Assembly: GCA_965178295.1 (NCBI GenBank) | Contig: CBCXTT010000003.1 | Span: 24,114 to 88,113, forward strand | DNA: 64,000 nucleotides | Direction: 5' to 3' | Source of the DNA: Alphaproteobacteria bacterium | GTDB taxonomy: Bacteria; Pseudomonadota; Alphaproteobacteria; UBA7879 | Shown here: piece by piece, positions 1 to 64,000 of the stretch | How positions within the stretch are numbered: the stretch's first letter is position 1 | Layout: every line of letters begins with the position of its first letter | Notes under the pieces: model-generated | Databases searched by the model: none | Told to the model about the DNA's origin: nothing | The model's input: the letters and a program-made list of their open reading frames with translations, nothing else | Program-made: the position numbers and the translations under genes

Positions 1-1283
1 GTTTGAAGATATGTTTTGATCTCATCGCCAGTCATAAAACTGCCAATCTTGTCGCGCATAATACACTTAATATAGTGCGCAAACCTAGACGCTGCAAGCA
101 TATAGGTGAGTCGAGCAGAAATATTGGCATTAGAATTTGCCTCAGCCGTATTGTATATCTTCGGCTTTTGCGTTGTTTGTGCACCAAAGAACGCCGCTTT
201 GTCTGTTGCCTTTTCGTGACAGAGCGCGATAAACCCGAGATCACTTAACTCTTTTTCACGACGGTCCGTAATCGCGATTTCAGTTGGACATTTAAGGGCA
301 ATATCGCCATCTGTTGTGTGGAAAGTATAAACCGGTAGATCTTCAACCAAGCCACCGCCTTCAACACCACGAATCGCTGCAGTCCATCCAAACTCGAAGA
401 ATGCATTGGTAATACGTTGTCCTAACATGTAGCATGCGTTTGTCCATGTGAACGTGTTTTCCGTAGCGCCGTCAACAGTCTCTGTGTAAGCTAGACCTTC
501 AACCGGGTTGGTATCTGGACCGTATGGCTCACGAATCAAAACCCGTGGTAGCGTCATGATCATATAGCGAGAATCTTCTGTCTCACGGAAAGAGTTCCAC
601 TTTATTTTATCAAGTGAGTCAAACAAACTTGCAAGATCTCGTGGTTTCCCAAGATCTGTGAAGGCCTTCAAGTTAAACATGGAAGGATCTGGCGCCGTGA
701 TCATGGGAGCGTGTGCCGCTGCCGCTACGTTGGACAACTTTGAAACAATCTCCATGTCTGCAGGTGTCGGCTTAAAGTAGTAATCGGCAAGCAAACAAGA
801 ATAAGGGTGCCCACCAAACGTACCATACTCTTCTTCATATATGTGCTTAAAGAGTGTGCTTTGGTCAAATTCAACTGCTTTTTCAAGGTCGTCAGCAATT
901 TCTTGCTTGGAGGCGTTGAACAGACGAATTTTAAGCTCGGTACCGGTTTCTGTGTTCATTACGAGATAGTTAAGCCCGCGCCACGATCCTTCAAGTGCCC
1001 GGAATTTATCATGATGCAGTATTTCATCTAGTTGTTGGCCCAAAAGATTATCAATTTCTTGAATTTTTTGATTTATAAATGCAACAGCATCATTGCTCAC
1101 AACCCCACCTTGTGTATTCAAGACCTCTTGTACGAACGTGGAAACCAGATCTTTTGCGTACACTTCTTGAGATGGATCATGGACCAAGTTTCCTTGGGTT
1201 AAGATTGTGTCTAAAATTCCACCCGTTGGTGCAGCAGCCCCACCTTTTGCAGGTGTAGTTGGTGTCTGTGTTTGATCAGCCAT
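1..1283 (-). CDS. tssC: Type VI secretion sheath large subunit TssC/VipB, N-terminal ~427 aa; the gene runs off the left edge of the window
   Basis: Manual reverse-complement translation from ATG (complement of 1281-1283) gives MADQTQTPTT...LPRVLIREPYGPD...GGLVEDLPVYTFHT...ARLTYMLAASRFAHYIKCIMRDKIGSF, which is diagnostic of the TssC family. No stop in the window explains its absence from the ORF track. Confidence 0.9.
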   Translation of the reverse strand, partial: MADQTQTPTTPAKGGAAAPTGGILDTILTQGNLVHDPSQEVYAKDLVSTFVQEVLNTQGGVVSNDAVAFINQKIQEIDNLLGQQLDEILHHDKFRALEGSWRGLNYLVMNTETGTELKIRLFNASKQEIADDLEKAVEFDQSTLFKHIYEEEYGTFGGHPYSCLLADYYFKPTPADMEIVSKLSNVAAAAHAPMITAPDPSMFNLKAFTDLGKPRDLASLFDSLDKIKWNSFRETEDSRYMIMTLPRVLIREPYGPDTNPVEGLAYTETVDGATENTFTWTNACYMLGQRITNAFFEFGWTAAIRGVEGGGLVEDLPVYTFHTTDGDIALKCPTEIAITDRREKELSDLGFIALCHEKATDKAAFFGAQTTQKPKIYNTAEANSNANISARLTYMLAASRFAHYIKCIMRDKIGSFMTGDEIKTYLQ

Positions 1284-1310
1284 TATTTTTCTCCCTTGAA
1301 CCCTTAAGTC

Positions 1311-1876
1311 TTATGATTTTTTAGGTGGTGACGATGGTTTTGCATCCCCACCTGCTGCAGCACTACTTCCTGCTGGTGCAGCCCCAATATTAAGGGACTT
1401 CTTCAATTGATTTTGCGTGTCTGTGTTGGACAGCACATCTGTAAGTAACGTGTCCAAAGTATCGTTTCCATCTAATTTTGTCATCAAATCATTGAGCTGT
1501 GTGCGCATCTGGTAGAGCTTATTCATTGCAGGGATTTTCTTGATCACGTTTATAGGATCAAAATCATCAATGCTTTGGAATTCGAGCAACAAATTAAGTT
1601 GCGTATCGTCATCTGTTAATTTGTTGTCCACTTTGAATGCGAGGCGTGGCCGTTGTTTTGCCATAATAACATTAAAATTATCACGATCAATTTCAGCAAA
1701 TTTACGTTTTTTTACGGAGTCCATCGGGTTGTCAGGATCGCGATCCCCTGAAAGGTCTGAAATGACACCTACGACAAAGGGTAATTCTTTCATTTCAATT
1801 GCATCACCAATCTCTACATCATAAGTGATGTGTACACGTGGTGGACGGACTTTGTCCAGTAAGTGTTGAGTCTCCA
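1311..1876 (-). CDS. tssB: Type VI secretion sheath small subunit TssB/VipA
   Basis: The ORF track gives 1311..1898 from a GTG. The family-typical start METQHLLDKVRPPRVHITYDVEIGDAIEMKELPFVVGVISDLSG is at the ATG (complement of 1874-1876), preceded by AGGGAG. It lies immediately upstream of tssC as expected. The C-terminus carries an extra Ala/Gly/Ser/Pro-rich tail. Confidence 0.85.
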
Positions 1877-2174
1877 TTTTGATAACTCCCTGTTGCACAC
1901 TTGTTATTAACTTAACTTAACTTAAAACAAGGATGGCATGTTTTTTTTTACTTGTCAAAGGGGGAAGTGGAAGATTTTTTTATAAAAGGTAGGGATAACA
2001 GATAGAACGCTACAGCTATTGTTTAAAATACATATATTCCAAATAATTACATTTGCTCTATTAGGGAAACATATATGCAAAAAAGTATGCTGTGCGTTCT
2101 TCTATCCTTTTCATTTTTAACCTACCGGGTTACAATAGCATGTTGACCAATATATAGCTTGATGAGAGACCGAG

Positions 2175-2837
2175 ATGGGCATACGTTATCCAGAATTTGT
2201 AGAGAATCCAGAAAATCGCTGTCCAGTGATTTTGTTACTTGATACATCCGCATCCATGGCCGGTGATCCTATAATGGCGTTAAATGCAGGGCTTGCAAAT
2301 TTTAAATTTGATGTCGAACACGATGAATTAGCGCTGCTGAGGGTAGAGGTTGCAATTATAACGTTTGGGACAGAGGTGTCTATACTGCAAGATTTTACCA
2401 CGATTGATAACTTTACAGCACCCCAGTTGGACGCCGAGGGTAAAACACCCCTCGGCCACGCTTTGAAAACAGGGCTGGCGCTACTTGAGAAGCGCAAAAA
2501 AATCTATCGTGAGGTGGGTGTGCAGTATTATAGGCCATGGATATTTTTGATTACAGACGGCGCGCCCACAGACGTATGGGAGCAAGCTGCAACCAATATT
2601 CATCAAGCTGAAGCAGAGAATAAACTGAGTTTTTTTACGATTGCTGTTGAGGGTGCGGATATGGAGATATTGCAGCAGGTGGCACCACCGTCACGCCCAC
2701 CGTTTACGCTTCGAGATCTGGCCTTTGATGCCTTGTTTCGCTGGCTATCGGCATCGGTTCGACGTGTTTCTACGGGGACAGTTGGGGGTGATATGGTGGC
2801 CTTGCCAGCAGTTTCAAGCTGGGCTGTGGCACGCTGA
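2175..2837 (+). CDS. Free-standing von Willebrand factor A (vWA) domain protein, TerY-like, cytoplasmic
   Basis: MIDAS motif LLLDTSASM (DxSxS) plus downstream ITFGT and LITDG elements. No TM or signal peptide. First gene of a plus-strand cluster divergent from tssB. Confidence 0.8.
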   Translation: MGIRYPEFVENPENRCPVILLLDTSASMAGDPIMALNAGLANFKFDVEHDELALLRVEVAIITFGTEVSILQDFTTIDNFTAPQLDAEGKTPLGHALKTGLALLEKRKKIYREVGVQYYRPWIFLITDGAPTDVWEQAATNIHQAEAENKLSFFTIAVEGADMEILQQVAPPSRPPFTLRDLAFDALFRWLSASVRRVSTGTVGGDMVALPAVSSWAVAR

Positions 2838-2851
2838 ACGGAGATCTAGTC

Positions 2852-3568
2852 GTGTGGTATATTGGGCATAGTGTGTCGGGAAAGAAAAGAGCACCAGGCA
2901 CTTGTCAAGATGTGTTAAGAGTCATGACCTGTGACCAACAAGTGGTTGCGGTATTATCTGACGGCGCAGGGAGCGCGGCACATGGTGGATTGGGTGCAAA
3001 AGTTGTAGTGCAGGCGGCTTTCTCATTCCTTCTAGGCCAAAAAATGCCAGGCCTACCATTGTGTGAGATGGCCGATGACTTGATTGCGCATGTCCGACAG
3101 ATCTTAATGGAAAACGCACGCAGTGTTCAAGTGCCAATATATGCACTTGATGCAACAATCCTCGTCCTTGTGGCAAGTCCGTTTGGCTATCAGGTGTTGC
3201 AAGTCGGGGATGGATTTATTGTGATTCAAAGTCAGGGAGAGATTGAGCGCATTGGAGCACCGCAAAAGGGTGAATATGCTAATGAGACCGTTTTTATTAC
3301 AGAAGATGGTGCGCAACCTGCGCTTTATGATAGTAAAGTGCCCGTACACTACTGGGCAATATCTAGCGATGGTCTGGAGCCAGTTGCAATTGAGGCAAGC
3401 GCTGGAACACCCCATGCGGCTTTCTTTCGACCGTTTTGGGAGTATTTAGACACAACGCCCGATATTGAGGAGGCAAACCAGGAGTTGCATAGATTTTTAA
3501 CATCCAGCCCTCTTCAGTCACGGATCCACGATGATGTATCTCTAGCGATAGGACATTGGCATGCATAA
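2852..3568 (+). CDS. PP2C-family Ser/Thr protein phosphatase (PppA/TagG-like)
   Basis: AVLSDGAGSAAHGGLGAKVV and VGDGFIV motifs typical of bacterial PP2C (SpoIIE-like) phosphatases. GTG start 15 nt after the vWA stop. The 3' end overlaps the next gene by 8 nt. Confidence 0.8.
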   Translation: MWYIGHSVSGKKRAPGTCQDVLRVMTCDQQVVAVLSDGAGSAAHGGLGAKVVVQAAFSFLLGQKMPGLPLCEMADDLIAHVRQILMENARSVQVPIYALDATILVLVASPFGYQVLQVGDGFIVIQSQGEIERIGAPQKGEYANETVFITEDGAQPALYDSKVPVHYWAISSDGLEPVAIEASAGTPHAAFFRPFWEYLDTTPDIEEANQELHRFLTSSPLQSRIHDDVSLAIGHWHA

Positions 3569-6353
3569 GGTATATAAAGCATCGGGTAGTGCTATTGTGC
3601 TCAAGGCAATTCTTGCGCGTGGAGGCGAAGGAGAAATTTGGCAGACGGATAACCCAGACGTTGTAACAAAGATATATCATGCGCAAGAGGCGATGCCGCT
3701 GGAGAAACTGGAGACCATGATTGCATCACCCCCCCATGATCCAACAATGGAGGCTCATCATGTCTCGATCTCATGGCCGCAGGAAGTGATATATGATGTG
3801 AATCAAGTGCCCATTGGTTTTTTGATGCCACGTGTGTCTGGCTCTCTAACGCTCAGCAACATTTACAACCCTAAGTTGCGACGGAACAAGGCGCCTGGGT
3901 TTAATTTTTATTACCTGCATACAGCGGCCCATAATATTGCGGCGATTATGGATTCTCTGCATGCACGTGGATATGTTCTGGGCGATGTTACGACAGAAAA
4001 CTTTCTTGTAAATGATCGGGCTTTGTGCGCCCTAAGCGATACTGATTCTATGCAAGTTCCGCATGGTAATAAAGTCTTTCGGTGTACAGTGGGATCCGAA
4101 GGCTTTACCCCACCAGAGCTTATCGGACAAGATTTTTATGCAATTGATCGAACGGCATATCACGACCGCTTTGGTTTGGCTATTCTTATACATCTTCTGC
4201 TTTTGGGCAGACATCCCTTTACGGGAACATGGCCTGCAGGGGAGGAACCCCTGTCTCTGGATCAGGCGATTAAAAATGGAATATGGCCTTATGCTACGGG
4301 AAAGAGACTGCAACCATCCATGCTTTCTGTTTCGTTAGATGTGATAGCGCCTCCGTTAAAAGCAGCATTCTTGAGCGCATTTAATGGAGAACCGGAATTG
4401 CGACCGACAGCGGCTGATTGGAAAAAGGTTCTGAGTGCTGCACGGGATGATTTGAGCGCTTGCGCGAAAAATAGCAATCATTATTACGATCACCATTTGA
4501 ATACATGCCCTTGGTGCGCGAGAGCGGAGGAAATGGGCCTTGATATTTATTCTGCTGTTTCAAATGACGTCATTGAGCACAAGGTGCGCTTTAACAAAGC
4601 TGTAAAAACAGACGATCAACGCTTGATGACACAATTATGGCAAGCGCATGAAACACTTCGTGCAGATGCTGCGTATCTGAATTTACGCGGGAGAATGCAA
4701 AAAATTGATAGAGATGTTCGGCTTTTGGATCGATTTAAAGCAGCTTGTCAGGAAGGCGTAGACGATGCAGCGCTGTTCCAGATGATTGCAGATAATCCTC
4801 GTCTTGAGACGCTCTCTGCATTTCTCCATGAAAAAATAAATGGGCAATCATTGGCTGTATTTTTTCAACAGCTTGATGCTCGCCGGAAGGCAATCGTGCG
4901 TGCTCAAGATGCAATTCGCCTAGCTGATCAATATTTTTCAGCAGTCTCTGCAACGCCGGCTCATGAGCAAGCCATCATTGATACTTCTAGGGCGTTAGAA
5001 GATATTCTGGAGACGCAAGGGCGTGCTGTTCCAGGTAATATGAGCGCGCGCTGGGCTATAGCTAAACAGCGCTTAGAATCGTGGAGAATATTTCAGCATG
5101 CACTGGATAAAAATGATTTCACGCTGCATAAAACATGGGTCGTACACGCAGAAAAACTCAAAGGTTTTCTGTTTCCAGATGACGTTCGCATGCACTTAGA
5201 GCAGGTGCAAAAACAAGATAAAATTCATGCAATATTTATGTCTCAGATTCGCAAGCAACCTTATGAAGATGCAGCTTTGATTGCGCTATGGGCCCAATAT
5301 CCCGCATTTCAAAAGACAATCTTTGCAAAAGAAAAGGTGTTTCGCGATAGATCTATTGAAGATTTTGTGTCGGATGCACAGAAACGACAGTTTCTGCTGC
5401 CTCTTTTAGATCACGCTTATGCGACATCTGATGTACACGGTATTTTGAATGCCTGGGATAAAAATGTGTGCGGGTATCATCCAGACTTCAAAAAATTTAA
5501 AAGCTATGCAGAAAAGTCTTTTGATGCTCAAAAGCGCTGGCATAAAGTACGGCGCTACATCTTAGAAGATGATCATGTGCAGATTGTGACGTTGTGGCAT
5601 GATAGTTTTACTACTCAGGCTATGCGAGAAGGATTGGGGCATAAGGTGCGTAATAGCTTTCGCCATCAAGAAACGCGCCGTTCCTCTTTTTCGTCTATGT
5701 ATTTTCCAAGAATGCGATTGCTTGAAAATTATATAGATGTATTGTTTCCCTGGCCTGTTTTGATCGATAGAACAGAAAAACGTGTGCGCACATCCTATGT
5801 TGTGGGCGTGGCTCAATCAACGTATGCAACCCCAGATCTAGAGAGGTGCAAGAGTGCGCTGAATATGCGTTATATATCGGCGGATAAATGTGGAGAAATT
5901 GGCCGATTAATATTACCTAGAACAATGCCAAAACCCCATATATTTATATGGGCGGCAGATTTTACAGCAGGGGGGGTGAGGCCTATAGGTTCTCACTTAT
6001 ATGTAACACACAATCAGAACTTGCCAACGATATCATATGATATTTTCGTTCAATCCTTTTGGAAAAGGGGCCGTACAACCATTGGCGTGCATATAGATGT
6101 AAATCAGGATATGCATTTACCATCGTTAGACGTTGTTGCAACGCATGGTCGCTTCCCTATTTTTCAGGATCCAGAAGCCATTGTTCTTGCTACTCTGCCA
6201 CCGTGTTGTTTAAAGATGGGGGGGCGTCACAAGATTATGATTTCCTCGAAACATCCGATCGAACGTGATATGATATTTCGCCTACAGTCACAGGAGAAAT
6301 TTTTCATGGACAACGTGACATTCGTTTACAATAGGCCACAGAAATATGCATAA
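3561..6353 (+). CDS. Divergent Hanks-type Ser/Thr protein kinase (PpkA/TagE-like) with ~600-aa C-terminal region of unknown function
   Basis: Recognisable kinase subdomains in the N-terminal ~330 aa: GGEGEIW (G-loop), VTKIY (Lys), HARGYVLGDVTTENFLV (catalytic loop D...N), LSDTDS (DFG-like), GFTPPEL (APE-like), DRFGLAILIHLLLLG. Residues ~330-930 are helical with a CPWC pair and no family I can assign. No TM segment. Overlaps the PP2C stop in an ATGCATAA arrangement. Confidence 0.75.
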   Translation: MHKVYKASGSAIVLKAILARGGEGEIWQTDNPDVVTKIYHAQEAMPLEKLETMIASPPHDPTMEAHHVSISWPQEVIYDVNQVPIGFLMPRVSGSLTLSNIYNPKLRRNKAPGFNFYYLHTAAHNIAAIMDSLHARGYVLGDVTTENFLVNDRALCALSDTDSMQVPHGNKVFRCTVGSEGFTPPELIGQDFYAIDRTAYHDRFGLAILIHLLLLGRHPFTGTWPAGEEPLSLDQAIKNGIWPYATGKRLQPSMLSVSLDVIAPPLKAAFLSAFNGEPELRPTAADWKKVLSAARDDLSACAKNSNHYYDHHLNTCPWCARAEEMGLDIYSAVSNDVIEHKVRFNKAVKTDDQRLMTQLWQAHETLRADAAYLNLRGRMQKIDRDVRLLDRFKAACQEGVDDAALFQMIADNPRLETLSAFLHEKINGQSLAVFFQQLDARRKAIVRAQDAIRLADQYFSAVSATPAHEQAIIDTSRALEDILETQGRAVPGNMSARWAIAKQRLESWRIFQHALDKNDFTLHKTWVVHAEKLKGFLFPDDVRMHLEQVQKQDKIHAIFMSQIRKQPYEDAALIALWAQYPAFQKTIFAKEKVFRDRSIEDFVSDAQKRQFLLPLLDHAYATSDVHGILNAWDKNVCGYHPDFKKFKSYAEKSFDAQKRWHKVRRYILEDDHVQIVTLWHDSFTTQAMREGLGHKVRNSFRHQETRRSSFSSMYFPRMRLLENYIDVLFPWPVLIDRTEKRVRTSYVVGVAQSTYATPDLERCKSALNMRYISADKCGEIGRLILPRTMPKPHIFIWAADFTAGGVRPIGSHLYVTHNQNLPTISYDIFVQSFWKRGRTTIGVHIDVNQDMHLPSLDVVATHGRFPIFQDPEAIVLATLPPCCLKMGGRHKIMISSKHPIERDMIFRLQSQEKFFMDNVTFVYNRPQKYA

Positions 6354-7362
6354 TATATTTTCTAAATCATTGTGTCCGTACTGCTACAAGTCTTTTTATC
6401 CGTGGGAAAAAATGTATCGATGTCAGGCCCTGACGCAGGTATGCAAGCCTGTTGAAGATACAGTATATCATCGTCATTTTGGTACAAAAAAAATCATGGG
6501 GCATGTTGTGACACCTTCTATTCGAGGGTTTTCTGATTTGATGCGCTTTTTAAGCAAGGAGTTGGCAACACGTTGTACGAGCTGTGCATCTTTGGTGACA
6601 CAACCAATTTGTCCAGGGTGTCATGGGCATTTGCCTAAGCGACAAGGTAAGACACCTGTCGTACCTATTTTGCTTGCAGGAGCCAGTATTAGCGCTCTTA
6701 AAACGTATCGTTCAGCGCTTCTGCATCAACTCCAGGCGGCTGAAGGGCATATAGCTGGTATGATTGTTGAAGATTTAGCTGAGGGTGACGGCATTATTAT
6801 CTCTTTTGAGATTGCTCAAGGGCGGCGGACCAGGCTACCATGTTTTATCTCCACATTTCCGATGGTAACATGGAAGGACTTGGCGCGTCTCCCTCGTGCG
6901 TTTGATATAAACAAGTTATCTGGTGTGATCGCGGTATTGTCTGGAAAGGCGCTAGGTGATATAGGTCATCAGTATGCGATGACAAGCCTAAAGGCGTTAC
7001 TGGATGTGGCGGATGAGGAAAGAAGCTTTTGGCAGAAAACGCCACTTGCTATTGCCCTAGATGACATGGAAAAGTGGCAGGCTTGTGTTCCTGGCGGGAG
7101 TGTGCTGTGGGGGCGAGGTCAACATACCAAAGGGTATGACGTACAAGATGGATCCAGCGTTTCTGCTGAAGTGCGTGCCTGTTTTGGCTATTGGGCTGGG
7201 TTAAATGTACTGCAGTTTTTAAAGAAAAATTTTAAAACTTATAGTTTTTTTGGTATTTCAAAAGAGCGATATAGTACGGGCCGTGTTGCGCCTTATGCTC
7301 GTGTTGAGGATCCTTATTTTTGGCTGCTCTATCGGCAAAAAATACTTGAAAAAATGCTTTAG
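6346..7362 (+). CDS. Cys-rich double zinc-ribbon protein of unknown function (338 aa)
   Basis: N-terminus has CPYC...(~10 aa)...C...C and then C..C...CPGC, i.e. two zinc-ribbon-like Cys4 clusters in the first ~95 aa. The remainder is unassignable. Start overlaps the kinase stop by 8 nt (ATGCATAA), implying translational coupling. Confidence 0.6.
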   Translation: MHNIFSKSLCPYCYKSFYPWEKMYRCQALTQVCKPVEDTVYHRHFGTKKIMGHVVTPSIRGFSDLMRFLSKELATRCTSCASLVTQPICPGCHGHLPKRQGKTPVVPILLAGASISALKTYRSALLHQLQAAEGHIAGMIVEDLAEGDGIIISFEIAQGRRTRLPCFISTFPMVTWKDLARLPRAFDINKLSGVIAVLSGKALGDIGHQYAMTSLKALLDVADEERSFWQKTPLAIALDDMEKWQACVPGGSVLWGRGQHTKGYDVQDGSSVSAEVRACFGYWAGLNVLQFLKKNFKTYSFFGISKERYSTGRVAPYARVEDPYFWLLYRQKILEKML

Positions 7363-7457
7363 GCATTTTCAATGTAGTATGATGTTGTTACAATATCCTG
7401 GACTGGGCTATCTTCAGGCAGGGAAAGCGATGCAATATTGGAAGAGCGTATAGGAAT

Positions 7458-8303
7458 ATGATTGTTGGTCTGGTCGTCTTGACAGGCATTATTGTGGCTC
7501 TATCAGTATCTCTCTGGCTTAAACAGGATCACCATCAAGCTGCGCTCACACCGTATACAGTGTATTTTTCTGAGACCGTATCAGGCCTGCCTATTGGCAG
7601 TGCTGTAAAATATCGCGGCATTCGCGTGGGGTCAATTTCTGATATTCATATTCCTAGGAAAAATTCAGAATCCATTGCTGTAAGTGTGATGATTGATAAA
7701 AACACACCTGTTGGAATGGGGAGAAGAGCTTCTTTGCAAATGGCAGGCATTACAGGCGAGTCATATCTGGAGATTAGCGGCGCTGTCCATGATGACGGGC
7801 CTGTATCGCCTCCTGCTGGTGAGTCTGTTCCTGTTATTCCATCTGAAGAATCTTCTATTCAAAAAATTGTATCGACAACCCCTGCGCTTCTAACTCATGC
7901 AGATCAGCTGATTCAGAGAACCGCTACAGTAGTCTCGGTCGAAAACCGTGCAAAATTCTCAAAAATACTTGAAAATGTGCAAGATATTACACAGGCACTT
8001 TCAGATAGTCGGAGTGATTATAGCAATCTGATGTCAAATTTTCGTGTGATCAGTGAAGAAATGCGTACAACACTTCAGTCAATAAATGGCGCTATGGAGA
8101 GCCTAAATTTTGCAGGGAAAAATATTGATCATTTTGTTCAGGATGTGCGCCCCCATATTGCCAGTTTTGCAGAGAATGAGTTGCCTAACTTTGTCCTTTT
8201 AACAGATAAGCTTATGGCAACATTAGGTGATCTTAGGGACGTTTTGAGAACGATCGAGCCTAAGATAGAGTATTTTACCAGATGCGGGCGAAAGGAGTTA
8301 TAA
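7458..8303 (+). CDS. MCE/MlaD-family protein (single MCE domain, N-terminal TM anchor, C-terminal helical region)
   Basis: N-terminal TM MIVGLVVLTGIIVALSVSLWL. MCE domain signature YTVYFSETVSGLPIGSAVKYRGIRVGSISDI...AGITGESYLEISGA. Confidence 0.8.
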   Translation: MIVGLVVLTGIIVALSVSLWLKQDHHQAALTPYTVYFSETVSGLPIGSAVKYRGIRVGSISDIHIPRKNSESIAVSVMIDKNTPVGMGRRASLQMAGITGESYLEISGAVHDDGPVSPPAGESVPVIPSEESSIQKIVSTTPALLTHADQLIQRTATVVSVENRAKFSKILENVQDITQALSDSRSDYSNLMSNFRVISEEMRTTLQSINGAMESLNFAGKNIDHFVQDVRPHIASFAENELPNFVLLTDKLMATLGDLRDVLRTIEPKIEYFTRCGRKEL

Positions 8304-8309
8304 GCTTAT

Positions 8310-8924
8310 ATGAGATGGGTTTTACTATGCTGCCTACCCTTTTTCTTGACTGGGTGCGTTCATATCTTTCCGGAGCAGCCCTCTGGGGTGAAAACAATCG
8401 TCATTCGAGCGGAAGGATGTTCAGCGGTTGAAGGACCAGAGGTAGAATCGCAGTTAATTGTTGAACGTCCTACCACAAGCTCGGAGTTGGATAAAAATAT
8501 CATTGCTGTTATGGGTGAGACAGATACACTTCTGTATATTTCGGATACAGTTTTGTCCGATGACTTGACCGAGGTAATTGAGCGCGCGACAATTGAGGCT
8601 TTTTTGGAGAGTAAAAAAATAAAAGGTGTTGGAGGAAATGGGAGCGGTATTAGCGCAGATTATATTTTGCTGAGCGATATCGACTCTTTTGGTCTATACG
8701 TACCACATAAAGGCGCAACACCAGAAGCACGCTTTGAGATGGTAGGCCAGTTGGTGGATGTTAAAACGCGGAAAGTTGTTTCTAAAAAACGCTTCAGTGC
8801 GATGGTTCCCGTACCAGCAAAGACAGTATCTGTAGTTGCAAACGCACTGAATGATGTTGTTTCGCACGTGCTCAGGGATGTTTTGACCTGGGTGCTTTCT
8901 GCAGGGCATGTGGCGCTAAAATAA
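8310..8924 (+). CDS. Lipoprotein, likely ABC-transport auxiliary component (DUF330/PqiC/YmbA-like)
   Basis: Signal peptide with lipobox FFLTGC. ~200 aa, immediately downstream of the MlaD-like gene, as is typical for DUF330 partners of MCE proteins. Confidence 0.6.
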   Translation: MRWVLLCCLPFFLTGCVHIFPEQPSGVKTIVIRAEGCSAVEGPEVESQLIVERPTTSSELDKNIIAVMGETDTLLYISDTVLSDDLTEVIERATIEAFLESKKIKGVGGNGSGISADYILLSDIDSFGLYVPHKGATPEARFEMVGQLVDVKTRKVVSKKRFSAMVPVPAKTVSVVANALNDVVSHVLRDVLTWVLSAGHVALK

Positions 8925-9340
8925 CACACGAAGTGGCGTAAGATATCTTGCCTGTATTGCATCATGTTTTGCAGGAAGCGCGAATCGAGATATATATGTC
9001 GAGTAGCGCATGCTCGATACCCCCAGTATGGCGAGCAATCATCGTGCTGTTGACTCTTGCGTAAAACAACAATATGTATTGCATTTTCCTTGAGTTTTTT
9101 CTGACCTGAAGGAGCAATCCTACGTGTCTTCATGAGATAGAGTTCTGCTGTACAGTCTGTAATTTATTTAATTTTTCAGTCGAGAGTGTGCGTGAAGACG
9201 CTCTTGGCGCAACAAAAATTTGCGATAGTGCGTCAAGTAACTGCATCAGATAGAAATATGTGAGTGATGCCTTTCCCAGGATACACTGACATCATACGGT
9301 AGCTATTGCATGCACATTGAGGACGTTTTTTCCATATCCT

Positions 9341-10174
9341 TCACTGTTTGTTGATGTGGCGATGATAACAATGGGGGCAGGAAAAATTTTCTTCGTATAG
9401 AACACTTGATTCATCTTCTTTTGTGAGGGGGGCGCGACACCTGTAACACTGCTTCATGCCGGTCTCCTGGAGTTTGAAATTCAGAGCGACACGCTTGTCA
9501 AAAACAAAGCAATCTCCTTCATAGTGTGCGCCACCACATTTTTCAAAGTATTTTAAAATGCCTCCCTCTAGTTGTACTACATTATGGAATCCATTCTGTT
9601 GCATATATGGCGCAGCTTTTTCACAACGAATGCCGCCAGTGCAAAACGTGACAATAGGGATTGTTGGACTAATGTTGCGTAAGTTTTGTATTGCATCTGC
9701 AAATTCTTTGAAATGGGTCATCTGAAAATGAATCGAATTTTTAAAGGTGCCGACACGGACTTCATAGTCATTTCGTGTATCTATGATAATAAAGTTTTTT
9801 CCAGAGTCGTACCAACTCTTGAGTGCCTCTGGCGTGATGTAGGGAGCTGGGTTGGATGCTGGGTCAAGGGTGCGCTGGCTAAACGGAATGGTTTCCCGCT
9901 TAATCCGTACAAGCATGCGGGTAAAAGGCTGGGCGCTGCTGTAGCTCTCTTTCCCTTCTAAATGCTCAAGTCCATCTATTTGATGCACACACTCTAGAAA
10001 GGCGTAGACATTTTCTTTGTAACCTGCAATAAAGAAGTTAATGCCTTCAGGAGCTAAGAGCACGGTACCTTTTAAATTCTCAGAACGAGCTTTGGACAGT
10101 AGTGCTTCTTTATGCGCTTTAAGTCCATTAAGGTGTAAAAATTTATAAGTCGATATATTTAGATATTGTTGCAT
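9341..10174 (-). CDS. trhO: Rhodanese-domain tRNA U34 hydroxylase TrhO (YceA/UPF0176)
   Basis: N-terminal UPF0176 region followed by a rhodanese domain with active-site CTGGIRCEK and a C-terminal Cys pair (CYRC...CPHC). Confidence 0.85.
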   Translation of the reverse strand: MQQYLNISTYKFLHLNGLKAHKEALLSKARSENLKGTVLLAPEGINFFIAGYKENVYAFLECVHQIDGLEHLEGKESYSSAQPFTRMLVRIKRETIPFSQRTLDPASNPAPYITPEALKSWYDSGKNFIIIDTRNDYEVRVGTFKNSIHFQMTHFKEFADAIQNLRNISPTIPIVTFCTGGIRCEKAAPYMQQNGFHNVVQLEGGILKYFEKCGGAHYEGDCFVFDKRVALNFKLQETGMKQCYRCRAPLTKEDESSVLYEENFSCPHCYHRHINKQ

Positions 10175-10245
10175 TTGTTCAACATTTCCCTTGAATTTAC
10201 AGCATTATATACTATAGTTTACTGTAGTTCACAAGACGTTTGTGA

Positions 10246-10554
10246 ATGCAAAAGGCGCTTTTATGCTACTACCTAAAAAGATCATATTGTAATCAGATAG
10301 CGAAGGAGGCGCGTCGTCTACTTGAATCAGCGATTAAAGGATTCCAATTTGATGTCAAAGAGCCCGATATGTTTTATCGATCGTACGATCTGTTTTTTCA
10401 GGGCATGACAGAAATTATGACACATGATTCACAAAAGATTGCACCTGATGTAATGGCAGCGGAGACGATACCTTCTTGTCATGATAACAGTATTCACAGT
10501 CTCTTGATTATCGTCTCGTCTTGTGTTTCTGAGGGCATTTTAGCTGGAATATGA
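10246..10554 (+). CDS. Hypothetical small protein (102 aa); may be non-coding
   Basis: ORF only. No family recognised. Sits in the trhO-lptC intergenic region. Confidence 0.2.
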   Translation: MQKALLCYYLKRSYCNQIAKEARRLLESAIKGFQFDVKEPDMFYRSYDLFFQGMTEIMTHDSQKIAPDVMAAETIPSCHDNSIHSLLIIVSSCVSEGILAGI

Positions 10555-10586
10555 TTATGAATGAAGGTATCTATGCTTAACATCGA

Positions 10587-11261
10587 ATGAATGATCTTCA
10601 TAAAAAAAAGCAGCATATTGCATCGCAAAAAGCTTTGTCGCGCAAGCGCTCTGTTCATTTAGCGTCAGTTTTTATTACTTTGAGCGCTGTCTTTGTTGCT
10701 ATTGTTGTATCTTGGCCGCATATTGTTCGTTTCTTTGCAGAGACGGATGATGCCGCTGCCCTCAATGCTTTCGAGCAAAATGTTATTACAGCGCAGTCTA
10801 AGGCTTTATCGCGTGTGAAACCGAGCGAAGTGCATGGAGCAAAGTTTTTTCATTCTGGGCCAGATAAAACGCTTATTACAATAAAATCTGAGCGAGTTGC
10901 GCGTCCCGAAGATGATGGGTCTGTGCATTTAGAACATGTGTCGGGGAGTGCGCAGCTTACGGATGGGAGTTCTGTTTTTATCACGGCAGATAAAGGGGAA
11001 GTGGTGCCGGATACAGCAGGCCACTTCTCGCTTGAGGGCAGTGTCAATATTATGCAAGAGCAGGGCCATGAATTGCTCACAGAGATGGCCAATATTGACT
11101 TTCCGTCACAAAAAATTGTCGTCCCTAATCAAATTGACATCATCTCGCCGATGGGAAAAATGAAAGGAGAAAGTGGTGTGATTGATTATAAAAATCATAC
11201 ATTGGCAATGGCTGGAAAATCTAAGATCATATTTAATAGAGAGAAAGGGAGCGGTCATTGA
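10587..11261 (+). CDS. lptC: LPS export protein LptC (membrane-anchored)
   Basis: 224 aa with an N-terminal TM anchor (LASVFITLSAVFVAIVV). Immediately upstream of lptA with a 4-nt overlap, consistent with the lptCAB arrangement. Confidence 0.7.
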   Translation: MNDLHKKKQHIASQKALSRKRSVHLASVFITLSAVFVAIVVSWPHIVRFFAETDDAAALNAFEQNVITAQSKALSRVKPSEVHGAKFFHSGPDKTLITIKSERVARPEDDGSVHLEHVSGSAQLTDGSSVFITADKGEVVPDTAGHFSLEGSVNIMQEQGHELLTEMANIDFPSQKIVVPNQIDIISPMGKMKGESGVIDYKNHTLAMAGKSKIIFNREKGSGH

Positions 11262-12067
11262 GCAAGATAATAGTGTTTGCATTTCTCTCTATGCTCTCAT
11301 GCTGTGTGGCATGTGAAACGATTGTCACATGTGACAATGGCCTCACAGTGTATGAAGCAGAAAATTATTTTACAGCTCACGGTAATGTGTCTGTAGAGCA
11401 TGAGCATATTAAAGCACGTGCGGATAGGGGGCGGGGCGTTGTCAGGCAGAATAAGAAAATGCGGACGGTAGAGACATTGAGTCTTGATGGGCACTTAGAG
11501 GTTGAATCGAACGGCCTCCATATTGCAGCAGACAAAGGTATATATGACCTACTACACAATAGGTTGACGCTGCACGGTAATGTGATTCGTGTTAACGCTC
11601 AGGATATAAGGGCGGAGACTCATGGGGAGGTGGTATATTTACCCAATAGATCTCTATTGAAAGGTCGGCAGCGTACAATATTGAAAAAAGATGACGCAAT
11701 TTTTTCTGGTGATAAATTTGATGTTGTATTTTTAAAGCCGGACTCTCGTGTGCAGAAACAAGCCATAGAAGATGTATCCTACATATATGTTCGCGGTGAT
11801 TTGACATTTTTTTGTGGTGAGGCTATTATGTTTGCGTCTCATGCTTTATACGATGTTCCATCAGACAAGATTTATGCGTTTGGTGAGGTGCGAGTGAGTC
11901 TAGAGACACACCAACTGGAGGCCCCGTTTGTTTTAATGGATCGATCCCAAGGGACAGTTGAGTTAGGCGACACTATTCCACAGGGTATGAAGGCACAATA
12001 TCCATATGTAAGCGCGTTGCATGCAGATTCCATGCATGAGCACGATGGTATTCGGGTGTTATTTTAA
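11258..12067 (+). CDS. lptA: LPS export periplasmic protein LptA (OstA-like)
   Basis: Signal peptide. OstA-like beta-jellyroll repeats (GNV motifs: AHGNVSVEH, LHGNVIRVN, AFGEVRV). Position between lptC and lptB. Confidence 0.8.
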   Translation: MSKIIVFAFLSMLSCCVACETIVTCDNGLTVYEAENYFTAHGNVSVEHEHIKARADRGRGVVRQNKKMRTVETLSLDGHLEVESNGLHIAADKGIYDLLHNRLTLHGNVIRVNAQDIRAETHGEVVYLPNRSLLKGRQRTILKKDDAIFSGDKFDVVFLKPDSRVQKQAIEDVSYIYVRGDLTFFCGEAIMFASHALYDVPSDKIYAFGEVRVSLETHQLEAPFVLMDRSQGTVELGDTIPQGMKAQYPYVSALHADSMHEHDGIRVLF

Positions 12068-12077
12068 ATAGAGGGCT

Positions 12078-12815
12078 ATGTTGATGATCAATAATGCACT
12101 GGCTTTAGAGCATATTGGGAAGTCATTTAAAGATCGGCCAGTGCTGCGTGATGTGAGCCTGTGCGTGCAACCAGGCGAAGTTGTAGGGCTCTTGGGACCG
12201 AATGGGGCGGGTAAAACAACCTGTTTCTATATCATGTCGGGTTTGATAAAACCGGACTATGGAAAAATAATTCTTTACGGTGAAGATATTTCGCGCCTGC
12301 CACTTTACAGACGATCAAGGCTCGGTATTGGGTATTTGCCTCAAGAAACATCTGTTTTTCGAGGACTGACGGTTGAGGATAATCTTCAGGCTGTTTTAGA
12401 GATTATGGAACCAGTACCAGAGAAGCGTGAATCGATGCTAGAAGATCTGTTGGGTGAGTTTTCCATCAGTCACTTGCGCCATACATCCTCTATTGCATTG
12501 TCTGGTGGAGAGCGGCGACGGCTAGAAATTGCTCGGGCATTGGCTCTTCAGCCCAAGTTTATTATGCTTGACGAGCCCTTAGCGGGCATTGATCCTATTG
12601 CAATCGAGGATATTCGTGAGTTAATCGGGCGCTTAAAGATTCATGATATTGGAGTATTAATTACAGATCATAATGTGCGAGATACGTTAAGTGTTGTGGA
12701 TCGCGCATACATTTTAAATGACGGCGTTGTTCTGGCTGAAGGCTCTCCGCAATCTATTGTGGGACACAAAGAGGTACGGCGTGTCTATTTGGGCGAGAGC
12801 TTTACCTCTTTTTAA
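12078..12815 (+). CDS. lptB: LPS export ABC transporter ATPase LptB
   Basis: Walker A GPNGAGKTT, ABC signature LSGGERRRLEIARAL, Walker B IMLDEP. Family-typical length (245 aa). Confidence 0.9.
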   Translation: MLMINNALALEHIGKSFKDRPVLRDVSLCVQPGEVVGLLGPNGAGKTTCFYIMSGLIKPDYGKIILYGEDISRLPLYRRSRLGIGYLPQETSVFRGLTVEDNLQAVLEIMEPVPEKRESMLEDLLGEFSISHLRHTSSIALSGGERRRLEIARALALQPKFIMLDEPLAGIDPIAIEDIRELIGRLKIHDIGVLITDHNVRDTLSVVDRAYILNDGVVLAEGSPQSIVGHKEVRRVYLGESFTSF

Positions 12816-12912
12816 GTTTTTTTCTCTTTTATATTGAGCACACCTATTGCCTTTATTGAATAATGTTTGTATAAGAGATTAACTTCTGTTGTAGCCTAAT
12901 AGGAAGATACCA

Positions 12913-13476
12913 TTGTTTATTAAGACCGCTGATACACCAAATCCAAATACGATGCAGTTTTTTCCGGGACGTGTTCTGGTAGAAACAGGCCGTGGTGTAG
13001 ATTTTCCCCGGCGTGAAGCAGCGTTGAATTGCCCGTTGGCCTTAAAGCTATTTTCTGTTGAAGGCGTGGAAGAGATTTTTATTGGCCATGACTTTATCAG
13101 TGTGACCAAGACAGAAACATGGGATTGGTACGTTCTAAAACCACTGGTTTTAGGCTCTATAATGGATATTCTAGTGTTGGATCGGCCACTTTTCAAAGAT
13201 GCGGGAGAAGTAGTATCCTCGCCCCCTGTTGAAGACGCAGATGAAGATCCTCTAATTCTGCAGATAAAAGATTTGTTGGACACACGTATTCGGCCATCTG
13301 TTGCTATGGACGGAGGAGACATTACCTTTGTCCGTTTTGAAGATGGAATTGTGTATTTAGAGATGAAAGGGGCGTGTTCGGGATGTCCTAGCTCTGCTGT
13401 GACACTGAAATCAGGTATTGAAAATATGCTGAAGCATTATGTGCCTGAGGTTGTAGGAGTTGAATCTATAGAATAA
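12913..13476 (+). CDS. Nfu/NifU-like Fe-S cluster scaffold protein (Nfu_N domain plus C-terminal NifU CxxC domain)
   Basis: TTG start. MFIKTADTPNPNTMQFFPG matches the Nfu N-terminal domain. C-terminal GACSGCPSS motif (CxxC) of the NifU-like domain. Confidence 0.8.
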   Translation: MFIKTADTPNPNTMQFFPGRVLVETGRGVDFPRREAALNCPLALKLFSVEGVEEIFIGHDFISVTKTETWDWYVLKPLVLGSIMDILVLDRPLFKDAGEVVSSPPVEDADEDPLILQIKDLLDTRIRPSVAMDGGDITFVRFEDGIVYLEMKGACSGCPSSAVTLKSGIENMLKHYVPEVVGVESIE

Positions 13477-13526
13477 TTTTCTATTTTATATGTTGCGACG
13501 AGTGATAGGGGAGGGGATGAAAGTGT

Positions 13527-14138
13527 ATGACAACACTGGCTGTCTATAAGATAAAATTTTTTTATGGCGCTCTTGCACTTGTTTCACTGACTTGCATTTT
13601 AGTGAAAATGGACTATACGATGGCACCACAAGTGGTATCGCCATTCCGAAATATCGATATTATTGTAGTTAAGGCTGCGAAGAAACCTCACCTATTTCAG
13701 GGTTATAATGATCGCTGCGATCCGACTCAGCAGGTTTGTTCGGCAACAGAAGAAGATATCGATACGCTGGCACGTACGATTTGGGCTGAAGCGCGTGGCG
13801 ATGGTTATGAAGGCATGCGTGCTGTTGCTGAAGTGATCGTGAACAGAGCGCTAGATCCTAAGCGTTGGCCATCTTCTATCTCCGAGGTCGCAAAGCAGAA
13901 CCGCCAGTTTTCTTGCTGGAATAAGCGTGATCCAAATCGTCGTAAACTTTTGAATGTAACAGAATCTGATAAAGATTTTTGCTTGGCTATGGAAAGCGCA
14001 CGGGATGCCGTAGAAGGGAACAGCCCTATTCGGCGGAGCAATATAACACACTTTCACACACACCGTGTGGCTCCGCAGTGGGCTCAAGGTCAGACGCCTG
14101 ACATGACCATCGGCGGACATGTTTTTTACACGCTGTAA
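13527..14138 (+). CDS. Cell-wall hydrolase of the SleB/CwlJ (Hydrolase_2) family
   Basis: LARTIWAEARGDGYEGMRAVAEVIVNRA...QFSCWN... motifs. N-terminal hydrophobic segment. Confidence 0.8.
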   Translation: MTTLAVYKIKFFYGALALVSLTCILVKMDYTMAPQVVSPFRNIDIIVVKAAKKPHLFQGYNDRCDPTQQVCSATEEDIDTLARTIWAEARGDGYEGMRAVAEVIVNRALDPKRWPSSISEVAKQNRQFSCWNKRDPNRRKLLNVTESDKDFCLAMESARDAVEGNSPIRRSNITHFHTHRVAPQWAQGQTPDMTIGGHVFYTL

Positions 14139-15362
14139 ATAGGTCCTGTTTGAACGGGTGACTCGTTAGACGTTTGTCTCCATCTAACATACAGTAATTA
14201 AAATCTCTTCCTAGAGCTTTACTTCAATCACATTTTGCAATATTTTTCTCTATATTGCGCAACAGATTCTCTGTCCATTGTGTCTTTTGTTCACCCAATC
14301 TATCCGTCGGGATGAATGATAATAACACTGTAGCATATGTTGCGTTATCTGCAACTTTTGCAATAGGGGGAGCATGAATCTCTTTTTCAGTATTTCTGGC
14401 GCAGGCGATGCAAGAATCATCATATGATTATAGGTGATAGATTTTATCTCTGCACCTGGTTTCTAGCAACTATGCTAGAATTTTTTTTGATACATATTAC
14501 ACAAAGGGGATATTTTTTCTAGACACCATACGTACGCTACGTGCGCTCAGTTGTCAGGACATTTTTTCAGAGGGGCGTGATACCAGGATCGTGGTCAGTA
14601 TACTGATAGTGTGTCCACATACTCCGCATAACCGGCGCGCACTTATATGCAAAGTTATCGAAGGTATCTGACTACGCTGTCTGTGATAGGTGCTATGAAT
14701 AGGACCGCATGTTTGCAGATACCCATTCTGTTTTTTTTGGCGTATCGCATAATGTAGTTACAAAATAAACATGAGATTATCACTGTTTTTTCCCTGTTGA
14801 CGCCCATCAATGCACTTGCAGTGTATGCCTGACCGAAAGTTAAGCAATGTTTGACAAAAGGCAAAGTGGTATTATTTCTGGTTTACAGCACATATTTGTG
14901 TGATAGTACCTGACTAGACTATATGGAGACTCTTCGGCGAACAATCCCTTGCGTTTGTGCACAGGCTCAGATGCAAATCAGTTGATTGTTTGTGAAACAA
15001 TGAATAAATCCCATGAGGATAGCATCTGTATATTGGAACGCAGGGAGAAAGATGGGGGGATGTCTTGAGAACGGGTGTATGCACCCCCGGGCCTTGGAGC
15101 GGTGAGTATGGCGCATATCTTTTATGCCTCATACGGCAATCAGGAGGGAGAAGCACCACGTGCGAAGAAATTTTGATACCCAAGATCCCCTGCATCATTG
15201 CCTATACTAGGTATAGATATTCTGTGTTTCTCCATTCTATTATATGGATATAAATTGATTGTTATTTTCCTGGAATTTCATTAATAATTGTAGCATTAAT
15301 GAGGAGATTGCATGAAGAATCTCCACTGTTCCCATATTTGCAAGAAGGTTTTGATATAACTT

Positions 15363-16778
15363 ATGACGAAGAGATATATAACTATATTTTCTGTATTTTT
15401 GTTAGGAGGTATTCTATGGCATATACCCCATCCAGAGGCGTTAACAGATAGGGCGTGGCATTTATTTATTGTGTTTTTTATGACGCTTTCTTGTGTTATT
15501 TTACGTCCCGTGCCTATGAGCGTGACCGCTCTTACCGCGATTGCAGTGTGCACTTTGTCAGGTATCATGCCTCTGTCCAATGCGCTTGATAGTTATAGCA
15601 CCCCAGTGGTATGGCTAGTTTTTTGCGCATTTTTAATCGCGCGCGGACTTAGCGTAACAGGTTTAGGGACACGTCTTGCCTACTTCTTTATGCGTTTATG
15701 TGGTCAAAGTGTCGTCGGTATGGGGTATGGTTTTGTGTTGACAGATCTTGTTCTGGCTCCTGCAATACCGAGTAATACTGCCCGTGGCGCAGGCCTTATT
15801 TTTCCTGTACTGCAGTCACTTGTTGCAGAATTTAAGAACAAATTTAATACGTCGATGCAGCACAAAAAATTTGGTGCGTACTTGGCTACTGTCTCTTTTC
15901 ATGGCAACCTTGTCACATCTAGCATGTTTCTAACAGCAGTTGCAGCCAATCCACTTTCGGCCGCATTAGCACAATCTGCAGACGTGGATATAACGTGGGG
16001 TATTTGGGCCTTGGCCGCTAGTGTTCCAGGTGTTGTGTGTCTTGCAGCTGTGCCCCTTCTTTTGTATACAGTGCATCGCCCAGAACTACCGTTGGGTGAG
16101 GATGCGCGTGTATTCGCTATGCAGTGCTTAGAAGACATGGGACCCATGACACGCAAAGAGTGGATTATGGCCGCGACATTCATGGGATTGCTTGTGTTAT
16201 GGGTTGGTGGTGCCTTTTTTAGTGTGAGCGCCGCTGCTTCAGCTATTCTGGGCATTGTGATTTTACTCTGGACAAATGTGTTGACGTGGGAAGATGTTTT
16301 GTCAGAGCACGCAGCCTGGAACACCTTCATTTGGTTTGGAGCGCTTTTAATGTTGGCGACTGAGTTGCAAAAATCAGGATTTGTGGCATGGTTTGGGGAC
16401 CAAATGCTTTTAGCGATGCAGGCATTTTCTTGGAAGCAAACATTCTTGGTTGGTGCGGCTACTTATTGCTTAGTACAGTATTTTTATGCAGGCATTACAG
16501 CACTTGTAAGTTCCTTGTATGCTATTTTTCTTCAAGTGATGATTATGACGGGAGTGCCACCATTTTTGGCTGCAATGATGTTATGTGCGCAAAGCTCTCT
16601 TGTGGCGGGTGTTACCCATTATGGTACGGGCTCTTCTCCTGTGTTTTATGGCGCTCGTTATGTGTCCATGGCACAATGGTGGAGAATTGGTGGAGGAATG
16701 GCTTTATTTTATCTGACTATATTTTGTTTTATTGGAGGCGCTTGGTGGTTTTTTCTTGGGTTGTGGGATTGGCCATAA
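15363..16778 (+). CDS. DASS-family (SLC13-like) anion/dicarboxylate transporter
   Basis: 471 aa polytopic membrane protein with the DASS signature PSNTARGAG and a repeated-domain architecture. Confidence 0.85.
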   Translation: MTKRYITIFSVFLLGGILWHIPHPEALTDRAWHLFIVFFMTLSCVILRPVPMSVTALTAIAVCTLSGIMPLSNALDSYSTPVVWLVFCAFLIARGLSVTGLGTRLAYFFMRLCGQSVVGMGYGFVLTDLVLAPAIPSNTARGAGLIFPVLQSLVAEFKNKFNTSMQHKKFGAYLATVSFHGNLVTSSMFLTAVAANPLSAALAQSADVDITWGIWALAASVPGVVCLAAVPLLLYTVHRPELPLGEDARVFAMQCLEDMGPMTRKEWIMAATFMGLLVLWVGGAFFSVSAAASAILGIVILLWTNVLTWEDVLSEHAAWNTFIWFGALLMLATELQKSGFVAWFGDQMLLAMQAFSWKQTFLVGAATYCLVQYFYAGITALVSSLYAIFLQVMIMTGVPPFLAAMMLCAQSSLVAGVTHYGTGSSPVFYGARYVSMAQWWRIGGGMALFYLTIFCFIGGAWWFFLGLWDWP

Positions 16779-17743
16779 TTATATATTAGCACATACGCCA
16801 ACAAGACCGATAAGGGCTTTGAGTATTGCGTTATGGAGTGTTGCACTAAACTTATTGGAGCTATTTTTGTACCGCAAAATTTTTTTCAGGATAATACAGG
16901 TGTATACCTTACGCTTGACTTGTCCACCCTGTTTTTTTGTTCATGAGTCTTGCTGTATTGTTTAGATGTGGTCCTTTAATATCTAAGAGGGTGACAAAAT
17001 CTAAGACGCACTTTTACCCATACACTGAGTAGGAGTACTATATTGCCCGCAGTGCAAGAGAGACGTGTAGAACGCGTGAGATAACTGAAAAAGTTCGAGT
17101 AATCTAGTAGGCACATCGTGCCTATTGCTGCAAGGCGTCTTATCCCTAGATGCCTACCTCTAGCGCTTTGTCATCATACATCCTTTTTATGCTACAACTG
17201 TGCACACGTTGCTAGAATGTAAGTTAGGACCCGGTCCTTTGGTGACCCAAGAGCAATCATGCTGCACAGGGTGAGCGATATAGGAATTGTGAGTTAGCAT
17301 GCATTTCTTAAGGTACGCCTTGTCTTTTTAAAAATTCTGGCAGATATCATAACGTGTGGAAATCCCATGTGTTCGTTCCTTTATAAAGTAGTAGATCCCT
17401 CTTTTCCCCAGTCTCCTGCTGATCATTCAACTGAGCCAAAAAGTGTTCCCGTGATGTTCAAGTGACGTTTTGAAATATTATTCCAGCCTAGTGTACAAGA
17501 CGTCGTCCAGGGAAACGACTAATAAAAAATGCAGGAGGGATTTGCGCATGAATCTGCTTCAGCGTGCAATGTTCAAAATGCATTGCATCAGTACAATACT
17601 GCCCCCCGATACGCCGCGCCCTCAAATCTATACACTTTTCTCACTACTGTAGGAGATTTTCGCGCTCAACGGTACGCAAGTTATATCGAAGGCATTCCAT
17701 CCTAGACTTCTTGGTCTATTTTCGATAAAATTCTCTAAAGTTT

Positions 17744-18265
17744 ATGGGATGGCGGATAATGGTTAAGAAAAAAAGCTTGGGGCTTTGGATACAATATATA
17801 ATGAGTGGATTGGTAATAGGTTACCCCTCTTATTTTTTTTTTGCTGGTGGCATCTTCACTCAAGAGACGCAAGATGTTGAGAGCTTAGTCCGCAATAGAA
17901 AGATAGAGAAGTCGTCCCCAAAAGCACGCAAACACCGATGGTATATTCACCAAGACATTGAATCGCCTTATGCACAAGTCTTCACCGCTCTTTCCCCTGC
18001 GGATGTGCGCCACCACTTGCTGAAGATTGCGGCCGAACATCATGACAAAGCGCCTGAACTTGGTGAGCATTACTATGAGTGGATTGCTCATTTGCCAAAG
18101 AAACATGCGCAAGCGTTACTCAGGCTGCTGAACGGTACTGCACCGGTTGATTGGGAATCTCGCATTGTGAAAGTGCAGAAATTGAGGCCACATGATCGGA
18201 TGCGTTATTTATTCTCAAAAAAAATCCACAGCTGTGAAGTAGATGATCCTAACTGTCTGGAGTAG
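17744..18265 (+). CDS. Hypothetical membrane-anchored protein (173 aa)
   Basis: ORF with an N-terminal TM (LWIQYIMSGLVIGYPSYFFFAGGIF). No family recognised. Confidence 0.4.
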   Translation: MGWRIMVKKKSLGLWIQYIMSGLVIGYPSYFFFAGGIFTQETQDVESLVRNRKIEKSSPKARKHRWYIHQDIESPYAQVFTALSPADVRHHLLKIAAEHHDKAPELGEHYYEWIAHLPKKHAQALLRLLNGTAPVDWESRIVKVQKLRPHDRMRYLFSKKIHSCEVDDPNCLE

Positions 18266-18268
18266 TGA

Positions 18269-18979
18269 GTGATGATCGTCATTTATAGTGGCATTGGCGT
18301 TGGACAGTTTTCTTTATACCATGTGCAAAGAATGTGCGCTGCCTTGTTCCCGAATGTGACGCAAATACTTGCTACAGCCCATCATATTCAAAAAGGCTGT
18401 CTCAAAAATGCTCGTCTTTTTATCATGCCAGGTGGTGCTGATATGCAGTACATGCAGGCACTGTCTGGGTCTGGGAACGCGCACATTAAGGACTTTGTCT
18501 ATAGTGGAGGAACATATTTAGGTATTTGTGCTGGAAGCTATTATGCCGCACGCGATATTAGGTGGGCCGTTGGGACAGCTGATGAAATTATTGAAAAGCG
18601 CGAATTGGAATTTTATGGCGGCACAGTAGTCGGCCCTATGTACTCACCTTATGACTCCCATTCTTTGAAGGGTGTTCGTGTGGTTAAGATTGATGTGCAT
18701 TGGCAGATCATCCCTCTTTACTATAATGGCGGAGGATATTTCATGGAACCGAAATCTAAAAATGAAAAAATCATTGGGATATATACACCAGAAAAGTACT
18801 CTGCTCTCGTGGATAGAGCGATAGGAATTGGTCGTTCCGTGTTAAGCGGGGTTCATTTAGAAGTAGATCCGTACATGTTGGATGTAAAAAAGCAAGCTTT
18901 TTCTGCTATTGCTCCTGTATTAAAAAAGCACAACGATGAACGCCTGCAGTTTCTCCATGGGTTAAAATTGCTGGATTAG
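18269..18979 (+). CDS. BPL_N-like / class-I glutamine-amidotransferase-like domain protein
   Basis: LFIMPGGADMQYMQ...GGTYLGICAGSYYA resembles the biotin-protein-ligase N-terminal (GATase1-like) fold. Standalone, 236 aa. Confidence 0.5.
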   Translation: MMIVIYSGIGVGQFSLYHVQRMCAALFPNVTQILATAHHIQKGCLKNARLFIMPGGADMQYMQALSGSGNAHIKDFVYSGGTYLGICAGSYYAARDIRWAVGTADEIIEKRELEFYGGTVVGPMYSPYDSHSLKGVRVVKIDVHWQIIPLYYNGGGYFMEPKSKNEKIIGIYTPEKYSALVDRAIGIGRSVLSGVHLEVDPYMLDVKKQAFSAIAPVLKKHNDERLQFLHGLKLLD

Positions 18980-19926
18980 CACAAGCCTTGACCCATCTTT
19001 AAAAACTTATTGCGGCGCTGGTAGTAAAGCTCATCGCCCCGCATTTTTTGTATAGTAGTAAGAGTATTTTCCAAAATATCTCCGATTGTGCCTATGGCGG
19101 ATTTGTGGTCTCGATGCGCTCCACCTAGCGGCTCTGGGACAATTTGATCTATTATCTTTAAGCGCATCAGGTCTTGGGCTGTGAGTTTTTGTGCTGCTGC
19201 GGCATGTTTCTTCATGTCTGCATTGCGCCACAAAATAGAGGCACATCCTTCCGGGGAAATGACAGAATAGACAGCATATTCCATCATAAGGACTGCATTC
19301 GAGGCCGCAATGGCAATCGCCCCCCCAGAGCCACCTTCACCTAAGACTAATGTGACCACAGGTACTTTTAAGCCTAAACTCACATCCATAGAGCGTGCAA
19401 TAGCTTCAGCTTGACCACGTTCTTCGGCATCAAGTCCAGGGTATGCGCCAGATGTATCCACCACAGTCAAAACAGGAAGCTGGTAATGATCGGCCAGTTT
19501 CATGAGACGCTGTGCTTTTCGGTATCCTTCGGGACGTGGCATGCCAAAATTGTGTCGCATTCGTGTTTCGGTGTCATGACCTTTTTCCTGTCCAATAAAG
19601 ACAGCACTTACCCCCCTAAAGGACCCAAGTCCACCAACGATTGCGGGGTCGTCCCCAAACACTCTATCACCTGCAAGCGGTACAAAATCTTTCACCAGCT
19701 CATTTAAGAGGTGCCTATAGTGGGGGCGTTCAGGATGGCGGGCAACTTGCACTACTTGCCACGGGGTCAATTTTTCATAGATAGTCTTGAGTAGGCGATC
19801 GCGCTTTCTTTGCAAGCTGGAAATATCTTGCATAATATTCAGCCCATTATGGCTCGTCATGTGCTGCAGCTCTCCAATCTTTTGGTCAAGCGCATGCACC
19901 TGTTGTTCGAAATCCAAATGCTGCAT
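18976..19926 (-). CDS. accA: Acetyl-CoA carboxylase carboxyltransferase alpha subunit
   Basis: Full-length AccA similarity (LTPWQVVQVARHPERP..., GGSGGAIAIA...). The ORF track start at 19953 is likely an upstream extension; the ATG at 19926 (MQHLDFEQQ) fits the family N-terminus. Confidence 0.9.
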   Translation of the reverse strand: MQHLDFEQQVHALDQKIGELQHMTSHNGLNIMQDISSLQRKRDRLLKTIYEKLTPWQVVQVARHPERPHYRHLLNELVKDFVPLAGDRVFGDDPAIVGGLGSFRGVSAVFIGQEKGHDTETRMRHNFGMPRPEGYRKAQRLMKLADHYQLPVLTVVDTSGAYPGLDAEERGQAEAIARSMDVSLGLKVPVVTLVLGEGGSGGAIAIAASNAVLMMEYAVYSVISPEGCASILWRNADMKKHAAAAQKLTAQDLMRLKIIDQIVPEPLGGAHRDHKSAIGTIGDILENTLTTIQKMRGDELYYQRRNKFLKMGQGLC

Positions 19927-22246
19927 AACATTAATCCTTATATTCACGAACACATGTATACATATATGTCTATTACTTGACGATATTTGTCAAGATTGAG
20001 TTGAGAAGAGTTATATGCAATTGAGTCAGTCTACCTGCCTAGGATATTAGTCTACAGAATAAGAAATGCACTCTATGAATTCATGGAAGAGTTTCTTGTG
20101 AGGAATGCATTCCTACTTCTTTTGCGCTTGATCGTCTCAATCCTTTTTTGGTCTTTGGCAGAACAGAAAAAACTTCTATAGAGTGACAGTGTCACAAAAG
20201 TGCTAATATTCTTAGTGTGTATATGTCATTCCGCGCGTTATAAGTGATTTGGCGCACGAAACGCTAAAAATAACAATTAGCTTGTGATTTTTTGAAGAGG
20301 AAATACGTGCAACGTATCTGTTAATAATGGATTATGTTCATTACATCTTGTAAGGAATCGTTTGTGGCTGAGCAATAGAAAAAGCACCGAAGAACATGAA
20401 AAATGGACGCCTCACTGGAATCGAAATCGCAGCATAGACACCTTCAAGAGACAGAGTAGAAAGGAAATTTAATAAAACTTTACAATTGTGATGATAGTGT
20501 CATGGCCGACAACAGGAGAGGGGGGAGGAGAGGTGCGGGTCACTCAGGAAAAGCTTTGGACAGCGAATATAAGGGGAATCTGTACACACATTACATAGCC
20601 TGAGCTCGACACTCAATAGATTCATTCATTTGGTTTCGCTGCACCTGAGGCGCTAACGTCAGTAGGCACAAATTTAAGCGCAACGATAAGAAGAACACAC
20701 CTTCATCAGATAGTAGGATTGTGCAGTGAGCCTCCCCACTTTTGAGTGTCATCATAACGCAATCAGCAATTAAACAATATATGCGTAGCCTCGTATTACT
20801 GAGATCAAGTAACACCATAAGCAGATTTCTGTAGATGCAGGGTGAATCCTTAAAAAGTTGTCTGCGGGATCAAGAAATTATAATGCTCCTTAGAGAGAGT
20901 GTAAGCACAGTCTAATATCTTCACGTGTCTTACAATCCGCTTGAACCACTTTCCACTAAAGAAGAATATCTTGGTCAGAAGGAATTCTTTAAAACATTGC
21001 TTCTCCCTACATTCCTAGCATTAAAAAACCCAATATCTGTTTACAATCCTAACCCCCCCTTGTGCATTGGACGCGCACGGCCACTGTACATCCCCATGAT
21101 GAGATTTGTGTGGTATCAAAATGCGTAGACACTTCTTGTGTACATATGCTGCACGCATTTATATGCAACAGAAAGTTGTGAGCATGCCCGTGAATATACC
21201 TATTATTCTACTACCGTAGAGGAATGTGTCAGAACCTCATCTTTTGTTGGAGAGATGATATATAAATTAGTTCATAGGTTTTCTTGCTCTCTGTGCTTCA
21301 TGCCAGCACAATAAAAAGTCTTTATCTCAAAACGTGGTGCTATGTGAATGCATAAAAATCATCGGGAAAGTACGCAAAGCAATAAGCATATTCTATATGT
21401 CACGCGCACATGGAGCGCAAGTATTATTATTCACGGTAACGCGTTGCTACCTGCAAAATATCACACAATTTTCCACGCCCTACTTTTATTGTCCGTCAGA
21501 TGCAACAGTCTTGAGAGATACACTGATATGTAAGTTAAAAAACATGAGCCGCATGTATACACTAAACACACGCACCTATTGCAGGCGTGGAGCGGGCGGC
21601 GTTTGTGCAATGTGCACCTGAACTGGGCAGAAGTGAATGGAGGGATGCGTCGTACACTGCGCAACGCATTATACAGCCCGCCCTTTCTCCGATCATCACT
21701 AGGCCCGCATTGGATGACCATATGAAATTGCGCAAGAAGTACAACGGCATTTTCTGTCACGAGACAAGGATGTAGAGCATTCAAAATCGAGCGTTCATCA
21801 GATCGACGTTTGGTGACAGCATAACATTGATGTATCAGGAAACGACCCAGGAGTAGGCAGGGAAAAACATATATTGCCATTATGGGGTGAGGACTCTAAT
21901 AATGATTCGGGAATTTATGGTCATGTATTTGAGTATTAGTGCAGAGCGTTTCTCGGTCGCAAATTTCTAGGTAGCATATAAGTAAAAAAGTAAAATGTAT
22001 GGTGTATTTAGTTCTTATGATTGATATAACGTTGTGATATATTGTAATGAACATGAAGGTTATGCGTAGTACTCTCTGCTCGAATTTTTCTTCTATTGCA
22101 TAGAATCGTTTGTACCAGTAGATGAGTGAGATGGATGTTTGGAATCAAGCGATCATGCATGGACTTACTGTTTCCCTGCCCCTGGTAGATTGTTTTATGG
22201 ACAAACACCTGTTACTATACACCCATAATAATATGGAGGCTACAGC

Positions 22247-22786
22247 ATGCACGTCGCACTTTTTTTGATTTCTTTTTTACCTTCTATCGCCCTGAATGCA
22301 GGGGGGTGGGGCACAGATAATCGTGTCGGCGAGAGAGCTGTGAGTCAACGGAATGCACCACCGACACTGCAAACTGCGCATGCGGAGTGTCGTATCTGGC
22401 AGCGTCTGCAACAAAAAATAAACAGTGGAAAAATCACACTTGACCCAGATGCGGAGAAGCTTTTAGAGGGTGTAATGGATAGCTGTTCGGATATCAATGA
22501 GACATATACACAAACGACGCGCGCTCTTAATCATTACAATGCCGATGTCAATGACATTTTAGTGGGGCAAGATCCCGATCAACAAATTTTGAGGCAAACC
22601 TATAATAATTTTTCAGATGATGCGCTTGGTCGGACTCGGGCGTCCCCAGCTAGAGCTCAGGGGATTGCGCAAGGAAGCAGTCGTATCGCACGGCAAGACA
22701 CAACTAATAATAGAAGTGATCTTCTGGACCGGCAAATGGAAAGAGTAGGAGCAAAGGTGTTAAATAATTTTCTGAGTACGGTATAA
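22247..22786 (+). CDS. Hypothetical secreted protein (179 aa, signal peptide)
   Basis: N-terminal signal-like segment MHVALFLISFLPSIALNAGG. No family recognised. Confidence 0.4.
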   Translation: MHVALFLISFLPSIALNAGGWGTDNRVGERAVSQRNAPPTLQTAHAECRIWQRLQQKINSGKITLDPDAEKLLEGVMDSCSDINETYTQTTRALNHYNADVNDILVGQDPDQQILRQTYNNFSDDALGRTRASPARAQGIAQGSSRIARQDTTNNRSDLLDRQMERVGAKVLNNFLSTV

Positions 22787-23730
22787 CTAGAACGCTCGGA
22801 TTGAGTACACACCTGGAATGTCAGAGAAGAATTCCAGCACTGTGCCCTGAAGGAGAGGGGGGTGCTGGTGTTGAAAGTGCTCCTCCCAGTGCAGTCGCCC
22901 TCTTTTTCTTTTGGTGTAGCAACAGACTTATCCAGAGTGTGTTGTCGAATCAATCTATTTATTGTTCATGTCACACAAACATAAGCCCACCTGCGTTTAC
23001 AATAGAGTCCGGCGGCATACACTGAAACAACTCAGTAGTTGGCGGTTATGTCATGATAATGATCTTGTGAACAGATATTACTCACATTGAGAAGAGACCG
23101 CATTATTGTGCCGAGTGCATACGGAGCATAATTTTCCGCTTTTCTTTTGTATAGGTTACGCTTTCTGAAAGCGGTGTGGCATTAATCATCCTAAGGTAGG
23201 AGGATTGCGGGGGGCACAGTGCATATGCTGTTGATATTGCACGAGGCTTTTTAAAACAAGGGGGGAGAGAGGGATTACTGAGCCCCACGATGTTGTTGGG
23301 TGCGGTGTTTGGTGAGTAAGGTGGTATATCGTCTGCATTCACACCAACTCTTCAGCTATCGCACATCAGTCATCTACGCTATTCATAAACCACCCGATCT
23401 CATAGAACATTTCTTCTGTTTTTTTATACATCCCGTGGATTTGTCAAGACACTCATTTTCCACCATCTGGGTCTAGCTAGGGTTGAGAGAGTGGATTGAT
23501 ATGTTATATTAAAAGGGAAGGGGTCGCGAGCAAACTCATACACAGCTTCTGATTCTATGTGGGTACAAAATCCCTTATAAACGACATCCATCAAGAAGCG
23601 GGGGGGGGGGCTAGTCTATGTTGTGAATGGCAGGAATTTTCTTTCGATCTAGTTTGGGATCACAGAAACAAGCACTGCTTCGTACCGACCAACATCATGA
23701 GTTCTAAGCTATACTCATGAATCGCTCCTA

Positions 23731-24795
23731 TTAGACCGTCATCTGTTTAAGAGACAGCATGTGCGCCCCACCGCGCCCCTTTTTTTTCGCAGTAAGCACA
23801 GGCCTAATAGTGCGATGCAAGCGCTTTAATCGCACCATGGCGGTCGTTAAAGAGCTCCGTGCATCTTCTGTCAGATCAGGATGTGTAAGCATGTCATTTA
23901 AAAACAGAAATACTTTCTTATATCTATCGTCCATATTTTCTAAGAGCACCTCAGTAAACTTATTGCTTGCGATTATTTGTGAAAATTTTCCTTCAATGTA
24001 GGTGTTAGGCACTAAGTCAAGCAAGCTCAAAAATTCATTAACCGCTAGCTTCTGCACAAAGTAAAGGCTTGCGCGCTCCTTGTCCCAATCTTTTAACAGC
24101 GCAGTCATTCCTGCATCGCCTGTTATGGAAAGGGCCTCAATTTTCTTAAGACGTTCAAATACCTCGGGTGGTTCAGTGTCCTTTGATGCCCCTGTTTCTG
24201 CAATTTTTATAATTTTTCGCATGCGTGGCAAATATTTTGTTTTCACATCACGTGTGAGGGTTTTAGGCGAGTCTGGATGAGCCAGTATTTGGGCGAGAAA
24301 CATTGCAATACCTCTATATGTACCAACATTCTTTGCAAGTATTGCAGTGGGCAGACCGGCTATTTGACGTGCGTCAACGGCGTCCAGAATCGCCTTAATT
24401 TGCCAAGCAGTATGTTGCTCTATTTCTTCTCGCTGCTTGATGATTTTATCAATAGCTTCCCGTGCCGCTTGCTCTGTCCTGGGTTTGTCTGTTACATAGA
24501 TATGTCCATGTTGTTTTTGGGTTATGTGATGCGTTCTTCCCTCTTGGAGACCCCTTTGTTGTGCAGCCTGTTTGCGTGCCTCTTTTTTTTGTTTACGCTG
24601 CTTGCTTATTGCGCGCGTGGTTTCCGATACCATCTGCTGAGATTTTTTTGAGGTGTGAACCGACTGTGTAGTGCTCTCGGGCTGGGTTGCGCTCGTGACT
24701 GGAGAGGATATTCTTCCTTCATTTTTATGTGCTACGGCAGTAGCAATCCAAGCAATACAGGAAAGCGCTACAACATACAATTTTACAAAGCTCAC
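23731..24795 (-). CDS. Hypothetical secreted protein (354 aa) with Lys/Gln-rich low-complexity region
   Basis: Signal peptide MSFVKLYVVALSCIAWIATAVAHK, followed by KQRKQKKEARKQAAQQ low complexity and a helical C-terminal region. No family recognised. Confidence 0.55.
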   Translation of the reverse strand: MSFVKLYVVALSCIAWIATAVAHKNEGRISSPVTSATQPESTTQSVHTSKKSQQMVSETTRAISKQRKQKKEARKQAAQQRGLQEGRTHHITQKQHGHIYVTDKPRTEQAAREAIDKIIKQREEIEQHTAWQIKAILDAVDARQIAGLPTAILAKNVGTYRGIAMFLAQILAHPDSPKTLTRDVKTKYLPRMRKIIKIAETGASKDTEPPEVFERLKKIEALSITGDAGMTALLKDWDKERASLYFVQKLAVNEFLSLLDLVPNTYIEGKFSQIIASNKFTEVLLENMDDRYKKVFLFLNDMLTHPDLTEDARSSLTTAMVRLKRLHRTIRPVLTAKKKGRGGAHMLSLKQMTV

Positions 24796-24937
24796 AACAG
24801 ATCTCCCCCTAACATGTTTCTATCATCATACCATGCTCCCGTGATCAAAAGCAATGCTGTTGAATAATTAGAGAAACTTTTAAGAAAACGCTGGACGGGA
24901 TCGTCTGAACTATGGTAAGACGTCAACTAACTATTAA

Positions 24938-25015
<78 letters not shown>

Positions 25016-25284
25016 AGTTGAGTATTAAGCTATGAAGATTGTAAACTCTTTGAAAACAATAAAAAAACGGGACAAAAACTGTCGTGTAATTCGTAGGTGT
25101 GGACGTGTGTATATCATTAACAAGCTGAAACCACGTTTTAAAGCGCGTCAAGGATAATCCGCCGTGGGATGCCTTTTTCTTAGAGGACGCTTCTTTTGTT
25201 TCTAATATTTTCTACAAAACCCCTGTACATGACCAATGGGATTGCGTTACTTTTTCTGGAGCACTGATTTTATCTGGAGGTGAT

Positions 25285-26511
25285 GTGTCTACCCTAAAAT
25301 CTATCATTGCGCCTCTAATAAGCATGCTCTTCTGTATGATGGCAAATGGTTTTTTTGCAACGCTTATGGGCGTTCGAATCAAAGAGCTTGGCCTGAGTAA
25401 TATGATGATTGGCCTTATAACAGCGTCTTTCTATGCGGGCATAATACTGGGTTCTTTTAAAGTAGAACGTTTTATTAAACACGTGGGCTACATTAGAGCC
25501 TATATGGGCTACGCAGCAGTGTGTACACTTTTTACGCTCCTGCAAGGCTTTTACCTCGAAGATCCTTGGACATCTGTTGTGATGAGATTTTTTGTGGGGT
25601 ATTGCATTGGTGGATTTTTTATCACATTAGAGGGTTGGGCCATGTGCGTTACGACCACAAAGAACCGTGGGCTTATTATGGCGTTAATGATGATCACGCT
25701 GTATTTAGGTTATTCACTTGGACAATTTTTTATTGCACTCGACATGTCCAATGATCTTGCTGCGTTTAATATTGTAGCGCTTCTTTTAGTGCTGTCTCTG
25801 TTGCCGATGGTTGTGACACGGAGTACGGCGCCAGCAATTAAAGACACTTCGCTTTTAGGGCTTGAAACTCTTTATAAAGCCTCGCCCACGGGTGTGATCG
25901 GGTGCTTCTTAGTGGGGTGTTTAACAGCAACCATTTATGGGATGTTTCCTGTCTTATTTAAGGCACTATCCTACAGTAGCTTTGATATTTCCCTTGCGAT
26001 GTTTTTAGTTGTGTTTGGAGGGATGTTTGGGCAGTATCCATTAGGAAAAATGTCAGATCGTGTAGGGCGTCGACCTATACTTTTGTGGGGCAGTGTTGCA
26101 GCATTAGTACTTTTATTGCTTATTATCCTGCTATATAAATCTTTGAGCGCGCCTCTCCTTGGCCTATTTTTTTTATTTGGCTTTTTCTGTTACCCCATGT
26201 ATCCACTGGTTTTAGCCCATACGTGCGATGTTGTGCAGCCCAAAGATTTTACAGCCGCTATGCAGAGATTGATTTTAGTCTTTGGCACAGGATCTGCTAT
26301 AGCGCCCATTTTTTCTGCAATTATGCTGGATATTTTTGGGAATTTAGGTATTTTATTGACAGTTTTAAACATTTTATTGGCCATGATTACCCTTTTCATT
26401 TGGCGTCACAATATAGACTCACAGATTGCAGTTGATGACCAAAGGAAATTTGAAGGCGTGTTAAGCCCGATGCCGATTACAGGCATTAAGCGCTTTAAAA
26501 ATAAGCGATGA
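25285..26511 (+). CDS. Major facilitator superfamily transporter
   Basis: 408 aa, ~12 TM segments. MFS motif GKMSDRVGRRPILL between TM halves. GTG start directly after GGAGGTGAT. Confidence 0.85.
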   Translation: MSTLKSIIAPLISMLFCMMANGFFATLMGVRIKELGLSNMMIGLITASFYAGIILGSFKVERFIKHVGYIRAYMGYAAVCTLFTLLQGFYLEDPWTSVVMRFFVGYCIGGFFITLEGWAMCVTTTKNRGLIMALMMITLYLGYSLGQFFIALDMSNDLAAFNIVALLLVLSLLPMVVTRSTAPAIKDTSLLGLETLYKASPTGVIGCFLVGCLTATIYGMFPVLFKALSYSSFDISLAMFLVVFGGMFGQYPLGKMSDRVGRRPILLWGSVAALVLLLLIILLYKSLSAPLLGLFFLFGFFCYPMYPLVLAHTCDVVQPKDFTAAMQRLILVFGTGSAIAPIFSAIMLDIFGNLGILLTVLNILLAMITLFIWRHNIDSQIAVDDQRKFEGVLSPMPITGIKRFKNKR

Positions 26512-26939
26512 CCGCTCCCTTACACGCGCGACTATCAGCACTTCTTTTGCTTATGGAAAAATTAGATGCGTGATCTCAATGGATTGCTGTGATGATTTCT
26601 ATCCCCTCCCTGTTTTTTTTGACAAGCATGGGCAGTCGAAGGATATGGAGAATATACGCCTTTTATCCTTTTTGATTCATTCTTATGCTCGCACAGATGG
26701 AGATCCATGTTCTACATAGCTCGCGCGCATATGATTTCTCATGACTTGCATTTTCTATGCATATAAAAAGAGTATGTGAGTTGGCTATTTGATGTATTGA
26801 TCTCTACTAAACAATCCCTCAAAAAACCGGCTGTGGTGCGTGAGGAATAACGCAGAGGCCAATATTTGGGAGTGAATTGATCCTGATCGTTAATAGAGTG
26901 TGTGTGACATCAATATGTGGGATGCTCATAATTGAGCAC

Positions 26940-29030
26940 TTTTAGTGTATCGACGTTTATTGAGTTGATACGGGGGGTAGTAAGTTAAGAATAATAGCTA
27001 TAACGCCTATTAGGAAGAGCGAGAAAAATTCTTCTCCTGTTATGTGTGATGGTCATGGCCCTGTTTCTTTACCGGTTTTGAAAAGGCAACATCCATATAT
27101 TCTTCGCGCTCTTTTTGAACCCTTTTGTCTTCCAGGCGCACGTTTTGGAACTGGAGTGGTATTTTATTGCATCCTCTGCATCGTTTAATCCTGTTGCTGG
27201 CGCGATATAGAGGTACCTGCTCTTATAGAATTCAAAGCATGCGACTCATTATCCAAACACCTATTTTGTATAGGCGCGTGACGTATATCATGGACCGGAC
27301 TGTTTTCAATTGTACTGCTGCAATTTGAGCCACAACCCCTTTCTTGCAGAGCGATATAAAATAGCCATAGTCTCCTTGGTCACTGGATTAGGAATGTTAA
27401 GTTGTACGCTGCTCAAGGAATTAAAATGAAAAGGTCATCATAGCCACATGGCGCATCAAAGACCTTTATCGCTGAATCTACAAATGCATAAACCGCAACT
27501 TACCTATCTACTTACCTACCTATTATGTATTTTTACACCGTATGACATGGGGGTGTGTATCGTTCATTCGGGATTTTGGTGTTTTGTTGGTTGTGCGTGC
27601 TACTGGAGGATGTAATGCTCATAAATATGCTGCATACAATATTTTGGCGCTCTTGTGCTACAGTAGACTGCACAGGACATGATATTGTGCATACACTTAC
27701 CAAACAATCTATCAAACAACAGATTTAGTTCTTTATTGAGCATTGCGCCCTTGATTTAAGTATGGATAAAGATTGCGTATGTCGCGGTTGGGTAGTACGT
27801 GGAATCTTGAAGACGGTATCTTGCAATCCATTGCGTTCAAGAACACCCAGTCGTTCTAAAAACATGGGGGAGTATGATGTGGTATGGACGCGCCTGTTTA
27901 TACTGTATATACATGCAAGGGAGATGGAAATGCTATGCTTTTGCGGTCAGGACTTTTGCTTCAGGGCTGCGAATGTATGCAATTTCACCTATCTGGAATT
28001 TATGGGTTTGGATGGTTGATTTCAGAAGGTGCGCGTGGCAAGGAAGAGGGTATACCTTCACCAACTCTTAAGGCGAACGGTTTATGGCGTGATATGGACC
28101 ATCTGCCAACGGTCTAGCATATCGAGATGTCATGAGTCGTGCTATGGCAATTGAAATGCAAGAAGGACGAGATTTTTGGCCTGGAAAAGATCATATCCTG
28201 GTTACATCGTGCGTATCTCTCCCCAACGTTGTTGGAAGAGCAGGTTACCTGGTATTTCTGAAAAAGCTAAAATTTTGCAGGCGCTGCTGTAGCGCGTGAA
28301 CCAATCCCTTGTGTTGCCAATATTGTATTATAACATGTGGGGTGTGCCAATAAACTCTCATGGAGAGAAGTGCTGAATCCAGAAAAATTAGATATAGAGG
28401 CATTGGTTCCGAGTTTACTGGAAATTGGAGAAACTGCATGTGTGCCTATTCATGGAGCGAATCGCGTGGGTGTAAACTCTTGAGTTGATCTTGTGGTTTT
28501 GGGCGTGCCGTGGGCTATGGCTGCAAAGGCAATCCACATGACATCTCTATGGGGGTGTCACAACACCCAGAGTTGACCCCCGATGCAATGGTTAACACGC
28601 CATACACAGACTAGATATAATGTGGTACTCAAAGGGTGCAGAAAGTGTTCATGATATCCGCTTTTCCATGCACAAGGTTATGCCGCAGAATTGTGCTGTT
28701 TTTAGAGATGCGTATATGCTCCAGAAAGAGTGCGAAGAACTTGCGAAAGTCCTTGCACGTATGAAACGCGTGCACGGAATACGGATCTGGTGGAAGTCCT
28801 CGATCTTGAGAATTTGATGGTGCAGTCGTTGGTGACGATACATAGCGCGCTTGGAAATTCGTGGCGTTCATGCCCACGCAGATTGCAGAGTAGCGATGAC
28901 GAGCATTAGCTAACGCATACATAACATGGATTGATGCGGCAGGAAACGTAAGTCGACCCGTGCCATTCAAAAAGGCCGGTACTTTCCAGGATTTGAGCGC
29001 ACGATAAACATTATAAAAGGTGCATATATA
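26940..29030 (+). pseudogene. sdhA: Succinate dehydrogenase flavoprotein subunit (sdhA) relic, broken by frameshifts and stops
   Basis: SdhA-like pieces spread across frames: VDTGGSKLRIIAI (cf. VGAGGAGLRAA), LPVLKRQHPY (cf. LSKVFPTRSHT), ELEWY (cf. NWEWHMY), DCTGHDIVHTL (cf. DRTGHALLHTL), RDVMSRAMAIEMQEGRDFWPGKDHI (cf. RDVVSRAMTIEIREGRG..KDHI), ILYYNMWGVP (cf. TVHYNMGGIP). Only ORFs <=152 aa are present. Confidence 0.65.
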
Positions 29031-29032
29031 AG

Positions 29033-29760
29033 TTGCATATATATCGTTACGACTCAGTCTTAGGAGACAATCCACTATTGGATACATATGAAGTCGACCG
29101 CGATATGTGCGGTCTTATGATGTTGGATCTTGTCATAAAAATCAAAAATGAGATTGATCCAACGTTAACGTTTTGGTCGGCTCATGTCGTGAGGGGATTT
29201 TCGGTAGTTGTGCTATGAATATCGATGGTATTAATATTTTAGTCTGCATTACTCCTATAGAAAGCCTTCAAGGAGGAGGTTAAGATTTATCCCTTGTCAC
29301 ACTACCATAATATGCCCATCATGAAGTACTTGGTTCTGGACTTGACCTTGACCCTGGCCTTATGTGCAATATGCCTCTATGCAGCCGTGGTTAAGAAGTA
29401 ATACATTATCCTGCCGGAGATCGTTCAAGCCTTCAAAGCCCAGAAGAACGGCAAAAATAGGATAGTCTTTGGGAGGGGGGTGCATTTTACGTTTCGCCTG
29501 TTTTACAAGTTGTCCTAATTACTGGTGGAGTGGTGGTGGATATTTAGCCCCGCACCATTTTTCTTCAGTCCTGTCGTTGACTGCAAGATCCATGTGCTGA
29601 TCATACGGGGGAGTGCTTAGATGCATTGGAAGATTCTTTTAACTATACCATATGTCATACGATTATGCACTGTACAAAAACATGTCCGTAAGGGTTGAAT
29701 CCCGCACAAGCTATCTTAGAGACAAAAAATGCTCGCGGAACGACACTAGTCCTGTTTGTA
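29033..29760 (+). pseudogene. sdhB: Succinate dehydrogenase iron-sulfur subunit (sdhB) relic with frameshifts
   Basis: [46 protein letters not shown] (cf. [43 protein letters not shown]), then stop. [16 protein letters not shown] in another frame. CPNYWWSGGGYLAP (cf. CPSYWWNGDRYLGP). [23 protein letters not shown] (cf. [23 protein letters not shown]). Confidence 0.7.
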
Positions 29761-32294
29761 AAAATTCTTCTAGTGGAAGCATGCCATGCTCTATTCCAGA
29801 AATTTTTTGGATTAGTCTTTAAGATGCTCATGCGTGCGTTCTTGACCCATTCTTCTGAGAGTGTTGGTCGAGGAAAATATCACTAGATGGATCCTGTGAT
29901 CATAACCCAAAATATGCCCGAAGAAACATGCATGCTCTCACGTTTTTATGCAAGAAACCCAAAAAACTTTATATATGATTAGGCGTCAAGCAGGCTAGAC
30001 GATATTCATTGAGCAGTTTGCTGATCACATGACGCGCTCGCTTTTTGATATTTTTCTTGTTCAACATGTTAGGGCGGTGCGATGTTACTCAAGTGTCTTG
30101 TTGAAAGGATAGTATGTCGCAAAGGTTTTGATAGTGACAACAATCACATACTAATTGTGCCCGATTTTTTCCACGTTGAAAAAAGATGCGCCCCCTTTTT
30201 AATTGGTGTGCAGTACAAGCGTGGTGCACACCAATATCGCCGTTCTGGTGGGGCAGGTGCGAGAAAACGGTTGATTTGAGTGCATGCTGCTCTTAAATCG
30301 CATAAGAAATATGGAAGTCATGCATGTCTTGCTAAAGTAAGGGGGGTCGGAATATCTTATACGTAAAAGAGCAGGCTATTGTTGCGCTCATTTAAGATCG
30401 ATGTGCCACATAGACTGCCCGGTACAGAGAAAGGGGTTTAAGACATAGTTGATTCTGGATGTATAGATGGTGACGGTAGGTCAGAATCGATGCCATTTCA
30501 AGTGCTGATATTAATGTTGTGCATAACAAGAATTTTATCCTATATATGAATATGTCTGTATATATGCATACGGAGATATATGGCAGCTCATGCGCATTCA
30601 TACTGTTATTGACAGGTGTTTACAAGATAAGCACATTATATCCTTACAATGCGGGCACGTCGTCTTCTGGGTACGTTAAGGCAATGAAGCAATGAAACAA
30701 GGATGAGTGGCGCGATATTAATGCCATGCATTCCATGCTTGATGATGTTTAGAAGTGCATGCAAGGTATGTAGATAGGGCCATTATTATGTGGTCTGAGT
30801 ATGCTGAGAGGGGCCGCTCCCAACGTGAAAAAAGAGCGTTATACAGTTGAAATGGATCCGTGTTTTTTGCAAAAAACGCTCTGTTGGATAGGACATGTGC
30901 CGCTGGTGTCGCCCTCTTTTGACTTCAAGACGCTCCCTGCTAAGGTGGTAATGTTGTTGGTGGGATTTTGTATGAGCGTGCGTCTTTAGCAGCATTCATG
31001 CAATTTAGATGTGGATGCGAGACTGGAACTCCCTATTCCTGCCTAATAGTAAGGACAAGTGCATGATGGTATTCTAGGGAAGAATCAGAGAGCATATCGT
31101 TGACAATGTTCTGTGTTGTATTTTCGGCTTTTTTTGAGATGTTTCATTGCTTCAGACCTTTGGTGATATTTGGTGCGGGAAGTGGGAAGAAGAATGGAGC
31201 GCAAGCATCTTTATTGCAGAAGTGAATAGAATTATGTCTGTTCGAATCCATTAAACATTTTAGTCAAATATAGTATGAAATTTGGGTGCGTATTACAGCA
31301 GTCCACTGAGGGTGGAATATGCAGTTTCTTGTCTATCAGCGTTTTGCATCATTTTTTGGAAAACATGATGCAGCTTTTAGAAAAATTTCTATGATTGTCT
31401 CATACCTTCTTTATGTGTTGCAATGAAAACGTTTTTGATAGCCAGTGGTGTATGGGTTGAATACAACACGTATTACTGCTGCACATTGCCTTCGATAGGC
31501 GGATTCTTGGTAAGGTGATTCAATGTGGCGATCACACTGCAGAACGTAATAGAATTGTTGCTGAGTATTAGCGATGTATGTGGAACTTGATAGAGATGGC
31601 CTACTGGGTGCTGGACAAAATAGGAAACCAAAAAAAGAACAGCGTACTGTTGATGGCGGTGAGATGTATTATGCTGCCGATGTAAAACTACCCTTGTCTT
31701 TTACGTATAAGCGAGTGTGCGGGCTGTCATATGCATGAATACGATGTAATTTATTTATGCATAATGTTGAGCCATTCGTGCTATATGTGAACAAGGTGCT
31801 CTCCCCCTTCTAGACTCTACAAGTTTGAAATGAGCAACAGACTACGCGCGATGTTTGTGCAAGATTATTCAACATGAGCAGACGTATACCGATTGTTAGA
31901 GCCTCAATATCGAAGAAGAACGGTATTAGCTTCAATGATTTCTGTGTATCGCATAGATTGTCTTCCAGTGTTGAGACCAACGTGTGTATCAATCTCTAAA
32001 GCGTAATCTATTCAAACAATGATCAGTATCGGTGCTATGTATCGTTCTATTGCCAACGATATAGGCTCGTAGATTAATCATTGAGAACATGCGAGCACTT
32101 TATGGACCAAATTCATAGAAGAGGTCGCCCTGTCATCGCTGTCCTACAATACCAGAAAGAAACCTTATATACATATAGCGGTGAAGGGTTTTCTGTTTTT
32201 CCTAGAAAAGTGTTTTTGATACGATATATGAGGTGCGCGTAGCATTTTTTTTGATGCGTGCATTTTTGGTGCATAAAAAACATAAAAACAGTTC

Positions 32295-32323
32295 TTGACG
32301 AACAGTCGATGACAGCATAATAT
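32295..32323 (+). promoter_or_regulatory. Putative sigma70 promoter of the str/ribosomal operon (TTGACG-17 nt-TAATAT)
   Basis: TTGACG at 32295-32300, a 17-nt spacer, TAATAT at 32318-32323. ~80 nt upstream of the rpsL ATG (RBS AAGGA at 32388-32392). Confidence 0.5.
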
Positions 32324-32400
32324 GCAGCTCACAACTAATGTTATTGAGAGCTCCTGTCCCGTGTGGGATAAGAACTTATTTGGGTAAAAAGGACCGGATT

Positions 32401-33257
<857 letters not shown>

Positions 33258-33265
33258 GTATAACA

Positions 33266-35341
33266 ATGTCAAAACAAACATCATTATCTTTCTACCGTAA
33301 TATCGGTATTATGGCCCATATTGATGCGGGGAAAACAACAACAACTGAGCGTGTTTTATATTACACAGGCCGTTCCCATAAAATTGGTGAGGTGCATGAC
33401 GGTGCGGCTACAATGGACTGGATGGCGCAAGAGCAAGAGCGCGGTATTACAATAACATCTGCAGCAACGACATGTTTTTGGAATGGTCATCGGATTAATA
33501 TTATTGACACACCTGGACACGTTGATTTTACAATTGAAGTTGAGCGTGCATTACGGGTTTTGGATGGTGCCGTTGCTGTTTTTGATAGCGTTGCTGGTGT
33601 CGAGCCTCAGTCAGAAACTGTATGGCGCCAAGCAGATAAATATCGTGTCCCGCGCATTTGTTTTGTGAACAAGATGGACCGTACAGGTGCTGATTTCTAT
33701 CGTTGTGTGGAGATGATGGTTGATCGTTTAGGCGCATCGCCTTTGGTCGTTCATCTTCCTATTGGTTCTGAGGCCGACTTTGAAGGTGTGATAGATCTAG
33801 TATCTATGAAGGCAATGATTTGGAAAGAAGAATCCCTAGGTGCTAAATATGAAATTGTAGATATTCCGGAAGCTAATAAAGACCACGCAAATGAGTATAG
33901 AGAGAAATTAGTAGAGTGTGCTGTTGAGCAAGATGACCAGATTATGGAAGCCTACTTGAGTGGTGCAGAAGTTACAGAAGAGCAATTGAAGATGTGCCTG
34001 CGTCGGGGCGTGTTAAATTTATCTTTTGTTCCCGTTCTTTGCGGAACAGCTTTTAAAAACAAGGGTATTCAGCCCTTGCTGGATGCTGTGATTGACTTTT
34101 TGCCATCCCCATTGGATGTGGGTGTTGTTGAAGGAAGCGATATAACAGGTGAACAAGAAATGGTGCGTGAGCCGGATGCTAAAGAACCGCTTTCTGGACT
34201 AGCTTTTAAAATTATGACGGACCCCTTTGTCGGTACACTAACTTTTGTTCGCTTGTACTCAGGTACACTTGAAACAGGATCCACAATTTATAATTCTGTC
34301 AAAGAAAAAAAGGAACGCGTTGGGCGCATGTTGTTGATGCATGCAAATAGCCGAGAAGACATAAAAATAGCGCATGCTGGAGATATCGTGGCGATTTGTG
34401 GCCTTAAAGATACCACCACAGGTGACACACTTTGTGATTCGCTTAAACCAATTATCCTTGAGCGCATGGAATTTCCTGATCCTGTTATTGAAGTCGCTGT
34501 TGAGCCTAAGACAAAATCTGACCAAGAGAAAATGGGCGTTGCACTCAGCCGCTTAGCGGCAGAAGATCCTTCGTTCCGAGTGAGCATGGATGCAGAATCT
34601 GGACAAACTGTTATTAAAGGGATGGGCGAGCTGCATTTGGAAATATTGGTGGATCGAATGAAACGCGAATTCAAGGTTGAGGCGAATGTTGGGGCACCAC
34701 AGGTGGCCTATCGCGAGACAATAACAAAGTCCGCAAATATTGACTATATTCACAAGAAGCAAAGCGGAGGTGCAGGACAATTTGCGCGTGTTAAGTTGTT
34801 GCTTGAACCAATTAAACCGGGTGAATCATATGAATTTATCAACAAAATTGTTGGTGGTAACGTACCAAAAGAATATATTCCGGGCGTTGAAAAAGGGCTG
34901 CTTTCGGCAATGCAGAGCGGCCCCATTGCTGGATTCCCTGTGATTGACCTTCAGGTGACACTTTTTGATGGCGCCTATCACGATGTTGACTCTAGTGCGC
35001 TTGCCTTTGAAATTGCCGCACGTGCGGCCTTCCGCGAGGGTGTTCAAAAGGCTTCGCCAAAACTTCTTGAGCCAATGATGAAGGTTGAAGTTGTGACGCC
35101 TGAGGAATACATGGGTGATATTATTGGAGATCTGAATAGCCGACGTGGTCAGGTGAGTGGTATGGATCAGCGAGGCAATGCACGTGTAATTACAGCGCTG
35201 GTTCCATTGGCAAAAATGTTTGGTTATGTGAATACGCTGCGTTCTATGAGCCAGGGACGCGCCCAATTTACGATGCAATTTGCACATTACGAACAGGTGC
35301 CTCAAGCCGTTGCAGACGAAGTTCGGGAAAAAATTTCTTGA
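33266..35341 (+). CDS. fusA: Elongation factor G
   Basis: [20 protein letters not shown]..., DTPGHVDF. 691 aa. Confidence 0.95.
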
Positions 35342-35387
35342 AGTTAGATTGAATTTTCGTGCATAGGACATAAGGAGAAGAGGAAAG

Positions 35388-36581
35388 ATGGGAAAGGAAA
35401 AATTTGAGAGGAATAAGCCACACTGTAATATCGGGACGATTGGGCATGTAGATCATGGAAAAACATCCCTGACAGCAGCGATTACAAAGGTATTATCTGA
35501 AAAAGGTGGGGCAGAGTTTAAAGAATATGGAGATATTGATGGGGCTCCAGAAGAGCGCGCACGTGGAATTACGATTTCAACTGCACACGTAGAGTACGAA
35601 ACAGACAACCGTCACTATGCACACGTTGATTGCCCAGGACACGCGGACTATGTGAAAAACATGATTACAGGTGCTGCACAAATGGATGGTGCCATTTTGG
35701 TTGTGTCTGCTGCAGATGGTCCAATGCCACAAACACGTGAACATATTTTGTTGGCGCGTCAGGTTGGTGTTCCAGCAATCACAGTATTTTTGAATAAGGT
35801 GGACCAAGTTGATGATCCTGAGATTTTGGAATTGGTAGAAATGGAAGTGCGTGAGTTGCTGTCCAGCTATGACTTTCCAGGTGACGATATTCCCATCATT
35901 TATGGGTCTGCTTTGAACGCCCTTGAAGGCAACGATGCTGAAAAGAGTGGAGCACAAGCGATTACAGAGTTGATGGAAGCAGTGGATCGATATATTCCAC
36001 AGCCAGAGCGTGAAGTAGACAAGCCATTTTTGATGCCCATTGAGGACGTATTTTCAATTTCCGGTCGCGGTACAGTTGTAACAGGTCGTATTGAAAGCGG
36101 CGTGATTAATGTTGGTTCAGAAGTAGAGATTGTTGGAATAAAAGATACAGAAAAGACAACCGTAACCGGTGTTGAGATGTTTCGTAAATTGCTTGACCGC
36201 GGTGAAGCAGGCGACAACATTGGGGCGTTATTGCGTGGAACAAAGCGTGAAGATGTTGAACGTGGCCAAGTGTTAGCGGCGCCAGGGACCATTACGCCAC
36301 ATACAGAGTTTGAATGTGAGTGCTATATTTTAAAAAAAGAAGAAGGTGGACGACATACACCATTCTTCAGCAACTATCGTCCGCAATTTTACTTTCGGAC
36401 GACAGACGTAACAGGAACGATTGAACTGCCGGACGGTGTTGAGATGGTTATGCCAGGAGATAACATTGCGATGAAGGTAAGGTTGATTGCTCCCATTGCG
36501 ATGAATGACGGTTTGCGTTTTGCGATACGTGAAGGTGGTCGTACAGTTGGAGCTGGTGTGGTCGCGAAGATCATAAAATAG
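35388..36581 (+). CDS. tuf: Elongation factor Tu
   Basis: [14 protein letters not shown]..., [16 protein letters not shown]. 397 aa. Confidence 0.95.
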
Positions 36582-36663
36582 CTTGCAAGTTCCCATCTCT
36601 GAGGGTATACAGACTGGGTAGGTTTGTTAAAAAGCGTTATATAAAAAGTAAAGAAGAAGTGTT

Positions 36664-36972
36664 ATGGATGGACAAGTAATACGCATACGGTTAAAAGCAT
36701 TTGATAATCGAATTTTAGATCAATCGACACATGAGATTGTCAATACAGCAAAGCGTACAGGTGGCATTATTCGTGGTCCTATTCCTTTGCCAACGCGTAT
36801 TAAACGGTTTACTGTTAACCGCTCACCTCACATAGATAAAAAATCTCGTGAGCAATTTGAAATGCGCACACATAAGCGTGTTATTGATATTGTAGAGTGG
36901 ACCCCTCAAACAGTTGATGCATTGATGAAGCTAGAACTTTCATCAGGTGTCGACGTTGAAATTAAGCTTTAA
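36664..36972 (+). CDS. rpsJ: 30S ribosomal protein S10
   Basis: [29 protein letters not shown]... Confidence 0.95.
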
Positions 36973-36985
36973 GGAGTTTTGAAAA

Positions 36986-37627
36986 ATGAGAACAGGTCTT
37001 ATTGCAGAAAAAGTAGGTATGACCCGGCTCTTTACTGAGGATGGAAATCATATACCTATTACAGTCCTTAAAGTGGATGGCTGTCAGGTTATCGGGCATA
37101 AAACGCAAGGACAGAATGGGTACACAGCGCTTCAAGTTGGAGCCGGAAAAAAACGTTCAAGCTTGATTAAAAAGCCAATGCGCGGTGTATTTGCAAAAGC
37201 AAAAGTTGAGCCAAAACGTAAAATTGCAGAATTTCGCGTGGATGAAGACGCTTTACTTGATGTTGCGACAGAAATTAAAGCCGATCATTTTGAAATTGGT
37301 GCGTTTGTAGATGTTTCCGGCCTTTCTATTGGTAAAGGCTTTGCTGGCGCTATGAAGCGTTGGAACTTTTTGGGCTTGCGTGCGAGCCATGGTGTCTCAA
37401 TTTCTCATCGTTCACATGGTTCGACAGGTCAATGCCAAGATCCTGGAAAGGTCTTCAAAGGTAAGAAGATGGCAGGACAGATGGGAAATAAGTGTATCAC
37501 GATGCAGAACTTGAAAGTTGTGCGTCATGATTCTGCGCGAGGCCTCTTGATGATAAAGGGGGCTGTACCAGGAGCAAAAGGCACATTTTTGAAAGTTCAA
37601 GATGCTGTGAAAAAAATAAAGAGTTAA
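36986..37627 (+). CDS. rplC: 50S ribosomal protein L3
   Basis: [30 protein letters not shown]... Confidence 0.95.
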
Positions 37628-37640
37628 GTGGTTTTAGAAA

Positions 37641-38264
37641 ATGAAGTTTTCTGTACAAAATTTAGAAACTAGCAAAAAGGTCAGCGATCTTGAGCTTTTA
37701 GAGAGTGTATTTAATGCGCCAGTTCGGCGTGACCTCTTGCACCGTGTGGTGAATTGGCAACTTGCGCGCCGTCGTGCGGGCACCCATTCTACAAAAACAG
37801 TGGCTGAAGTGAGTGGGACAGGCAAGAAACCCTTTCGTCAGAAAGGGACTGGAAATGCACGTCAGGGAAACAAAAGATCTCCTTTGCAACGTACAGGCGG
37901 TGTTTCTCATGGTCCAAAGCCACGTGATTATGGATTTAATATTTTGAAAAAAGTACGCAAATTTGCCTTGCGTTCTGCCCTCTCTTCCAAGTATAAGGGT
38001 GGTAACTTGTTTATTGTTGAATCTTTGGATCTAAAAACAGTAAAGACAAAAGATCTTATAAGAATCCTAGATAAAAATAACTGGAAGAAGGTTTTGTTTA
38101 TCGATGGAGAGCGTGTTCCGACCAATTTCGCGTACGCTTCCTCTAATATTATTGGGGTTGATCTGCTACCACAACAAGGAGCGAATGTGTATAGTATTTT
38201 GAGGTCTGAGAAACTTGTTTTGACTAAAGATGCTGCGCGCCATTTAGAAGAACGATTAAAGTGA
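37641..38264 (+). CDS. rplD: 50S ribosomal protein L4
   Basis: L4/L1e family. Position after rplC. Confidence 0.9.
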   Translation: MKFSVQNLETSKKVSDLELLESVFNAPVRRDLLHRVVNWQLARRRAGTHSTKTVAEVSGTGKKPFRQKGTGNARQGNKRSPLQRTGGVSHGPKPRDYGFNILKKVRKFALRSALSSKYKGGNLFIVESLDLKTVKTKDLIRILDKNNWKKVLFIDGERVPTNFAYASSNIIGVDLLPQQGANVYSILRSEKLVLTKDAARHLEERLK

Positions 38265-38270
38265 GATTGA

Positions 38271-38585
38271 GTGATGAGAAATCAAAAATTATTATCTGAC
38301 GAAAGACTGTATGATCTTCTCCTGCGCCCTGTTGTAACAGAAAAGTCAACAGAGCAAGGGACTTTCAATAAATATACCTTTGTGGTACCGCTTGATGCAG
38401 CGAAGCCTCAGGTTAAGCAAGCGGTGGAAAAGCTTTTTAATGTGACAGTGGAAGCAGTACACACGATTAAGTTACCTGGTAAAGTGAAACGTTTTCGTGG
38501 TCGCTTGGGCCAACGTTCTGACGTAAAAAAAGCGATTATTACTGTAAAAAAAGATCAAACAATTGATGTAAGCGTGAGTATATAG
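38271..38585 (+). CDS. rplW: 50S ribosomal protein L23
   Basis: [13 protein letters not shown]... Position. Confidence 0.9.
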
Positions 38586-38589
38586 AACC

Positions 38590-39429
38590 ATGTCCTTAAA
38601 ATATTTCAAACCTGTTACATCTTCTACGCGCCAATTAGTTCTAGTGGATCGTGCTGATCTATGGAAAGGGCAACCCCTCAAGTCATTGACGAAAGGGCTG
38701 ACGAAGTCTGGTGGGCGCAATAACAAAGGGCGCATAACAACACGTCACCGGGGTGGTGGGCATAAGCGTTCTTATCGTCTTATCGATTTCAAACGTAAAA
38801 AATTTGATATACTTGCAACGGTTGAACGCTTAGAATTTGATCCAAACAGGACAGCGTTTATTGCCTTGGTGCGTTATGACGATGGTGAGAAATCCTATGT
38901 TTTAGCGCCACAGCGCCTGGTCGTTGGAGATAAAATCCTTTCTGCACGAAAGGCAGACGTTAAGCCTGGCAATGCGATGCTTCTTGAAAGCATTCCTGTT
39001 GGAACAATTGTGCACAACGTTGAAATGAAACCAGGGAAGGGTGGGCAAATTGCACGCTCTGCTGGGGCGTATGCACAATATGTTGGACGTGATTCCGGTC
39101 ATGCCTTACTTCGGTTAAACTCTGGTGAGTTGCGTATGATCCCTCTTGAATGTATTGCAACTGTTGGCGCTGTGTCAAATCCAGATCAGAAAAACATTAG
39201 CCTCTCTAAGGCTGGTCGTAACCGTTGGCTTGGACGCCGCCCTTCTGTGCGCGGTGTTGCTATGAATCCGGTTGATCATCCACACGGTGGCGGTGAGGGA
39301 AAAAGCTCTGGTGGCCGTCACCCTGTCACACCATGGGGTGTGCCGACTAAGGGCAAGAAAACACGGATGAAAAAAAAATCATCGGATAATTATATTGTGA
39401 CGCGTCGTAAAGCGCGTAAAAAAAGATAA
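38590..39429 (+). CDS. rplB: 50S ribosomal protein L2
   Basis: [22 protein letters not shown]..., [11 protein letters not shown]. Confidence 0.95.
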
Positions 39430-39445
39430 AAAGGAGACACTGTAA

Positions 39446-39724
39446 GTGGCACGTTCGGTTTGGAAAGGACCTTTTATTGATCCTAATTTGTTTCGAAAAG
39501 CAGAGAAGGTGCGTGAATCTGGTCGTAATAATATAATTAAAACATGGTCTAGACGCTCGACTATTGTTCCGCAATTTGTGGGTCTGAATTTTGCTGTATA
39601 TAACGGTAAAAAATTTGTTCCTGTTTTTGTAACAGAAGATATGGTTGGGCATAAATTTGGCGAATTTTCAGTGACGAGGACATATTATGGTCACGGTGCT
39701 GATAAAAAAGCGAAAAGAGGTTAG
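39446..39724 (+). CDS. rpsS: 30S ribosomal protein S19
   Basis: [15 protein letters not shown]..., GHKFGEF. Confidence 0.95.
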
Positions 39725-39726
39725 TA

Positions 39727-40107
39727 ATGGGTAAAAATTCAACCCCACGCATGCTGAAAGAAAATGCGGCATTAGCCGTACATCCAATGTTGCGCGTATC
39801 TCCCCAAAAGCTCAACTTAGTTGCGGGGCTGATTCGTGGGAAAACGATAGAAAAGGCTTTGGCTAATTTAATGAATTGCAGCCGCCGCATTTCTGACGAA
39901 GTAAAAAAGGTTGTGGGAGCAGCTGTTTCCAATGCTGAAAATAATCATAATTTGGATATTGACAGATTGTATGTAGCTGAGGCGTCTGTCGGCAAGGCTG
40001 TGGTGATGAAGCGTTTTCGCCCTCGGGCACGTGGCCGATCTGGTAAGATTTTAAAACCATTTAGCCGTTTGAGGATTATAGTTCAAGAGCTCGAGGAGAC
40101 TAAATAA
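39727..40107 (+). CDS. rplV: 50S ribosomal protein L22
   Basis: L22 family, 126 aa. Position. Confidence 0.9.
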
Positions 40108-40784
40108 TGGGTCAAAAGGCCAACCCTATTGGATTACGTCTAGGTGTCAATCGTACATGGGATTCCCGTTGGTATGCGGAGAGAGACTATGCAAAGAATC
40201 TACAGCAAGATATTGAAATCCGTAGATATATTATGAAAAACTTGAAGCAAGCGATGGTTTCTCAGGTGATTATTGAACGTGCAGGAAAAAACCCACGCAT
40301 CAATATCCGTGCAGGACGCCCTGGCGTGGTGATTGGTAAAAAGGGTGTGGACATTGAGAATTTAAAGAAGAAACTTTCTCAAATTGCAGGAAAAGAAGTT
40401 TTTTTAAATATTTTAGAGGTTAGAAAGCCTGATATTGACGCTGTCTTGGTGGCTGAAAATATTGCAAGCCAGCTAGAGCGCCGTGTTTCTTTTCGCCGTG
40501 CGATGAAAAAAGCTGTCCAATCCGCATTGCGTGGCGGAGCTGAGGGCATTCGCATTAATTGCTCTGGTCGTCTTGGTGGAGCAGAGATTGCTCGCATGGA
40601 GTGGTATCGCGAGGGGCGTGTCCCATTGCACACATTGCGCGCAGATATTGAGTATGGTGTTGCAACATCATTTACAACATATGGAACAATTGGCATTAAA
40701 GTGTGGATCTACAAAGGCGAGATCATGGGACACGATGCTATGGCGCAAGATAAGAAAAAATCTGCGGATTTGGTGTCACGTTAA
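40107..40784 (+). CDS. rpsC: 30S ribosomal protein S3
   Basis: [24 protein letters not shown]... Confidence 0.95.
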
Positions 40785-40799
40785 AGATAGAGAAGTAGT

Positions 40800-41210
40800 A
40801 TGTTAGCTCCAAGGAAAACAAAATTTAGAAAAGCCTTCAAAGGAAGAATTCATGGGAATGCTAAAGGTGGAACAACGCTGAATTTTGGGAATTATGGTTT
40901 GAAGGCGACTACGCCTGGCCGTGTGACAGCACGTCAGATTGAGGCAGCACGTCGCGCCATTACGCGCCACTTACGCCGTTCTGGTCGTGTATGGATTCGT
41001 ATTTTTCCAGATCTTCCTGTATCCCAGAAGCCTGCTGAAGTGCGTCAGGGAAAAGGTAAGGGCGCGGTTGAATATTGGGCAGCACGGGTGCATCCTGGTC
41101 GCATCATGTTTGAAATTGAAGGCGCTGAACTAGAATTAGCCGAGCGCGCTTTTGAGCTTGCGGCTGCCAAGCTGTCTGTTCACACACGTTTCGTGATGCG
41201 TCAAGGGTAG
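40800..41210 (+). CDS. rplP: 50S ribosomal protein L16
   Basis: [19 protein letters not shown]... Confidence 0.95.
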
Positions 41211-41222
41211 AGAGGGTTAGAA

Positions 41223-41423
41223 ATGATCGCTGTTAAAGAATTAAAAAAGAAAAGTGCTCAAGATCTCCAAAAAATGGTTCTTGAGCACAAGAAAGAGCTT
41301 TTAAATTTGCGCTTTCAAAAATCAGGTGCACAATTAACAAATACAGCGCGTGTGCGTGAGGTGCGTCGTCAAGTGGCACGGGTTAAAACAATTTTGACAG
41401 AAATGTCGAACGAGAAGAAGTAG
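41223..41423 (+). CDS. rpmC: 50S ribosomal protein L29
   Basis: 66 aa. Position between rplP and rpsQ. Confidence 0.85.
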   Translation: MIAVKELKKKSAQDLQKMVLEHKKELLNLRFQKSGAQLTNTARVREVRRQVARVKTILTEMSNEKK

Positions 41424-41433
41424 AGGTTAAAAA

Positions 41434-41697
41434 ATGCCACGTCGAGTGCTGAAAGGAACAGTTGTAAGTGATAGATGCAACAAAACAATTACAGTAAAGG
41501 TTGAGCGCCGCATTATGCATCCAATCTATAAAAAATACATTGCTCGCTCTAAAAAATACGCAGCACATGATGAGCAGAATACTTTTAAGGTTGGGGATAC
41601 TGTGCGAATTTGTGAATCTAATCCAGTATCTAGGTGTAAGCGCTGGACAGTTTTACATGATTCTGCGGGTACCATGGATTTGGAGAGAGGATTGTAA
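41434..41697 (+). CDS. rpsQ: 30S ribosomal protein S17
   Basis: [21 protein letters not shown]... Confidence 0.9.
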
Positions 41698-41699
41698 CC

Positions 41700-42068
41700 A
41701 TGATACAAATGCAATCAAAAATGGAAGTTGCGGACAATTCAGGAGCCCGTCTTGTGCAGTGCATAAAAGTTTTGGGTGGATCACATCATAATGAAGCTAG
41801 TGTGGGCGATGTTGTGGTTGTTTCGGTTAAGGAGGCGATTCCACGCAGCAAAGCAAAGAAGGGATCTATCCACAAGGCAGTGATTGTGCGCACTGCAGCA
41901 CCTGTAAAACGTAGAGATGGGACTGTGATTCGCTTTGATAAGAATGCGGTAGTACTCTTATCTGGTCAAGGTGAGCCTATCGGTACACGTATATTTGGCC
42001 CCGTAACACGCGAACTGCGACAAAAGAATTTTATGAAAATTGTTTCTCTTGCTCCTGAGGTATTGTAA
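41700..42068 (+). CDS. rplN: 50S ribosomal protein L14
   Basis: [17 protein letters not shown]... Confidence 0.95.
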
Positions 42069-42391
42069 TGGCTGAGCGTTGGCGTATTAAAAAAGGTGAC
42101 AAAGTTGTTGTTATCATTGGTAAAGACAAAGGGAAAACAGGTGAAGTTGTATCTGTTATGCGTGAAAAACGTCGTGTTGTTGTAAAGGGAATCAATATCG
42201 CAAAGCGCCATAGACGTCCCTCTGCTGAAAATGCGGGCGGGGTTGTGGAAAAAGAGCTTTCTATACATGCATCAAATGTTATGCATGTTGATCCTGAGAC
42301 GGGTAGCCCAACACGGATTGGTATAAAAATAACAGAGAAAGGTGGAAAAGTCCGTTTTGCTAAAGCCTCTGGTAAAGTGATTGATAAGTAG
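42068..42391 (+). CDS. rplX: 50S ribosomal protein L24
   Basis: [20 protein letters not shown]..., KOW motif. Confidence 0.9.
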
Positions 42392-42399
42392 GTGGAATA

Positions 42400-42939
42400 A
42401 TGTCACGATTTTCTGATTTATATAAAAACATACTGCGAGAAAAGCTCAAAGAAGACTTAGCTCTTGAAAATGATATGCAGATTCCAAAAATTAAAAAAAT
42501 CGTTGTCAATATGGGTGTTGGTGAGGGTGCACGCGATTCTAAAAAAGTTGAAGAGGCAAGTCGAGAGCTTGAAAAAATTACAGGACAGAAGTCGGTCACT
42601 ACGCTCGCTCGTCAGTCTATTGCAGGATTTAAGTTGCGCGATGGAATGAAGGTGGGTGCAAAAGTGACTTTGCGCAAAGAAGTGATGTATGAATTTTTAG
42701 ATCGCTTGATTACTATTGCATTGCCACGTGTACGTGATTTTAGAGGAGTTGCCTCTAAATCGTTTGATGGAAATGGCAACTATGCACTAGGCATCAAAGA
42801 GCAGACAATTTTTCCGGAGATTGACTTTGGAGCCATTAGTGAAACTCGTGGAATGGACATTTCCATTGTGACAACAGCCACCACAAACAAGGCAGGTAAA
42901 GCATTGCTTAGAGCATTTGGAATGCCCTTTGCGCAATAA
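42400..42939 (+). CDS. rplE: 50S ribosomal protein L5
   Basis: L5 family, 179 aa. Position. Confidence 0.9.
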
Positions 42940-42960
42940 AGATTTGGAGATAAAAACGAT

Positions 42961-43266
42961 ATGTCAAAGAAAAGCTCAATTCAGAAAAATATAAGACGAA
43001 CACGCATGTCTCAGCGTGATGCGGAAAAGCGTCAGGTTTTGCGTGATGTTATAAAATGCAAGGCGGTATCGCCTGAAGAGCGCTTTCAAGCTGTTTTGAA
43101 ACTGTCTAAGTTGCCAAGAAACGGAGCAAAAAATCGTGTGCGCAATAGATGTGTGCTTACAGGCCGTCCTCGTGGTTTTTATCGTAAATTGAATTTGTCC
43201 AGAATTGCTCTACGCACAATGGCGTCAGAGGGTCTAATTCCGGGTATGGTCAAGGCCAGTTGGTAG
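42961..43266 (+). CDS. rpsN: 30S ribosomal protein S14
   Basis: 101 aa, C-terminal ...ALRTMASEGLIPGMVKASW. Confidence 0.9.
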   Translation: MSKKSSIQKNIRRTRMSQRDAEKRQVLRDVIKCKAVSPEERFQAVLKLSKLPRNGAKNRVRNRCVLTGRPRGFYRKLNLSRIALRTMASEGLIPGMVKASW

Positions 43267-43282
43267 AAAGGGTGGAAATAAA

Positions 43283-43681
43283 ATGACAATGAGTGATCCC
43301 ATATCTGATTTTCTGTCGCGCATTCGAAATGCGCATATGGCAGGGCACACGCAGGTAGAATGCTTAGCTTCCCGCATGGGTGAGCGTATTCTTAACGTTC
43401 TTCAGGATGAGGGATATATTCTAGGATTTAAGCGCGAGAACGTACGTGAAGGTGTTAATAAAATTATTGTGGACCTGAAATATTTTGAGGGGCTGCCTGC
43501 AATTAAAGAGATGCGTCGGGTTTCACGACCGGGGCGTCGCACATATTCGCCGATTCAAGGTTTGGCAAAAAACCATCATGGCTTGGGAACTGTTGTGCTT
43601 TCCACCTCTCACGGCGTTCTTTCTGATGCGAAGGCGCGTGAGCTTAATGTTGGTGGTGAAATTTTATTTGAGATCTTTTAA
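43283..43681 (+). CDS. rpsH: 30S ribosomal protein S8
   Basis: MSDPISDFLSRIRNA... Confidence 0.9.
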   Translation: MTMSDPISDFLSRIRNAHMAGHTQVECLASRMGERILNVLQDEGYILGFKRENVREGVNKIIVDLKYFEGLPAIKEMRRVSRPGRRTYSPIQGLAKNHHGLGTVVLSTSHGVLSDAKARELNVGGEILFEIF

Positions 43682-43693
43682 GGGTAGAAGATA

Positions 43694-44227
43694 ATGTCGA
43701 GAGTTGGAAGAAAACCTATTCAAATTCCTGCAGGGGTTACCCTGGAATATTCAGGTAATATCTTGAAGGCAATGGGAAGGCTAGGTGAGCTAACGGTGCC
43801 AGTTTCAAGCTATGTTACTGTTTCTATAAATGCTACCACAGTATCTGTAACACCTATTAACGACAGTAAAGAATCGCGTATGATGTGGGGTACAGCCCGA
43901 AATTTGATTGCAAATCTTGTGAATGGAGCTGATACAGGATTTACTGTTGAATTGGAAATTCATGGTGTTGGGTATCGTGCAAACGTGCAAGATAACACAC
44001 TTGTTTTGGCTTTGGGCTTTAGCCATGATGTGCATTTTCCTATTCCGTGCAGTATTACGATTAAGTGCCCAAAGCCTACAGAGATTGTTATTCATGGAGC
44101 GGATCGCCAGTTAGTTGGACAAGTTGCCGCGAAAATTCGCTCATATAGGCCGCCTGAACCGTATAAGGGTAAAGGGGTGCAATACAAGGGTTCAGTCATC
44201 CTACGTAAAGAAGGTAAAAAGAAGTAA
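43694..44227 (+). CDS. rplF: 50S ribosomal protein L6
   Basis: MSRVGRKPIQIPAGV... Confidence 0.9.
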   Translation: MSRVGRKPIQIPAGVTLEYSGNILKAMGRLGELTVPVSSYVTVSINATTVSVTPINDSKESRMMWGTARNLIANLVNGADTGFTVELEIHGVGYRANVQDNTLVLALGFSHDVHFPIPCSITIKCPKPTEIVIHGADRQLVGQVAAKIRSYRPPEPYKGKGVQYKGSVILRKEGKKK

Positions 44228-44231
44228 CATC

Positions 44232-44594
44232 ATGTCAAATAGAGCTTTAAAATTGCGTCGTGCACGGCGTGTACACAATAAAATGCGTAAGCTAGCAAGT
44301 GCTGGTCAGCCTCGTTTGAGCATTTTCCGATCAAATCAGCACATTTATGCACAAATTATTAATGATGTTGAGGGCGTTACATTGTGCTCTATGTCCACAA
44401 TTAGTAAAGATTTGAGGCCAAAGCTCGAGAGCACAACAAACATGAATGCCGCTGAAGCAGTTGGAAAGTATTTAGCGCGTGCGGCAAAAAAAGTAGGTGT
44501 ATCTAAGGTAGTTTTTGATCGTGGACCCTATTTGTATCATGGCCGAATCAAGGCATTAGCCTCTGGCGCACGCGCTGAAGGATTAGAGTTTTAG
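44232..44594 (+). CDS. rplR: 50S ribosomal protein L18
   Basis: The ORF track 44115..44594 starts inside rplF. The family-typical start MSNRALKLRRARRVHNKMRK is at the ATG 44232. Confidence 0.85.
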   Translation: MSNRALKLRRARRVHNKMRKLASAGQPRLSIFRSNQHIYAQIINDVEGVTLCSMSTISKDLRPKLESTTNMNAAEAVGKYLARAAKKVGVSKVVFDRGPYLYHGRIKALASGARAEGLEF

Positions 44595-44619
44595 GCTCCG
44601 TTAAGTTGAAAGGAAGACA

Positions 44620-45201
44620 ATGTCTAAGCAGCAAAAAAATTCTAAGACAGCCCGAGAAGAGAGCCCATACATCGAAAAGCTCGTTGCTGTAAACCGTGTA
44701 GCCAAAGTTGTAAAGGGCGGTAAAAACTTTTCTTTTGCATCACTTGTTGTGGTTGGAGATGGAAAAGGACGCGTTGGCTTTGGAACGGGAAAGGCGCGTG
44801 AAGTGCCCGAAGGTATTCGTAAAGCGACAGAGCGTGCAACACGTTCTATGATACGTGTACCCTTGAAAGAAGGGCGAACATTTCATCATGATGTCATAGG
44901 ACATTTTGGCGCAGGACGTGTAGTGCTTCGTTCAGCGCCGCCAGGTACGGGGGTAATTGCAGGTGGGCCGGCTCGTGCAATTTTTGAAGCACTTGGCGTT
45001 CATGACGTTGTTTGCAAATCAACCGGCACATCGAACCCACACAATATGGTGCGTGCGGTTTTTGATGCGTTTGAACATACATATTCGCCGAGACAGGTTG
45101 CCGCACGTCGCGGTAAAAAGGTAAGCGATATTTTGGGGAGCCGGAGTAATGAGAAAACGCGGGTGAATGCATCAGATATTCATGAAGAGGGTGCTGCGTG
45201 A
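44620..45201 (+). CDS. rpsE: 30S ribosomal protein S5
   Basis: [19 protein letters not shown]... Confidence 0.9.
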
Positions 45202-45389
45202 TGTCAAAATCATCTAAAAAGATTACAGTAACACAAAGTGCAAGTCCTATTCGTCGTCAAACCTATCAAGCGGAGTGTTTGAAAGGATTAGGCCTTGGCA
45301 AGATCAATCGTGTACGTGAATTGGAAGATAATGCAACGGTGCGTGGCCTGATTAAGAAAGTACAGCATCTGTTGCGTGTTGAGGAATAA
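45198..45389 (+). CDS. rpmD: 50S ribosomal protein L30
   Basis: 63 aa. Position between rpsE and rplO. Confidence 0.85.
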
Positions 45390-45407
45390 CAGGAGGAGCA
45401 TTCGGTT

Positions 45408-45887
45408 ATGCGTTTAAATGAACTGCGTGATAATATTGGCGCGACACGCGCTCGGACACGTGTGGGGCGTGGAAAAGGGTCGGGAAAAGGGAAGACTTGC
45501 GGTCATGGATATAAAGGACAAAAAGCTCGTTCTGGTGTTGCTATAGATGGTTTTGAAGGTGGTCAAATGCCATTGCATATACGCTTACCCAAACGTGGGT
45601 TTAATCCGCACAAAAAAATAGAGCATGCTGTTGTGAATGTAGGACGTCTACAAGAGGCTATTGATGCAAAGAAGCTAAATGAGAACGTGGATGTGACAGT
45701 TGATGTCTTGCACGCAGCCGGCCTGATTCGCGATACGAAAAGTCCTGTGCGTTTACTTGCCAAAGGTAATCTTAGGTCAAAACTTAACATAAGCGTGCAC
45801 CATTCCTCCAAGAAGGCTGAAGAACTTGTTAAGCATGCAGGTGGTTCAGTGACGATTATAGGTGTAAGTCAAGCGAACAAAACTTAA
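45408..45887 (+). CDS. rplO: 50S ribosomal protein L15
   Basis: MRLNELRDNIGATRARTRVGRGKGSGKGKT... Confidence 0.9.
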   Translation: MRLNELRDNIGATRARTRVGRGKGSGKGKTCGHGYKGQKARSGVAIDGFEGGQMPLHIRLPKRGFNPHKKIEHAVVNVGRLQEAIDAKKLNENVDVTVDVLHAAGLIRDTKSPVRLLAKGNLRSKLNISVHHSSKKAEELVKHAGGSVTIIGVSQANKT

Positions 45888-45935
45888 CGCTTTAAAAGTT
45901 ATTTTTTAAATCTTATAAGAAGGGATATCAGAATT

Positions 45936-47264
45936 ATGTCTTCAGCTGCTGAGCAACTTGCTGAGAATTTAGATTTAAGTGTATTCTCAAAAGCAAAAGA
46001 GCTTAAAAAGAGGATATGGTTTACCTTAGGCGCTTTGATCGTCTATCGTTTGGGCACATATATTCCTCTTCCAGGTGTGGATCCTCAGGTGATGGCGGAT
46101 ATTACAAAAAGTACTTCAGGCGGTATTCTAGGAATGGTCAATATGTTCTCTGGTGGAGCGCTGGGACGTATGACCATTTTTGCGATTAATGTTATCCCTT
46201 ACATCTCAGCTAGCATTATCGTGCAGCTCATGTCTTCTGTCTATCCACCTTTTGAGGCACTGAGAAAGGAAGGGGAAAGTGGTCGTCTAAAACTCAACCA
46301 ATATACACGCTATGGAACGGTTTTATTGGCAACATTTCAAGGTTTTGCTGTTGCAGTGAGTTTAATGCGACAGGGGGCTGTTGATATGAACCCCATGATT
46401 TTTCAGGTGTCGACAGTTATTATTTTGGTGGGTGGTACCGTATTCCTCATGTGGCTTGGCGAACAGATTACCGCACGTGGTATTGGAAATGGTATCTCTC
46501 TAATAATTTTCTCAGGTATTATTGCAAACTTACCGCAATCTGCTCTTAGCATGCTTGAAATGGGGAAAGATGGCACGTTTCCGTTTACTTTTATATTAGG
46601 TATTGTGGTTCTTATTGCAGCTGTCATCTGTTTTATTGTTTTTGTAGAACGATCCTATCGCAAGGTGCTGGTACAATATCCTAAACGCCAAAAAGGCAAC
46701 AAGATGTATGGTGGGGAAACATCCCACATTCCCTTGAAGCTCAATGCTTCTGGTGTTATACCCCCAATTTTTGCGAGCTCTATCTTGCTCTTACCGTTAA
46801 CGGTTGCTAGTTTTGCAGCGGAGAATGGTCCCGAATGGGCGCAGACGCTCATGTTCTATCTGGGTCACGGGCGACCTCTGTATATGGTTTTGTTTAGTGT
46901 CCTTATTGTTTTTTTTGCTTTTTTCTATACAGGCATTGTTTTTAACCCTACTGAGACAGCAGAAAATCTTAAGAAATCTGGTGGGTTTATCCCCGGCATT
47001 CGCCCTGGTGTTAATACAGCTGAGTACTTTGACTATCTGTTGACACGGCTAACAGTTATGGGAGCGGCGTATCTCGTGTTTATTTGTATCTTACCAGAGT
47101 TTTTGATGGTCAAATACTCTCTTCCATTTTACTTTGGCGGGACCAGCTTATTGATTGTTGTGAGTGTAACCATGGATACAATTGGCCAGGTTCATTCTCA
47201 CCTGCTTGCGCACCAGTACGATAGCCTTTTGAAGAAAGCGAACCTGAAAGGGAATCGTCGATGA
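45936..47264 (+). CDS. secY: Preprotein translocase subunit SecY
   Basis: 442 aa, 10 TM. Position after rplO. Confidence 0.95.
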   Translation: MSSAAEQLAENLDLSVFSKAKELKKRIWFTLGALIVYRLGTYIPLPGVDPQVMADITKSTSGGILGMVNMFSGGALGRMTIFAINVIPYISASIIVQLMSSVYPPFEALRKEGESGRLKLNQYTRYGTVLLATFQGFAVAVSLMRQGAVDMNPMIFQVSTVIILVGGTVFLMWLGEQITARGIGNGISLIIFSGIIANLPQSALSMLEMGKDGTFPFTFILGIVVLIAAVICFIVFVERSYRKVLVQYPKRQKGNKMYGGETSHIPLKLNASGVIPPIFASSILLLPLTVASFAAENGPEWAQTLMFYLGHGRPLYMVLFSVLIVFFAFFYTGIVFNPTETAENLKKSGGFIPGIRPGVNTAEYFDYLLTRLTVMGAAYLVFICILPEFLMVKYSLPFYFGGTSLLIVVSVTMDTIGQVHSHLLAHQYDSLLKKANLKGNRR

Positions 47265-47914
47265 ACATCATACTTCTTGGCCCTCCAGGCTCTGGGAAAG
47301 GGACGCAGGCTCAGTTCTTAAAAGAACAGTATGGGTTGTTGCATCTTTCAACAGGCGATATGCTGCGCCATGAGGTATCGATGGGCACTTCTTTAGGGCT
47401 GAAGGCCAAGGATTTAATTGATTCGGGGCAATTTGTTTCTGATGCCCTGATTTTAAAAATGATCGGGCAATATTTGGATCAACCAGATTATAGCGTAGGC
47501 ATTATTTTAGATGGATTTCCACGAACGCCAACACAGGCAAGCGCATTAGATGCCATGTTAAAGGATAAAGATACGACGCTTGATCATGTAATCGAACTTC
47601 AGGTTGAGGAAAAAGTTTTAGCGAAGCGCATTATTGGGCGTTATAGTTGCCAGCAATGTGGCGCAGGGTACAATGAGTATTTTAAGCTACAACAAGAGCC
47701 GGGTGTTTGTGATGTGTGTGGTGGGCATGAGTTTAAACGTCGTGCTGATGATGAAGCAGAAAAATTAAGGACACGCTTAAAATTGTACCGTGAGCAAACC
47801 GAGCCTATTCTCCCGTATTACATGGGGAAGGGGATTTTTAAAAAGGTGGATGCGGCACAAGACATTAGTGATGTCTCTTCAGATATTACCAGGATTATTG
47901 AGGGTCCAGCATAA
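47261..47914 (+). CDS. adk: Adenylate kinase (with zinc-binding lid)
   Basis: MNIILLGPPGSGKGTQ... Lid CQQCG...CDVCGG. Confidence 0.95.
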   Translation: MNIILLGPPGSGKGTQAQFLKEQYGLLHLSTGDMLRHEVSMGTSLGLKAKDLIDSGQFVSDALILKMIGQYLDQPDYSVGIILDGFPRTPTQASALDAMLKDKDTTLDHVIELQVEEKVLAKRIIGRYSCQQCGAGYNEYFKLQQEPGVCDVCGGHEFKRRADDEAEKLRTRLKLYREQTEPILPYYMGKGIFKKVDAAQDISDVSSDITRIIEGPA

Positions 47915-47983
47915 AAGGCTTGACGAACGCAGTGACTCTAGATAGAACAACAACTAACCAATTGTAAGAAGGAGTATAAAATA

Positions 47984-48352
47984 GTGGCTCGTATTGCTGG
48001 TGTCAACATACCCGCTCAAAAGAATGTTGAAATTGCGCTAACATATGTTTATGGTATTGGGCGTAAGATGGCCGGTGATATTTGTCGACGTGCAAGTATT
48101 GATCCAACGTGCCGTGTCCATGTGTTAACGGATGAGGAGGTTGCACGTATTCGCCATGTCATTGATGAAAGGCATCAAGTGGAAGGAGCGCTAAGAAGCG
48201 TCGTTACACGTAACATTAAACGTTTGATTGATCTTGGTTGTTATCGTGGATTGCGTCATCGCAAGGGATTGCCTGTGAATGGGCAACGTACACATACAAA
48301 CGCACGTACACGTAAAGGTAAAGCAAAACCAATCGCTGGTAAGAAGAAATAG
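47984..48352 (+). CDS. rpsM: 30S ribosomal protein S13
   Basis: GTG start. ARIAGVNIP... C-terminal basic tail. Confidence 0.9.
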
Positions 48353-48364
48353 TAGTAGGATAAA

Positions 48365-48757
48365 ATGGCTCAAAAGCAAACAGGAAAAGTACGCCGTCGC
48401 GAGAAGAAAAACATTTCTTCTGGCATTGCGCATGTCAATGCAACATTCAATAACACGTTGGTAACGATTACAGACCTTCAAGGCAATACCATTTCCTGGT
48501 CATCTGCAGGCGCACAAGGGTTTAAGGGATCACGTAAGTCGACCCCATTCGCTGCACAAATTGCCGCAGAAGTGGCTGGTGAAAAAGCGAAAGAACATGG
48601 TATGAAAACACTTGTGGTGTATGTCACTGGCCCGGGCTCAGGTCGCGAATCTGCTTTGCGTGCATTGATGGCAGCGGGATTTGAAATTACGATTATTAGA
48701 GATGTGACGCCTGTACCGCATAATGGTGTGCGTCCACCTAAGCGTCGTCGTGTATAA
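48365..48757 (+). CDS. rpsK: 30S ribosomal protein S11
   Basis: [18 protein letters not shown]... Confidence 0.9.
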
Positions 48758-48768
48758 TTGAACGGAAT

Positions 48769-49794
48769 TTGGGGGAAACTGTGCTACAAGATAACTGGCA
48801 AAAACTAATTCAACCTTCAGAAGTGACCTTAAAAATTGAAGGCTCTAATTTAAACAAAGCTCATCTCGTTGCAGAGCCTTTTGAACGCGGGTTTGGCTTG
48901 ACTATTGGGAACGCGCTACGTCGTGTTTTACTTTCCTCCATTCGTGGGGCGGCTGTTACATCCATAAAAATCGAAGGTGTTACACATGAGTTTACGGCTG
49001 TTCCTGGCGTTTTAGAGGACGTGACAGACATTATTTTGAATGTTAAAAATCTAGCGCTTAAGATAAACAGCGAAGGTATTAAGCATATTAGTGTTGCGTT
49101 CAAAGGACCTGGTGCTGTTAAGGCGTCTGATATAGAAACAGGTTCTGAAGTTGAGGTATTAAATCCTGATCTAGTGCTCTGTCATTTAGACAAAGAGGCC
49201 CAGTTTATGATGTCTATGGTTGTTGAATCGGGTTGTGGCTATGTGCCTGCGAGTCAAAACCGAAAAGAAGGTTTACCTATTGGTACAATTCCTGTTGATG
49301 CGCTTTACAGCCCAGTGCGCCGCGTATCCTATAAAGTGGAAGATACGCGTATTGGGCAGGTAACTGACTATGATAAATTGATCTTGGATGTTGAGACTGA
49401 TGGATCGCTTACCTCTGAAGATGCAATAGCCTTGGCTAGCCGAATTTTGCAAGATCAATTTCGCCCCTTTGTAAATTTTAAAGACCCAATTGATCTGCCT
49501 GTAGCGTATGAAGGAGTTGAAGATATTGTTCCGAAAAATCTTTTGAGACGTGTTTCTGAGCTTGAGCTTTCTGTGCGTGCTGCAAACTGCCTGAAGAATG
49601 ATAATATTATTTATATTGGCGACCTTGTTCAACGCACAGAAGCGGAAATGCTGAAAACACCAAACTTTGGTCGTAAATCACTGAATGAAATAAAGCAAGT
49701 TCTGTCGGATATGAATTTTCATCTTGGTATGGAGGTTGACTGGCCACCGGAGAACATGGAAGATTTAGTAAAGAAACTTGACGACCCTTATTGA
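48769..49794 (+). CDS. rpoA: DNA-directed RNA polymerase alpha subunit
   Basis: The ORF starts at TTG 48769. The true start may be the GTG at 48781 ([12 protein letters not shown]...), which follows GGGGGA. Full-length RpoA, 337-341 aa. Confidence 0.9.
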
Positions 49795-49817
49795 GCTAGA
49801 AGGAAAGGAAAAGACAC

Positions 49818-50231
49818 ATGCGACACTTAGTGCATGGACGTAAGTTAAGCAGAACAGCGAGTCATCGTAAGGCTTTGTTCATGAATATGGCACGGGAATT
49901 AATCACGCATGAGCAAATTAAGACAACGTTGCCTAAGGCAAAAGAGTTGCGTGCGGTTGTTGAGAAACTTGTGACGCTGGGAAAAAAGGGAACGCTGCAC
50001 CATAAGCGTCAGATTTTATCACGCCTGAATAATGATAATACTGTTTCAAAAAAACTGCTAGGAGAAATAGCTACGCGTTATAAAGATCGTTCTGGTGGAT
50101 ATACACGGGTTTTGAAAGCTGGTTTCCGCTATGGAGATAATGCACCGATGGCAATCATTGAATTTGTGGCGCGCCCGGATCCTGTAATTGGCGGGGGTGC
50201 TGCTGATAAAGAAATTGACAAAAAATCTTAA
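49818..50231 (+). CDS. rplQ: 50S ribosomal protein L17
   Basis: [21 protein letters not shown]... Confidence 0.9.
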
Positions 50232-51027
50232 GGCCTCTTTTGAAGAAAAGATCAATTAAAGATATTGCTTCACTAGTAAACGTGCCTATATTTTTTCGTG
50301 CGCAGAGAGGAAGTCTTGAGGAGAAGTTTTTCTCTTTTTTTACTGTTCGATAAAGCGTGCCCATGCTTTTTTTATGTTCAAGGGGGTGTGTGCATGGACA
50401 TACACGATGATGGGTGATTCCCGGTTAAGAGCGTTGAAAAAAGTATGGGGTGGATTTTCTCTTAAGGCATTTTTTCTCAGCCATAAAGGTGTAGCTGTAT
50501 TCTGCGTCTAAGGCGCTAACACGATGCTATGTACAAAAATATCAATCGATCGCATAGGCTTTATCTCGTTCTCTCGCGGCGTAGATATAAGAAACATTAC
50601 CTGATTATATTCTTGAATTTACACAAGTGATACTTAGACACGGGATTGTCATTCAAGTGATCAAGGTCCCCAATCGATTCATTGAAGAGCATTCATCGAG
50701 CGTAATCGCAATTAGAAGTCAACCATTTTGTTGAATACGCTGACCTATACCACTACACGGGTACGGCGAGTAGTTTTGGGTTGCTTGATGCGGTTAGAAT
50801 GTATCCGAATACCATACAAGAAGCGCACGAGGGTGTGCGCGGAGCGTACTGTATGGGGGCTTCCTGGCTCTTTAAGGATGCATGCGGGAGCTTATGTGCT
50901 GAAAGAGAGTAAGATTGTCTTAAGCACATCTTGCAATACCACGACATGTGGGAAGTAAAAGTTATATAGGGTTGCGCATGTGCTATGGTAGTTTTAGTGC
51001 ACAGGAGATAAAAGGAGTTTTTGCATT

Positions 51028-51603
51028 ATGTCTCATAATCTGATTGAAATTACAGAAATAAGCCACGATGTTGTTTTAGATATTGTGTATGCAACAAAAA
51101 ATAATTTTATGGGGCAGGTAATTTACAAGGAACCACGCTGTTTTTTGCATAAGGATATGGTGCCTCAATTAGAGCGTTCAATTGATTATTGTGCGCAAGC
51201 TGGATACAAGCTAAAAATATTTGATGGCTATCGCCCCATGGGCGCAGTCCAAGTTTTTTGGGATGCAGTACAAGATCCTCGCTATGTCGCGCATCCCAAA
51301 AAAGGATCTATGCACTCGCGTGGTGTTGCCCTGGATGTGACGTTGGTTGAGGTGAAAACAGATATGCAGTTAGATATGGGATCAGGATTTGATGTGTTTT
51401 CTGATGCATCTCATCACTTTAATTGTGATGTGTCGGCGATAGCACAGCGAAATCGCTTGATGCTATTAGAGATTATGTTGTCTGCTGGATGGGATAAACT
51501 ATCAACAGAGTGGTGGCATTATCAGGCTTTCAATGCTGAGTCATATCCGTTAATTTCTGATGATATGCTATCATCGTCCATGCATTTGATTGCAGACGCA
51601 TAA
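51028..51603 (+). CDS. ddpX: D-alanyl-D-alanine dipeptidase (VanX/DdpX family, peptidase M15D)
   Basis: SMHSRGVALDVTLV (SxHxxGxAxD) and EWWHY motifs. 191 aa. Confidence 0.8.
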   Translation: MSHNLIEITEISHDVVLDIVYATKNNFMGQVIYKEPRCFLHKDMVPQLERSIDYCAQAGYKLKIFDGYRPMGAVQVFWDAVQDPRYVAHPKKGSMHSRGVALDVTLVEVKTDMQLDMGSGFDVFSDASHHFNCDVSAIAQRNRLMLLEIMLSAGWDKLSTEWWHYQAFNAESYPLISDDMLSSSMHLIADA

Positions 51604-51843
51604 AGTTTGAGCATGTATTTAAGGAATTATATTCTATTTTCATAGAATGTGTCTTTGATAACGCTTGTTGTCTGAACGCCCTTGGGTGTACGTTTGTTGT
51701 GACGCTTCGCCCGTGTTAGTGGGGAGAAAAAATTGAAAATTAGCTCCATGTTGCTTGTATTGTCTCCTATCTATGATACTCATCTAGTCTTTTTTATGCA
51801 TAGATCGCTTGCTTTTATATCGTGATATTCTTACCATCTTTCT

Positions 51844-53991
51844 ATGTACATTGCGGCACTCAAAGACAAAGTATCACATTACACTGTTGCAGAGAGAGAG
51901 TTGATTGAACACGCCTTCTGTTTTGCGGACGAGGCGCACGGTGGGCAAAAGCGTCAGTCTGGTGAACGCTATATAATGCACCCTGTGGCTGTTGCAATAC
52001 TCTTAGCGGACATGAAATTAGATGCAGCCTCTGTTGTGACGGGGTTGCTGCATGATACGGTCGAAGATACACGCATCACTGTCAAAGATATAGAAAAACA
52101 GTTTGGAATAGAAATTGCGCATTTAGTCCGTGGTGTGACCAAATTATCCAAGATTGAGCTTCGATCGAAGCAGAGCACACAGGCGGAGAATTTTCGCAAG
52201 CTTGTTTTAGCTATGTCGGATGATATTCGAGTGCTTTTGGTAAAGCTTATTGATCGCCTTCACAATATGCGCACGATACACTTCATGCATTCCAAAGACT
52301 CACAAAAGCGTATCGCCTTAGAAACAATGGAGATATATGCACCTTTAGCAGAGCGTATTGGTATGCGGCGCGTAATGGACGAGCTGCATAATTTGGCTTT
52401 TAAAACACTGCATCTGGAAGCTTATGAGTCAATTGATATGCGTCTAAAGCGTATTGAAGTGGAAGGGGAAGGGCAGCTTCAATCTATCATTCAGAGATTG
52501 GAAACAACTTTGCAATACGCAGGTATTCGCGGAAAGGTTTTTGGGCGCAGGAAAACCCCATACTCCATATGGCGTAAAACTCAGCGAAAAAGTATCTCTT
52601 TTGAGCAAATCTCAGATGTACATGCTTTTCGAGTGGTGCTCCACTCTGTGGCGGATTGCTATCAAGCGTTGGGGGCGATTCACAATGAGTATCTTGTAGT
52701 GCCTGGGCGTTTTAAGGATTATGTTTCCACACCTAAGCCCAATCACTATCAGTCGCTTCATACAACTGTTATATCGAGTAATCAGTGTCGTATTGAGGTT
52801 CAGATTCGTACACAGGAAATGGAGGCTATTGCAAAATATGGCGTTGCCGCTCATTGGGAATATAAACAAGAAGGTGTATCTTCAAAGGATGGACGGCAGT
52901 ATAAATGGCTGCAAGGCTTGCTAGAGATTTTAAATCATGCACCCACACCAGATGAATTTCTAGAACACACAAAGTTGGAAATGTTTCAAGATCAGGTATT
53001 TTGTTTTACGCCCGCAGGAGACTTGATTGCATTACCGTGTGGCGCGACATGTATTGATTTTGCATATGCGGTACACTCGGATATTGGCAACCGATGTACA
53101 GGCGCTAAAATTAATCTTCGCTTAATGCCACTAAGAACAGAGCTCAAAAATGGAGATCAGATAGAAATCATAACGTCTCCTAGTCATGAACCATCACCTA
53201 CGTGGGAACGGTTTGTCGTGACAGGAAAAGCGCGTGCCAGCATCAGGCGATATATTCGCGGACAGCAACAATCGGAGTTCTTCGAACTTGGTTTAGCGAT
53301 TGTAAAAAAAGCATGTCGTCAGCACGATATGTTGTTTTCGAAAAAGCTTTTTGAGGGCAATTTTGAGTCCTTGAATTGTGAAGATTTTGATGAGCTATGC
53401 ATTGCTGTTGGCCGTGGCGAATACACGGCGCATGATGTGGCAAGAAAATTTTTTCCAAAGAATGCGATTCCCCAGCTCAATGAAGAAAAAGAAGAGAGGT
53501 TTAATTTGCCTCTTCCAAAAGCACGGGCTACTAAAAAACAAGGAAATTCATCTGGCATCATGATCCAGGGATTGGTACCTGGTATGGCAATACACTATGC
53601 GGCGTGTTGTCACCCATTGCCAGGCGATAGAGTAACAGGTGTTGTTATTACGGGTAAGGGAATTACGATTCATACAGCTGAATGCGAAACACTAGCACAA
53701 TACCAAGATCAGCCAGAGCGTTTGCTCGATCTATCCTGGGATGAGGCCGGTAATGATATTTTTGTTGGTCGGATATTTATGATTTTGCGCAACCAACCTG
53801 GGGCGCTTGGGAAGATTTCTGCTATTATAGGAGTAGCACCGGCAAATATTGTGAATTTAAAAATAACGCGTCGGGCAGATGATTTTTTTGACTTATATGT
53901 AGATATAAATGTACAAAATTCAGATGCATTATATAAAATAATGGCAACATTACGAGGCTCACCTATTGTGAGTTATGTGGAGCGTCGCTAA
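51844..53991 (+). CDS. rsh: Bifunctional (p)ppGpp synthetase/hydrolase, RelA/SpoT homologue
   Basis: HD domain (HPVAVAILLADMKLD...HDTVEDT), synthetase, TGS and C-terminal ACT-like regions. 715 aa. Confidence 0.9.
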   Translation: MYIAALKDKVSHYTVAERELIEHAFCFADEAHGGQKRQSGERYIMHPVAVAILLADMKLDAASVVTGLLHDTVEDTRITVKDIEKQFGIEIAHLVRGVTKLSKIELRSKQSTQAENFRKLVLAMSDDIRVLLVKLIDRLHNMRTIHFMHSKDSQKRIALETMEIYAPLAERIGMRRVMDELHNLAFKTLHLEAYESIDMRLKRIEVEGEGQLQSIIQRLETTLQYAGIRGKVFGRRKTPYSIWRKTQRKSISFEQISDVHAFRVVLHSVADCYQALGAIHNEYLVVPGRFKDYVSTPKPNHYQSLHTTVISSNQCRIEVQIRTQEMEAIAKYGVAAHWEYKQEGVSSKDGRQYKWLQGLLEILNHAPTPDEFLEHTKLEMFQDQVFCFTPAGDLIALPCGATCIDFAYAVHSDIGNRCTGAKINLRLMPLRTELKNGDQIEIITSPSHEPSPTWERFVVTGKARASIRRYIRGQQQSEFFELGLAIVKKACRQHDMLFSKKLFEGNFESLNCEDFDELCIAVGRGEYTAHDVARKFFPKNAIPQLNEEKEERFNLPLPKARATKKQGNSSGIMIQGLVPGMAIHYAACCHPLPGDRVTGVVITGKGITIHTAECETLAQYQDQPERLLDLSWDEAGNDIFVGRIFMILRNQPGALGKISAIIGVAPANIVNLKITRRADDFFDLYVDINVQNSDALYKIMATLRGSPIVSYVERR

Positions 53992-54059
53992 GAAAGCAGC
54001 GATTTTCTTTGACTGAACAGCATGTTATGCGTTAGTAAGGGGGTAACTTATGTGTTACG

Positions 54060-54476
54060 GTGTGTGGTGTGATTTTAGGTATTGGAAGTGACGTTGTAAA
54101 TATTGAGCGAATTCAGCACTTGTTGGATGTGTATGGAGATCGTTTTATAGATAAAGTGTTTACAGCTGATGAGAAAAAACGTGCGGATATACAAGATTCA
54201 GGAGCGCGTGCTGGAATTTTTGCGAAGCGATATGCCGCGAAAGAGGCTATGGCAAAAGCTTTGGGCACAGGAGTATCCAGTGGAATTTTGCTCCGTCATA
54301 TCGGTGTTAAAAATCTTGGGAATGGCCGACCGGTTGTACGATTAACAGATGTTGCAGCGCGCTGTCTAGTAGAGATGACACCTGATGGTATGGAGTCAAA
54401 AGTAGAATTGAGCTTGAGTGATGATCCGCCTGTTGCGCAGGCGTTTGTGATTATTTCGGCCGTTCCTAGAAAGTAG
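54060..54476 (+). CDS. acpS: Holo-[acyl-carrier-protein] synthase
   Basis: ILGIGSDVVNIERI... The ORF begins at GTG 54060. The family-typical start MILGIG corresponds to GTG 54069. Confidence 0.85.
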   Translation: MCGVILGIGSDVVNIERIQHLLDVYGDRFIDKVFTADEKKRADIQDSGARAGIFAKRYAAKEAMAKALGTGVSSGILLRHIGVKNLGNGRPVVRLTDVAARCLVEMTPDGMESKVELSLSDDPPVAQAFVIISAVPRK

Positions 54477-54500
54477 TGAGTATTAAGAACAGGTTGATAG

Positions 54501-55271
54501 ATGCATAAAAAATTTCCCCAATCAAAAATTATAAAAGAAATATCCTCTCTCGCCCTTGCTATTATTTTTGCGTTGACGCTTCGGACATTTTGGGCGGAAC
54601 CATTCTCTATTCCATCAGGGTCTATGATTCCAACAATGCTTATTGGAGATTATTTGTATGTGGCAAAATATGGATACGGATATAGTCGGTACTCTTTTCC
54701 CTTTTGGCCGAATGTCACACGCGGACGTTTTTTGGACACGAAACCTAATCGTGGTGACGTTGTTGTCTTTGTAGGCCCTCCTGCAGGAGGTACAGGTCAA
54801 GCAACACCAGACACCCGTTATATTAAACGATTAATCGGTCTGCCGGGAGAAAAGGTTCAGATCATTAAGGGGGTCCTGTCTATAAACGATGTGCCAGTAA
54901 CGCTAGAGCGTTTAGAGGATTATGAAGAAAAGAGCTCGACAGGCCGGATGCGCAAGACCCCGCGGTACCTTGAAACACTGCCGAATGGCGTGGCCCATCC
55001 AATTTTAAGAGAAGATACTGATGGCTTTGGCTTTGGAGATAATACCGACCCGTACATCATTCCAGCAGACCATTATTTTATGTTAGGTGATAATCGCAAT
55101 CATTCAGGCGATAGTCGTTTTCCCAGTATGGGTCACATTCATTATGATCAGCTTATTGGACCTGCTAAGTTCAGTTTCTTTTCCATTGATTCAAGCATTA
55201 TGGATTTATGGAAGGTCTGGAAATGGAATGAAATCATTCGCTTAGACCGGATTATAAAATGGATTCACTAG
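54501..55271 (+). CDS. lepB: Signal peptidase I
   Basis: IPSGSMIPTLL-type catalytic Ser box (SGSMIPTML) and GDNRNHSGDSR box. Confidence 0.9.
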   Translation: MHKKFPQSKIIKEISSLALAIIFALTLRTFWAEPFSIPSGSMIPTMLIGDYLYVAKYGYGYSRYSFPFWPNVTRGRFLDTKPNRGDVVVFVGPPAGGTGQATPDTRYIKRLIGLPGEKVQIIKGVLSINDVPVTLERLEDYEEKSSTGRMRKTPRYLETLPNGVAHPILREDTDGFGFGDNTDPYIIPADHYFMLGDNRNHSGDSRFPSMGHIHYDQLIGPAKFSFFSIDSSIMDLWKVWKWNEIIRLDRIIKWIH

Positions 55272-55942
55272 ACTTGAACGCGCTTGAGTCAACACTAGGT
55301 TATTCATTTCAGGATGAGATCTATTTGGTGCGCGCACTTACACATCCTGGTATGGCCCGGCGCCCCGAAGAATCTTACCAGCGGTATGAGTTTTTGGGAG
55401 ATCGTGTTTTAGGTTTGGCGATTGCTCACATTCTTTTCCAAAAATATCCTCGCATGTCAGAGGGAGGGTTATCGCGAGCACTGGCGCATTTTGTCTGTCG
55501 CGAAGCATTGGCAGTAATTGCAGAGCGTATCGGCTTGCCGGATTATATCATTTTGACGCAGGGTGAAAGGCGTGGTGGTGCTGCGCACAATGCATCTGTT
55601 TTGGCAGATAGCATGGAGGCTGTTTTGGCAGCCGTGTATATGGATGGCGGTATGGATACTGCTCAACAAGTGGTGCTCGCGCTCTGGACAGAAAAATTTC
55701 TTGAGTGGTCCAAGGCAATATTTGACGGAGATTCTAAGTCGCGATTGCAAGAATGGGCGCAATCCTCGGGCAAAGGGATCCCCGTATATGCTGTGTGTTC
55801 CAGCAATGGACCGGACCATGCACCTCAGTTTGTCATGGAGGTGCAAGTGCCTGGTATGACTCCAGTGCAGGCACAGGGGACTTCCAAGAAGGATGCTTCA
55901 CAACGTGCGGCGCAAGGGATGTTGAATGCGGTCGAGCAATAG
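55259..55942 (+). CDS. rnc: Ribonuclease III
   Basis: RNase III signature ERYEFLGDRVLGL. C-terminal dsRBD. Confidence 0.9.
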   Translation: MDSLDLNALESTLGYSFQDEIYLVRALTHPGMARRPEESYQRYEFLGDRVLGLAIAHILFQKYPRMSEGGLSRALAHFVCREALAVIAERIGLPDYIILTQGERRGGAAHNASVLADSMEAVLAAVYMDGGMDTAQQVVLALWTEKFLEWSKAIFDGDSKSRLQEWAQSSGKGIPVYAVCSSNGPDHAPQFVMEVQVPGMTPVQAQGTSKKDASQRAAQGMLNAVEQ

Positions 55943-55951
55943 AGACGTAGT

Positions 55952-56839
55952 ATGACAAAATTCGGATATGTGACTTTGCTAGGTATGCCAAATGCTGGAA
56001 AATCCACCTTATTAAACCAGCTTATGCAGGAAAAAATCTCCATTGTATCACGAAAAGCTCAAACAACGCGTATGAACATTTCAGGCATTTTAACAGTGGA
56101 TGAGACGCAAATTGTTTTTATGGATACGCCTGGTATATTTCAGCCAAAAGGTCAGCTTGGAAAATCCATGGTACGTGCAGCATGGAAAGCGGTAGATAGT
56201 GCAGATATTGTTGTGTTAGTGGCGGATGCCTCACAGAACGGTGTTGTCAATAAGATAGCGCATCTGATTGATGCGCTTGCGCGCAGGGAGCGTAAAGTGA
56301 TTGTTGCGCTCAACAAGATTGATAAAGTAAAGCGCACCTCCTTGTTGCCAATTGCACAAGAGTTGATGGTGGCCCCGTGTGTATCGGATATTTTTATGGT
56401 GTCTTCTACAAAAGATGATGGTGTACAGGATTTGAGTCAGTACTTGATTCAGCATATGCCAGGTGGGAAATGGTTGTATGATGCGGATCAATTGTCTGAT
56501 ATATCGGCACGTATCTTGGTTGCAGAGTTAACACGCGAGCAGGTATTCCATTTTATGCATGATGAAATTCCTTATGGTGTCATTGTTGTGACGGATACAT
56601 GGAATCTCCTGGAGAACAAGAGCCTCTATATTGCACAAACTGTTTTTGTGACACGAGAGCAGCACAGGGCAATTGTTTTAGGGAATCAAGGTGCATCACT
56701 CAAGAATATTGGCACAGCGGCCCGCCAAGAAATACAAAATATGCTTGAGCAAAAAGTGCATTTGGATTTATATGTCAAGGTAGATCCAAATTGGCAGGAG
56801 AAGCCCGAGTACTACAACAATCTTGGATTGGAGTTTTAA
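55952..56839 (+). CDS. era: GTPase Era
   Basis: GMPNAGKSTLLN, DTPG. C-terminal KH domain. Confidence 0.9.
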   Translation: MTKFGYVTLLGMPNAGKSTLLNQLMQEKISIVSRKAQTTRMNISGILTVDETQIVFMDTPGIFQPKGQLGKSMVRAAWKAVDSADIVVLVADASQNGVVNKIAHLIDALARRERKVIVALNKIDKVKRTSLLPIAQELMVAPCVSDIFMVSSTKDDGVQDLSQYLIQHMPGGKWLYDADQLSDISARILVAELTREQVFHFMHDEIPYGVIVVTDTWNLLENKSLYIAQTVFVTREQHRAIVLGNQGASLKNIGTAARQEIQNMLEQKVHLDLYVKVDPNWQEKPEYYNNLGLEF

Positions 56840-56845
56840 TGTTCT

Positions 56846-57571
56846 ATGGAGTGGCGAGATGAAGCTCTGATTTTGCACGTAAAGCCTTTGGGGGAATGCA
56901 AAGTCATATTGGATTTAATGACAAAATGCCATGGTCGCCATATGGGAGTGACAGCTGTTTCTAAAAAAGGTCCGAGTCGTGGTACTATGCAGCCAGGGAA
57001 TAAGGTGCATGTGTGCTGGAAGGCTCGTGTGTCTGAGCAGTTAGGACATTTTTCTGTGGAGCTTTTGGCTGCATCAGGCGCACTGCTCATCATGCATCCT
57101 CTGGGGATGCAGGTTTTTCGGCTTTCTAGTTTAAGTTTGCGCTTGTTTTTGCCCGAGCGTGCAGCTTATTTTTCTTTATATGCACATTTTGATATATTAA
57201 CCGTACTGTGTTCGAAGGGAGGGATAGAATGTGCATATGCACATTTTGAAATGAGATTATTGGAGGCATTAGGGTTTTCCTTAGACTTAGAGACTTGTGT
57301 AGTGACAGGTGCTCGGGAGCATTTACGATATGTGTCACCAAAGTCAGGATGTGCTGTTAGTGTAGGGGCGGCAGCACCTTATGTTAAAAAGTTACTTCGT
57401 TTGCCAGAGTTTTTAGTATATAATTCTTGTGCAACGCCCGTTGACCTTAGGGATTCCTATAAGTTGACGGGATATTTTTTGGAAAAGAACTTATCTGATC
57501 TTCCGCGATTTTCCTTATGGAGGACTGTGCGGAATGATGTAATACAAGCATTATTGAATGACGAAAATTGA
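56846..57571 (+). CDS. recO: DNA repair protein RecO
   Basis: RecO family, 241 aa. Position after era, as in the conserved rnc-era-recO block. Confidence 0.85.
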   Translation: MEWRDEALILHVKPLGECKVILDLMTKCHGRHMGVTAVSKKGPSRGTMQPGNKVHVCWKARVSEQLGHFSVELLAASGALLIMHPLGMQVFRLSSLSLRLFLPERAAYFSLYAHFDILTVLCSKGGIECAYAHFEMRLLEALGFSLDLETCVVTGAREHLRYVSPKSGCAVSVGAAAPYVKKLLRLPEFLVYNSCATPVDLRDSYKLTGYFLEKNLSDLPRFSLWRTVRNDVIQALLNDEN

Positions 57572-59765
57572 AAGCATAAATTTTAGAAAGGCCCTGAGTG
57601 ACAGATATTTGTCATATGCTTTATCAACCATAATGTCGCGGTCTTTGCCTGATGTCAGAGATGGGCTCAAGCCAGTTAATCGTCGTTTGTTGTACGCGAT
57701 GCAACAATTGAAGCTTTCCCCTGCGGGAATGACGAAGAAATCAGCCCGTATTATTGGTGATGTAATTGGTAAATTTCATCCACATGGTGAGGCGGCTATA
57801 TACGATGCACTTGTTCGGTTGGCGCAGGACTTTACACTCCGATACCCATTGATTGAAGGACAGGGGAACTTTGGAAATATAGACGGGGATAATGCAGCGT
57901 CTATGCGTTACACAGAAGCAAAAATGACAGATGTTTCAGAAGCGCTTTTAGATGGTATTCGTCAAAATGCTGTGGACTTTAAAGCCACATATGATGGCGA
58001 CGAACAAGAACCTGTGGTATTGCCTGCGAACTTTCCCAATTTATTAGCAAACGGGGCCATGGGTATTGCTGTGGGAATGGCTACAAGCATTCCGCCACAT
58101 AATTTGGATGAACTGTGCCAAGCGATTCTACATATGGTTGACCATCCACATTCATCAGTTAAACAGCTATTATGTTTTGTGCAAGGGCCTGATTTTCCAA
58201 CTGGTGGAACAATTGTAGACAGTCCAGATGTTATTCAGCGGGCATACGAAACAGGTCGAGGAAATTTTCGTGTGCGTGCAAAATATACAGTGGAGAATCT
58301 TCAAAGCGGACAATGGCAGATTGTTGTAACAGAGATGCCATATCATGTTCAAAAGGGAAAGCTTATTGAGAGAATGGCAGATCTTCTCTTGGAAAAGAAA
58401 TTACCTCTTTTGGGCGATATTCAAGATGAATCAACTGAAAAAGTTCGCCTTGTCTTGACGCCTAAATCGCGTGCAATCGATCCCAATATGTTGATGGCAA
58501 CCCTATTTAAGCACACAGATTTAGAGGCGCGATTTTCTCTCAACATGAATGTTGTAGATAAAAAAAACGTGCCACAAGTGATGAATTTACAGGAAGCGCT
58601 TCGTGCATTTCTGGACCACCGATTTGAGTCCCTTATGCGTTGCACCCAGTTTCGTTTGGGGCAGATCACTCGCCGTTTGGAAATTTTAGATGGATACAGT
58701 ATTGCGTTTATTCATCTGGATGAAGTAATTCGCATTATTCGTTACGAAGCTAACCCCGAAAGCATTATCAAAGAACAATGGGGGCTTACAGATACACAGG
58801 CTGAAGCCATTTTAAATATGCGGCTACGGGCGCTTCAAAAACTAGAAGAGATTTCCATTGCTGCAGAGCACGCAACATTATCAGACGAGCAACGCATGCT
58901 GAATGCACTGTTGATCGATAAGTCGTTACAAGGAAAACATGTGAAGGACCAGTTGCGTGCCCTGCAGAAAAAATTTGGCAAAAAGACGACGTTGGGCGCA
59001 CGCAGAACCCAATTTTCAGATGCAGGTGATGTGCAAGATATAGTGATTGAAGATGGGATGGAACGAGAGGCTGTGACCATTATTTGTTCTGAAAAAGGAT
59101 GGGTGCGTATAGCGAAAGGAACGCTTAAAAGTCCAGATGATGTGAAATATAAAGCTGGTGATGCAGAACGGCTGCTCATGGCTGCTGAAACAGTGGATAA
59201 ATTATTGATTTTTGTTTCAACGGGAAAAGTATATACATTACCGGTGCATACATTGCCTGGTGGGCGTGGATTCGGGGAACCTTTGAGCGTCTTATTGTCT
59301 TTAGATCGTGGGGTGAGTGTAGTGGCATTTTTGTTGTTTACACCACAAGATGATCGACGTATTTTTCTTGCCGCATCTGATGGGCGTGGGTTTGTCACCC
59401 CGATTGCAAATTTAGTTGCGCAAACTAAAAATGGTAAACAAATTTTAAATGTACCTGACAAATTGCGGGCGCAAGTGTGCATGCCTGTTGCAGGCGATTA
59501 TATAGCCATTGTTGGTGAAAATCGATGTCTGCTTGTTTTTGAGACCAAGCTTTTGCCTGAGATGACTCGAGGGCGTGGTGTAATTCTCCAAAAATATCGT
59601 GGGGGGTTTCTATCTGATATTGCCTTTTTTTCCCATGAGAGTGGCCTATCTTGGAAAAAAGGCACGCGCACATACTATGAACCTGAATGGGAAAAGTGGA
59701 TTGGTAAGCGTGGTGCTCCCGGGCGCTTTGTTCCACCAGGATTTTCAAGATCCAATAAATTTTAG
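57558..59765 (+). CDS. parC: DNA topoisomerase IV subunit A
   Basis: GyrA/ParC N-terminal breakage-reunion domain (RSLPDVRDGLKPVNRR..., active-site region). 735 aa favours ParC over GyrA. Confidence 0.8.
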   Translation: MTKIESINFRKALSDRYLSYALSTIMSRSLPDVRDGLKPVNRRLLYAMQQLKLSPAGMTKKSARIIGDVIGKFHPHGEAAIYDALVRLAQDFTLRYPLIEGQGNFGNIDGDNAASMRYTEAKMTDVSEALLDGIRQNAVDFKATYDGDEQEPVVLPANFPNLLANGAMGIAVGMATSIPPHNLDELCQAILHMVDHPHSSVKQLLCFVQGPDFPTGGTIVDSPDVIQRAYETGRGNFRVRAKYTVENLQSGQWQIVVTEMPYHVQKGKLIERMADLLLEKKLPLLGDIQDESTEKVRLVLTPKSRAIDPNMLMATLFKHTDLEARFSLNMNVVDKKNVPQVMNLQEALRAFLDHRFESLMRCTQFRLGQITRRLEILDGYSIAFIHLDEVIRIIRYEANPESIIKEQWGLTDTQAEAILNMRLRALQKLEEISIAAEHATLSDEQRMLNALLIDKSLQGKHVKDQLRALQKKFGKKTTLGARRTQFSDAGDVQDIVIEDGMEREAVTIICSEKGWVRIAKGTLKSPDDVKYKAGDAERLLMAAETVDKLLIFVSTGKVYTLPVHTLPGGRGFGEPLSVLLSLDRGVSVVAFLLFTPQDDRRIFLAASDGRGFVTPIANLVAQTKNGKQILNVPDKLRAQVCMPVAGDYIAIVGENRCLLVFETKLLPEMTRGRGVILQKYRGGFLSDIAFFSHESGLSWKKGTRTYYEPEWEKWIGKRGAPGRFVPPGFSRSNKF

Positions 59766-59789
59766 AACTAGAATATAGGATTTTGCAGT

Positions 59790-62700
59790 GTGTCCATGAT
59801 ACGTGAGTTTCCCACAAAAATATCACAATTGATGGCGTCTGAAATATGGGGCGGGGTGTGTCAGGGGTTTGATGCATATTTAGTTGCACAGTTTATTGAA
59901 CGCACTGGCGGCGTTGGAGTGTTTGTGGCTCGAGATGCCTGTCGAGCAGATGCATTCATTGAATGTTTTCGCTTTTTTAGGCCGAAAGTAGAAGTATTAT
60001 TTTTCCCAGACTGGAATACACGGCCGTATGATCGGTTAGACCCTAAAACAGATATCATGGCCGCGCGTTTGAATGTGTTGGCGCAACTCAAGGCACCATC
60101 CTCTAAACACTTTCTTCTTGTTACAACAGTTTCCGCCATCGTCCAAGTAGTGCCGCCGCGATCTGCTATCGACGGACATTTATTAAACTTATCTGTTGGA
60201 GCAGTCCTAAGTCGAGATGTTTTTTTAAATTTTGCCGCCCATCATGGTTACTATCGTCTGGAGACGGTAAGAGCACCAGGTGAATTTGAGATACGCGGCG
60301 ATATTATTGACATTTTTCCAGCATCTTTTGAACGACCGATCAGAATATATTTTCTGGAGGACACCATAGAACGTGTGCGTTTTTTTGATCCTATATCTCA
60401 AAAAAGTACTTCAGATCTCCTGAAAAAAATTATGCTTGTTCCAGCAAATGAGGTTTTCTTGACACACGAAACCATCGAAAATTTTTTACATCGATATCGC
60501 AATGCTTTTGGGGCTTCATCGTTACATGACCCTTTGTATAAAAGTATTGAGCAGGGGCGCTCATATCCTGGAATGACACACTGGCTACCATTTTTCTATG
60601 ATCAGTCTACGTATCTTAAGGACTATCTTCAGGATGCCACATATTTTTTTGATCACCAAGCCTCTGAAGTCTTTAATACACTGACTCTGCAAATAGCTGA
60701 TCATTATCAGGCGCGCATTTTTCAGTTGCAATCCAGTGAATATGTATCGTGTCGCCCTGTAACACCAGGGGATTTTTATATGGCACAAGAACAATGGAGC
60801 GACATGAAGGGTGTGCATTTCTCTCCTTTTGCCACTCCCGAAGATACCAGAACATTCGAGAGCAAGGCAGCACCACAATTTATGCCACGCAAAAACATGG
60901 AGCAAGAGATTGTGTATGCGCACATTAAGGAATTTTGCTCTACATGCAACAGCCCCATTTTATTTTCTGGAGAGACGACCGGTGATGTCGAGCGCGTGTC
61001 CCATTTTTTGGAAGGGCATGCTAGCATAAGCGTCACAACATGTTCTTCACTATCAGAGATGTCGCGCTCTAAAAGAGGTTTAGCGGTTTTAAAAATTGCG
61101 AATGGTTTTCAAAGCCCGTCTCTAACAATTTTATCTTCATTCAATTTATTTGGTGAACGTTTCAAGAGATCCGTGAAGCGCCGTTTAACGCATAAAATGC
61201 TCACACTTGAGACATCTGGATTTGAGGTGGAGGATCTTTTGGTACACCGCGACCATGGTGTGGGGAGATATGATGGCCTTGTAACGCTTGACACTGGACA
61301 GGGGCCGCACGATTACTTGCGTCTATGTTACGCTGGAGATGACCGCCTGTATGTGCCTGTGGAGCATATAGGCGTGTTGTCAAATTTTGGTAGGGCTAGA
61401 GATGTGGTGCTGGATAAGCTTGGGGCATCCGCATGGAAAAAACGTAAAGAAAATGTAGAAAAACGCATATTTGCTATTGCTGAAAAACTTATGTCTATTG
61501 CAGCAAAGCGTGCACTTGAAGTGGGTGAGGTATTAGAGCCACCCGAAGGAGCGTATCAAGAATTTTGCGACCAGTTTCCCTATACTGAAACAGACGATCA
61601 GTTGAGAGCAATGGAGGAGATTTCTAGAGACCTTGCTTGTGGAAAGCCCATGGAGCGGCTGGTATGTGGCGATGTTGGATTTGGAAAAACGGAAGTTGCA
61701 ATGCGTGCGGCCTTTATCTCTATTGCGTCTGGTGGTCAGGTAGCGGTTGTTGTGCCAACAACACTTCTTGCGCGCCAGCACTACCAAACCTTTAAAGAAC
61801 GTTTTCAGGGGTTTGCATTTGAGGTAGGACATCTCTCGCGCATAGTGAGCGGTCAGACACGAAAAAAAACCTTAGAAGGGCTCAAAGATGGGCGCATTCA
61901 AATTGTCATCGGGACGCACGCAGTTTTTGCAAAAAATATTTCTTTTCAGCACTTAAGTCTCATCGTTATAGATGAAGAACAGCATTTTGGTGTTGGACAG
62001 AAGGAGCGACTTAAAAATCTACATCCTGGTGTACATATGTTAAGCCTGTCTGCAACACCCATTCCGAGGACACTGCAAATGGCGATGACTGGTATTAAAG
62101 CAATGAGTCTCATTGCAACACCACCGGCGAATCGTTTGGCGATTCAGTCATTTGTTCTGCCCTATGATAGCGTGATTATTCGGGAAGCTGTGTTACGCGA
62201 ATATTATCGCGGAGGACAGGTCTATTATGTGTGTCCACGTTTGTCAGACATAGATAGTGTGTATCATGCCTTGACAACGCTTGTTCCTGAAGTGACTGTT
62301 GTGATAGCGCATGGCCAACTTCCTACAGCGCAACTTGAAAAAGTGATTACAGATTTTGCAAATGGGATATATCAGGTTCTGTTATCAACAAGTATCGTTG
62401 AGTCTGGCCTTGATATTCCCTCAGCCAATACATTGATTGTGCATCGATCAGACATGTTTGGGTTGTCTCAGTTGTATCAGCTGCGTGGCCGTGTGGGTCG
62501 TACTACAACTCGTAGTTACGCGTATTTTACGCTGCCACCATATCGTTATTTGGCAGAAAAGGCACAAAAACGTCTTGAAGCACTGCAAGTGTTAGACGGT
62601 TTGGGCGCTGGATTTTCTGTTGCAACGCATGATATGGAGATTCGGGGGACGGGCAATCTTGTAGGTGCAGAGCAATCGGGTTACATAAAGGAAGTAGGAC

Positions 62701-63224
62701 TAGAGCTTTACCAAAGCATGCTACAAGATGCAATTCAATCCCAAACCAAGGACGCAGTCCCTGCTGAAAAAAGGGATTGGCATCCACAAATTAATATAGT
62801 GATGGAAGTACGCATTCCTGAGAACTATGTTTCTGATTTGGGGATGCGCCTGGGCTTGTATCGGCGGATTGCGAATCTTCAAGGTACAAGTATGATAGAT
62901 GATTTTCGGGTAGAGTTAATTGATCGTTTTGGCTCGTTACCAGAATCGGTTGAGAATCTGCTAAAGATTGTGGTGTTGAAAAAACTATGCCTGTCCCTGT
63001 ATATTGAAAAAATTGATGCGGGGGATAGAGGTGCTGTGTTTACCTTTTACAAAAATCATTTTCCAAATCCCGAACAGTTGATACAATTTGTGACAGAACA
63101 CAAAGATTTTCTAAAGTTGCGTCCAGATCAAAAGCTTGTTTTATTGAGGGATTGGCCTGATGTGGATGCGTCACTTGAAGGGATAAAGTCATTTTTAGAA
63201 ACATTTTCTTCCTCTGTATTATAA
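59790..63224 (+). CDS. mfd: Transcription-repair coupling factor
   Basis: 1144 aa. UvrB-homology, RNAP-interacting and superfamily-2 translocase domains (GDVGFGKTEVA, DEEQHFG). Confidence 0.9.
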   Translation: MSMIREFPTKISQLMASEIWGGVCQGFDAYLVAQFIERTGGVGVFVARDACRADAFIECFRFFRPKVEVLFFPDWNTRPYDRLDPKTDIMAARLNVLAQLKAPSSKHFLLVTTVSAIVQVVPPRSAIDGHLLNLSVGAVLSRDVFLNFAAHHGYYRLETVRAPGEFEIRGDIIDIFPASFERPIRIYFLEDTIERVRFFDPISQKSTSDLLKKIMLVPANEVFLTHETIENFLHRYRNAFGASSLHDPLYKSIEQGRSYPGMTHWLPFFYDQSTYLKDYLQDATYFFDHQASEVFNTLTLQIADHYQARIFQLQSSEYVSCRPVTPGDFYMAQEQWSDMKGVHFSPFATPEDTRTFESKAAPQFMPRKNMEQEIVYAHIKEFCSTCNSPILFSGETTGDVERVSHFLEGHASISVTTCSSLSEMSRSKRGLAVLKIANGFQSPSLTILSSFNLFGERFKRSVKRRLTHKMLTLETSGFEVEDLLVHRDHGVGRYDGLVTLDTGQGPHDYLRLCYAGDDRLYVPVEHIGVLSNFGRARDVVLDKLGASAWKKRKENVEKRIFAIAEKLMSIAAKRALEVGEVLEPPEGAYQEFCDQFPYTETDDQLRAMEEISRDLACGKPMERLVCGDVGFGKTEVAMRAAFISIASGGQVAVVVPTTLLARQHYQTFKERFQGFAFEVGHLSRIVSGQTRKKTLEGLKDGRIQIVIGTHAVFAKNISFQHLSLIVIDEEQHFGVGQKERLKNLHPGVHMLSLSATPIPRTLQMAMTGIKAMSLIATPPANRLAIQSFVLPYDSVIIREAVLREYYRGGQVYYVCPRLSDIDSVYHALTTLVPEVTVVIAHGQLPTAQLEKVITDFANGIYQVLLSTSIVESGLDIPSANTLIVHRSDMFGLSQLYQLRGRVGRTTTRSYAYFTLPPYRYLAEKAQKRLEALQVLDGLGAGFSVATHDMEIRGTGNLVGAEQSGYIKEVGLELYQSMLQDAIQSQTKDAVPAEKRDWHPQINIVMEVRIPENYVSDLGMRLGLYRRIANLQGTSMIDDFRVELIDRFGSLPESVENLLKIVVLKKLCLSLYIEKIDAGDRGAVFTFYKNHFPNPEQLIQFVTEHKDFLKLRPDQKLVLLRDWPDVDASLEGIKSFLETFSSSVL

Positions 63225-63238
63225 CCTTTTCTTGCACA

Positions 63239-64000
63239 TTGAATGGACATTCGGTGGACGACTGTATTGAAGGTATTTTTCCTCATTCCTTTGTAGGACT
63301 ATCTTTGATTGATCTTGAAACAGGAGAAGAAGTTGTGCAGCACAATAGTAATAAATTATTTTCTCCAGCGAGTACAATAAAAGTAGCAACCGCCATTTTT
63401 GCACTCAAACGTTTGGGTTCATCGTATCAGTTTACGACAGCACTGTATAAAAAGGGGCATGACATTTATGTGTACTTTTCGGGAGATCCTAATCTGCGCT
63501 TGAGGAATGTAGAACGCTTGTTTGAAAAATTTAAGGACGTTTATGGACTCAATATCCAGGGCGATATTTATATTGTAGAGCCCTCCTGGCCCTTTGCTCC
63601 ACACTCAGAAACGTGGGCAGTTGAGGATACACATTTTTGTTATGGAACTGCCGTTCGTCCCTTTACGGTGAATGAAAATGCATATAGATTTCATTACAAA
63701 AACCAAGGGAAGGGAAAGGAGCCACAACCTGTTGATCACACACATCCTTTAGGGTTTCACGTTGTGCATGAAGTGGTCACAGCCTTTTGCCCAGAGGGGG
63801 TCGCGGATGAAAATTGTGCTTTAGATCGAAAGGATGATCTTTATGGCACTCGGATTTTTGGTCATATGCCCCATACGCTGAAAGAACTGAATTTGTGCTT
63901 GCCACTCCTGAACAAAGAAAGGTTTGCTGATGGCGTAGTTCGCACAGCGCTCTACAGGACCCAACTATCATTCAATGGACGTATTAGTTTTGCTGATGCA
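63239..64000 (+). CDS. dacB: D-Ala-D-Ala carboxypeptidase/endopeptidase, PBP4 (DacB, peptidase S13) family; 5' portion, runs off the window
   Basis: Manual translation gives ...GLSLIDLETGEEVVQHNSNKLFSPASTIKVATAIFAL... (SxxK active-site motif STIK). No in-frame ATG. Possible TTG at 63239. No obvious signal peptide. Confidence 0.6.
   Translation, partial: MNGHSVDDCIEGIFPHSFVGLSLIDLETGEEVVQHNSNKLFSPASTIKVATAIFALKRLGSSYQFTTALYKKGHDIYVYFSGDPNLRLRNVERLFEKFKDVYGLNIQGDIYIVEPSWPFAPHSETWAVEDTHFCYGTAVRPFTVNENAYRFHYKNQGKGKEPQPVDHTHPLGFHVVHEVVTAFCPEGVADENCALDRKDDLYGTRIFGHMPHTLKELNLCLPLLNKERFADGVVRTALYRTQLSFNGRISFADA

Follow-up and report, generated by a model that had tools for sequence, protein, structure and literature searches.

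A four-gene phospho-signalling cassette of YegL-PphC-YegI type beside T6SS genes in an uncultured alphaproteobacterium

Positions 2175-7362 of the 64-kb stretch of DNA analysed here (the window), from an uncultured alphaproteobacterium that is probably an endosymbiont, form a four-gene cytoplasmic phospho-signalling cassette encoding a vWA protein, a PP2C phosphatase, a YegI-type kinase and a predicted pseudo-GTPase. Judged by its protein sequences, the cassette represents the TerY-P or YegL-PphC-YegI triad in a lineage-specific form. Its domain identities and motif states, its orthology to the E. coli triad and its recurrent position near T6SS genes were observed directly, and the reading that best accounts for the data as a whole, held with a little more confidence than doubt, is that in the alphaproteobacterial clade with long kinases the cassette is tied to the T6SS. 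The three gene orders in which T6SS-adjoining cassettes occur suggest that the secretion machine has a phosphorylation switch not described before; no description of a link between such a cassette and a T6SS was found in the literature. What is new is a variant, associated with a T6SS, of a signalling and conflict module already known, and the mechanism proposed for it below is conditional. The features are listed in Table 1.

Table 1. Features at the left end of the window, with the profile matches or other data on which each assignment rests
Feature	Position	Strand	Basis
tssC (T6SS sheath large subunit), partial, N-terminal 427 aa	1..1283	-	Pfam VipB 3.6e-126, VipB_2; TIGR03355
tssB (T6SS sheath small subunit), 188 aa	1311..1877	-	T6SS_VipA 1.9e-51; TIGR03358
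Divergent AT-rich intergenic region	1878..2174	.	297 bp; GC 0.33 vs 0.43 for window
YegL/TerY-like stand-alone cytoplasmic vWA protein	2175..2837	+	Pfam VWA 2.9e-9
PphC-like PP2C Ser/Thr phosphatase (activity predicted)	2852..3568	+	PP2C_2 9.2e-35
YegI-type Ser/Thr kinase, 930 aa (activity predicted)	3561..6353	+	Pkinase 2e-6, below Pfam cut-off
Predicted pseudo-GTPase of DO-GTPase family, Cys-rich, two N-terminal zinc ribbons	6346..7362	+	Clade profile and alignment A4
Single-MCE MlaD-like protein, N-terminal TM helix	7458..8303	+	MlaD 6.8e-14
PqiC/DUF330-type (ABC_trans_aux) lipoprotein	8310..8924	+	ABC_trans_aux 3.1e-6, 27.3 bits vs cut-off 26; lipobox LTGC

The left end of the window carries minus-strand T6SS sheath genes, as an earlier, sequence-only reading of this DNA had proposed. 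In profile searches TssC, whose gene continues past the left window end, scored 554.9 bits against the equivalog model TIGR03355 (cut-off 271.5), and TssB scored 170.8 bits against TIGR03358 (cut-off 97.25), so that both belong to the T6SS sheath families. The TssB start chosen in the earlier reading, GTG 1898, was rejected in favour of the ATG at 1877, which gives a product of 188 aa, the same length as the orthologue in the related locus L001. The divergent region between tssB and the cassette is AT-rich as described, but because of this start it measures 297 bp and not 276 bp. In this region the motif AGGATGGCATG and an accompanying T-run (positions ~1929-1951) are kept in all six tssB-adjacent loci (alignment A5), and on the minus strand the motif possibly overlaps a putative tssB promoter, TTGACA-17-CATCCT. 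To the right of this region are the six tightly packed plus-strand genes of the earlier reading, with coordinates and Pfam matches that agree with the domains then assigned, apart from the Cys-rich fourth protein, which has no Pfam match. The successive junctions from 2175 to 8924 comprise a 14-nt spacer, two 8-nt overlaps, a 95-nt gap and 6 nt.

The first three cassette proteins have the features that define TerY-P systems (Anantharaman, Iyer & Aravind 2012, as summarised in PMC11090510) and resemble E. coli YegL, PphC and YegI (Rajagopalan & Dworkin, preprints 10.1101/303594 and 10.1101/819920). The vWA protein is of the stand-alone TerY/YegL-like kind with an intact MIDAS motif (D23-T-S-A-S); it is 50% identical to YegL over 210 aa, its full length (E 3e-64), and ~60% identical to the vWA proteins of cyanobacterial triads. 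The adjoining PP2C-family phosphatase is 32% identical to PphC (E 5e-33). The third protein is a Ser/Thr kinase with a zinc ribbon C-terminal to the kinase domain, and this part of it is 34% identical to YegI aa 6-351, a match that covers the C..H..CxxC element. No transmembrane segment was predicted in any of the four cassette proteins. A separate vWA gene with an apparently cytoplasmic product had been noted before as a departure from known layouts; the observation was correct, but the layout is not new, being what defines the triad.

The long kinase is built of a kinase domain (aa 1-296), the zinc ribbon (aa 298-325), tandem helical repeats (aa 338-702, with offsets that fit units of ~50-55 aa) and a beta-sandwich region (aa 707-925). 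The ribbon residues C301, H307, C316 and C319 are invariant in alignment A3, and in the model they lie in two short strands and a helix (E298-300, E308-310, H317-325) directly after the kinase domain. K37, D142, N147, D160 and D162 are invariant across the kinase family, while at a near-invariant catalytic-loop site, Lys in at least 90% of relatives, the window kinase has T144. Catalytic activity of both the kinase and the PP2C is a prediction. A Ser/Thr kinase, a PP2C and a vWA domain next to T6SS genes are also the domain types of the canonical PpkA/PppA/Fha pathway, which might here have been rearranged, with the vWA domain split off PpkA. This is highly improbable: the kinase lacks a transmembrane segment, falls below the Pfam Pkinase cut-off and groups with YegI, the vWA protein is half identical to YegL, and no FHA protein accompanies them. 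Pfam searches gave no FHA match in the eight proteins from tssC to the lipoprotein or in the annotated window ORFs of at least 150 aa outside the ribosomal-protein block, and none was present among the called genes in the visible parts of loci L001-L004, L093 and L094. The earlier reading had likewise set the locus apart from the canonical pathway and found the window free of FHA proteins, and on both points it is upheld.

The fourth protein had been described simply as a Zn-ribbon protein. Two zinc ribbons are indeed present, since the motifs CxxC...RC...C and CxxC...CPxCH are kept at the N-terminus of the fourth-gene proteins, and this part gave weak matches to the ribbons of Spt4, L32 and Nop10. 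The window protein itself had no Pfam match at E <=0.01 and was placed by way of a profile built from its close relatives, which matched 827 cluster representatives; the members tested carry PF19993 or PF19975 (P0134, for example, at 5e-34), and the orthologue in L088 has PF19993 on record. By this route the protein is taken as a probable, divergent homologue of the DO-GTPases (PF19993 family). In alignment A4, GxxxxGK[ST] and DxxGE are present in L088, L071, P0134, P0139, P0140 and P0157, and the third GTPase motif is [ST]K[LIVM]D in five of these six proteins and PKLD in L088. Walker A and Walker B, expected of a TRAFAC GTPase, are absent from the window protein and from L001, L002, L003, L004, L011, L090 and L094; the window clade also lacks an NKxD-like motif and has a ~25-aa deletion. 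The company of the Zn-ribbon gene is not novel, because a link between Zn-ribbon DO-GTPases and kinase, PP2C and vWA genes has already been reported in actinobacteria (PMC7159879).

Only the first four of the plus-strand genes recur as a unit (vWA, PP2C, kinase, ZnR protein), so the proposal that all six form one module was not sustained. The MlaD-like protein and its partner lipoprotein follow the cassette only in L001, the 63%-identical relative, and are not found after it in L002, L003, L004, L006, L011, L088, L090 or L094; they are a separate neighbour outside the conserved cassette. The six genes might still be a single T6SS accessory operon that couples signalling to an envelope-spanning MCE device, given that they lie close together on one strand in the window and L001 and that the MCE-lipoprotein pair is here without its usual MlaE and MlaF partners. 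Against the eight loci that lack the pair, and a promoter-like site (7366-7394) in the 95-nt gap before mlaD, this is very unlikely. With a single-MCE protein and an ABC_trans_aux lipoprotein, positions 7458-8924 resemble the MlaD and PqiB-PqiC systems. However, a full Mla/Pqi transporter also has an MlaE permease and MlaF ATPase, or PqiA; L032 carries the canonical MlaE-MlaF-MlaD-lipoprotein operon, whereas neither MlaE nor MlaF was found among the annotated window ORFs of at least 150 aa outside the ribosomal-protein block.

The order vWA-PP2C-kinase was seen in ~70 loci, and within the long-kinase clade three arrangements link it to T6SS genes. In arrangement A (six loci, about four deep lineages) tssB is divergent from the cassette, with kinase identity down to 31%, TssC identity of 66-95% and a right flank that varies. 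Arrangement B (L093, L070) runs from TssH (ClpV; TIGR03345, 1200 bits) through VgrG, a YwqK-like MORN_2 protein and a PAAR-like DUF4280 protein to vWA-PP2C-kinase. Arrangement C (L094, L095) begins with vWA, PP2C, kinase and pseudo-GTPase, followed by a YwqK-like protein, DUF4280, a SPOR-domain protein, an unannotated 171-aa protein, a GerE/LuxR-type regulator, TssK, TssL and TssM. By rough estimate, T6SS genes fill no more than a few percent of such genomes, and chance is a poor account of three independent T6SS-linked gene orders. Simple vertical inheritance of gene order may account for some of the conserved adjacency; right-flank genes, too, are common to L003, L004 and L011. In L006 a Fic and HTH toxin-antitoxin-like pair is inserted within the cassette. 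In four loci of the same clade (L011, L088, L089, L090) no T6SS gene lies within 10 kb; a rough NJ tree scatters them among the T6SS-adjacent ones. The earlier idea of a candidate T6SS module is thereby supported by the three arrangements and weakened by these four loci. Synteny in genomes without a T6SS had been named as its refutation, and this was half borne out, since many genomes and loci that lack T6SS genes carry the triad, among them those of E. coli K-12, cyanobacteria and Streptomyces. A functional tie between cassette and T6SS is plausible.

What speaks against such a tie is the spread of the triad family without a T6SS, the four non-adjacent loci and T144 of the window kinase. In addition, TerY-P and DO-GTPase systems have been published as predicted conflict or defence modules, which are prone to cluster with other conflict loci. 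The cassette could accordingly be a stand-alone conflict, defence or stress-signalling system of TerY-P or DO-GTPase type, mechanistically unconnected to the T6SS and near it through variable 'conflict' regions or inherited synteny. This is a possibility of some weight, if a doubtful one, and it would be in keeping with the family membership of the cassette, the abundance of the triad in T6SS-free taxa, the four non-adjacent loci, the insertion in L006, and published predictions and phage-defence data on TerY-P-like modules (PMC11090510) and DO-GTPase systems (PMC7159879). It does not readily explain three T6SS-linked gene orders when the ~55 cyanobacterial, actinobacterial and other triad loci outside the window clade lack T6SS genes within 10 kb, and the cassette is flanked by housekeeping genes and not by mobile elements. 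Also missing are the GTPase switch, GAP1 and the variable effectors of DO-GTPase systems: GAP1, FNIII-repeat and GASH gave no Pfam match in the cassette proteins or the C-terminal 600 aa of the kinase, where weak homology is still possible. Nor did any model of a PADLOC 2.0 scan, in which TerY-P models were not confirmed to be included, match the vWA, PP2C or GTPase-like proteins, the kinase giving weak generic matches only.

Arrangements B and C raise another explanation, that the eukaryote-like kinase, the phosphatase and the vWA protein are cargo or effector-associated proteins that the T6SS delivers into a eukaryotic host, and their position beside vgrG, PAAR-like and YwqK-like genes would thereby be explained. 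The cassettes of L093 and L094 do lie at the usual effector, immunity or adaptor site, next to VgrG, DUF4280 and MORN_2/YwqK-like genes. The relatives are labelled as Holosporaceae or Alphaproteobacteria MAGs, and Holosporales are intracellular in protists, with a T6SS thought to target the host (PMC8163844, PMC11909080), Holospora itself being reported to lack a T6SS (PMC11909080). Delivery as cargo is nevertheless unlikely. The homology of the proteins to the cytoplasmic E. coli set is clear, the operon is often present in free-living bacteria that lack a T6SS, no PAAR, Rhs, MIX or other effector marker matched the window proteins tested, and a reversible kinase/phosphatase pair in one operon would be typical of signalling and not of toxins.

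If the cassette is tied to the T6SS, as preferred here, we infer that its four genes are co-transcribed and that the sheath operon is expressed together with them from the shared divergent control region. The C-terminal arm of the kinase and the pseudo-GTPase would serve as sensor and scaffold. On a cue, the kinase would phosphorylate itself and either the vWA protein or a T6SS component; the MIDAS site of the vWA protein would bind a partner and so gate assembly or firing of the T6SS, and the PP2C would reset the switch. The PpkA/PppA/Fha pathway is a precedent for a kinase and PP2C pair that gates T6SS assembly.

The PpkA-PppA-Fha1 system (with TagQRST) resembles the window in having a Ser/Thr kinase and PP2C beside T6SS core genes and in its use of a vWA domain, and may plausibly be an analogue in logic, with reversible phosphorylation gating assembly. 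PpkA, however, is a membrane-spanning kinase with a periplasmic vWA domain, whereas the window kinase is soluble and of YegI type, the vWA protein is cytoplasmic and has its own gene, and the cassette has an additional pseudo-GTPase and no FHA protein. The TerY-P antiphage system of Gao et al. 2020 likewise has vWA, PP2C and kinase as a cassette, but its kinase, as outlined in PMC11090510, is fused to an OB-fold; the window kinase has the zinc ribbon, repeats and beta-sandwich instead, and no OB-fold family matched the window proteins in Pfam. Another parallel is the 'third theme' of DO-GTPase/GAP1-N2 systems (Kaur, Burroughs, Iyer & Aravind 2020, PMC7159879), in which a Zn-ribbon DO-GTPase homologue occurs with a kinase-Zn ribbon-beta-rich fusion, a PP2C and a stand-alone vWA protein, a layout visible in the Streptomyces loci L071-L085. 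That theme was reported as restricted to actinobacteria, whereas the window host is alphaproteobacterial, its cassette is without GAP1, FNIII, HSP70 and AAA components, the GTPase motifs of its fourth gene are lost and T6SS genes adjoin. The TerY-P/YegL-PphC-YegI triad itself has the same order of stand-alone MIDAS vWA, PP2C and Ser/Thr kinase with Zn ribbon, and the 50%, 32% and 34% identities are to its E. coli members. Relative to this triad, a ~600-aa arm of helical repeats and beta-sandwich replaces the C-terminal region of YegI, and the pseudo-GTPase gene is fixed as the fourth. The E. coli K-12 triad adjoins yegJ and the HSP70-family yegD, and the 10-kb locus examined there is free of T6SS genes, whereas here the neighbours are those of a T6SS.

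At the left end of the window, a cassette of four plus-strand genes (vWA protein, PP2C phosphatase, protein kinase and pseudo-GTPase) stands divergent from the T6SS sheath genes tssB and tssC (see the table). Both sheath ORFs scored far over the cut-offs of the T6SS sheath equivalog models in HMM searches, which bears out the identities given in the sequence-only reading, and its domain guesses for the six plus-strand genes after the gap likewise agreed with the Pfam matches: VWA, PP2C_2, a weak Pkinase, a Cys-rich protein without a match, MlaD and an ABC_trans_aux lipoprotein. Successive junctions among the six were a 14-nt spacer, two 8-nt overlaps, a 95-nt gap and a 6-nt spacer, so the first four are as tightly packed as described. 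The four cassette proteins had no transmembrane segments, in keeping with a vWA domain on a separate cytoplasmic protein, and no FHA domain was found among the window proteins searched, again as first read.

The proposal that all six genes form one module did not hold. In relatives whose kinases are 31-63% identical, only the vWA-PP2C-kinase-pseudoGTPase unit recurs; the genes that follow vary (an OMP in L002, a pseudouridine synthase in L003 and L004), and MlaD with the lipoprotein was found after the cassette only in the closest relative, L001. Because these following genes differ, the pair is a neighbour of the cassette, not a member, and a putative orphan half of an MlaE-MlaF-MlaD-lipoprotein operon. 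It is very improbable that all six genes, in the order seen in the window and L001, form one operon with the MCE pair as members. Neither MlaE permease nor MlaF ATPase was found among annotated ORFs of at least 150 aa outside the ribosomal-protein block of the 64-kb window. In L032 a full MlaE(STAS)-MlaF-MlaD-lipoprotein operon lies 5 kb upstream of the triad of that locus. In L006, which is T6SS-adjacent, the cassette is intact except that a Fic/DOC-domain gene and an HTH_3 gene, toxin-antitoxin-like in type, separate the PP2C gene from the kinase gene.

Coordinates of features in the window and in related loci (L numbers)
Feature	Location	Strand	Remarks
tssC	window 1-1283	-	N-terminal 427 aa; window starts inside gene; T6SS sheath equivalog model match
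tssB	window 1311-1877	-	188 aa from ATG at 1877; T6SS sheath equivalog model match
Divergent gap	window 1878-2174		297 bp
AGGATGGCATG then T-run	window ~1929-1951
vWA	window 2175-2837	+	
PP2C	window 2852-3568	+	
Kinase	window 3561-6353	+	Thr144 codon ACG at 3990-3992
Pseudo-GTPase	window 6346-7362	+	
MlaD-like	window 7458-8303	+	
Lipoprotein	window 8310-8924	+	
ORF-poor region	window 26500-32340		~5.8 kb
sdhA remnants	window 27645-28534		three reading frames
SdhB-like motif	window near 29190
YwqK-like MORN_2	L014 6609-7802
YwqK-like MORN_2	L032 13437-14213
YwqK-like MORN_2	L093 7216-8013
YwqK-like MORN_2	L094 13318-14352
Two Hcp-like genes	L001 3450-4617
Two Hcp-like genes	L002 4788-6003
Fic/DOC and HTH_3 genes	L006 8237-9981
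Full Mla operon	L032 131-3619
Kinase-match ORF and following genes	L071 10027-18605		Streptomyces
yegD	L091 1675-3027		E. coli; HSP70 family

The TssB start gives a protein of the same length as that of L001, and the divergent gap therefore extends 297 bp; the region is AT-rich as first described (GC 0.33 against 0.43 for the window), while its length had been put at 276 bp (1899-2174). An alignment of the tssB-vWA intergenic region showed AGGATGGCATG followed by a T-run conserved in all six T6SS-adjacent loci, with free divergence elsewhere. This element may be part of the tssB promoter (TTGACA-17-CATCCT on the minus strand), possibly a sigma-70-like one, or an operator. A sigma-54 reading of the conserved TGGCAT motif was dropped because the -12 element is missing or offset, and the predictions of a generic promoter and terminator scan were not enriched over shuffles.

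By similarity, the first three cassette genes are homologues of yegL-pphC-yegI of E. coli K-12. The vWA protein aligned with YegL over its full length (50% identity, E 3e-64), the phosphatase with PphC (32%, E 5e-33), and kinase residues 3-344, including the C..H..CxxC zinc ribbon, with YegI (34%, E 3e-51). Together they make up the TerY-P triad, in which a TerY-like vWA protein is accompanied by a PP2C and a Ser/Thr kinase bearing a C-terminal Zn ribbon (PMC11090510), whose definition is credited, in the summary given there, to Anantharaman et al. 2012. A genome scan with the kinase alignment found the vWA-PP2C-kinase order in about 70 loci of cyanobacteria, Streptomyces, Flavobacterium, planctomycetes and alphaproteobacteria, so that the separate vWA protein, first taken as a new layout, is the family norm. 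That the cassette is a rearranged PpkA/PppA/Fha pathway, with which it shares a kinase and a phosphatase beside T6SS genes, is hardly credible for a YegL-PphC-YegI homologue in a window where FHA was searched for and not found.

Fifteen full-length kinase relatives (28-62% identity) retained K37, D142, N147, D160, D162 and the Zn ligands. The AF2 model (mean pLDDT 83.7) comprised a kinase domain (aa 1-296), the Zn ribbon (298-325), an all-helical region (338-702) and a beta-sandwich (707-925), and structure searches with it matched protein kinases only. The helical region consists of tandem repeats, with off-diagonal matches in an hhalign self-comparison (E ~1e-12) at offsets of about 48, 116 and 165 positions. 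The arm matched no Pfam family or solved structure, nor did the beta-sandwich match in a sequence search of the PDB; GAP1 domains hidden in the C-terminus were considered and found to be without Pfam support. Residue 144, in the catalytic loop GDVTTEN, is Thr, at a position where Lys (GD[IV]K[TP][DE]N) is present in at least 90% of relatives, the L001 protein (63% identical) among them. The activity of the window kinase is therefore uncertain: Thr144 could mean a weakened kinase, altered specificity or an assembly error.

The kinase-match ORF of Streptomyces locus L071, picked among many overlapping ORFs of a high-GC locus, has a radical-SAM-like Fer4_12 domain and no Pkinase match; next come a 467-aa ORF without annotation, a ClpB-like AAA protein, an HSP70-like protein and a predicted active DO-GTPase. 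The E. coli triad adjoins the HSP70-family gene yegD. These neighbours suggest a wider link of the triad to HSP70-like partners.

Cassettes of this clade adjoin T6SS genes in three arrangements. In arrangement A (six loci: the window, L001, L002, L003/L007, L004/L009 and L006), tssB is divergent from the cassette, the left side always reads tssG-tssF-tssE, two hcp-like genes, tssC and tssB, and the right flank turns over; clpV precedes the tssG-side genes where the locus extends that far (L002, L003/L007, L004/L009). In arrangement B (L093, and L070 from another sample), TssH (TIGR03345, 1200 bits), VgrG, a YwqK-like MORN_2 protein and a PAAR-like DUF4280 protein stand immediately upstream of a cassette whose long kinase is more distant. 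In arrangement C (L094, L095), vWA, PP2C, kinase and pseudo-GTPase are followed by a YwqK-like protein, DUF4280, a SPOR-domain protein, an unannotated 171-aa protein, a GerE/LuxR-type regulator, TssK, TssL and TssM. That the cassette proteins are secreted and effector-associated, as VgrG and PAAR-like neighbours might suggest, is very improbable. YwqK-like proteins were seen right beside the cassette, or between it and vgrG/PAAR-like genes, and Holosporales T6SS loci are known to contain YwqK-vgrG pairs (PMC8163844).

Of about 55 triad loci from elsewhere than this clade, none had a T6SS gene within 10 kb. Within it, four cassettes (L011, labelled Holosporaceae UBA7879, and L088, L089 and L090) lie among housekeeping or flagellar genes and are interspersed with T6SS-adjacent loci in a rough NJ tree. 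As Holosporales T6SS genes are nearly universal and scattered over at least four loci (PMC8163844, PMC11909080), non-adjacency is no proof of T6SS absence, and co-occurrence alone is uninformative. Holospora is reported to lack a T6SS (PMC11909080). Carriers with the cassette away from T6SS genes include UBA7879 (DLRV01) and GCA_037146715.1. Synteny by descent may account for part of the adjacency. It is rather unlikely that the cassette is a stand-alone conflict or stress system and no more than a neighbour of T6SS loci, a reading with which these four loci would accord; a PADLOC scan matched no defence model to the vWA, PP2C or GTPase-like proteins. Because the three gene orders are unrelated, the balance tips slightly towards a functional tie of the cassette to the T6SS.

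The two divergent Hcp-like genes after tssC in L001 and L002 gave weak PF05638 matches; the equivalent region falls left of the window. Since a review describes Holosporales as without a recognisable inner-tube gene, these may be the missing Hcp. Elsewhere the window carries ordinary chromosomal genes (LptA/B, NifU, AccA, a ribosomal protein block, SpoT, LepB, Rnc, Era, RecO, ParC, Mfd; one tRNA as the only Rfam match). An ORF-poor region, with sdhA remnants 40-51% identical to SdhA of related locus L092, an SdhB-like motif and no open frame above 85 codons at 29087-32338, looks like a decayed succinate dehydrogenase operon, and both features fit a host-dependent alphaproteobacterium. The taxonomy of L007, L008, L009 and L011 is unreliable because identical or near-identical contigs (L008/L011) bear conflicting MAG labels, Verrucomicrobiales and Holosporaceae; L007 and L009, low in GC and endosymbiont-like in gene content, are labelled 'Rhizobiaceae' or 'Rhizobium sp.'.

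From YegI/PphC biochemistry, the TerY-P prediction and the PpkA/PppA precedent, we infer a mechanism in which the divergent region would couple expression of the sheath operon and cassette. The helical-repeat and beta-sandwich arm with the zinc-ribbon pseudo-GTPase, as sensor or scaffold, would sense a cue; the kinase would autophosphorylate and also phosphorylate the cytoplasmic vWA protein or a baseplate or sheath component, licensing T6SS assembly, with the MIDAS site binding a partner to gate assembly and the PP2C reversing the switch. That a soluble YegI-type kinase cassette is a previously unrecognised, FHA-independent analogue of PpkA/PppA in post-translational T6SS control of protist-associated alphaproteobacteria is put forward tentatively, as a possibility. 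Targeted literature searches on T6SS with TerY, or with vWA, PP2C and kinase, found no paper that reports this link. Almost all sequenced Holosporales reportedly have a conserved T6SS, which is regarded as their chief means of interacting with the host and for which experimental data on function and secreted molecules are reported to be lacking (PMC11909080). The triad is widespread, and the E. coli kinase and phosphatase are known from biochemical work; no physiological output of the triad was found in the literature consulted. If true, T6SS control would be the first defined cellular output of TerY-P/YegLKI triads, and the recurrent association in several architectures offers a concrete hypothesis for both the Holosporales T6SS and the triad.

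The fourth gene had been described as a Zn-ribbon protein; the ribbons stand, and its further identity is probably that of a DO-GTPase relative without GTPase motifs. Five relatives were found by word-index search and, with a profile of these, 827 cluster representatives by HMMER, the tested members of which carry Pfam DO-GTPase2 or DO-GTPase1; a metagenome scan with the pseudo-GTPase alignment gave two short loci only. Active members, as predicted from the alignment, keep GxxxxGK[ST], DxxGE and [ST]KxD, while all three motifs, along with about 25 residues, have been lost from the window protein and its clade, which keep both zinc ribbons; on sequence grounds the window protein is best called a pseudo-GTPase. 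Its AF2 model (five-sequence alignment, mean pLDDT 37) was unusable, and a PDB sequence search with the GTPase profile returned zinc ribbons only. Database protein P0155, also matched by the fourth-gene profile, has MORN repeats fused to a DO-GTPase2-like domain (Pfam, sub-threshold at 22 bits against a 27-bit cut-off).

What is new is the alphaproteobacterial four-gene form, with its long repeat arm, dead GTPase and recurrent T6SS neighbourhood; the parts belong to known families. Kaur et al. 2020 (PMC7159879) described the DO-GTPase family and an 'actinobacteria-restricted' theme, in which DO-GTPase/GAP1-N2 systems occur with a PP2C, a stand-alone vWA protein and a kinase fused to a Zn ribbon and beta-rich domain. 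The Streptomyces loci found here have that layout plus AAA and HSP70-like genes. Unlike DO-GTPase systems, the cassette lacks GAP1, FNIII and effector parts by Pfam; it provides an apparent case of a DO-GTPase that became a pseudo-GTPase, and with it the kinase-PP2C-vWA-DO-GTPase theme reaches past the actinobacteria, its reported limit.

What the first reader, a model, noticed from the sequence alone, without database searches (positions are those of the whole stretch)
2175..6353. Split TerY-like vWA / PP2C / divergent Ser/Thr-kinase triad
The three consecutive genes encode a vWA protein with an intact MIDAS motif, a PP2C phosphatase and a kinase. The kinase retains catalytic Asp/Asn and Lys but has unusual G-loop (GGEGEIW), DFG (DTD) and APE (PPE) variants. 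All three lack TM segments. This matches the computationally described TerY-P triad (vWA + PP2C + STK) and not the membrane-spanning PpkA. Its function and substrate have not been established, and here it is physically linked to T6SS genes.
Basis: partly seen in the sequence, partly recalled or inferred. Interest (0 to 1): 0.75.

Follow-up and report, generated by a model that had tools for sequence, protein, structure and literature searches.

The report
T6SS-linked kinase–phosphatase–vWA–pseudo-GTPase operon
Next to a type VI secretion gene cluster lies a four-gene operon: a metal-binding adaptor, a phosphatase, an unusual kinase and a dead GTPase. It belongs to a known but functionally unexplained signalling family, and its repeated placement beside secretion genes suggests it switches that machine on and off.

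Summary
The three genes exist as described: vWA 2175-2837, PP2C 2852-3568, kinase 3561-6353. They are clear homologues of E. coli YegL (50% identity), PphC (32%) and YegI (34%), that is, a TerY-P triad. The "odd" kinase motifs (GGEG loop, D-T-D-S, PPE, zinc knuckle after the kinase) are hallmarks of the YegI family, and YegI is an active kinase in vitro.

It has two zinc ribbons and a DO-GTPase2-type core that has lost the Walker A, Walker B and NKxD motifs, so it is a pseudo-GTPase. The kinase carries a 600-aa tail: helical Trp-repeats followed by two FN3-like sandwiches (AF2 pLDDT 88).

The operon diverges from tssB-tssC. The same junction is kept in four other lineages, with kinase identity down to 31%, while the far flanks differ. 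Two related loci sit next to T6SS genes in other arrangements. Other relatives are not T6SS-linked, and three of them keep an active-looking GTPase.

Best reading: a cytoplasmic Ser/Thr phosphorylation switch that gates T6SS, analogous to PpkA/PppA/Fha but not homologous in architecture. This role is inferred. It is a new variant of a known kind, of moderate interest.

The parts
3..1283 (-). tssC (sheath large subunit), first 427 codons. The gene runs off the left end of the window.
   Evidence: Pfam VipB E 3.6e-126 and VipB_2 E 4.6e-15.
1311..1898 (-). tssB (sheath small subunit). It is the first gene of the tssB-tssC-hcp-hcp-tssE-tssF-tssG-clpV operon seen in the related loci.
   Evidence: Pfam T6SS_VipA E 2.2e-51; NCBIfam TIGR03358 E 2.1e-50, above its cut-off. 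Operon order taken from L001-L004.
1899..2174 (.). 276-bp divergent intergenic region shared by tssB and the vWA gene.
   Evidence: Direct reading. The equivalent spacers are 184-293 bp in L001-L004. One promoter-like site on + at 2108-2136, but site counts are at chance level.
2175..2837 (+). TerY/YegL-type cytoplasmic vWA protein with a complete MIDAS site and an invariant C-terminal W-L-S-x-S-x4-S motif.
   Evidence: Pfam VWA E 2.9e-9. 50% identity, E 3e-64, to E. coli YegL. Invariant residues in alignment A7. No TM segment.
2852..3568 (+). PP2C-type Ser/Thr phosphatase of the PphC/YegK type. Its last 8 nt overlap the kinase start.
   Evidence: Pfam PP2C_2 E 9.2e-35. 32% identity, E 5e-33, to E. 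coli PphC, with the Asp motifs aligned.
3561..4445 (+). Kinase gene, catalytic domain (aa 1-295), YegI/COG4248 type: GGEG loop, K37, D142, N147, D160-T-D-S, PPE186, D202, R281.
4461..4517 (+). Kinase gene, zinc knuckle (C301-x5-H307-x8-C316-x2-C319).
   Evidence: All four ligands are invariant in 15 homologues and align with E. coli YegI.
4566..5666 (+). Kinase gene, all-helical region (aa 336-702) with recurring hxxhW motifs (conserved W360, W577, W632, W679).
5679..6329 (+). Kinase gene, two FN3/Ig-like beta-sandwich domains (aa 707-923). The gene ends at 6353.
6346..7362 (+). Fourth gene (338 aa). It has two N-terminal zinc ribbons (aa 10-33 and 77-93) and a DO-GTPase2-type core that lacks the Walker A, Walker B and NKxD motifs, so it is a pseudo-GTPase. 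Its start overlaps the kinase stop by 8 nt.
   Evidence: Conserved in L001-L004. hhalign against an Oryzibacter ZnR-DO-GTPase2: probability 99.2%, E 2e-19. hhalign of short forms against long forms: probability 100%, E 4e-66. 37 of 40 long forms hit Pfam DO-GTPase2. Motif loss shown.

Best explanation
The locus is a four-gene operon, two of whose junctions overlap by 8 nt. It encodes a soluble cytoplasmic reversible-phosphorylation module of the TerY-P / YegL-PphC-YegI family.

**Components**
- A MIDAS-bearing vWA adaptor.
- A PP2C phosphatase.
- A YegI-type Ser/Thr kinase with a 600-aa scaffold or sensor tail: zinc knuckle, helical Trp-repeats and two FN3-like sandwiches.
- A zinc-ribbon pseudo-GTPase derived from DO-GTPase2.

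**Proposed mechanism (inferred)**
1. The four proteins assemble into one complex.
2. The kinase autophosphorylates in its D-T-D-S loop, as E. coli YegI does.
3. It then phosphorylates a target: either a T6SS baseplate, sheath or membrane-complex protein, or the invariant Ser cluster at the C-terminus of the vWA protein.
4. The vWA MIDAS site and the pseudo-GTPase/FN3 scaffold dock the complex onto the T6SS.
5. The PP2C phosphatase resets the switch.

The net effect would be post-translational gating of T6SS assembly or firing. This would be functionally analogous to the PpkA-PppA-Fha threonine-phosphorylation pathway, but built from a different, fully cytoplasmic kit.

**Shown:** the identities and motifs of the four proteins, the operon structure, and the conserved and recurrent T6SS linkage.
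**Inferred:** complex formation, the substrate, and the regulatory role.
For: **Family identity.** vWA, PP2C and kinase match E. coli YegL, PphC and YegI at E 3e-64, 5e-33 and 3e-51. The catalytic and MIDAS residues are invariant. YegI is an active Mn2+-preferring kinase that needs its DSD loop (bioRxiv 10.1101/819920).

**Operon.** The PP2C/kinase and kinase/gene-4 junctions each overlap by 8 nt.

**Linkage, first arrangement.** The layout clpV-tssG-tssF-tssE-hcp-hcp-tssC-tssB, divergent from vWA-PP2C-kinase-gene 4, is found in L001, L002, L003 and L004. Kinase identity to the window is 63, 38, 33 and 31%. The genes beyond gene 4 differ between loci.

**Linkage, other arrangements.**
- L012: clpV, a 1564-aa protein, a 265-aa protein, DUF4280 (PAAR-like), vWA, PP2C, kinase.
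- L051: vWA, PP2C, kinase, pseudo-GTPase, a MORN-like protein, DUF4280, then after three more genes tssK, tssL and tssM.
- These two kinases fall in different clades of a rough NJ tree.

**Loss of GTPase motifs tracks the T6SS-linked forms.** All six T6SS-linked fourth genes lack Walker A and B at the expected position. Three loci with no T6SS gene in view (L009, L010, L052; L052 is only 8 kb) keep Walker A.

**Conservation pattern.** The vWA protein is the most conserved part, at 57-83% identity. This fits a fixed cellular partner better than a diversifying invader sensor.

**No effector.** No nuclease, protease or toxin gene lies in the operon.
Against: - No phosphorylation target is identified. 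No FHA-domain gene is seen in the parts of the clusters that I could read.
- Linkage is not universal. In the same kinase clade, L050 has the tetrad divergent from fliL-fliM and L011 has a stand-alone triad. L010 has the tetrad away from T6SS.
- 37 metagenomic loci with a related ClpV (38-71% identity over the best segment) contain no triad, and none of the 18 that also show tssB has one upstream of it. The module is therefore not a core part of this T6SS type.
- The five loci with the divergent arrangement probably descend from a single ancestral arrangement, so they are not five independent events.
- The window kinase has Thr in place of the catalytic-loop Lys that 13 of the 14 other family members keep. 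E. coli YegI, which is active, also lacks that Lys.
- Relatives of both the triad and the DO-GTPases are described in the literature as conflict or defence modules.
Confidence: 0.5

Rival explanations
1. The tetrad is an autonomous conflict or defence module (anti-phage or abortive-infection-type sensor). It merely shares a variable "conflict island" with the T6SS and acts on invader or host targets unrelated to secretion.
For: - TerY-P-like triads are reported as stand-alone antiphage systems, and TerY-P triads accompany CoCoNuT restriction systems (PMC11090510).
- DO-GTPase systems, some linked to kinase + PP2C + vWA, are predicted conflict systems in which FN3 modules act as sensors (PMC7159879).
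- The Oryzibacter homologue sits beside a T4SS coupling protein and an IS-type HTH gene, which suggests a mobile element.
- L010, L011 and L050 are not T6SS-linked.
- There are weak PADLOC kinase hits to PD-T4-6 and mad6.
Against: - No effector gene is present.
- The GTPase switch is dead in all six T6SS-linked fourth genes.
- The vWA protein is strongly conserved rather than diversifying.
- The window shows housekeeping genes to the right (SpoT, Mfd, topoisomerase) and no mobile-element genes.
- The tssB junction is kept down to 31% kinase identity while the other flank changes.
- The PADLOC TerY model does not match the window vWA even at E 10.
Confidence: 0.25
2. The operon is a general cytoplasmic Ser/Thr signalling module, like chromosomal yegL-pphC-yegI in E. 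coli. Its substrates would be unrelated to T6SS, and its position next to tssB would be inherited synteny without functional meaning.
For: - It is clearly homologous to the E. coli chromosomal triad, which has no T6SS neighbour.
- The five divergent-arrangement loci lie in one kinase clade, so a single historical accident could explain them.
- Promoter-like sites in the region are no more frequent than in shuffled sequence.
Against: - Two further, differently organised T6SS linkages (L012, L051) occur in other kinase clades.
- Counting the window, 7 of the 11 distinct loci with 16 kb or more of readable context (window, L001-L004, L009-L012, L050, L051) lie within 10 kb of T6SS genes. A T6SS cluster covers only a small fraction of a genome; that last point is my own estimate, not a measurement.
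Confidence: 0.15
3. The module is T6SS-related but works on cargo rather than on firing. It would control loading or activation of a PAAR/DUF4280-associated effector, or the response to incoming attack.
For: In L012 and L051 the triad lies directly beside DUF4280 (PAAR-like) genes and large uncharacterised proteins that could be effectors.
Against: - In the window and in L001-L004 the neighbour is the sheath/baseplate operon, not PAAR or effector genes.
- No effector is identifiable in the window.
Confidence: 0.1

Closest known systems
E. coli YegL - PphC (YegK) - YegI triad
   Same: All three proteins are homologous: 50%, 32% and 34% identity, E 3e-64, 5e-33 and 3e-51. The kinase shares the atypical G-loop, the D-[ST]-D-S loop in place of DFG, and the zinc knuckle after the kinase domain. 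Gene order is vWA, PP2C, kinase.
   Different: YegI is a 648-aa protein with two TM passes (bioRxiv 10.1101/819920; hydropathy control). The window kinase is soluble and 930 aa, with a helical-repeat plus double FN3-like tail. E. coli has no fourth pseudo-GTPase gene and no T6SS neighbour.
TerY-P triad (Anantharaman, Iyer and Aravind 2012, as summarised in PMC11090510)
   Same: A TerY-like vWA, a PP2C phosphatase and a Ser/Thr kinase with a C-terminal zinc ribbon, in one operon. It has been hypothesised to be a metal-sensing phosphorylation switch.
   Different: [quoted passage not shown] No T6SS context turned up in the held library. Here the kinase has a long extra tail and a pseudo-GTPase partner.
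DO-GTPase / GAP1-N2 systems with linked kinase, PP2C and vWA (Kaur et al. 2020, PMC7159879)
   Same: Gene 4 is a homologue of ZnR-DO-GTPase2. [quoted passage not shown]
   Different: That theme was reported as restricted to actinobacteria, with an active GTPase and a GAP1 partner. Here the hosts are alphaproteobacterial MAG-type genomes, the G1, G3 and G4 motifs are lost, no GAP1 was detected, no effector is present, and the neighbour is a T6SS.
PpkA - PppA - Fha1 threonine-phosphorylation pathway of the P. aeruginosa H1-T6SS
   Same: The same three domain types (Ser/Thr kinase, vWA, PP2C) are encoded in or beside a T6SS cluster (PMC3224232). The proposed role as a post-translational on/off switch is also the same.
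   Different: PpkA is one membrane-spanning protein with an extracytoplasmic vWA sensor. Here the vWA is a separate cytoplasmic protein and the kinase is YegI-type with no TM segment. No Fha substrate was seen. The resemblance is functional, not family membership.
TerY-P-like stand-alone antiphage system (Gao et al. 2020, as cited in PMC11090510)
   Same: A vWA + PP2C + kinase triad.
   Different: In that system the kinase carries a C-terminal OB fold. The PADLOC TerY model does not match the window vWA, and only generic kinase models match weakly.

Membership tests
TerY-P triad | TerY-like vWA protein with an intact MIDAS site | tested here: met
   Pfam VWA. D23-x-S25-x-S27, T91 and D128 are invariant. 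50% identity to YegL.
TerY-P triad | PP2C-family phosphatase encoded next to it | tested here: met
   PP2C_2, E 9e-35. The Asp motifs align with PphC.
TerY-P triad | Ser/Thr kinase followed by a zinc ribbon | tested here: met
   Kinase residues and C301/H307/C316/C319 are invariant and align with YegI through the zinc knuckle. Only kinases are hit in the PDB.
E. coli YegI-type kinase | D-[ST]-D-S loop replacing DFG, and a non-HRD catalytic loop | tested here: met
   Window SDTDSMQ and LGDVTTEN, against YegI DSD and VGDxxQxS (bioRxiv 10.1101/819920).
E. coli YegI-type kinase | Two-pass membrane topology | tested here: not met
   Highest hydropathy is 1.33 for the window kinase, against 2.27 and 2.07 for YegI. 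AF2 models the tail as soluble helices and beta-sandwiches.
PpkA/PppA/Fha T6SS phosphorylation pathway | Kinase with a TM segment and an extracytoplasmic vWA domain in the same protein | tested here: not met
   The vWA is a separate 220-aa protein with no signal peptide or TM segment, and the kinase has no TM segment.
PpkA/PppA/Fha T6SS phosphorylation pathway | FHA-domain substrate (Fha/TagH) in the cluster | tested here: inconclusive
   No FHA Pfam hit appears among the called genes of L001-L005, L012 and L051. The clusters could not be read beyond clpV.
PpkA/PppA/Fha T6SS phosphorylation pathway | Encoded within or beside a T6SS cluster | tested here: met
   Window and L001-L004 (divergent from tssB), plus L012 and L051.
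DO-GTPase (Double-GTPase 2, PF19993) | Homology to the DO-GTPase core, with N-terminal zinc ribbons | tested here: met
   hhalign probability 100%, E 4e-66, against an alignment in which 37 of 40 members hit PF19993. CxxC pairs at aa 10, 77 and 89. There is no direct Pfam hit to gene 4 itself.
DO-GTPase (Double-GTPase 2, PF19993) | Walker A GxxxxGK[ST] and Walker B hhDxxGE (active TRAFAC GTPase) | tested here: not met
   Both are absent from gene 4 and from 18 of 21 short forms, and present in 128 of 133 long forms.
DO-GTPase (Double-GTPase 2, PF19993) | Cognate GAP1 protein and variable effectors in the system | tested here: not met
   The operon ends after gene 4, and the next genes are MlaD and an ABC auxiliary lipoprotein. 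No GAP1 Pfam hit in the kinase tail at E up to 5.
Gao-2020-type TerY-P defence system | Match to the PADLOC TerY/TerY-P models; kinase with an OB fold | tested here: not met
   No PADLOC hit for the vWA, PP2C or gene 4 at E up to 10. The kinase tail is helical plus FN3-like, not an OB fold.

The most novel reading that the evidence does not exclude
A clade of uncultured Alphaproteobacteria uses a fully cytoplasmic YegI-type TerY-P triad plus a pseudo-DO-GTPase scaffold as a previously unrecognised post-translational control pathway for type VI secretion. It would replace PpkA-PppA-Fha. This would give the first physiological output for the enigmatic YegL-PphC-YegI / TerY-P family and would show a conflict-system GTPase being recast as a dead scaffold.
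Probability: 0.35. Interest if true: 0.75.

Novelty: new variant of a known kind. Interest (0 to 1): 0.55.

Why it matters
TerY-P / YegL-PphC-YegI triads are widespread and occur in E. coli K-12. Their kinase and phosphatase are biochemically active, but no substrate or physiological role is known. A sub-family that is repeatedly placed beside T6SS structural genes supplies a concrete and testable candidate output: sheath, baseplate or membrane-complex assembly. It also gives a short list of candidate substrates.

For T6SS biology it would add a second, architecturally different Ser/Thr phosphorylation switch beside the PpkA-PppA-Fha pathway.

The pseudo-GTPase is a clean example of an NTPase switch losing all its nucleotide motifs while keeping its zinc ribbons and C-terminal interaction motifs. 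That pattern suggests a change from switch to scaffold.

Tried and rejected
1. AF2 of gene 4 with a 5-sequence alignment gave pLDDT 36.7. It is unusable, so I ran no fold search on it. The GTPase assignment rests on profile comparisons.
2. Fold search against afdb50 was unavailable.
The scan with gene 4 found only 3 loci. The window's own genome is not in that collection or in the gene index, so the organism could not be named. Relatives are labelled Alphaproteobacteria MAGs.
4. The metagenome scan with the L002 ClpV fragment did not return the L002 contig. I therefore could not read beyond clpV to check for PpkA, PppA, Fha, TagF or tssKLM in the tetrad-bearing clusters. It did return 37 related T6SS loci without the triad.
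5. PADLOC gave no defence-system assignment.
7. I tested whether the kinase tail is a fused GAP1, and whether the Oryzibacter 732-aa downstream protein is related to it. Neither has any support.
8. Promoter and terminator scans were at chance level.
9. A plasmid search found only kinase-domain-level relatives and none with the full architecture.
10. I rejected the "split PpkA" reading, because the homology is to YegI, PphC and YegL.
11. The held library yielded no paper that links T6SS with TerY or YegI.

Full report
**1. Observation**

Pfam gives these results:
- VWA, E 2.9e-9.
- PP2C_2, E 9e-35.
- A partial Pkinase match covering aa 118-227, at 27.8 bits, below the gathering score.

On the minus strand, tssB lies at 1311-1898 (T6SS_VipA, E 2e-51) and the first 427 codons of tssC at 3-1283 (VipB, E 4e-126). 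The window therefore begins inside a T6SS sheath operon that is transcribed away from the triad, across a 276-bp spacer.

ORFs of 220-930 aa with family matches are not chance.

**2. The triad is a YegL-PphC-YegI (TerY-P) homologue**

I fetched yegL-pphC-(yegJ)-yegI from E. coli K-12. Pairwise BLASTP against the window proteins gives:

| Window protein | E. coli protein | Identity | E-value |
|---|---|---|---|
| vWA | YegL | 50% | 3e-64 |
| PP2C | PphC | 32% | 5e-33 |
| Kinase aa 3-344 | YegI | 34% | 3e-51 |

The kinase alignment runs through the zinc knuckle.

In an alignment of 15 full-length kinase homologues, these residues are invariant:
- G22, E23, G24 (glycine loop) and K37.
- D142 and N147 (catalytic loop).
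- D160, D162 and S163 (the D-T-D-S loop in the DFG position).
- E186 (PPE), D202 and R281.
- C301, H307, C316 and C319 (zinc ligands).

Rajagopalan and Dworkin (bioRxiv 10.1101/819920) showed the following for YegI, which has DSD in place of DFG and VGDxxQxS in place of HRDxxPxN:
- It is an active kinase that prefers Mn2+.
- It autophosphorylates on Ser, including the Ser of the DSD loop.
- It loses activity when DSD is changed to DFG.

The only PDB sequence matches, with the single sequence or with the family profile, are protein kinases.

The second test (a cryptic signal peptide or TM segment in the vWA protein) also fails. The highest 19-residue hydropathy means are 1.57 for vWA, 1.65 for PP2C (an Asp-containing core strand), 1.33 for the kinase and 1.2 for gene 4. 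The two published TM helices of YegI score 2.27 and 2.07.

One local peculiarity stands out. The window kinase reads GDVTTEN where 13 of the 14 other members aligned have GD[IVL]K[TSP][DE]N. The codon is ACG, one base from AAG. YegI (GDVNQNS) also lacks this Lys and is active, so the change need not abolish activity.

**3. A fourth gene belongs to the unit**

ORF 6346-7362 (338 aa) overlaps the kinase stop by 8 nt, just as the kinase start overlaps the PP2C stop by 8 nt. It has no Pfam, NCBIfam or PADLOC hit.

A gene of 321-362 aa occupies the same position in every related T6SS-linked locus. These genes align at 25-59% identity, with invariant Cys pairs forming two zinc ribbons and a conserved C-terminal EDPxxWxL motif.

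*The link to DO-GTPases.* A genome scan with this family found a locus in Oryzibacter oryziterrae. There, vWA, PP2C and a 1257-aa kinase are followed by a 421-aa protein that hits Pfam DO-GTPase2 (PF19993) and has a canonical GPPGAGKT loop. hhalign of the gene-4 family against that protein gives probability 99.2%, E 2e-19, over the full length.

*The wider family.* A profile search of 1.84 billion cluster representatives gave 827 hits.
- Of the listed hits, the 133 "long" forms (365 aa or more) carry GxxxxGK[ST] in 128 cases.
- The 21 "short" forms, which include every close relative of gene 4, carry it in only 3 cases.
- 37 of 40 sampled long forms hit PF19993.
- Short-form against long-form profiles align at probability 100%, E 4e-66. 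The GAKxxGKS, FFDTAGE and SKxD columns are replaced by unrelated residues in the short forms.

Gene 4 is therefore a zinc-ribbon DO-GTPase2 homologue that has lost G1, G3 and G4. It is a pseudo-GTPase.

AF2 on this protein was poor (pLDDT 37), so this assignment rests on sequence profiles only.

**4. The kinase tail**

AF2 with a 12-sequence alignment gave a confident model of aa 336-930 (pLDDT 88). It shows:
- An all-helical region to about aa 702, with recurring hxxhW motifs (conserved W360, W577, W632, W679).
- Two beta-sandwiches spanning aa 707-923.

The tail is homologous to the tail of the Oryzibacter kinase (hhalign probability 98%, E 2.7e-13). It is not related to the 732-aa protein encoded downstream in that locus.

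This fits the description by Kaur et al. [quoted passage not shown] They reported that theme only in actinobacteria.

**5. Genomic context in relatives**

Full-length relatives are few, roughly 20 clusters at 28-63% identity, and are mostly from MAGs labelled Alphaproteobacteria. The contexts are:

| Locus | Kinase identity to window | Context |
|---|---|---|
| L001 | 63% | clpV... tssB, divergent from the tetrad |
| L002 | 38% | same arrangement |
| L003 | 33% | same arrangement |
| L004 (also L005, L007) | 31% | same arrangement |
| L012 | 35% over N-terminal 62% | clpV, 1564-aa protein, 265-aa protein, DUF4280 (PAAR-like), vWA, PP2C, kinase; no fourth gene |
| L051 | 40% over 46% | vWA, PP2C, kinase, pseudo-GTPase, MORN-like, DUF4280, SPOR, a 171-aa gene, GerE, tssK, tssL, tssM |
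| L010 | 30% | tetrad with a motif-intact DO-GTPase2, among unrelated genes |
| L011 | 29% | triad alone |
| L050 | 36% | tetrad with the short form, divergent from fliL-fliM |
| L009 (Oryzibacter) | 38% (kinase domain only) | tetrad beside a T4SS coupling protein and an IS-type HTH gene |

In L001-L004 the full arrangement is clpV-tssG-tssF-tssE-(two Hcp-like genes)-tssC-tssB, divergent from vWA-PP2C-kinase-gene 4. The spacer is 184-293 bp. The genes after gene 4 differ: MlaD, an OMP, or a pseudouridine synthase.

Further points:
- Counting the window, 7 of the 11 distinct loci with 16 kb or more of readable context lie within 10 kb of T6SS genes, in three gene orders.
- A rough NJ tree of the kinase domains puts the five divergent-type loci in one clade, together with L050 and L011. 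L051 and L012 fall elsewhere.
- 37 loci with a related ClpV (38-71% identity over the best segment) contain no triad, and none of the 18 that also show tssB has one upstream of it. One of these, L015, has tssA upstream of tssB instead.
- Motif loss in the fourth gene tracks the T6SS-linked forms. The window, L001-L004 and L051 all lack Walker A and B at the expected position. L009, L010 and L052 keep Walker A.
- Conservation is uneven. Among these loci the vWA protein is 57-83% identical, the kinase 29-63% and gene 4 25-59%.
- The vWA C-terminus carries an invariant W-L-S-x-S-x4-S motif.

**6. Mechanism**

*Shown.* The locus encodes four soluble proteins from a tightly packed operon whose PP2C/kinase and kinase/gene-4 junctions overlap:
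- A MIDAS adaptor.
- A PP2C phosphatase.
- A kinase of a biochemically validated atypical family, with a large non-enzymatic tail.
- A dead GTPase.

*Inferred, probability about 0.5.* They form a cytoplasmic switch that gates T6SS assembly or firing.
1. The kinase autophosphorylates in its D-T-D-S loop.
2. It phosphorylates a T6SS component, or the Ser cluster of the vWA protein.
3. The MIDAS site and the FN3/pseudo-GTPase scaffold provide docking.
4. The PP2C phosphatase resets the system.

This would work like PpkA-PppA-Fha (PMC3224232) but is not a member of that system. The vWA is not periplasmic, the kinase has no TM segment, and no Fha was seen.

*Rivals.*
- An autonomous conflict or defence module sharing an island with the T6SS (about 0.25). 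It is supported by the literature on TerY-P and DO-GTPase systems and by the unlinked relatives. It is weakened by the lack of any effector, the dead GTPase, the conserved vWA and the retained tssB junction.
- Generic signalling with accidental synteny (about 0.15).
- Control of PAAR-linked cargo rather than firing (about 0.1).

**7. Novelty**

The triad itself is a new member of a known family. Four things appear to be undescribed in the literature I could search:
- The four-gene form with a Walker-less DO-GTPase2.
- The soluble kinase with a Trp-repeat and double FN3-like tail.
- Occurrence in alphaproteobacterial genomes.
- The recurrent linkage to T6SS.

No plasmid in PLSDB carries the full kinase architecture. 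I rate this a new variant of a known kind, interest 0.55.

The main limits are these:
- No substrate is identified.
- The organisms are uncultured.
- I could not read the rest of the T6SS clusters.
- The five identical arrangements are not phylogenetically independent.

Noticed in passing
window 3990-3992 (kinase codon 144): The window kinase has Thr (ACG) at the catalytic-loop position where 13 of the 14 other family members aligned have Lys (GDVTTEN versus GD[IVL]K[TSP][DE]N). ACG is one base from AAG. E. coli YegI also lacks this Lys and is active.
   Followed up: partly
window 2742-2774 (vWA aa 190-199): An invariant C-terminal W-L-S-x-S-x4-S motif is present in all 12 vWA homologues, including E. 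coli YegL. It is a possible phospho-acceptor cluster for the partner kinase.
   Followed up: partly
window 7458-8924: An MlaD/MCE-family protein and an ABC-transport auxiliary lipoprotein follow gene 4 after a 95-bp gap. This pair is kept only in the closest relative (L001), so it is probably not part of the module.
   Followed up: partly
L050 6114-12095: In one relative the same tetrad, with the Walker-less fourth gene, is divergent from the flagellar genes fliL-fliM instead of tssB.
   Followed up: no
L051 8280-22187 and L012 1-12832: Related triads sit beside DUF4280 (PAAR-like) genes and large proteins with no Pfam match (1564 aa in L012). In L051 there is also a MORN-repeat-like 344-aa protein, then SPOR, GerE, tssK, tssL and tssM. 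The large proteins could be T6SS effectors.
   Followed up: partly
L009 4720-15140 (Oryzibacter oryziterrae NZ_JAKJIC010000003.1): A cultured alphaproteobacterium carries vWA, PP2C, a 1257-aa kinase, a motif-intact ZnR-DO-GTPase2 and a 732-aa unknown protein. The set lies next to a T4SS coupling protein and an IS-type HTH gene. This looks like a mobile-element version of the system and a possible experimental handle.
   Followed up: partly
window 2108-2136 and 7366-7394: The same promoter-like hexamer pair (TTTTCA, 17 nt, TACAAT) lies upstream of the vWA gene and upstream of the MlaD gene. Overall site counts are at chance level.
   Followed up: no
window 2075-2146: By eye, a 23-codon ORF (MQKSMLCVLLSFSFLTYRVTIAC) lies in the tssB/vWA intergenic spacer. 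It is probably spurious. L003 has an unrelated 40-codon call in the same spacer.
   Followed up: no
window 10587-12815: Two ORFs with no Pfam hit (224 and 269 aa) lie directly upstream of an ABC ATPase gene. The layout resembles lptC-lptA-lptB, but I did not test this.
   Followed up: no
window 9341-64000: The rest of the window is core chromosome: a UPF0176/rhodanese protein, a Na/sulfate symporter, one tRNA-Met (24938-25014), SpoT/RelA, a topoisomerase IV/gyrase A-type subunit and Mfd. GC skew is positive throughout and almost all genes are on the + strand. There is no sign of a mobile island around the T6SS/tetrad junction.
   Followed up: partly

Follow-up and report, generated by a model that had tools for sequence, protein, structure and literature searches.

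In the window, by which we mean the whole 64,000-nt stretch of DNA analysed, a gene for a kinase with a long C-terminal extension is located in a four-gene cassette together with genes for a vWA protein, a PP2C-type phosphatase and a further protein, hereafter termed the partner (Table 1). The PP2C stop and the kinase start overlap by 8 nt (ATGCATAA), and the identical 8-nt overlap is found between the kinase stop and the partner start. The vWA protein carries an intact DxSxS MIDAS motif (LLLDTSASMAG; read from the translation), and its gene was kept upstream of the kinase gene in nearly all loci retrieved. The neighbouring gene, tssB, is divergent from the cassette.

Table 1. Positions in the window of the cassette genes, the parts of the kinase protein and the neighbouring tssB gene. 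Residue numbers are those of the kinase ORF.
Feature	Position (nt)	Strand	Residues	Basis
tssB/vipA, small T6SS sheath subunit	1311..1898	-		Pfam T6SS_VipA 2.2e-51, NCBIfam TIGR03358 2.1e-50
vWA protein, stand-alone, TerY-like	2175..2837	+		Pfam VWA 2.9e-9
PP2C-type Ser/Thr phosphatase	2852..3568	+		Pfam PP2C_2 9.2e-35
Kinase domain	3561..4445	+	1-295	Pfam Pkinase E 2e-6
CHCC zinc knuckle (C301, H307, C316, W318, C319)	4446..4565	+		Invariant in 16 sequences
All-alpha array	4566..5675	+	336-705	AF2 models, unit-vs-unit hhalign
Array units			A 350-399, B 400-461, C 462-516, D 517-566, E 567-622, F 623-669, G 670-705	
Beta-sandwich 1	5676..6020	+	706-820	DSSP on AF2 model, conservation
Beta-sandwich 2, with C-terminus and stop codon	6021..6353	+	821-925 (sandwich)	AF2 model
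Partner, 338 aa: two zinc ribbons and a DO-GTPase-like domain	6346..7362	+		hhalign, phmmer

The region 3561..6353 (+) is a single real ORF of 930 aa, and the post-kinase stretch 4550-6353 corresponds to its residues 331-930 (CT). The preliminary description of this DNA had claimed a C-terminal region of ~600 aa beyond the kinase, and this was borne out, as the kinase signal is only N-terminal: the Pfam Pkinase match was confined to residues 118-227 in the N-terminal third (27.8 bits, E 2e-6, below the gathering score), and reached E values as good as 1.1e-13 in relatives. The family-invariant kinase residues K37, D142, D160/D162 and TPPE186 are all kept in the window, N147 is nearly invariant, and T144 occupies a position at which the family has Lys. 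Reading the sequence revealed no hydrophobic span outside the kinase core. Searches against Pfam, NCBIfam, PADLOC and PDB sequences assigned no family to residues 331-930 and matched the kinase only, PADLOC hitting it with nothing but the generic kinase models mad6 and PD-T4-6. No enzymatic domain was found in the post-kinase region, which consists of three pieces, a zinc knuckle, helical repeats and an all-beta tail. The CT evolves much faster than the kinase domain (mean pairwise identity ~21-23% vs 51%), and the CT-only alignment lacks a conserved 7-10-residue block. As for the Trp/His-rich stretches reported before, the enrichment is mild compared with the window's other long ORFs (Trp 1.83% vs 1.05%, p=0.054; His 4.17% vs 2.69%, p=0.023), and the notable part is the conserved, repeated Trp positions: 16 CT sequences all have W632 and W731, and nearly all have W679, and W360 and W577 are invariant in 12 full-length members.

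The family comprises 31 representatives among 1.84 billion proteins, over which the architecture KIN-Zn-helices(n)-b1-b2 is constant, with the repeat number varying and the helical array differing in length between members. A word-indexed protein search with the CT retrieved only itself and one 55% relative. As regards stand-alone homologues of the CT, which the preliminary description proposed to look for, the family matches lacking a kinase are mostly short pieces; P0021 (1125 aa), which has no kinase match, yielded helical-profile matches only, and P0022 begins slightly before the zinc knuckle. The host genomes are apparently alphaproteobacterial MAGs, and one carries the label Holosporaceae. 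Furthermore, cyanobacteria and other groups yielded ~140 additional triads with the same kinase and zinc-knuckle chassis, to which WD40, TPR, FGE-sulfatase and other binding modules are attached in cyanobacteria.

The CPWC pair previously noticed near residue 310-320 was located at residues 316-319 (nt 4506-4517, slightly 5′ of the 4550 boundary used before), but it is only half of a CHCC knuckle with the pattern C301-x5-H307-x8-C316-x-W-C319. A profile of this knuckle matched 81 ORFs, the same number as the kinase-bearing ORFs in the first 83 loci plus the window. The E. coli genes yegL/yegK/yegI are an example of the TerY-P triad. As outlined in PMC11090510 after Anantharaman et al. 2012, such a triad consists of a TerY-like vWA protein, a PP2C phosphatase and a Ser/Thr kinase that carries a fused zinc ribbon at its C-terminus. 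The CHCC knuckle is this known zinc ribbon of TerY-P-type kinases. The window has the same three genes in one operon, with a TerY-like, MIDAS-bearing vWA protein, an adjacent PP2C and a kinase followed directly by the knuckle. It differs from TerY-P in that the kinase runs ~600 residues beyond the zinc ribbon (repeats plus two sandwiches), in that a fourth coupled gene is present, and in that the PADLOC models from known defence systems miss the window's vWA and PP2C proteins. Among the proteins near the cassette that were searched with profiles, no Ter protein turned up.

Downstream of the knuckle, the CT had been described as predicted helical, which holds for residues ~336-705. The AF2 models (mean pLDDT 87.4 over the whole CT; pLDDT 90.9 for a model of only the helical part) indicated an array of ~7 divergent units of ~50 residues, each comprising a short Trp-bearing helix and then a long (~28-residue) helix. 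BLAST self-comparison of the CT did not find the repeats, and a profile-level comparison of the units was needed; hhalign between units gave up to 97.8% (B-E, E 1.3e-12), and reversed controls gave 8.2% or less. Foldseek searches were performed with the whole CT against PDB and BFVD and with the helical part alone against PDB, and the latter returned nothing significant, the top matches being the TPR/HAT proteins P58IPK and SART3 (E 0.14-1, TM ~0.1-0.2). Both this resemblance of one alpha-hairpin array to another and the common use of Ig-like sandwiches as spacers are consistent with ordinary TPR/SEL1/HAT-like repeats followed by Ig-like spacers, a CT serving oligomerisation only and linked to its neighbour gene by accident. 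We regard this reading as very improbable. A TPR/SEL1 match on profile search, which would have made the region unremarkable, was looked for and was absent: Pfam TPR, SEL1 and HAT models matched none of 32 family members and no sub-fragment searched, but detected the genuine TPRs of the cyanobacterial paralogues at E 1e-14. In addition, the fold matches are non-significant, and the units measure ~50 residues vs 34-36 in TPR/SEL1/HAT repeats.

In the AlphaFold2 model, residues ~706-925 fold as all-beta, with two FN3/Ig-like sandwiches; the tail is therefore not helical, contrary to the preliminary description. Sandwich 1 has a first strand of the form h-x-F/W-x-W-P, in which W731 is invariant and P732 nearly invariant, and also contains an IWPA motif (W797). 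The structure prediction and fold search that had been suggested gave generic FN3/Ig matches for the tail and none of significance for the helices; the only fold matches of the tail were weak, to tandem FN3/Ig sandwiches (E at least 1.5e-3, low TM), and no Pfam family, fn3 included, matched it. The sandwich 2 profile matched the C-terminus of HSP70-like proteins whose genes lie directly upstream of DO-GTPase2 genes (L141, L157), and hhalign aligned sandwiches 1+2 with 12 actinobacterial tails at 96.1% (E 3.4e-9, 176 columns; reversed control 0.2%). The matching actinobacterial C-termini belong to HSP70-like and partial proteins encoded directly upstream of DO-GTPase2-GAP1(N2/M/C)-DO-GTPase2. 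These profile-profile matches (93-96%, with no curated family) mark the beta tail as a homologue of the C-terminal module encoded upstream of actinobacterial DO-GTPase-GAP1 operons. Accordingly, the earlier statement that the CT could be assigned to no family is correct for curated families, but the zinc knuckle corresponds to the TerY-P zinc ribbon and the beta tail is related to a module of DO-GTPase/GAP1-N2 systems.

The partner contains two zinc ribbons (C10/C13/C26/C33 and C77/C80/C89/C92/H93). It matched ZnR-DO-GTPase proteins by hhalign at 99.5% (E 1.6e-22) and a Streptomyces DO-GTPase by phmmer at 6.9e-19, and falls below the Pfam thresholds; the DO-GTPase2 gathering score of 27 is exceeded by the counterparts in L141 (39.8 bits) and L078 (27.9 bits) and narrowly missed by that in L157 (26.6 bits). 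Its P-loop is destroyed (GASISALKT vs GxxxxGKT in relatives) and DxxGE is absent. The partners in L001, L002, L003, L005 and L007 are equally degenerate, and those in L009 and L078 retain an intact Walker A. The partner is a DO-GTPase homologue that is catalytically dead in the window, and with a dead GTPase a GTP switch cannot operate here.

The partner gene was found immediately downstream in 11/11 distinct loci whose kinase has a beta-sandwich 1 match and whose sequence extends for at least 1 kb downstream. The sole exception, L059, matches sandwich 2 only and has an IS605-type transposase at the partner's place. Among loci with no helix or sandwich match, the partner occurred in 0 of ~66 from genomes and in 2 of 65 from metagenomes, namely L141 and L157, where it lies 5-6 kb downstream within complete DO-GTPase-GAP1 operons. 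Two loci (L068, L091) have helical repeats, neither sandwich and no partner, and two others (L023, L078) have a helical profile match only and nonetheless possess the partner. The link in the 11 loci, and its recurrence in actinobacterial operons in which the tail follows a different N-terminal domain, both argue against an accidental neighbour. No relation to the helical array was seen for two unassigned ORFs between kinase and GTPase in L141 and L157 (467 and 596 aa) or for a 1024-aa ORF that precedes the vWA gene in L157. Among related genomes, the co-occurrence of partner and tail partly reflects shared descent.

The possibility that the CT is a fused GAP1 was rejected. It has no Pfam GAP1 match, and hhalign of the CT with the protein encoded after the DO-GTPase in L082/L083 gave 0.2%. 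Nor was GAP1 found anywhere in the window (Streptomyces GAP1 against the six-frame translation by phmmer, best E=1.1) or in any CT-family locus, with the positive controls L141 and L157 being matched. GAP1-N2 systems were reported to include an FNIII component with variable parts fused at its N-terminus, as well as a kinase(ZnR + beta-rich domain)/PP2C/vWA theme, which in DO-GTPase systems was restricted to actinobacteria (Kaur, Burroughs, Iyer & Aravind 2020, eLife, PMC7159879). Given its homology to the module encoded upstream of the GTPase, the tail would fit that FNIII component with N-terminal variable parts. The window resembles these systems in a partner homologous to the first DO-GTPase and bearing two zinc ribbons, and in a beta tail related to the C-terminal module of the protein whose gene immediately precedes that GTPase gene. 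It differs in that a second GTPase, GAP1 and functional GTPase motifs are missing, Walker A being destroyed; in that a ~370-residue Trp-repeat array separates the zinc ribbon from the beta module; in that the cassette is fixed beside tssB; and in that its hosts are Alphaproteobacteria (Holosporales-like MAGs) instead of actinobacteria. Since GAP1, the defining co-component, is absent, the analogy is incomplete. The cassette has the appearance of a pared-down relative of such a predicted conflict system of bacteria.

Collectively, we consider it somewhat better than even that residues ~296-930 constitute a non-catalytic three-part arm on a TerY-P-type Ser/Thr kinase and that its beta tail docks the product of the next gene. 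The zinc ribbon is of the type usual for TerY-P kinases, and the ~7 lineage-specific Trp-marked alpha-hairpin repeats would act as a rigid spacer or scaffold. We infer that the beta tail, possibly together with the repeats, binds the protein encoded by the next, translationally coupled gene, here a catalytically dead DO-GTPase with two zinc ribbons. The resulting complex would bind a ligand or target and thereby set the activity or location of the kinase, which would work as a reversible phosphorylation switch together with the PP2C phosphatase and the MIDAS-bearing vWA protein; the cue sensed and the output are likewise predictions. Among the roles proposed before, sensor, scaffold or effector, the first two are favoured by the missing enzymatic domain, the variable repeats and sandwiches, the fast evolution and the co-occurrence with the partner, and an effector role is disfavoured, as no catalytic or toxic sign was seen. 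The tail is most likely a scaffold or sensor arm.

It is unlikely, in our estimation, that the cassette is an active anti-phage or anti-invader system of the TerY-P or DO-GTPase kind, in which the tail would recognise an invader and the kinase and vWA proteins would execute the response. TerY-P-like triads confer phage defence according to Gao et al. 2020, as cited in PMC11090510, and FNIII domains have been proposed as invader sensors (Kaur et al., PMC7159879). The tail and repeats are fast-evolving; L078 combines a mobile context with an intact GTPase, L059 carries an inserted IS605 element and L002 a Fic gene. However, PADLOC models gave no match to the vWA, PP2C or partner protein (E<=0.1), GAP1 and the second GTPase are absent and the GTPase is dead, and the cassette is fixed beside tssB across deeply diverged genomes and does not move between defence islands. 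Phage pressure may also be low if the hosts are reduced-genome symbionts.

The fixed position next to tssB bears on the possible output of the proposed switch. The cassette adjoins tssB in eight distinct loci: tssB is divergent from it in the window, L001, L002, L003, L005, L090 and L091, and lies within 3 kb on the same strand in L093. The kinases of these loci are only ~30-60% identical to the window protein, and none of the cyanobacterial triads lacking the tail adjoins tssB. Holosporales-type symbionts retain their T6SS as small conserved blocks, [tssB-tssC-hcp] among them (PMC8163844). In the same symbionts vgrG is accompanied by YwqK-like genes, and a MORN_2 (YwqK-like) gene follows the partner gene in L009 and L023. 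Kinase, PP2C phosphatase and vWA domain are also the set found in PpkA/PppA. PpkA of P. aeruginosa carries a vWA domain. The arm could then be the targeting or sensing part of a regulator of the adjacent T6SS, comparable to PpkA/PppA threonine phosphorylation: repeats, sandwiches and pseudo-GTPase would dock on the baseplate, sheath or membrane complex, or sense a firing cue, and the kinase would then phosphorylate a T6SS component. Being a specification of the output, this reading is compatible with the docking-arm explanation.

We hold such a T6SS role to be possible but doubtful. The likeness to PpkA/PppA/Fha lies in a Hanks-type kinase, a PP2C phosphatase and a vWA domain beside T6SS core genes, and of the distinguishing traits only the location is shared. 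The window vWA protein is separate and cytoplasmic, the kinase, unlike PpkA, has no transmembrane segment, no FHA-domain match was obtained among the cassette-flanking window proteins searched, and PpkA possesses nothing equivalent to the tail and pseudo-GTPase. Moreover, on the sides examined, L004/L007 and L009 are flanked by housekeeping genes, as is L023 upstream, L078 (Oryzibacter oryziterrae) is situated in mobile surroundings that include TraG and an IS-like gene, and the tssB adjacency could be inherited synteny in one symbiont lineage. In one symbiont genome paper, no regulator of the symbiont T6SS clusters was noticed.

Taken as a whole, a more elaborate scenario seems improbable, in which a former conflict module was domesticated into a post-translational T6SS trigger in Holosporales-like intracellular alphaproteobacteria. 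A DO-GTPase system may have contributed its FN3-like arm and zinc-ribbon GTPase to a TerY-P triad, the GTPase may have decayed to a pseudo-enzyme adaptor with loss of GAP1, and the new Trp-repeat rod may hold the kinase at a distance from a sensor head, made up of tail and pseudo-GTPase, that detects a cue from the host or the envelope.

DO-GTPase systems are otherwise large and experimentally untried, and all statements on function made here are predictions. The placement of a related cassette in alphaproteobacterial MAGs extends the published actinobacterial theme, and its minimal four-gene form, with no GAP1 and a dead GTPase, isolates the tail and the ZnR-GTPase as a pair that may be the core interaction. 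The Trp-marked ~50-residue repeat and the two-sandwich tail are unannotated modules, each a candidate for a family model. Finally, the recurrent tssB-adjacent position suggests how the T6SS of these symbionts might be controlled.

The kinase is encoded by a single long ORF on the + strand (930 aa), in which the Pfam Pkinase match was confined to residues 118-227 (E 2e-6), and the PDB sequence matches, to kinases only, all fell within residues ~99-245. Residues 331-930 (nt 4550-6353) matched no family in Pfam, NCBIfam, PADLOC or PDB sequences, whether the whole protein or fragments were searched; the ~600-aa uncharacterised region that the preliminary description had placed after the kinase domain is real, and it proved to be more structured than the sequence reading alone had revealed. 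Using an exhaustive HMMER search of the region profile against 1.84 billion cluster representatives, 31 proteins were retrieved at E<=1e-3, 22 of them at E<=1e-10, and most share a common layout and a length of 890-950 aa. The nearest relative is 55% identical over the C-terminal region, and the full-length relatives come from Alphaproteobacteria MAGs, one MAG of Holosporaceae, and further MAGs under the labels Rhizobiaceae, Rhizobium and Verrucomicrobiales. Locus L004 agrees with L007 and L105 in ORF layout and almost exactly in profile scores, in MAGs that carry the labels Verrucomicrobiales and Holosporaceae UBA7879; this agreement suggests that a contig was mis-binned or mislabelled in public databases. 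Sixteen of the 31 proteins were aligned. Mean pairwise identity was 51% in the kinase, 38% in the zinc knuckle, 23% in the helices and 21-22% in the sandwiches; at the sequence level, conservation is far higher in the kinase domain than elsewhere in the protein.

Features of the four-gene cassette (window nucleotides) and of the kinase C-terminal region (kinase residues)
Feature	Window position	Kinase residues	Description
vWA protein	2175-2837		Pfam VWA 2.9e-9; DTSAS MIDAS motif
PP2C phosphatase	2852-3568		PP2C_2 9.2e-35
Kinase	3561-6353		Pfam Pkinase in N-terminal third
Partner, Cys-rich 338-aa protein	6346-7362		two zinc ribbons and DO-GTPase homology
Zinc knuckle		296-335	two short hairpins bearing C301, H307, C316, W318, C319
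All-alpha array		336-705	seven ~50-residue units
Beta-sandwich b1		706-820
Beta-sandwich b2		821-925

The structure was predicted for residues 296-930 (mean pLDDT 87.4), and the helical part was also modelled separately (pLDDT 90.9, pTM 0.70). The earlier reading of the region as helical holds for residues ~336-705 and fails for the last ~220, which are all-beta in the predicted structure, and its Trp/His-rich character reduces to a mild enrichment (W 1.83% vs 1.05%, p=0.054; H 4.17% vs 2.69%, p=0.023). The CPWC pair expected near residues 310-320 was found at 316-319. The assignment to no family stands for the Trp-repeat array, for which no relative was found; CPWC, however, is a known hallmark, and the beta tail together with the neighbouring gene links the kinase to a published, purely predicted system. 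Within the kinase domain, the codon at window 3990-3992 is ACG, which puts Thr at residue 144 (GDVTTEN); Lys is nearly invariant there in the family (GD[IVL]K[TP][DE]N) and is retained also in family member P0002, whose kinase domain is 79% identical. Because residue 144 is equivalent to the catalytic-loop Lys of HRDxK, the activity of the window kinase may be altered.

The five knuckle residues in the table occupy five of only seven invariant columns in the 16-sequence alignment, and the knuckle profile matched 81 ORFs across the window plus the 83 loci fetched first, a number equalled by the kinase-domain query. In each array unit, a helix of ~25-30 residues comes after a short one, which usually reads '..h-h-x-h-W..'. 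Profile-profile comparison indicated that the seven units, A to G, are interrelated (B-E 97.8%, E 1.3e-12; A-D 95.4%, D-E 94.1%, A-B 93.0%, A-F 92.9%), with all 49 reversed-unit controls at <=8.2%. The array differs in length between members, being short in P0011, P0014, P0020, P0022 and P0023 and giving two or three helical-profile matches each in P0013, P0018, P0019, P0021, P0025, P0028 and P0030. A TPR/SEL1-type match on profile search, which would have made the region unremarkable, did not emerge; in a Foldseek search of the array against PDB, nothing was significant and the top matches (TM ~0.1-0.2) were P58IPK TPR (E=0.14), then SART3 HAT and 14-3-3.

Sandwich b1 starts with an invariant W731 and a nearly invariant P732. 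Fold matches of the whole model in PDB were weak (all E >= 1.5e-3) and only to tandem FN3/Ig-type sandwiches, namely NCAM FN3 1-2 (probability 0.98-0.99), sDscam FNIII, integrin calf domains, TEP1 and transglutaminase C-terminal barrels; viral FN3-domain proteins gave comparably weak matches. The tail was also detected in other proteins. L141 and L157, both of high GC, each carry genes for a vWA protein, a PP2C, a short zinc-knuckle kinase, a ClpB-like AAA+ protein, an HSP70-like protein and DO-GTPase2, followed by GAP1, and the C-terminal ~200 residues of the HSP70-like protein, encoded immediately upstream of the GTPase gene, match the tail profiles. In an hmmsearch of 29 sequences, the b2 profile found the HSP70-like proteins at 1.1e-5 and 4.1e-5, and hhalign aligned b1+b2 with their tails in a 160-column match that takes in the 'LLLLWEWP' strand (93.2%, E 3e-7; reversed control 0.1%). 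A database search from the L141/L157 tails retrieved ten proteins, of which several are marked partial and those with a named source belong to Streptomyces or Kitasatospora; contig placement was possible for two, both of them encoded immediately upstream of DO-GTPase2 - GAP1 (Pfam GAP1-N2, GAP1-M, GAP1-C) - DO-GTPase2. Against 12 actinobacterial tails, the kinase tails scored 96.1% in hhalign (E 3.4e-9, 176 columns; reversed control 0.2%), and no Pfam model matched the two-sandwich module in either set. These results demonstrated that the two-sandwich head is a portable module, C-terminal in different proteins that are always encoded right before a zinc-ribbon DO-GTPase, except in L059, where only b2 matched.

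The partner carries zinc ribbons at C10/C13/C26/C33 and C77/C80/C89/C92/H93. Its remainder aligned with Pfam DO-GTPase2/DO-GTPase1-bearing proteins over 315 columns in profile-profile comparison (99.5%, E 1.6e-22), and the partner matched the first DO-GTPase of a Streptomyces operon by phmmer (E 6.9e-19). The window P-loop is destroyed (GASISALKT vs GAPNSGKT in relatives), and therefore the partner is a pseudo-GTPase. The P-loop is degenerate to the same degree in L001, L002, L003, L005 and L007 and intact in more distant cassettes (L009 GSAKSGKS, L078 GPPGAGKT), the L078 partner exceeding the Pfam gathering score. The C-terminal region as a fused GAP1 was considered and rejected, as neither a Pfam fragment search nor comparison with the protein following DO-GTPase gave support.

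The four genes form a tight cassette with the kinase as gene three. An identical 8-nt overlap, ATGCATAA, occurs at the PP2C/kinase (3561-3568) and kinase/partner (6346-6353) junctions, with the downstream proteins beginning Met-His and the upstream ones finishing Ala-stop. Because both junctions carry the same overlap, translational coupling is suggested, and possibly a duplicated junction. In L002, the PP2C and kinase genes are separated by an insertion (6237-7286), a Fic/DOC-domain gene that also encodes a DeoR-like HTH. Downstream of the window cassette, an MlaD-domain protein and an ABC-transport auxiliary lipoprotein (7458-8924) are probably unrelated lipid-transport machinery; the pair also lies 3' of the cassette in L001, and does not do so in the other family loci with downstream genes inspected. 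Further away, a long same-strand ORF run (32787-47914) includes 691-aa and 397-aa ORFs that, by size and order alone, look like fusA and tuf heading a ribosomal-protein gene cluster; if this is right, the region is core chromosome, not an island.

Co-occurrence was assessed in loci surrounding kinase relatives, 80 from genomes and 80 from metagenomes, with ORFs classified by local profiles. Most loci, chiefly cyanobacterial, contain the vWA-PP2C-kinase(+Zn) triad. The cyanobacterial kinases (L008-L081) bear other C-terminal modules (WD40, TPR, FGE-sulfatase, DUF1036, pilin-like, 3-keto-disaccharide hydrolase-like, coiled coil), and profile classification found no partner gene in the cyanobacterial triad loci fetched. 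The pattern is that of a signalling core that stays constant and binding domains that can be exchanged. The partner lies immediately 3' in 11 of the 11 distinct loci whose kinase matches b1 and for which enough downstream DNA was available (window, L001, L002, L003, L004/L007, L005, L009, L085, L093, L100, L132); in the exceptional L059, an IS605-type transposase takes its place. Repeats without a sandwich match occur with the partner in L023 and L078 and without it in L068 and L091. Right after the partner in two distant cassettes stands a MORN_2 (YwqK-like) repeat protein gene (L009 6609-7802; L023 11437-12213); YwqK-like genes accompany vgrG in the Holosporales-type T6SS (PMC8163844). L078 (Oryzibacter oryziterrae, 7947-15087) encodes a 1257-aa kinase, the longest version seen in any named genome, with two repeat-profile matches in its helical region; its cassette is followed by a 732-aa ORF that lacks Pfam matches, and the setting looks mobile (IS481-type HTH gene, TraG/VirD4, FtsH-like protease).

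A tssB gene of a type VI secretion system (T6SS) lies upstream of the window cassette in divergent orientation, an arrangement shared by the nearest relative, with tssB, tssC, tssE, tssF and tssG on one side. Holosporales-type symbionts reportedly keep T6SS genes as small conserved blocks, e.g. [tssB-tssC-hcp] (PMC8163844). Control of the adjoining T6SS as the output of the cassette is conceivable though doubtful: tssB adjoins the cassette in the window, L001, L002, L003, L005, L090 and L091, and lies <3 kb away in L093, the kinases of these loci being just ~30-60% identical to that of the window, but no adjacent tssB was present in L004/L007, L009, L023 and L078. The PpkA/PppA T6SS checkpoint, like the cassette, is made up of a kinase, a PP2C phosphatase and a vWA domain; the parallel is weakened since neither an FHA protein nor a membrane span was found at the window cassette.

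TerY-P triads combine a TerY-like vWA protein and a PP2C phosphatase with a Ser/Thr kinase that bears a C-terminally fused zinc ribbon, and are hypothesised to be a metal-sensing phosphorylation switch (PMC11090510). The core of the DO-GTPase systems defined by Kaur et al. 2020 is a DO-GTPase, often with one or two N-terminal zinc ribbons, and GAP1 (PMC7159879). As read from sequence, the window cassette merges the two descriptions, with departures. Unlike DO-GTPase systems, it has no second GTPase, its own GTPase is dead, and GAP1 is absent: Streptomyces GAP1 gave a best E=1.1 by phmmer against the six-frame window, whereas the controls L141 and L157 matched. Compared with both published descriptions, the kinase has an extra ~370-residue repeat array, and the hosts of window-type cassettes are alphaproteobacteria. 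Related triads in which an OB fold replaces the ribbon protect against phage (PMC11090510); a surviving role in conflict or defence is improbable for the present cassette. Collectively, the analysis demonstrated that the region after the kinase is non-catalytic, with a TerY-P zinc ribbon followed by a repeat rod of variable length and then a two-sandwich head, and that the gene after the head, here apparently coupled in translation, encodes a pseudo-GTPase. The head and the zinc ribbons would bind the pseudo-GTPase, and their complex may form the ligand- or target-binding end, from which the repeat rod would transmit to the kinase, or which it would space relative to the kinase, while the kinase, the PP2C and the MIDAS vWA protein would constitute a reversible switch.

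What the first reader, a model, noticed from the sequence alone, without database searches (positions are those of the whole stretch)
6346..7362. Translationally coupled double zinc-ribbon protein of unknown function
This 338-aa ORF begins with two Cys4 clusters (CPYC..C..C and C..C..CPGC) and then has ~240 aa with no recognisable family. Its start overlaps the kinase stop. Zn-ribbon adaptors are recurrent partners of vWA/kinase conflict-type systems. This one has no assigned role and could be the output or targeting component.
Basis: partly seen in the sequence, partly recalled or inferred. Interest (0 to 1): 0.65.

Follow-up and report, generated by a model that had tools for sequence, protein, structure and literature searches.

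The report
Dead GTPase partner of a kinase
The "unknown" 338-residue protein is two zinc ribbons fused to a GTPase domain that has lost every nucleotide-binding motif, and it is always encoded directly behind one particular signalling kinase, so it most likely serves as that kinase's non-enzymatic partner subunit.

Summary
ORF 6346..7362 (338 aa) is real, starts 8 nt inside the kinase gene, and carries two Cys4 clusters that are ≥90% conserved in 121 relatives.

The claim of "no recognisable family" fails on deeper search. A profile search finds 398 relatives. Most are ~400-aa zinc-ribbon GTPases of Pfam DO-GTPase2 (PF19993, Kaur et al. 2020). A deep-alignment AlphaFold model (pLDDT 91.8) matches only small GTPases in the PDB.

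The window protein belongs to a monophyletic clade of ~15 clusters. This clade has lost Walker A, DxxGE and NKxD, and ~35 residues between G1 and G3. I call it a pseudo-GTPase.

In all 10 loci where the upstream gene can be read, clade members and their closest active relative sit directly after a TerY-P-type Ser/Thr kinase with the same C-terminal region. About 75 orthologous vWA–PP2C–kinase triads in cyanobacteria lack that region and lack the GTPase.

GAP1 and a second GTPase, which define DO-GTPase systems, are absent.

Best reading: a nucleotide-independent adaptor docked on the kinase C-terminus, with phosphorylation replacing GTP as the switch. The output is unknown. A T6SS cluster is adjacent in 3 of 5 loci.

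This is a new variant of a known, experimentally untested kind, of moderate interest.

The parts
6346..7362 (+). Gene for the 338-aa ZnR-ZnR-pseudoGTPase, a degenerate DO-GTPase2-family protein
   Evidence: ORF. Homology to PF19993-bearing proteins. AF2 model pLDDT 91.8. Foldseek top 50 hits are all GTPases.
6346..6353 (+). 8-nt overlap (ATGCATAA) between the start of this gene and the stop of the kinase gene, indicating translational coupling
   Evidence: Read directly from the sequence. Homologous loci show 1-8 nt overlaps or a 9-nt gap: L001, L005, L008, L009, L010, L091, L007.
6373..6444 (+). Zinc ribbon 1: C10-x2-C13 ... C26-x6-C33. The second half is non-canonical.
   Evidence: C10, C13, C26 and C33 are >=90% conserved in 121 sequences, as are R25 and D38. 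pLDDT is 85-98.
6574..6621 (+). Zinc ribbon 2: C77-x2-C80-x8-C89-x2-C92-H93, a classical CxxC...CxxC
   Evidence: C77, C80, C89, C92 and H93 are invariant or nearly so. There are weak matches to zinc-ribbon proteins YfgJ and ComF and to DUF1272.
6655..7359 (+). GTPase-like (TRAFAC, Ras-like fold) domain, residues ~104-338, including a family-specific C-terminal extension that ends in RVEDPxxWLL
   Evidence: Alternating beta/alpha secondary structure in the model. Foldseek hits include MglA, Arl13B, G-alpha, Arf and Ras, E 1e-5 to 3e-4.
6670..6708 (+). Degenerate P-loop: LLAGASISALKTY in place of the family's IGAxxxGKSxY
   Evidence: Column-by-column motif table. 99 of 103 active relatives have GxxxxGK[ST]. 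None of the ~15 core clade members do.
6850..6873 (+). Degenerate Walker B / G3: STFPMVTW in place of FFDTAGED
   Evidence: 94 of 103 active relatives have DxxGE. The G1-G3 spacing is 53 aa here against a median of 88, so the switch-I segment is deleted.
7048..7077 (+). Degenerate G4: AIALDDMEKW in place of AxxFSKxDxx. The NKxD Lys is lost and Asp is replaced by Glu.
   Evidence: 92 of 103 active relatives have [NST]KxD.
3561..6353 (+). 930-aa Ser/Thr kinase. Kinase domain covers ~1-300, a Zn knuckle is C301/H307/C316/C319, a helical W-rich middle region covers ~330-700, and a beta-rich C-terminal domain covers ~700-930. It is the proposed docking partner.
   Evidence: Pfam Pkinase hit at E 2e-6, 27.8 bits, which is below Pfam's 31.7-bit gathering cut-off. 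Catalytic K37, D142, D160/D162 and TPPE are invariant in 5 orthologues; N147 is Asn in 4 of 5 and His in L008. The C-terminal region co-occurs with the GTPase and aligns to the C-terminus of the proteins encoded upstream of active GTPases (hhalign 70%).
2852..3568 (+). PP2C-family phosphatase with active-site Asp motifs intact
   Evidence: PF13672 at E 9e-35. DGAG, GDGF, SDGL and DD motifs are invariant.
2175..2837 (+). Stand-alone cytoplasmic vWA (TerY-like) protein with an intact MIDAS site (DTSAS...T...TDG)
   Evidence: PF00092 and PF13519. Invariant MIDAS residues. It is the most conserved member of the cassette, at 69-83% identity.
1311..1898 (-). TssB/VipA of a T6SS cluster, transcribed divergently from the cassette. 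This is context only and is not shown to be part of the system.
   Evidence: PF05591 at E 2e-51. The same arrangement occurs in L001 and L007 but not in L005 or L008.

Best explanation
The gene encodes a pseudo-GTPase. It has two N-terminal zinc ribbons followed by a Ras-like (TRAFAC) GTPase domain of the DO-GTPase2 family.

That domain has lost the P-loop, the DxxGE Walker B motif, the NKxD specificity motif and the switch-I segment. It can therefore no longer act as a GTP-driven switch.

It is the fourth, translationally coupled gene of a vWA-PP2C-kinase ('TerY-P'-type) cassette.

**Proposed mechanism**
1. The protein is made in fixed proportion with the kinase.
2. It docks on the kinase's C-terminal beta-rich domain as a permanent adaptor or regulatory subunit.
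3. Its conserved C-terminal extension and its zinc ribbons provide the binding surfaces.
4. In ancestors an active GTPase gated the complex, in most relatives with a GAP1 protein and a second GTPase.
5. In this alphaproteobacterial clade that gate is fixed. Switching is left to the still-intact kinase/PP2C pair and to ligand binding by the vWA MIDAS site.

**Shown:** family membership by homology, GTPase fold, loss of motifs, purifying selection, and strict co-occurrence with the kinase C-terminal region.

**Inferred:** physical docking, loss of nucleotide binding, adaptor role, and the downstream target.
For: 1. **Homology.**
   - A profile of the window protein plus P0002 hits 398 proteins, 113 of them at E<=1e-10.
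   - 27 of 41 aligned hits carry PF19993 DO-GTPase2. Most hits are pre-annotated PF19993.
   - The family consensus is 2xCys4 + IGAxxxGKS + FFDTAGED + SKxD + RVEDPFLWLL. This matches the Kaur et al. 2020 description of DO-GTPases with a Walker-B Glu and two N-terminal ZnRs (PMC7159879).
2. **Fold.** The AF2 model has pLDDT 91.8 and pTM 0.91. The 50 best PDB matches are all GTPases.
3. **Degeneration.**
   - The motif table shows the losses.
   - The 18 short sequences (the ~15 fully degenerate ones plus intermediates P0022, P0025 and P0041) are monophyletic.
   - There is a graded series. P0012 is fully active. P0041 keeps G1 and G4. P0025 keeps G1 only. The window clade keeps none.
4. **Not a relic.** There are at least 15 clusters at 50% identity. 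ORFs are intact. C-terminal motifs are conserved. dN/dS is about 0.09.
5. **Partnership.**
   - In window, L001, L002, L005, L006, L007, L008, L009, L010 and L091 the gene is immediately downstream of an ORF carrying the same kinase C-terminal region, usually overlapping it.
   - About 75 orthologous triads in Nostocales have TPR C-termini instead and no GTPase within 10 kb.
   - The kinase C-terminal ~200 aa align with the C-terminus of the protein encoded just upstream of active ZnR-GTPases in Hsp70-type systems (hhalign 70%, E 3.9e-5).
   - The kinase C-terminal region and the pseudoGTPase evolve at similar fast rates of 23-33% identity. The vWA is at 69-71%.
6. **Other three components intact**.
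Against: - No direct evidence of a kinase-pseudoGTPase complex exists. No multimer model could be run, and no fusion ('Rosetta stone') proteins were found.
- The hhalign link between C-terminal domains is only 70% probability and rests on shallow alignments.
- Loss of canonical motifs does not prove loss of nucleotide binding.
- Context evidence rests on about 10 loci, several of them partial contigs. For L092 (P0041) the 80-residue upstream fragment gave no match to the kinase profile.
- In L008 the vWA gene is replaced by a Peptidase_M15 gene, so the four-gene unit is not invariant.
- The output of the module is unknown.
Confidence: 0.6

Rival explanations
1. The cassette is an accessory regulator of the adjacent type VI secretion system, analogous to the PpkA/PppA/Fha threonine-phosphorylation pathway. 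The pseudoGTPase would be the adaptor that connects the kinase to a T6SS component. This concerns the output and is compatible with the best explanation.
For: - The cassette is divergently adjacent to tssB-tssC-hcp-tssE-tssF in the window, L001 and L007.
- L007 is as distant from the window (30% pGTPase identity) as the loci that are not T6SS-linked. The linkage is therefore old or recurrent.
- From established knowledge: T6SS clusters commonly carry a kinase, a PP2C and, within PpkA, a vWA domain.
- Flanking genes are housekeeping genes rather than defence genes.
Against: - L005 sits next to fliL/fliM, and L008 shows no T6SS gene on 17.7 kb.
- Orthologous triads are abundant in Nostocales with no T6SS gene seen in the one flank I scanned (L055).
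- The vWA here is a separate cytoplasmic protein and the kinase has no evident TM segment, unlike PpkA.
- No FHA protein is visible in the available parts of the clusters.
Confidence: 0.25
2. The cassette is a stand-alone conflict (anti-phage or anti-invader) module of the TerY-P / DO-GTPase kind. The fast-evolving kinase C-terminus and dead GTPase would serve as invader sensor or decoy.
For: - DO-GTPase systems and TerY-P triads are both predicted conflict systems. TerY-P-like modules have shown anti-phage activity (PMC7159879; PMC11090510).
- Inactive NTPases serve as a constant 'third component' in related systems (iSTAND).
- The kinase C-terminus and pGTPase diverge much faster than the vWA.
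- The kinase gives weak PADLOC hits to mad6 and PD-T4-6.
Against: - No effector gene is present in or next to the cassette.
- Neighbours are core housekeeping genes, not defence islands.
- PADLOC gave no hit for the vWA, the PP2C or this protein.
- At least one host carries an ATP/ADP translocase (L008), which hints at an intracellular lifestyle with little phage exposure. That last step is inference.
Confidence: 0.2
3. The protein is still a working nucleotide-binding switch that uses non-canonical residues. The window sequence has a K119-T120 pair one residue out of register with the P-loop.
For: - The window sequence reads GASISALKT, which resembles GxxxxGKT with a one-residue insertion.
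- Intermediates P0041 and P0025 keep a true Walker A.
Against: - K119 and T120 are not conserved even in the 59%-identical homologue, which has LQA there, nor elsewhere in the clade.
- The G3 Asp/Gly, the G4 Lys and the switch-I segment are all missing across the core clade.
Confidence: 0.05
4. The protein is a zinc-ribbon nucleic-acid-binding or transcription factor whose link to the kinase is incidental. Alternatively it is a decaying remnant with no function.
For: - Zinc ribbons often bind nucleic acids.
- The CoCoNuT paper speculates this for the ribbon on TerY-P kinases.
- The genome shows signs of pseudogenisation elsewhere, at 26.5-32.3 kb.
Against: - Gene adjacency with the kinase is strict, and overlaps persist across 23-59% identity.
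- The ORF is intact and dN/dS is ~0.09.
- The AF2 model is high-confidence.
- The most conserved motifs lie in the GTPase-derived C-terminal half, not only in the ribbons.
Confidence: 0.05

Closest known systems
DO-GTPase2 (Pfam PF19993), the two-zinc-ribbon GTPase of GAP1-N2-type 'GTPase-centric' conflict systems (Kaur, Burroughs, Iyer, Aravind 2020, eLife, PMC7159879). The closest match is their 'third theme', which carries a kinase(+ZnR+beta-rich domain), a PP2C and a stand-alone vWA.
   Same: - Homologous over its full length.
- Two N-terminal zinc ribbons.
- TRAFAC GTPase fold.
- Family-specific C-terminal extension.
- Same operon partners: kinase with Zn knuckle and beta-rich C-terminus, active PP2C, stand-alone vWA.
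   Different: - All GTPase motifs (G1, G3 with the signature Glu, G4) and the switch-I segment are lost.
- There is no GAP1 and no second GTPase.
- It occurs in uncultured Alphaproteobacteria, whereas the kinase theme was reported as restricted to actinobacteria.
- No variable effector genes are present.
TerY-P triad: TerY-like vWA + PP2C + Ser/Thr kinase with a C-terminal zinc ribbon (Anantharaman et al. 2012, as summarised in PMC11090510)
   Same: - The first three genes of the cassette have exactly this composition and order.
- The kinase is followed by a Zn knuckle.
- Orthologous triads are widespread in Nostocales.
   Different: - The kinase carries an extra ~600-residue helical + beta-rich extension.
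- A fourth, coupled pseudoGTPase gene is present, which classical triads lack.
- PADLOC gave no hit for the vWA or the PP2C; its hits for the kinase were to mad6 and PD-T4-6, not to a TerY-P model.
Class I pseudoGTPases of eukaryotes, such as the p190RhoGAP pseudoGTPase domains and the AAGAB N-terminal domain (PMC5593906, PMC12490416)
   Same: A GTPase fold is retained while the nucleotide-binding motifs are lost, and the domain is used as a protein-protein interaction module. This is an analogy of mechanism (abstracts only).
   Different: - There is no specific homology beyond the shared Ras-like fold.
- This is a bacterial protein with zinc ribbons.
- Nucleotide binding has not been measured here.
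T6SS threonine-phosphorylation pathway: PpkA (kinase with periplasmic vWA), PppA (PP2C) and Fha1.
   Same: A kinase, a PP2C and a vWA domain are encoded next to T6SS core genes.
   Different: - The vWA is a separate cytoplasmic protein.
- The kinase has no evident TM segment.
- No FHA protein is seen.
- A pseudoGTPase has no counterpart in that pathway.
- T6SS adjacency holds in only 3 of 5 loci.

Membership tests
DO-GTPase2 (PF19993) / DO-GTPase family of Kaur et al. 2020 | Sequence homology to the family | tested here: met
   - A direct hmmscan of the single sequence gave no PF19993 hit.
- A 2-sequence profile hits 113 proteins at E<=1e-10. 27 of 41 aligned hits match PF19993.
- A reverse search with the family alignment recovers P0001 at E 3e-82.
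DO-GTPase2 (PF19993) / DO-GTPase family of Kaur et al. 2020 | TRAFAC-class P-loop GTPase fold | tested here: met
DO-GTPase2 (PF19993) / DO-GTPase family of Kaur et al. 2020 | Walker A GxxxxGK[ST] | tested here: not met
   The window has LLAGASISALKTY. The motif is absent in all ~15 core clade members and present in 99 of 103 other relatives.
DO-GTPase2 (PF19993) / DO-GTPase family of Kaur et al. 2020 | Walker B with the family's conserved glutamate (DxxGE) | tested here: not met
   The window has STFPMVTW. The motif is present in 94 of 103 other relatives. It is named as the family signature in PMC7159879.
DO-GTPase2 (PF19993) / DO-GTPase family of Kaur et al. 2020 | NKxD guanine-specificity motif | tested here: not met
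   The window has LDDME. The motif is present in 92 of 103 other relatives.
DO-GTPase2 (PF19993) / DO-GTPase family of Kaur et al. 2020 | One or two N-terminal zinc ribbons (two in GAP1-N2-type systems) | tested here: met
   Eight conserved Cys in two clusters. The description is in PMC7159879 section 29.
DO-GTPase-GAP1 system (GTPase-centric conflict system) | Adjacent GAP1 protein (GAP1-N1/N2, GAP1-M, GAP1-C) | tested here: not met
   - The cassette genes and flanks show no GAP1 domains in the window.
- Precomputed Pfam shows none in L001, L005, L007 or L008.
- GAP1 is present next to active relatives in L003, L004 and L093.
DO-GTPase-GAP1 system (GTPase-centric conflict system) | Second paralogous DO-GTPase (present in 38% of systems) | tested here: not met
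   An hmmsearch with the family profile finds one hit in the 64-kb window and one hit per clade locus.
TerY-P triad (for the three upstream genes) | TerY-like vWA + PP2C + Ser/Thr kinase with C-terminal zinc ribbon, in one operon | tested here: met
   - Pfam VWA and PP2C_2 pass their cut-offs. Pkinase scores 27.8 bits, below its 31.7-bit cut-off.
- The Zn knuckle C301/H307/C316/C319 is invariant.
- Gene gaps are 14 nt, -8 nt and -8 nt.
- The definition is taken from PMC11090510.
T6SS threonine-phosphorylation pathway (PpkA/PppA/Fha) | Membrane kinase with periplasmic vWA, an FHA-domain substrate, and constant linkage to T6SS | tested here: not met
   - The vWA is a separate protein.
- No FHA domain was found in the scanned genes.
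- T6SS is adjacent in 3 of 5 loci.
- TM segments were not formally predicted.
Class I pseudoGTPase (functional category) | GTPase fold without nucleotide binding | not testable with these tools
   The fold is met and the motifs are lost. Absence of binding needs biochemistry.

The most novel reading that the evidence does not exclude
In a lineage of uncultured, possibly host-associated Alphaproteobacteria, a GTP-gated conflict module was stripped of GAP1 and of GTP binding. It was then re-used as a dedicated cytoplasmic phospho-switch for the neighbouring type VI secretion system. The dead GTPase would act as the adaptor that brings the kinase to the T6SS baseplate or sheath machinery, a role played by FHA or TagF proteins elsewhere.
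Probability: 0.15. Interest if true: 0.7.

Novelty: new variant of a known kind. Interest (0 to 1): 0.45.

Why it matters
DO-GTPase systems and TerY-P triads are known only from comparative genomics. How the GTPase, the kinase and the vWA talk to each other has not been tested.

This clade offers a natural minimal version of four genes with no GAP1 and no effectors. In it the GTPase has been reduced to a binding module. A graded series leads from active to dead: P0012, then P0041 and P0025, then the window clade.

That series points to the kinase C-terminal domain as the GTPase's direct partner. It also gives a tractable pair of proteins for structural and binding studies.

It adds a clear bacterial example of a pseudo-GTPase.

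If the T6SS linkage is functional, it would describe a new kind of T6SS post-translational control.

Tried and rejected
- **Single-sequence scans.** Pfam, NCBIfam, PADLOC and PHROGs gave only noise for this protein.
- **PDB sequence search.** It gave only marginal zinc-ribbon hits: YfgJ at E 0.9 and ComF at E 2.
- **First AF2 run.** The run on a 2-sequence alignment was unusable at pLDDT 36. It was replaced by the 121-sequence run.
- **Word-indexed protein search.** It found only one homologue.
- **Genome-collection scan with A1.** It found nothing.
- **Metagenome scan.** It returned a single extra locus, L009.
- **Failed look-ups.** Contexts for P0001 and P0201 could not be retrieved.
- **BLASTP of kinase against L003.** Comparison with the protein upstream of the active GTPase in L003 showed nothing. 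Only profile-profile comparison gave a signal.
- **Fusion proteins.** No kinase-GTPase fusions were found among the family hits. The N- and C-terminal extensions are MORN, TSP3, SH3, FGE-sulfatase or unknown.
- **Plasmid search.** It found only Rhodococcus GAP1-N2 systems without a kinase.
- **Promoter and terminator scans.** Results were no better than chance.
- **tssB-vWA intergenic alignment.** It shows a conserved block near tssB, but I could not assign it to a known promoter type.
- **Literature on 'SaeA'.** This Pfam Fn3_SaeA label led nowhere.
- **Rejected idea: still-functional P-loop.** K119/T120 is not conserved in the nearest homologue.

Full report
**1. The observation**

ORF 6346..7362 (+) encodes 338 residues. 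Its ATG lies 8 nt inside the end of the 930-aa kinase ORF (3561..6353), in the sequence ATGCATAA. The PP2C gene overlaps the kinase start in the same way.

The protein begins with C10-P-Y-C13...C26...C33 and C77-x2-C80...C89-P-G-C92. All eight cysteines are invariant or at least 90% conserved across 41 and 121 relatives.
- A 59%-identical homologue sits in the same synteny.
- dN/dS between the two is about 0.09, although dS is saturated.

**2. What the 'unknown' 240 residues are**

Single-sequence scans of Pfam, NCBIfam, PADLOC and PHROGs gave nothing. A full HMMER search with a profile of the two close sequences found 398 proteins at E<=1e-3 and 113 at E<=1e-10.

Most hits are ~400-aa proteins. 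Their alignment shows, in order:
- two Cys4 ribbons
- a Walker A (IGAxxxGKSxY)
- FFDTAGED
- SKxD
- a C-terminal RVEDPFLWLL

Twenty-seven of 41 aligned members match Pfam PF19993 (DO-GTPase2) and 14 match DO-GTPase1. Sources name some of them 'TRAFAC clade GTPase'.

This is the family that Kaur et al. 2020 defined as double-GTPases. They are TRAFAC GTPases with a Glu in Walker B. In GAP1-N2-type systems they have two N-terminal zinc ribbons (PMC7159879).

An AlphaFold2 model built on 121 sequences is confident, with pLDDT 91.8 and pTM 0.91. Its 50 best PDB matches are all GTPases, including MglA, Arl13B, G-alpha, Arf, Ras and atlastin.

**3. It is a dead GTPase**

In register with the family motifs, the window protein differs at every site:

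| Site | Family | Window protein |
|---|---|---|
| P-loop (G1) | IGAxxxGKSxY | LLAGASISALKTY |
| Walker B (G3) | FFDTAGED | STFPMVTW |
| G4 | FSKxD | LDDME |
| G1-G3 spacing | median 88 residues | 53 residues |

Among 103 other relatives, 99 keep G1, 94 keep G3 and 92 keep G4. None of the ~15 core clade representatives keeps any.

The apparent K119-T120 is one residue out of register. It is not conserved even in the 59% homologue.

The short sequences form one clade in a neighbour-joining tree.

Intermediates exist:
- P0041 retains G1 and G4.
- P0025 retains G1 only.
- P0012, among the nearest full-length relatives, retains everything.

What the dead clade keeps is the two ribbons and the C-terminal half: LPxxSxL, HxGGY, DGxxVSxE, GxWxGxN and RxEDPxxWLL. 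These are shared with active members and are therefore likely interaction surfaces. That last point is inference.

**4. Context**

The gene is the last of a four-gene cassette:
- vWA at 2175..2837
- PP2C at 2852..3568
- kinase at 3561..6353
- this gene at 6346..7362

The first three genes form a TerY-P-type triad as described in PMC11090510. All three look functional:
- The vWA has an intact MIDAS site.
- The PP2C keeps its Asp motifs.
- The kinase keeps K37, D142, D160/D162 and TPPE in all five orthologues, and N147 in four of five (L008 has His). It is followed by an invariant C/H/C/C zinc knuckle.

Clade members were found in these arrangements:

| Locus | Arrangement |
|---|---|
| L001, L005, L007 | Same four-gene cassette |
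| L008 | PP2C-kinase-pseudoGTPase, with a Peptidase_M15 gene in place of the vWA |
| L002, L006, L009, L010 | Partial contigs where the upstream ORF matches the kinase or its C-terminal region |

Junctions are 1-8 nt overlaps. In L007 the junction is a 9-nt gap once the start codon is corrected.

The active relative P0012 (L091) is also coupled by a 4-nt overlap to an ORF that matches kinase profile positions 379-923 at E 3e-63. The pairing therefore predates the loss of the motifs.

**5. The partner is the kinase's C-terminal region, not the triad**

A genome scan with the kinase alignment returned 80 loci, mostly Nostocales. About 75 of them carry orthologous vWA, PP2C and kinase genes in the same order. 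Their kinases match only profile positions 1-340 and end in TPR repeats. None has a family GTPase within 10 kb.

The result is a clean two-by-two association:
- C-terminal region present and GTPase present: 10 loci.
- Both absent: about 75-80 loci.
- Mixed cases: none clear. L092's 80-residue fragment is uninformative.

The last ~200 residues of the kinase also align, end to end, with the C-terminus of the DZR/Fn3 protein. That protein is encoded just upstream of active ZnR-GTPases in the Hsp70-type systems of L003 and L004. The hhalign result is 70% probability at E 3.9e-5, from shallow alignments.

The kinase C-terminus and the pseudoGTPase are the fastest-evolving parts of the cassette, at 23-33% identity between distant loci. 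The vWA is at 69-71%.

**6. What is missing**

Active relatives in L003, L004 and L093 sit in canonical GAP1-N2 systems with GAP1. In L003 and L004 there is also a second DO-GTPase.

The window cassette and its clade have no GAP1, no second GTPase and no effector-like gene.

Kaur et al. reported the kinase/PP2C/vWA theme as restricted to actinobacteria and as part of GAP1-N2 neighbourhoods.

The window's SecY is only 67% identical to the nearest named relatives, which are Azospirillum, Skermanella and Parvibaculaceae. The host is therefore an uncultured alphaproteobacterium.

**7. Mechanism**

I commit to the following model.
1. The protein is a nucleotide-independent adaptor or regulatory subunit.
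2. It binds the kinase's C-terminal beta-rich domain.
3. The ancestral GTP gate has been frozen.
4. Switching is left to phosphorylation and dephosphorylation, and to vWA ligand binding.

Shown here: homology, fold, motif loss, purifying constraint and strict co-occurrence. Inferred: physical docking, absence of nucleotide binding and the adaptor role.

The closest mechanistic analogues are:
- eukaryotic class I pseudoGTPases
- the inactive STAND NTPases used as a constant third component in MoxR-vWA systems

**8. Output**

The output is unknown. The cassette is divergent from tssB of a T6SS cluster in the window, L001 and L007. In L005 it is next to flagellar genes, and L008 shows no T6SS.

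A T6SS-regulatory role is plausible, since a kinase, a PP2C and a vWA domain also characterise the PpkA/PppA pathway (established knowledge). It is unproven. A stand-alone conflict role is the other main option, but there is no effector and no defence-island context.

**9. Verdict**

The protein is a degenerate member of a known, purely computational family, in a reduced operon variant that has not been described. Interest is moderate.

Noticed in passing
window 26511..32338: This ~5.8-kb stretch lies just upstream of rpsL/rpsG/fusA. It has no ORF of 100 aa or more on the + strand and only one 152-aa ORF on the - strand. It has no Rfam match even at E 0.1 and no repeats. One fragment (27878..28114, +) weakly matches FAD_binding_2, and a neighbouring frame reads like an SdhA/NadB-type flavoprotein. 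It is probably a block of frameshifted pseudogenes, which hints at genome decay or assembly errors.
   Followed up: partly
window 1..1898 (- strand); L001 1..5545; L007 1..5432: A T6SS core cluster (tssB, tssC, two Hcp-like genes, tssE, tssF) is divergent from the cassette in three loci. A conserved block...GGATGGCATGTTTTTTT...CTTGTCAAAGGGGGAAG..., lies ~60 nt upstream of tssB. Its reverse complement contains TTGACA. The block was not assigned to a promoter type.
   Followed up: partly
window 7458..8924; L001 11073..12568; L008 12293..13659: An MlaD-domain protein and an ABC_trans_aux lipoprotein lie next to the cassette in three loci. In L008 they are in the opposite orientation. This may be retained synteny or a functional link to the envelope.
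   Followed up: no
window 3561..6353, kinase residues ~330-700: The middle of the kinase is a helical region with repeated short motifs centred on invariant Trp residues (LW..., W577, W632, W660, W679). It has no Pfam family, and L008 lacks about half of it.
   Followed up: no
L011-L090 (e.g. L055 8366..12136): An orthologous vWA-PP2C-kinase(+TPR) triad is nearly universal in Nostocales cyanobacteria. The kinase domain is 40-46% identical to the window's. In L055 a DUF4388 response regulator is encoded upstream on the opposite strand.
   Followed up: partly
L093 (Rhodococcus sp. JS3073 plasmid NZ_CP113952.1) 7768..22509: A GAP1-N2/DO-GTPase2 system lies a few kb from TerC/DUF475 and two TerD-vWA(TerF-like) genes. 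This places DO-GTPase systems next to tellurite-resistance-type genes.
   Followed up: no
L092 1394..2395; P0015 N-terminus: MORN-repeat proteins are associated with family members. One is encoded just downstream of the intermediate P0041. Another is fused to the N-terminus of the active GTPase P0015.
   Followed up: no
L008 1..918: The contig carrying clade member P0007 encodes a TLC-family ATP/ADP translocase. This suggests an obligate intracellular host for at least part of the clade.
   Followed up: no
L007 9949..11029: The called start of P0005 is too far downstream. An in-frame ATG at 9949, preceded by GGGGGA, restores the first CPYC knuckle (MGFQETIHCPYC...) and leaves a 9-nt gap after the kinase stop.
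   Followed up: yes
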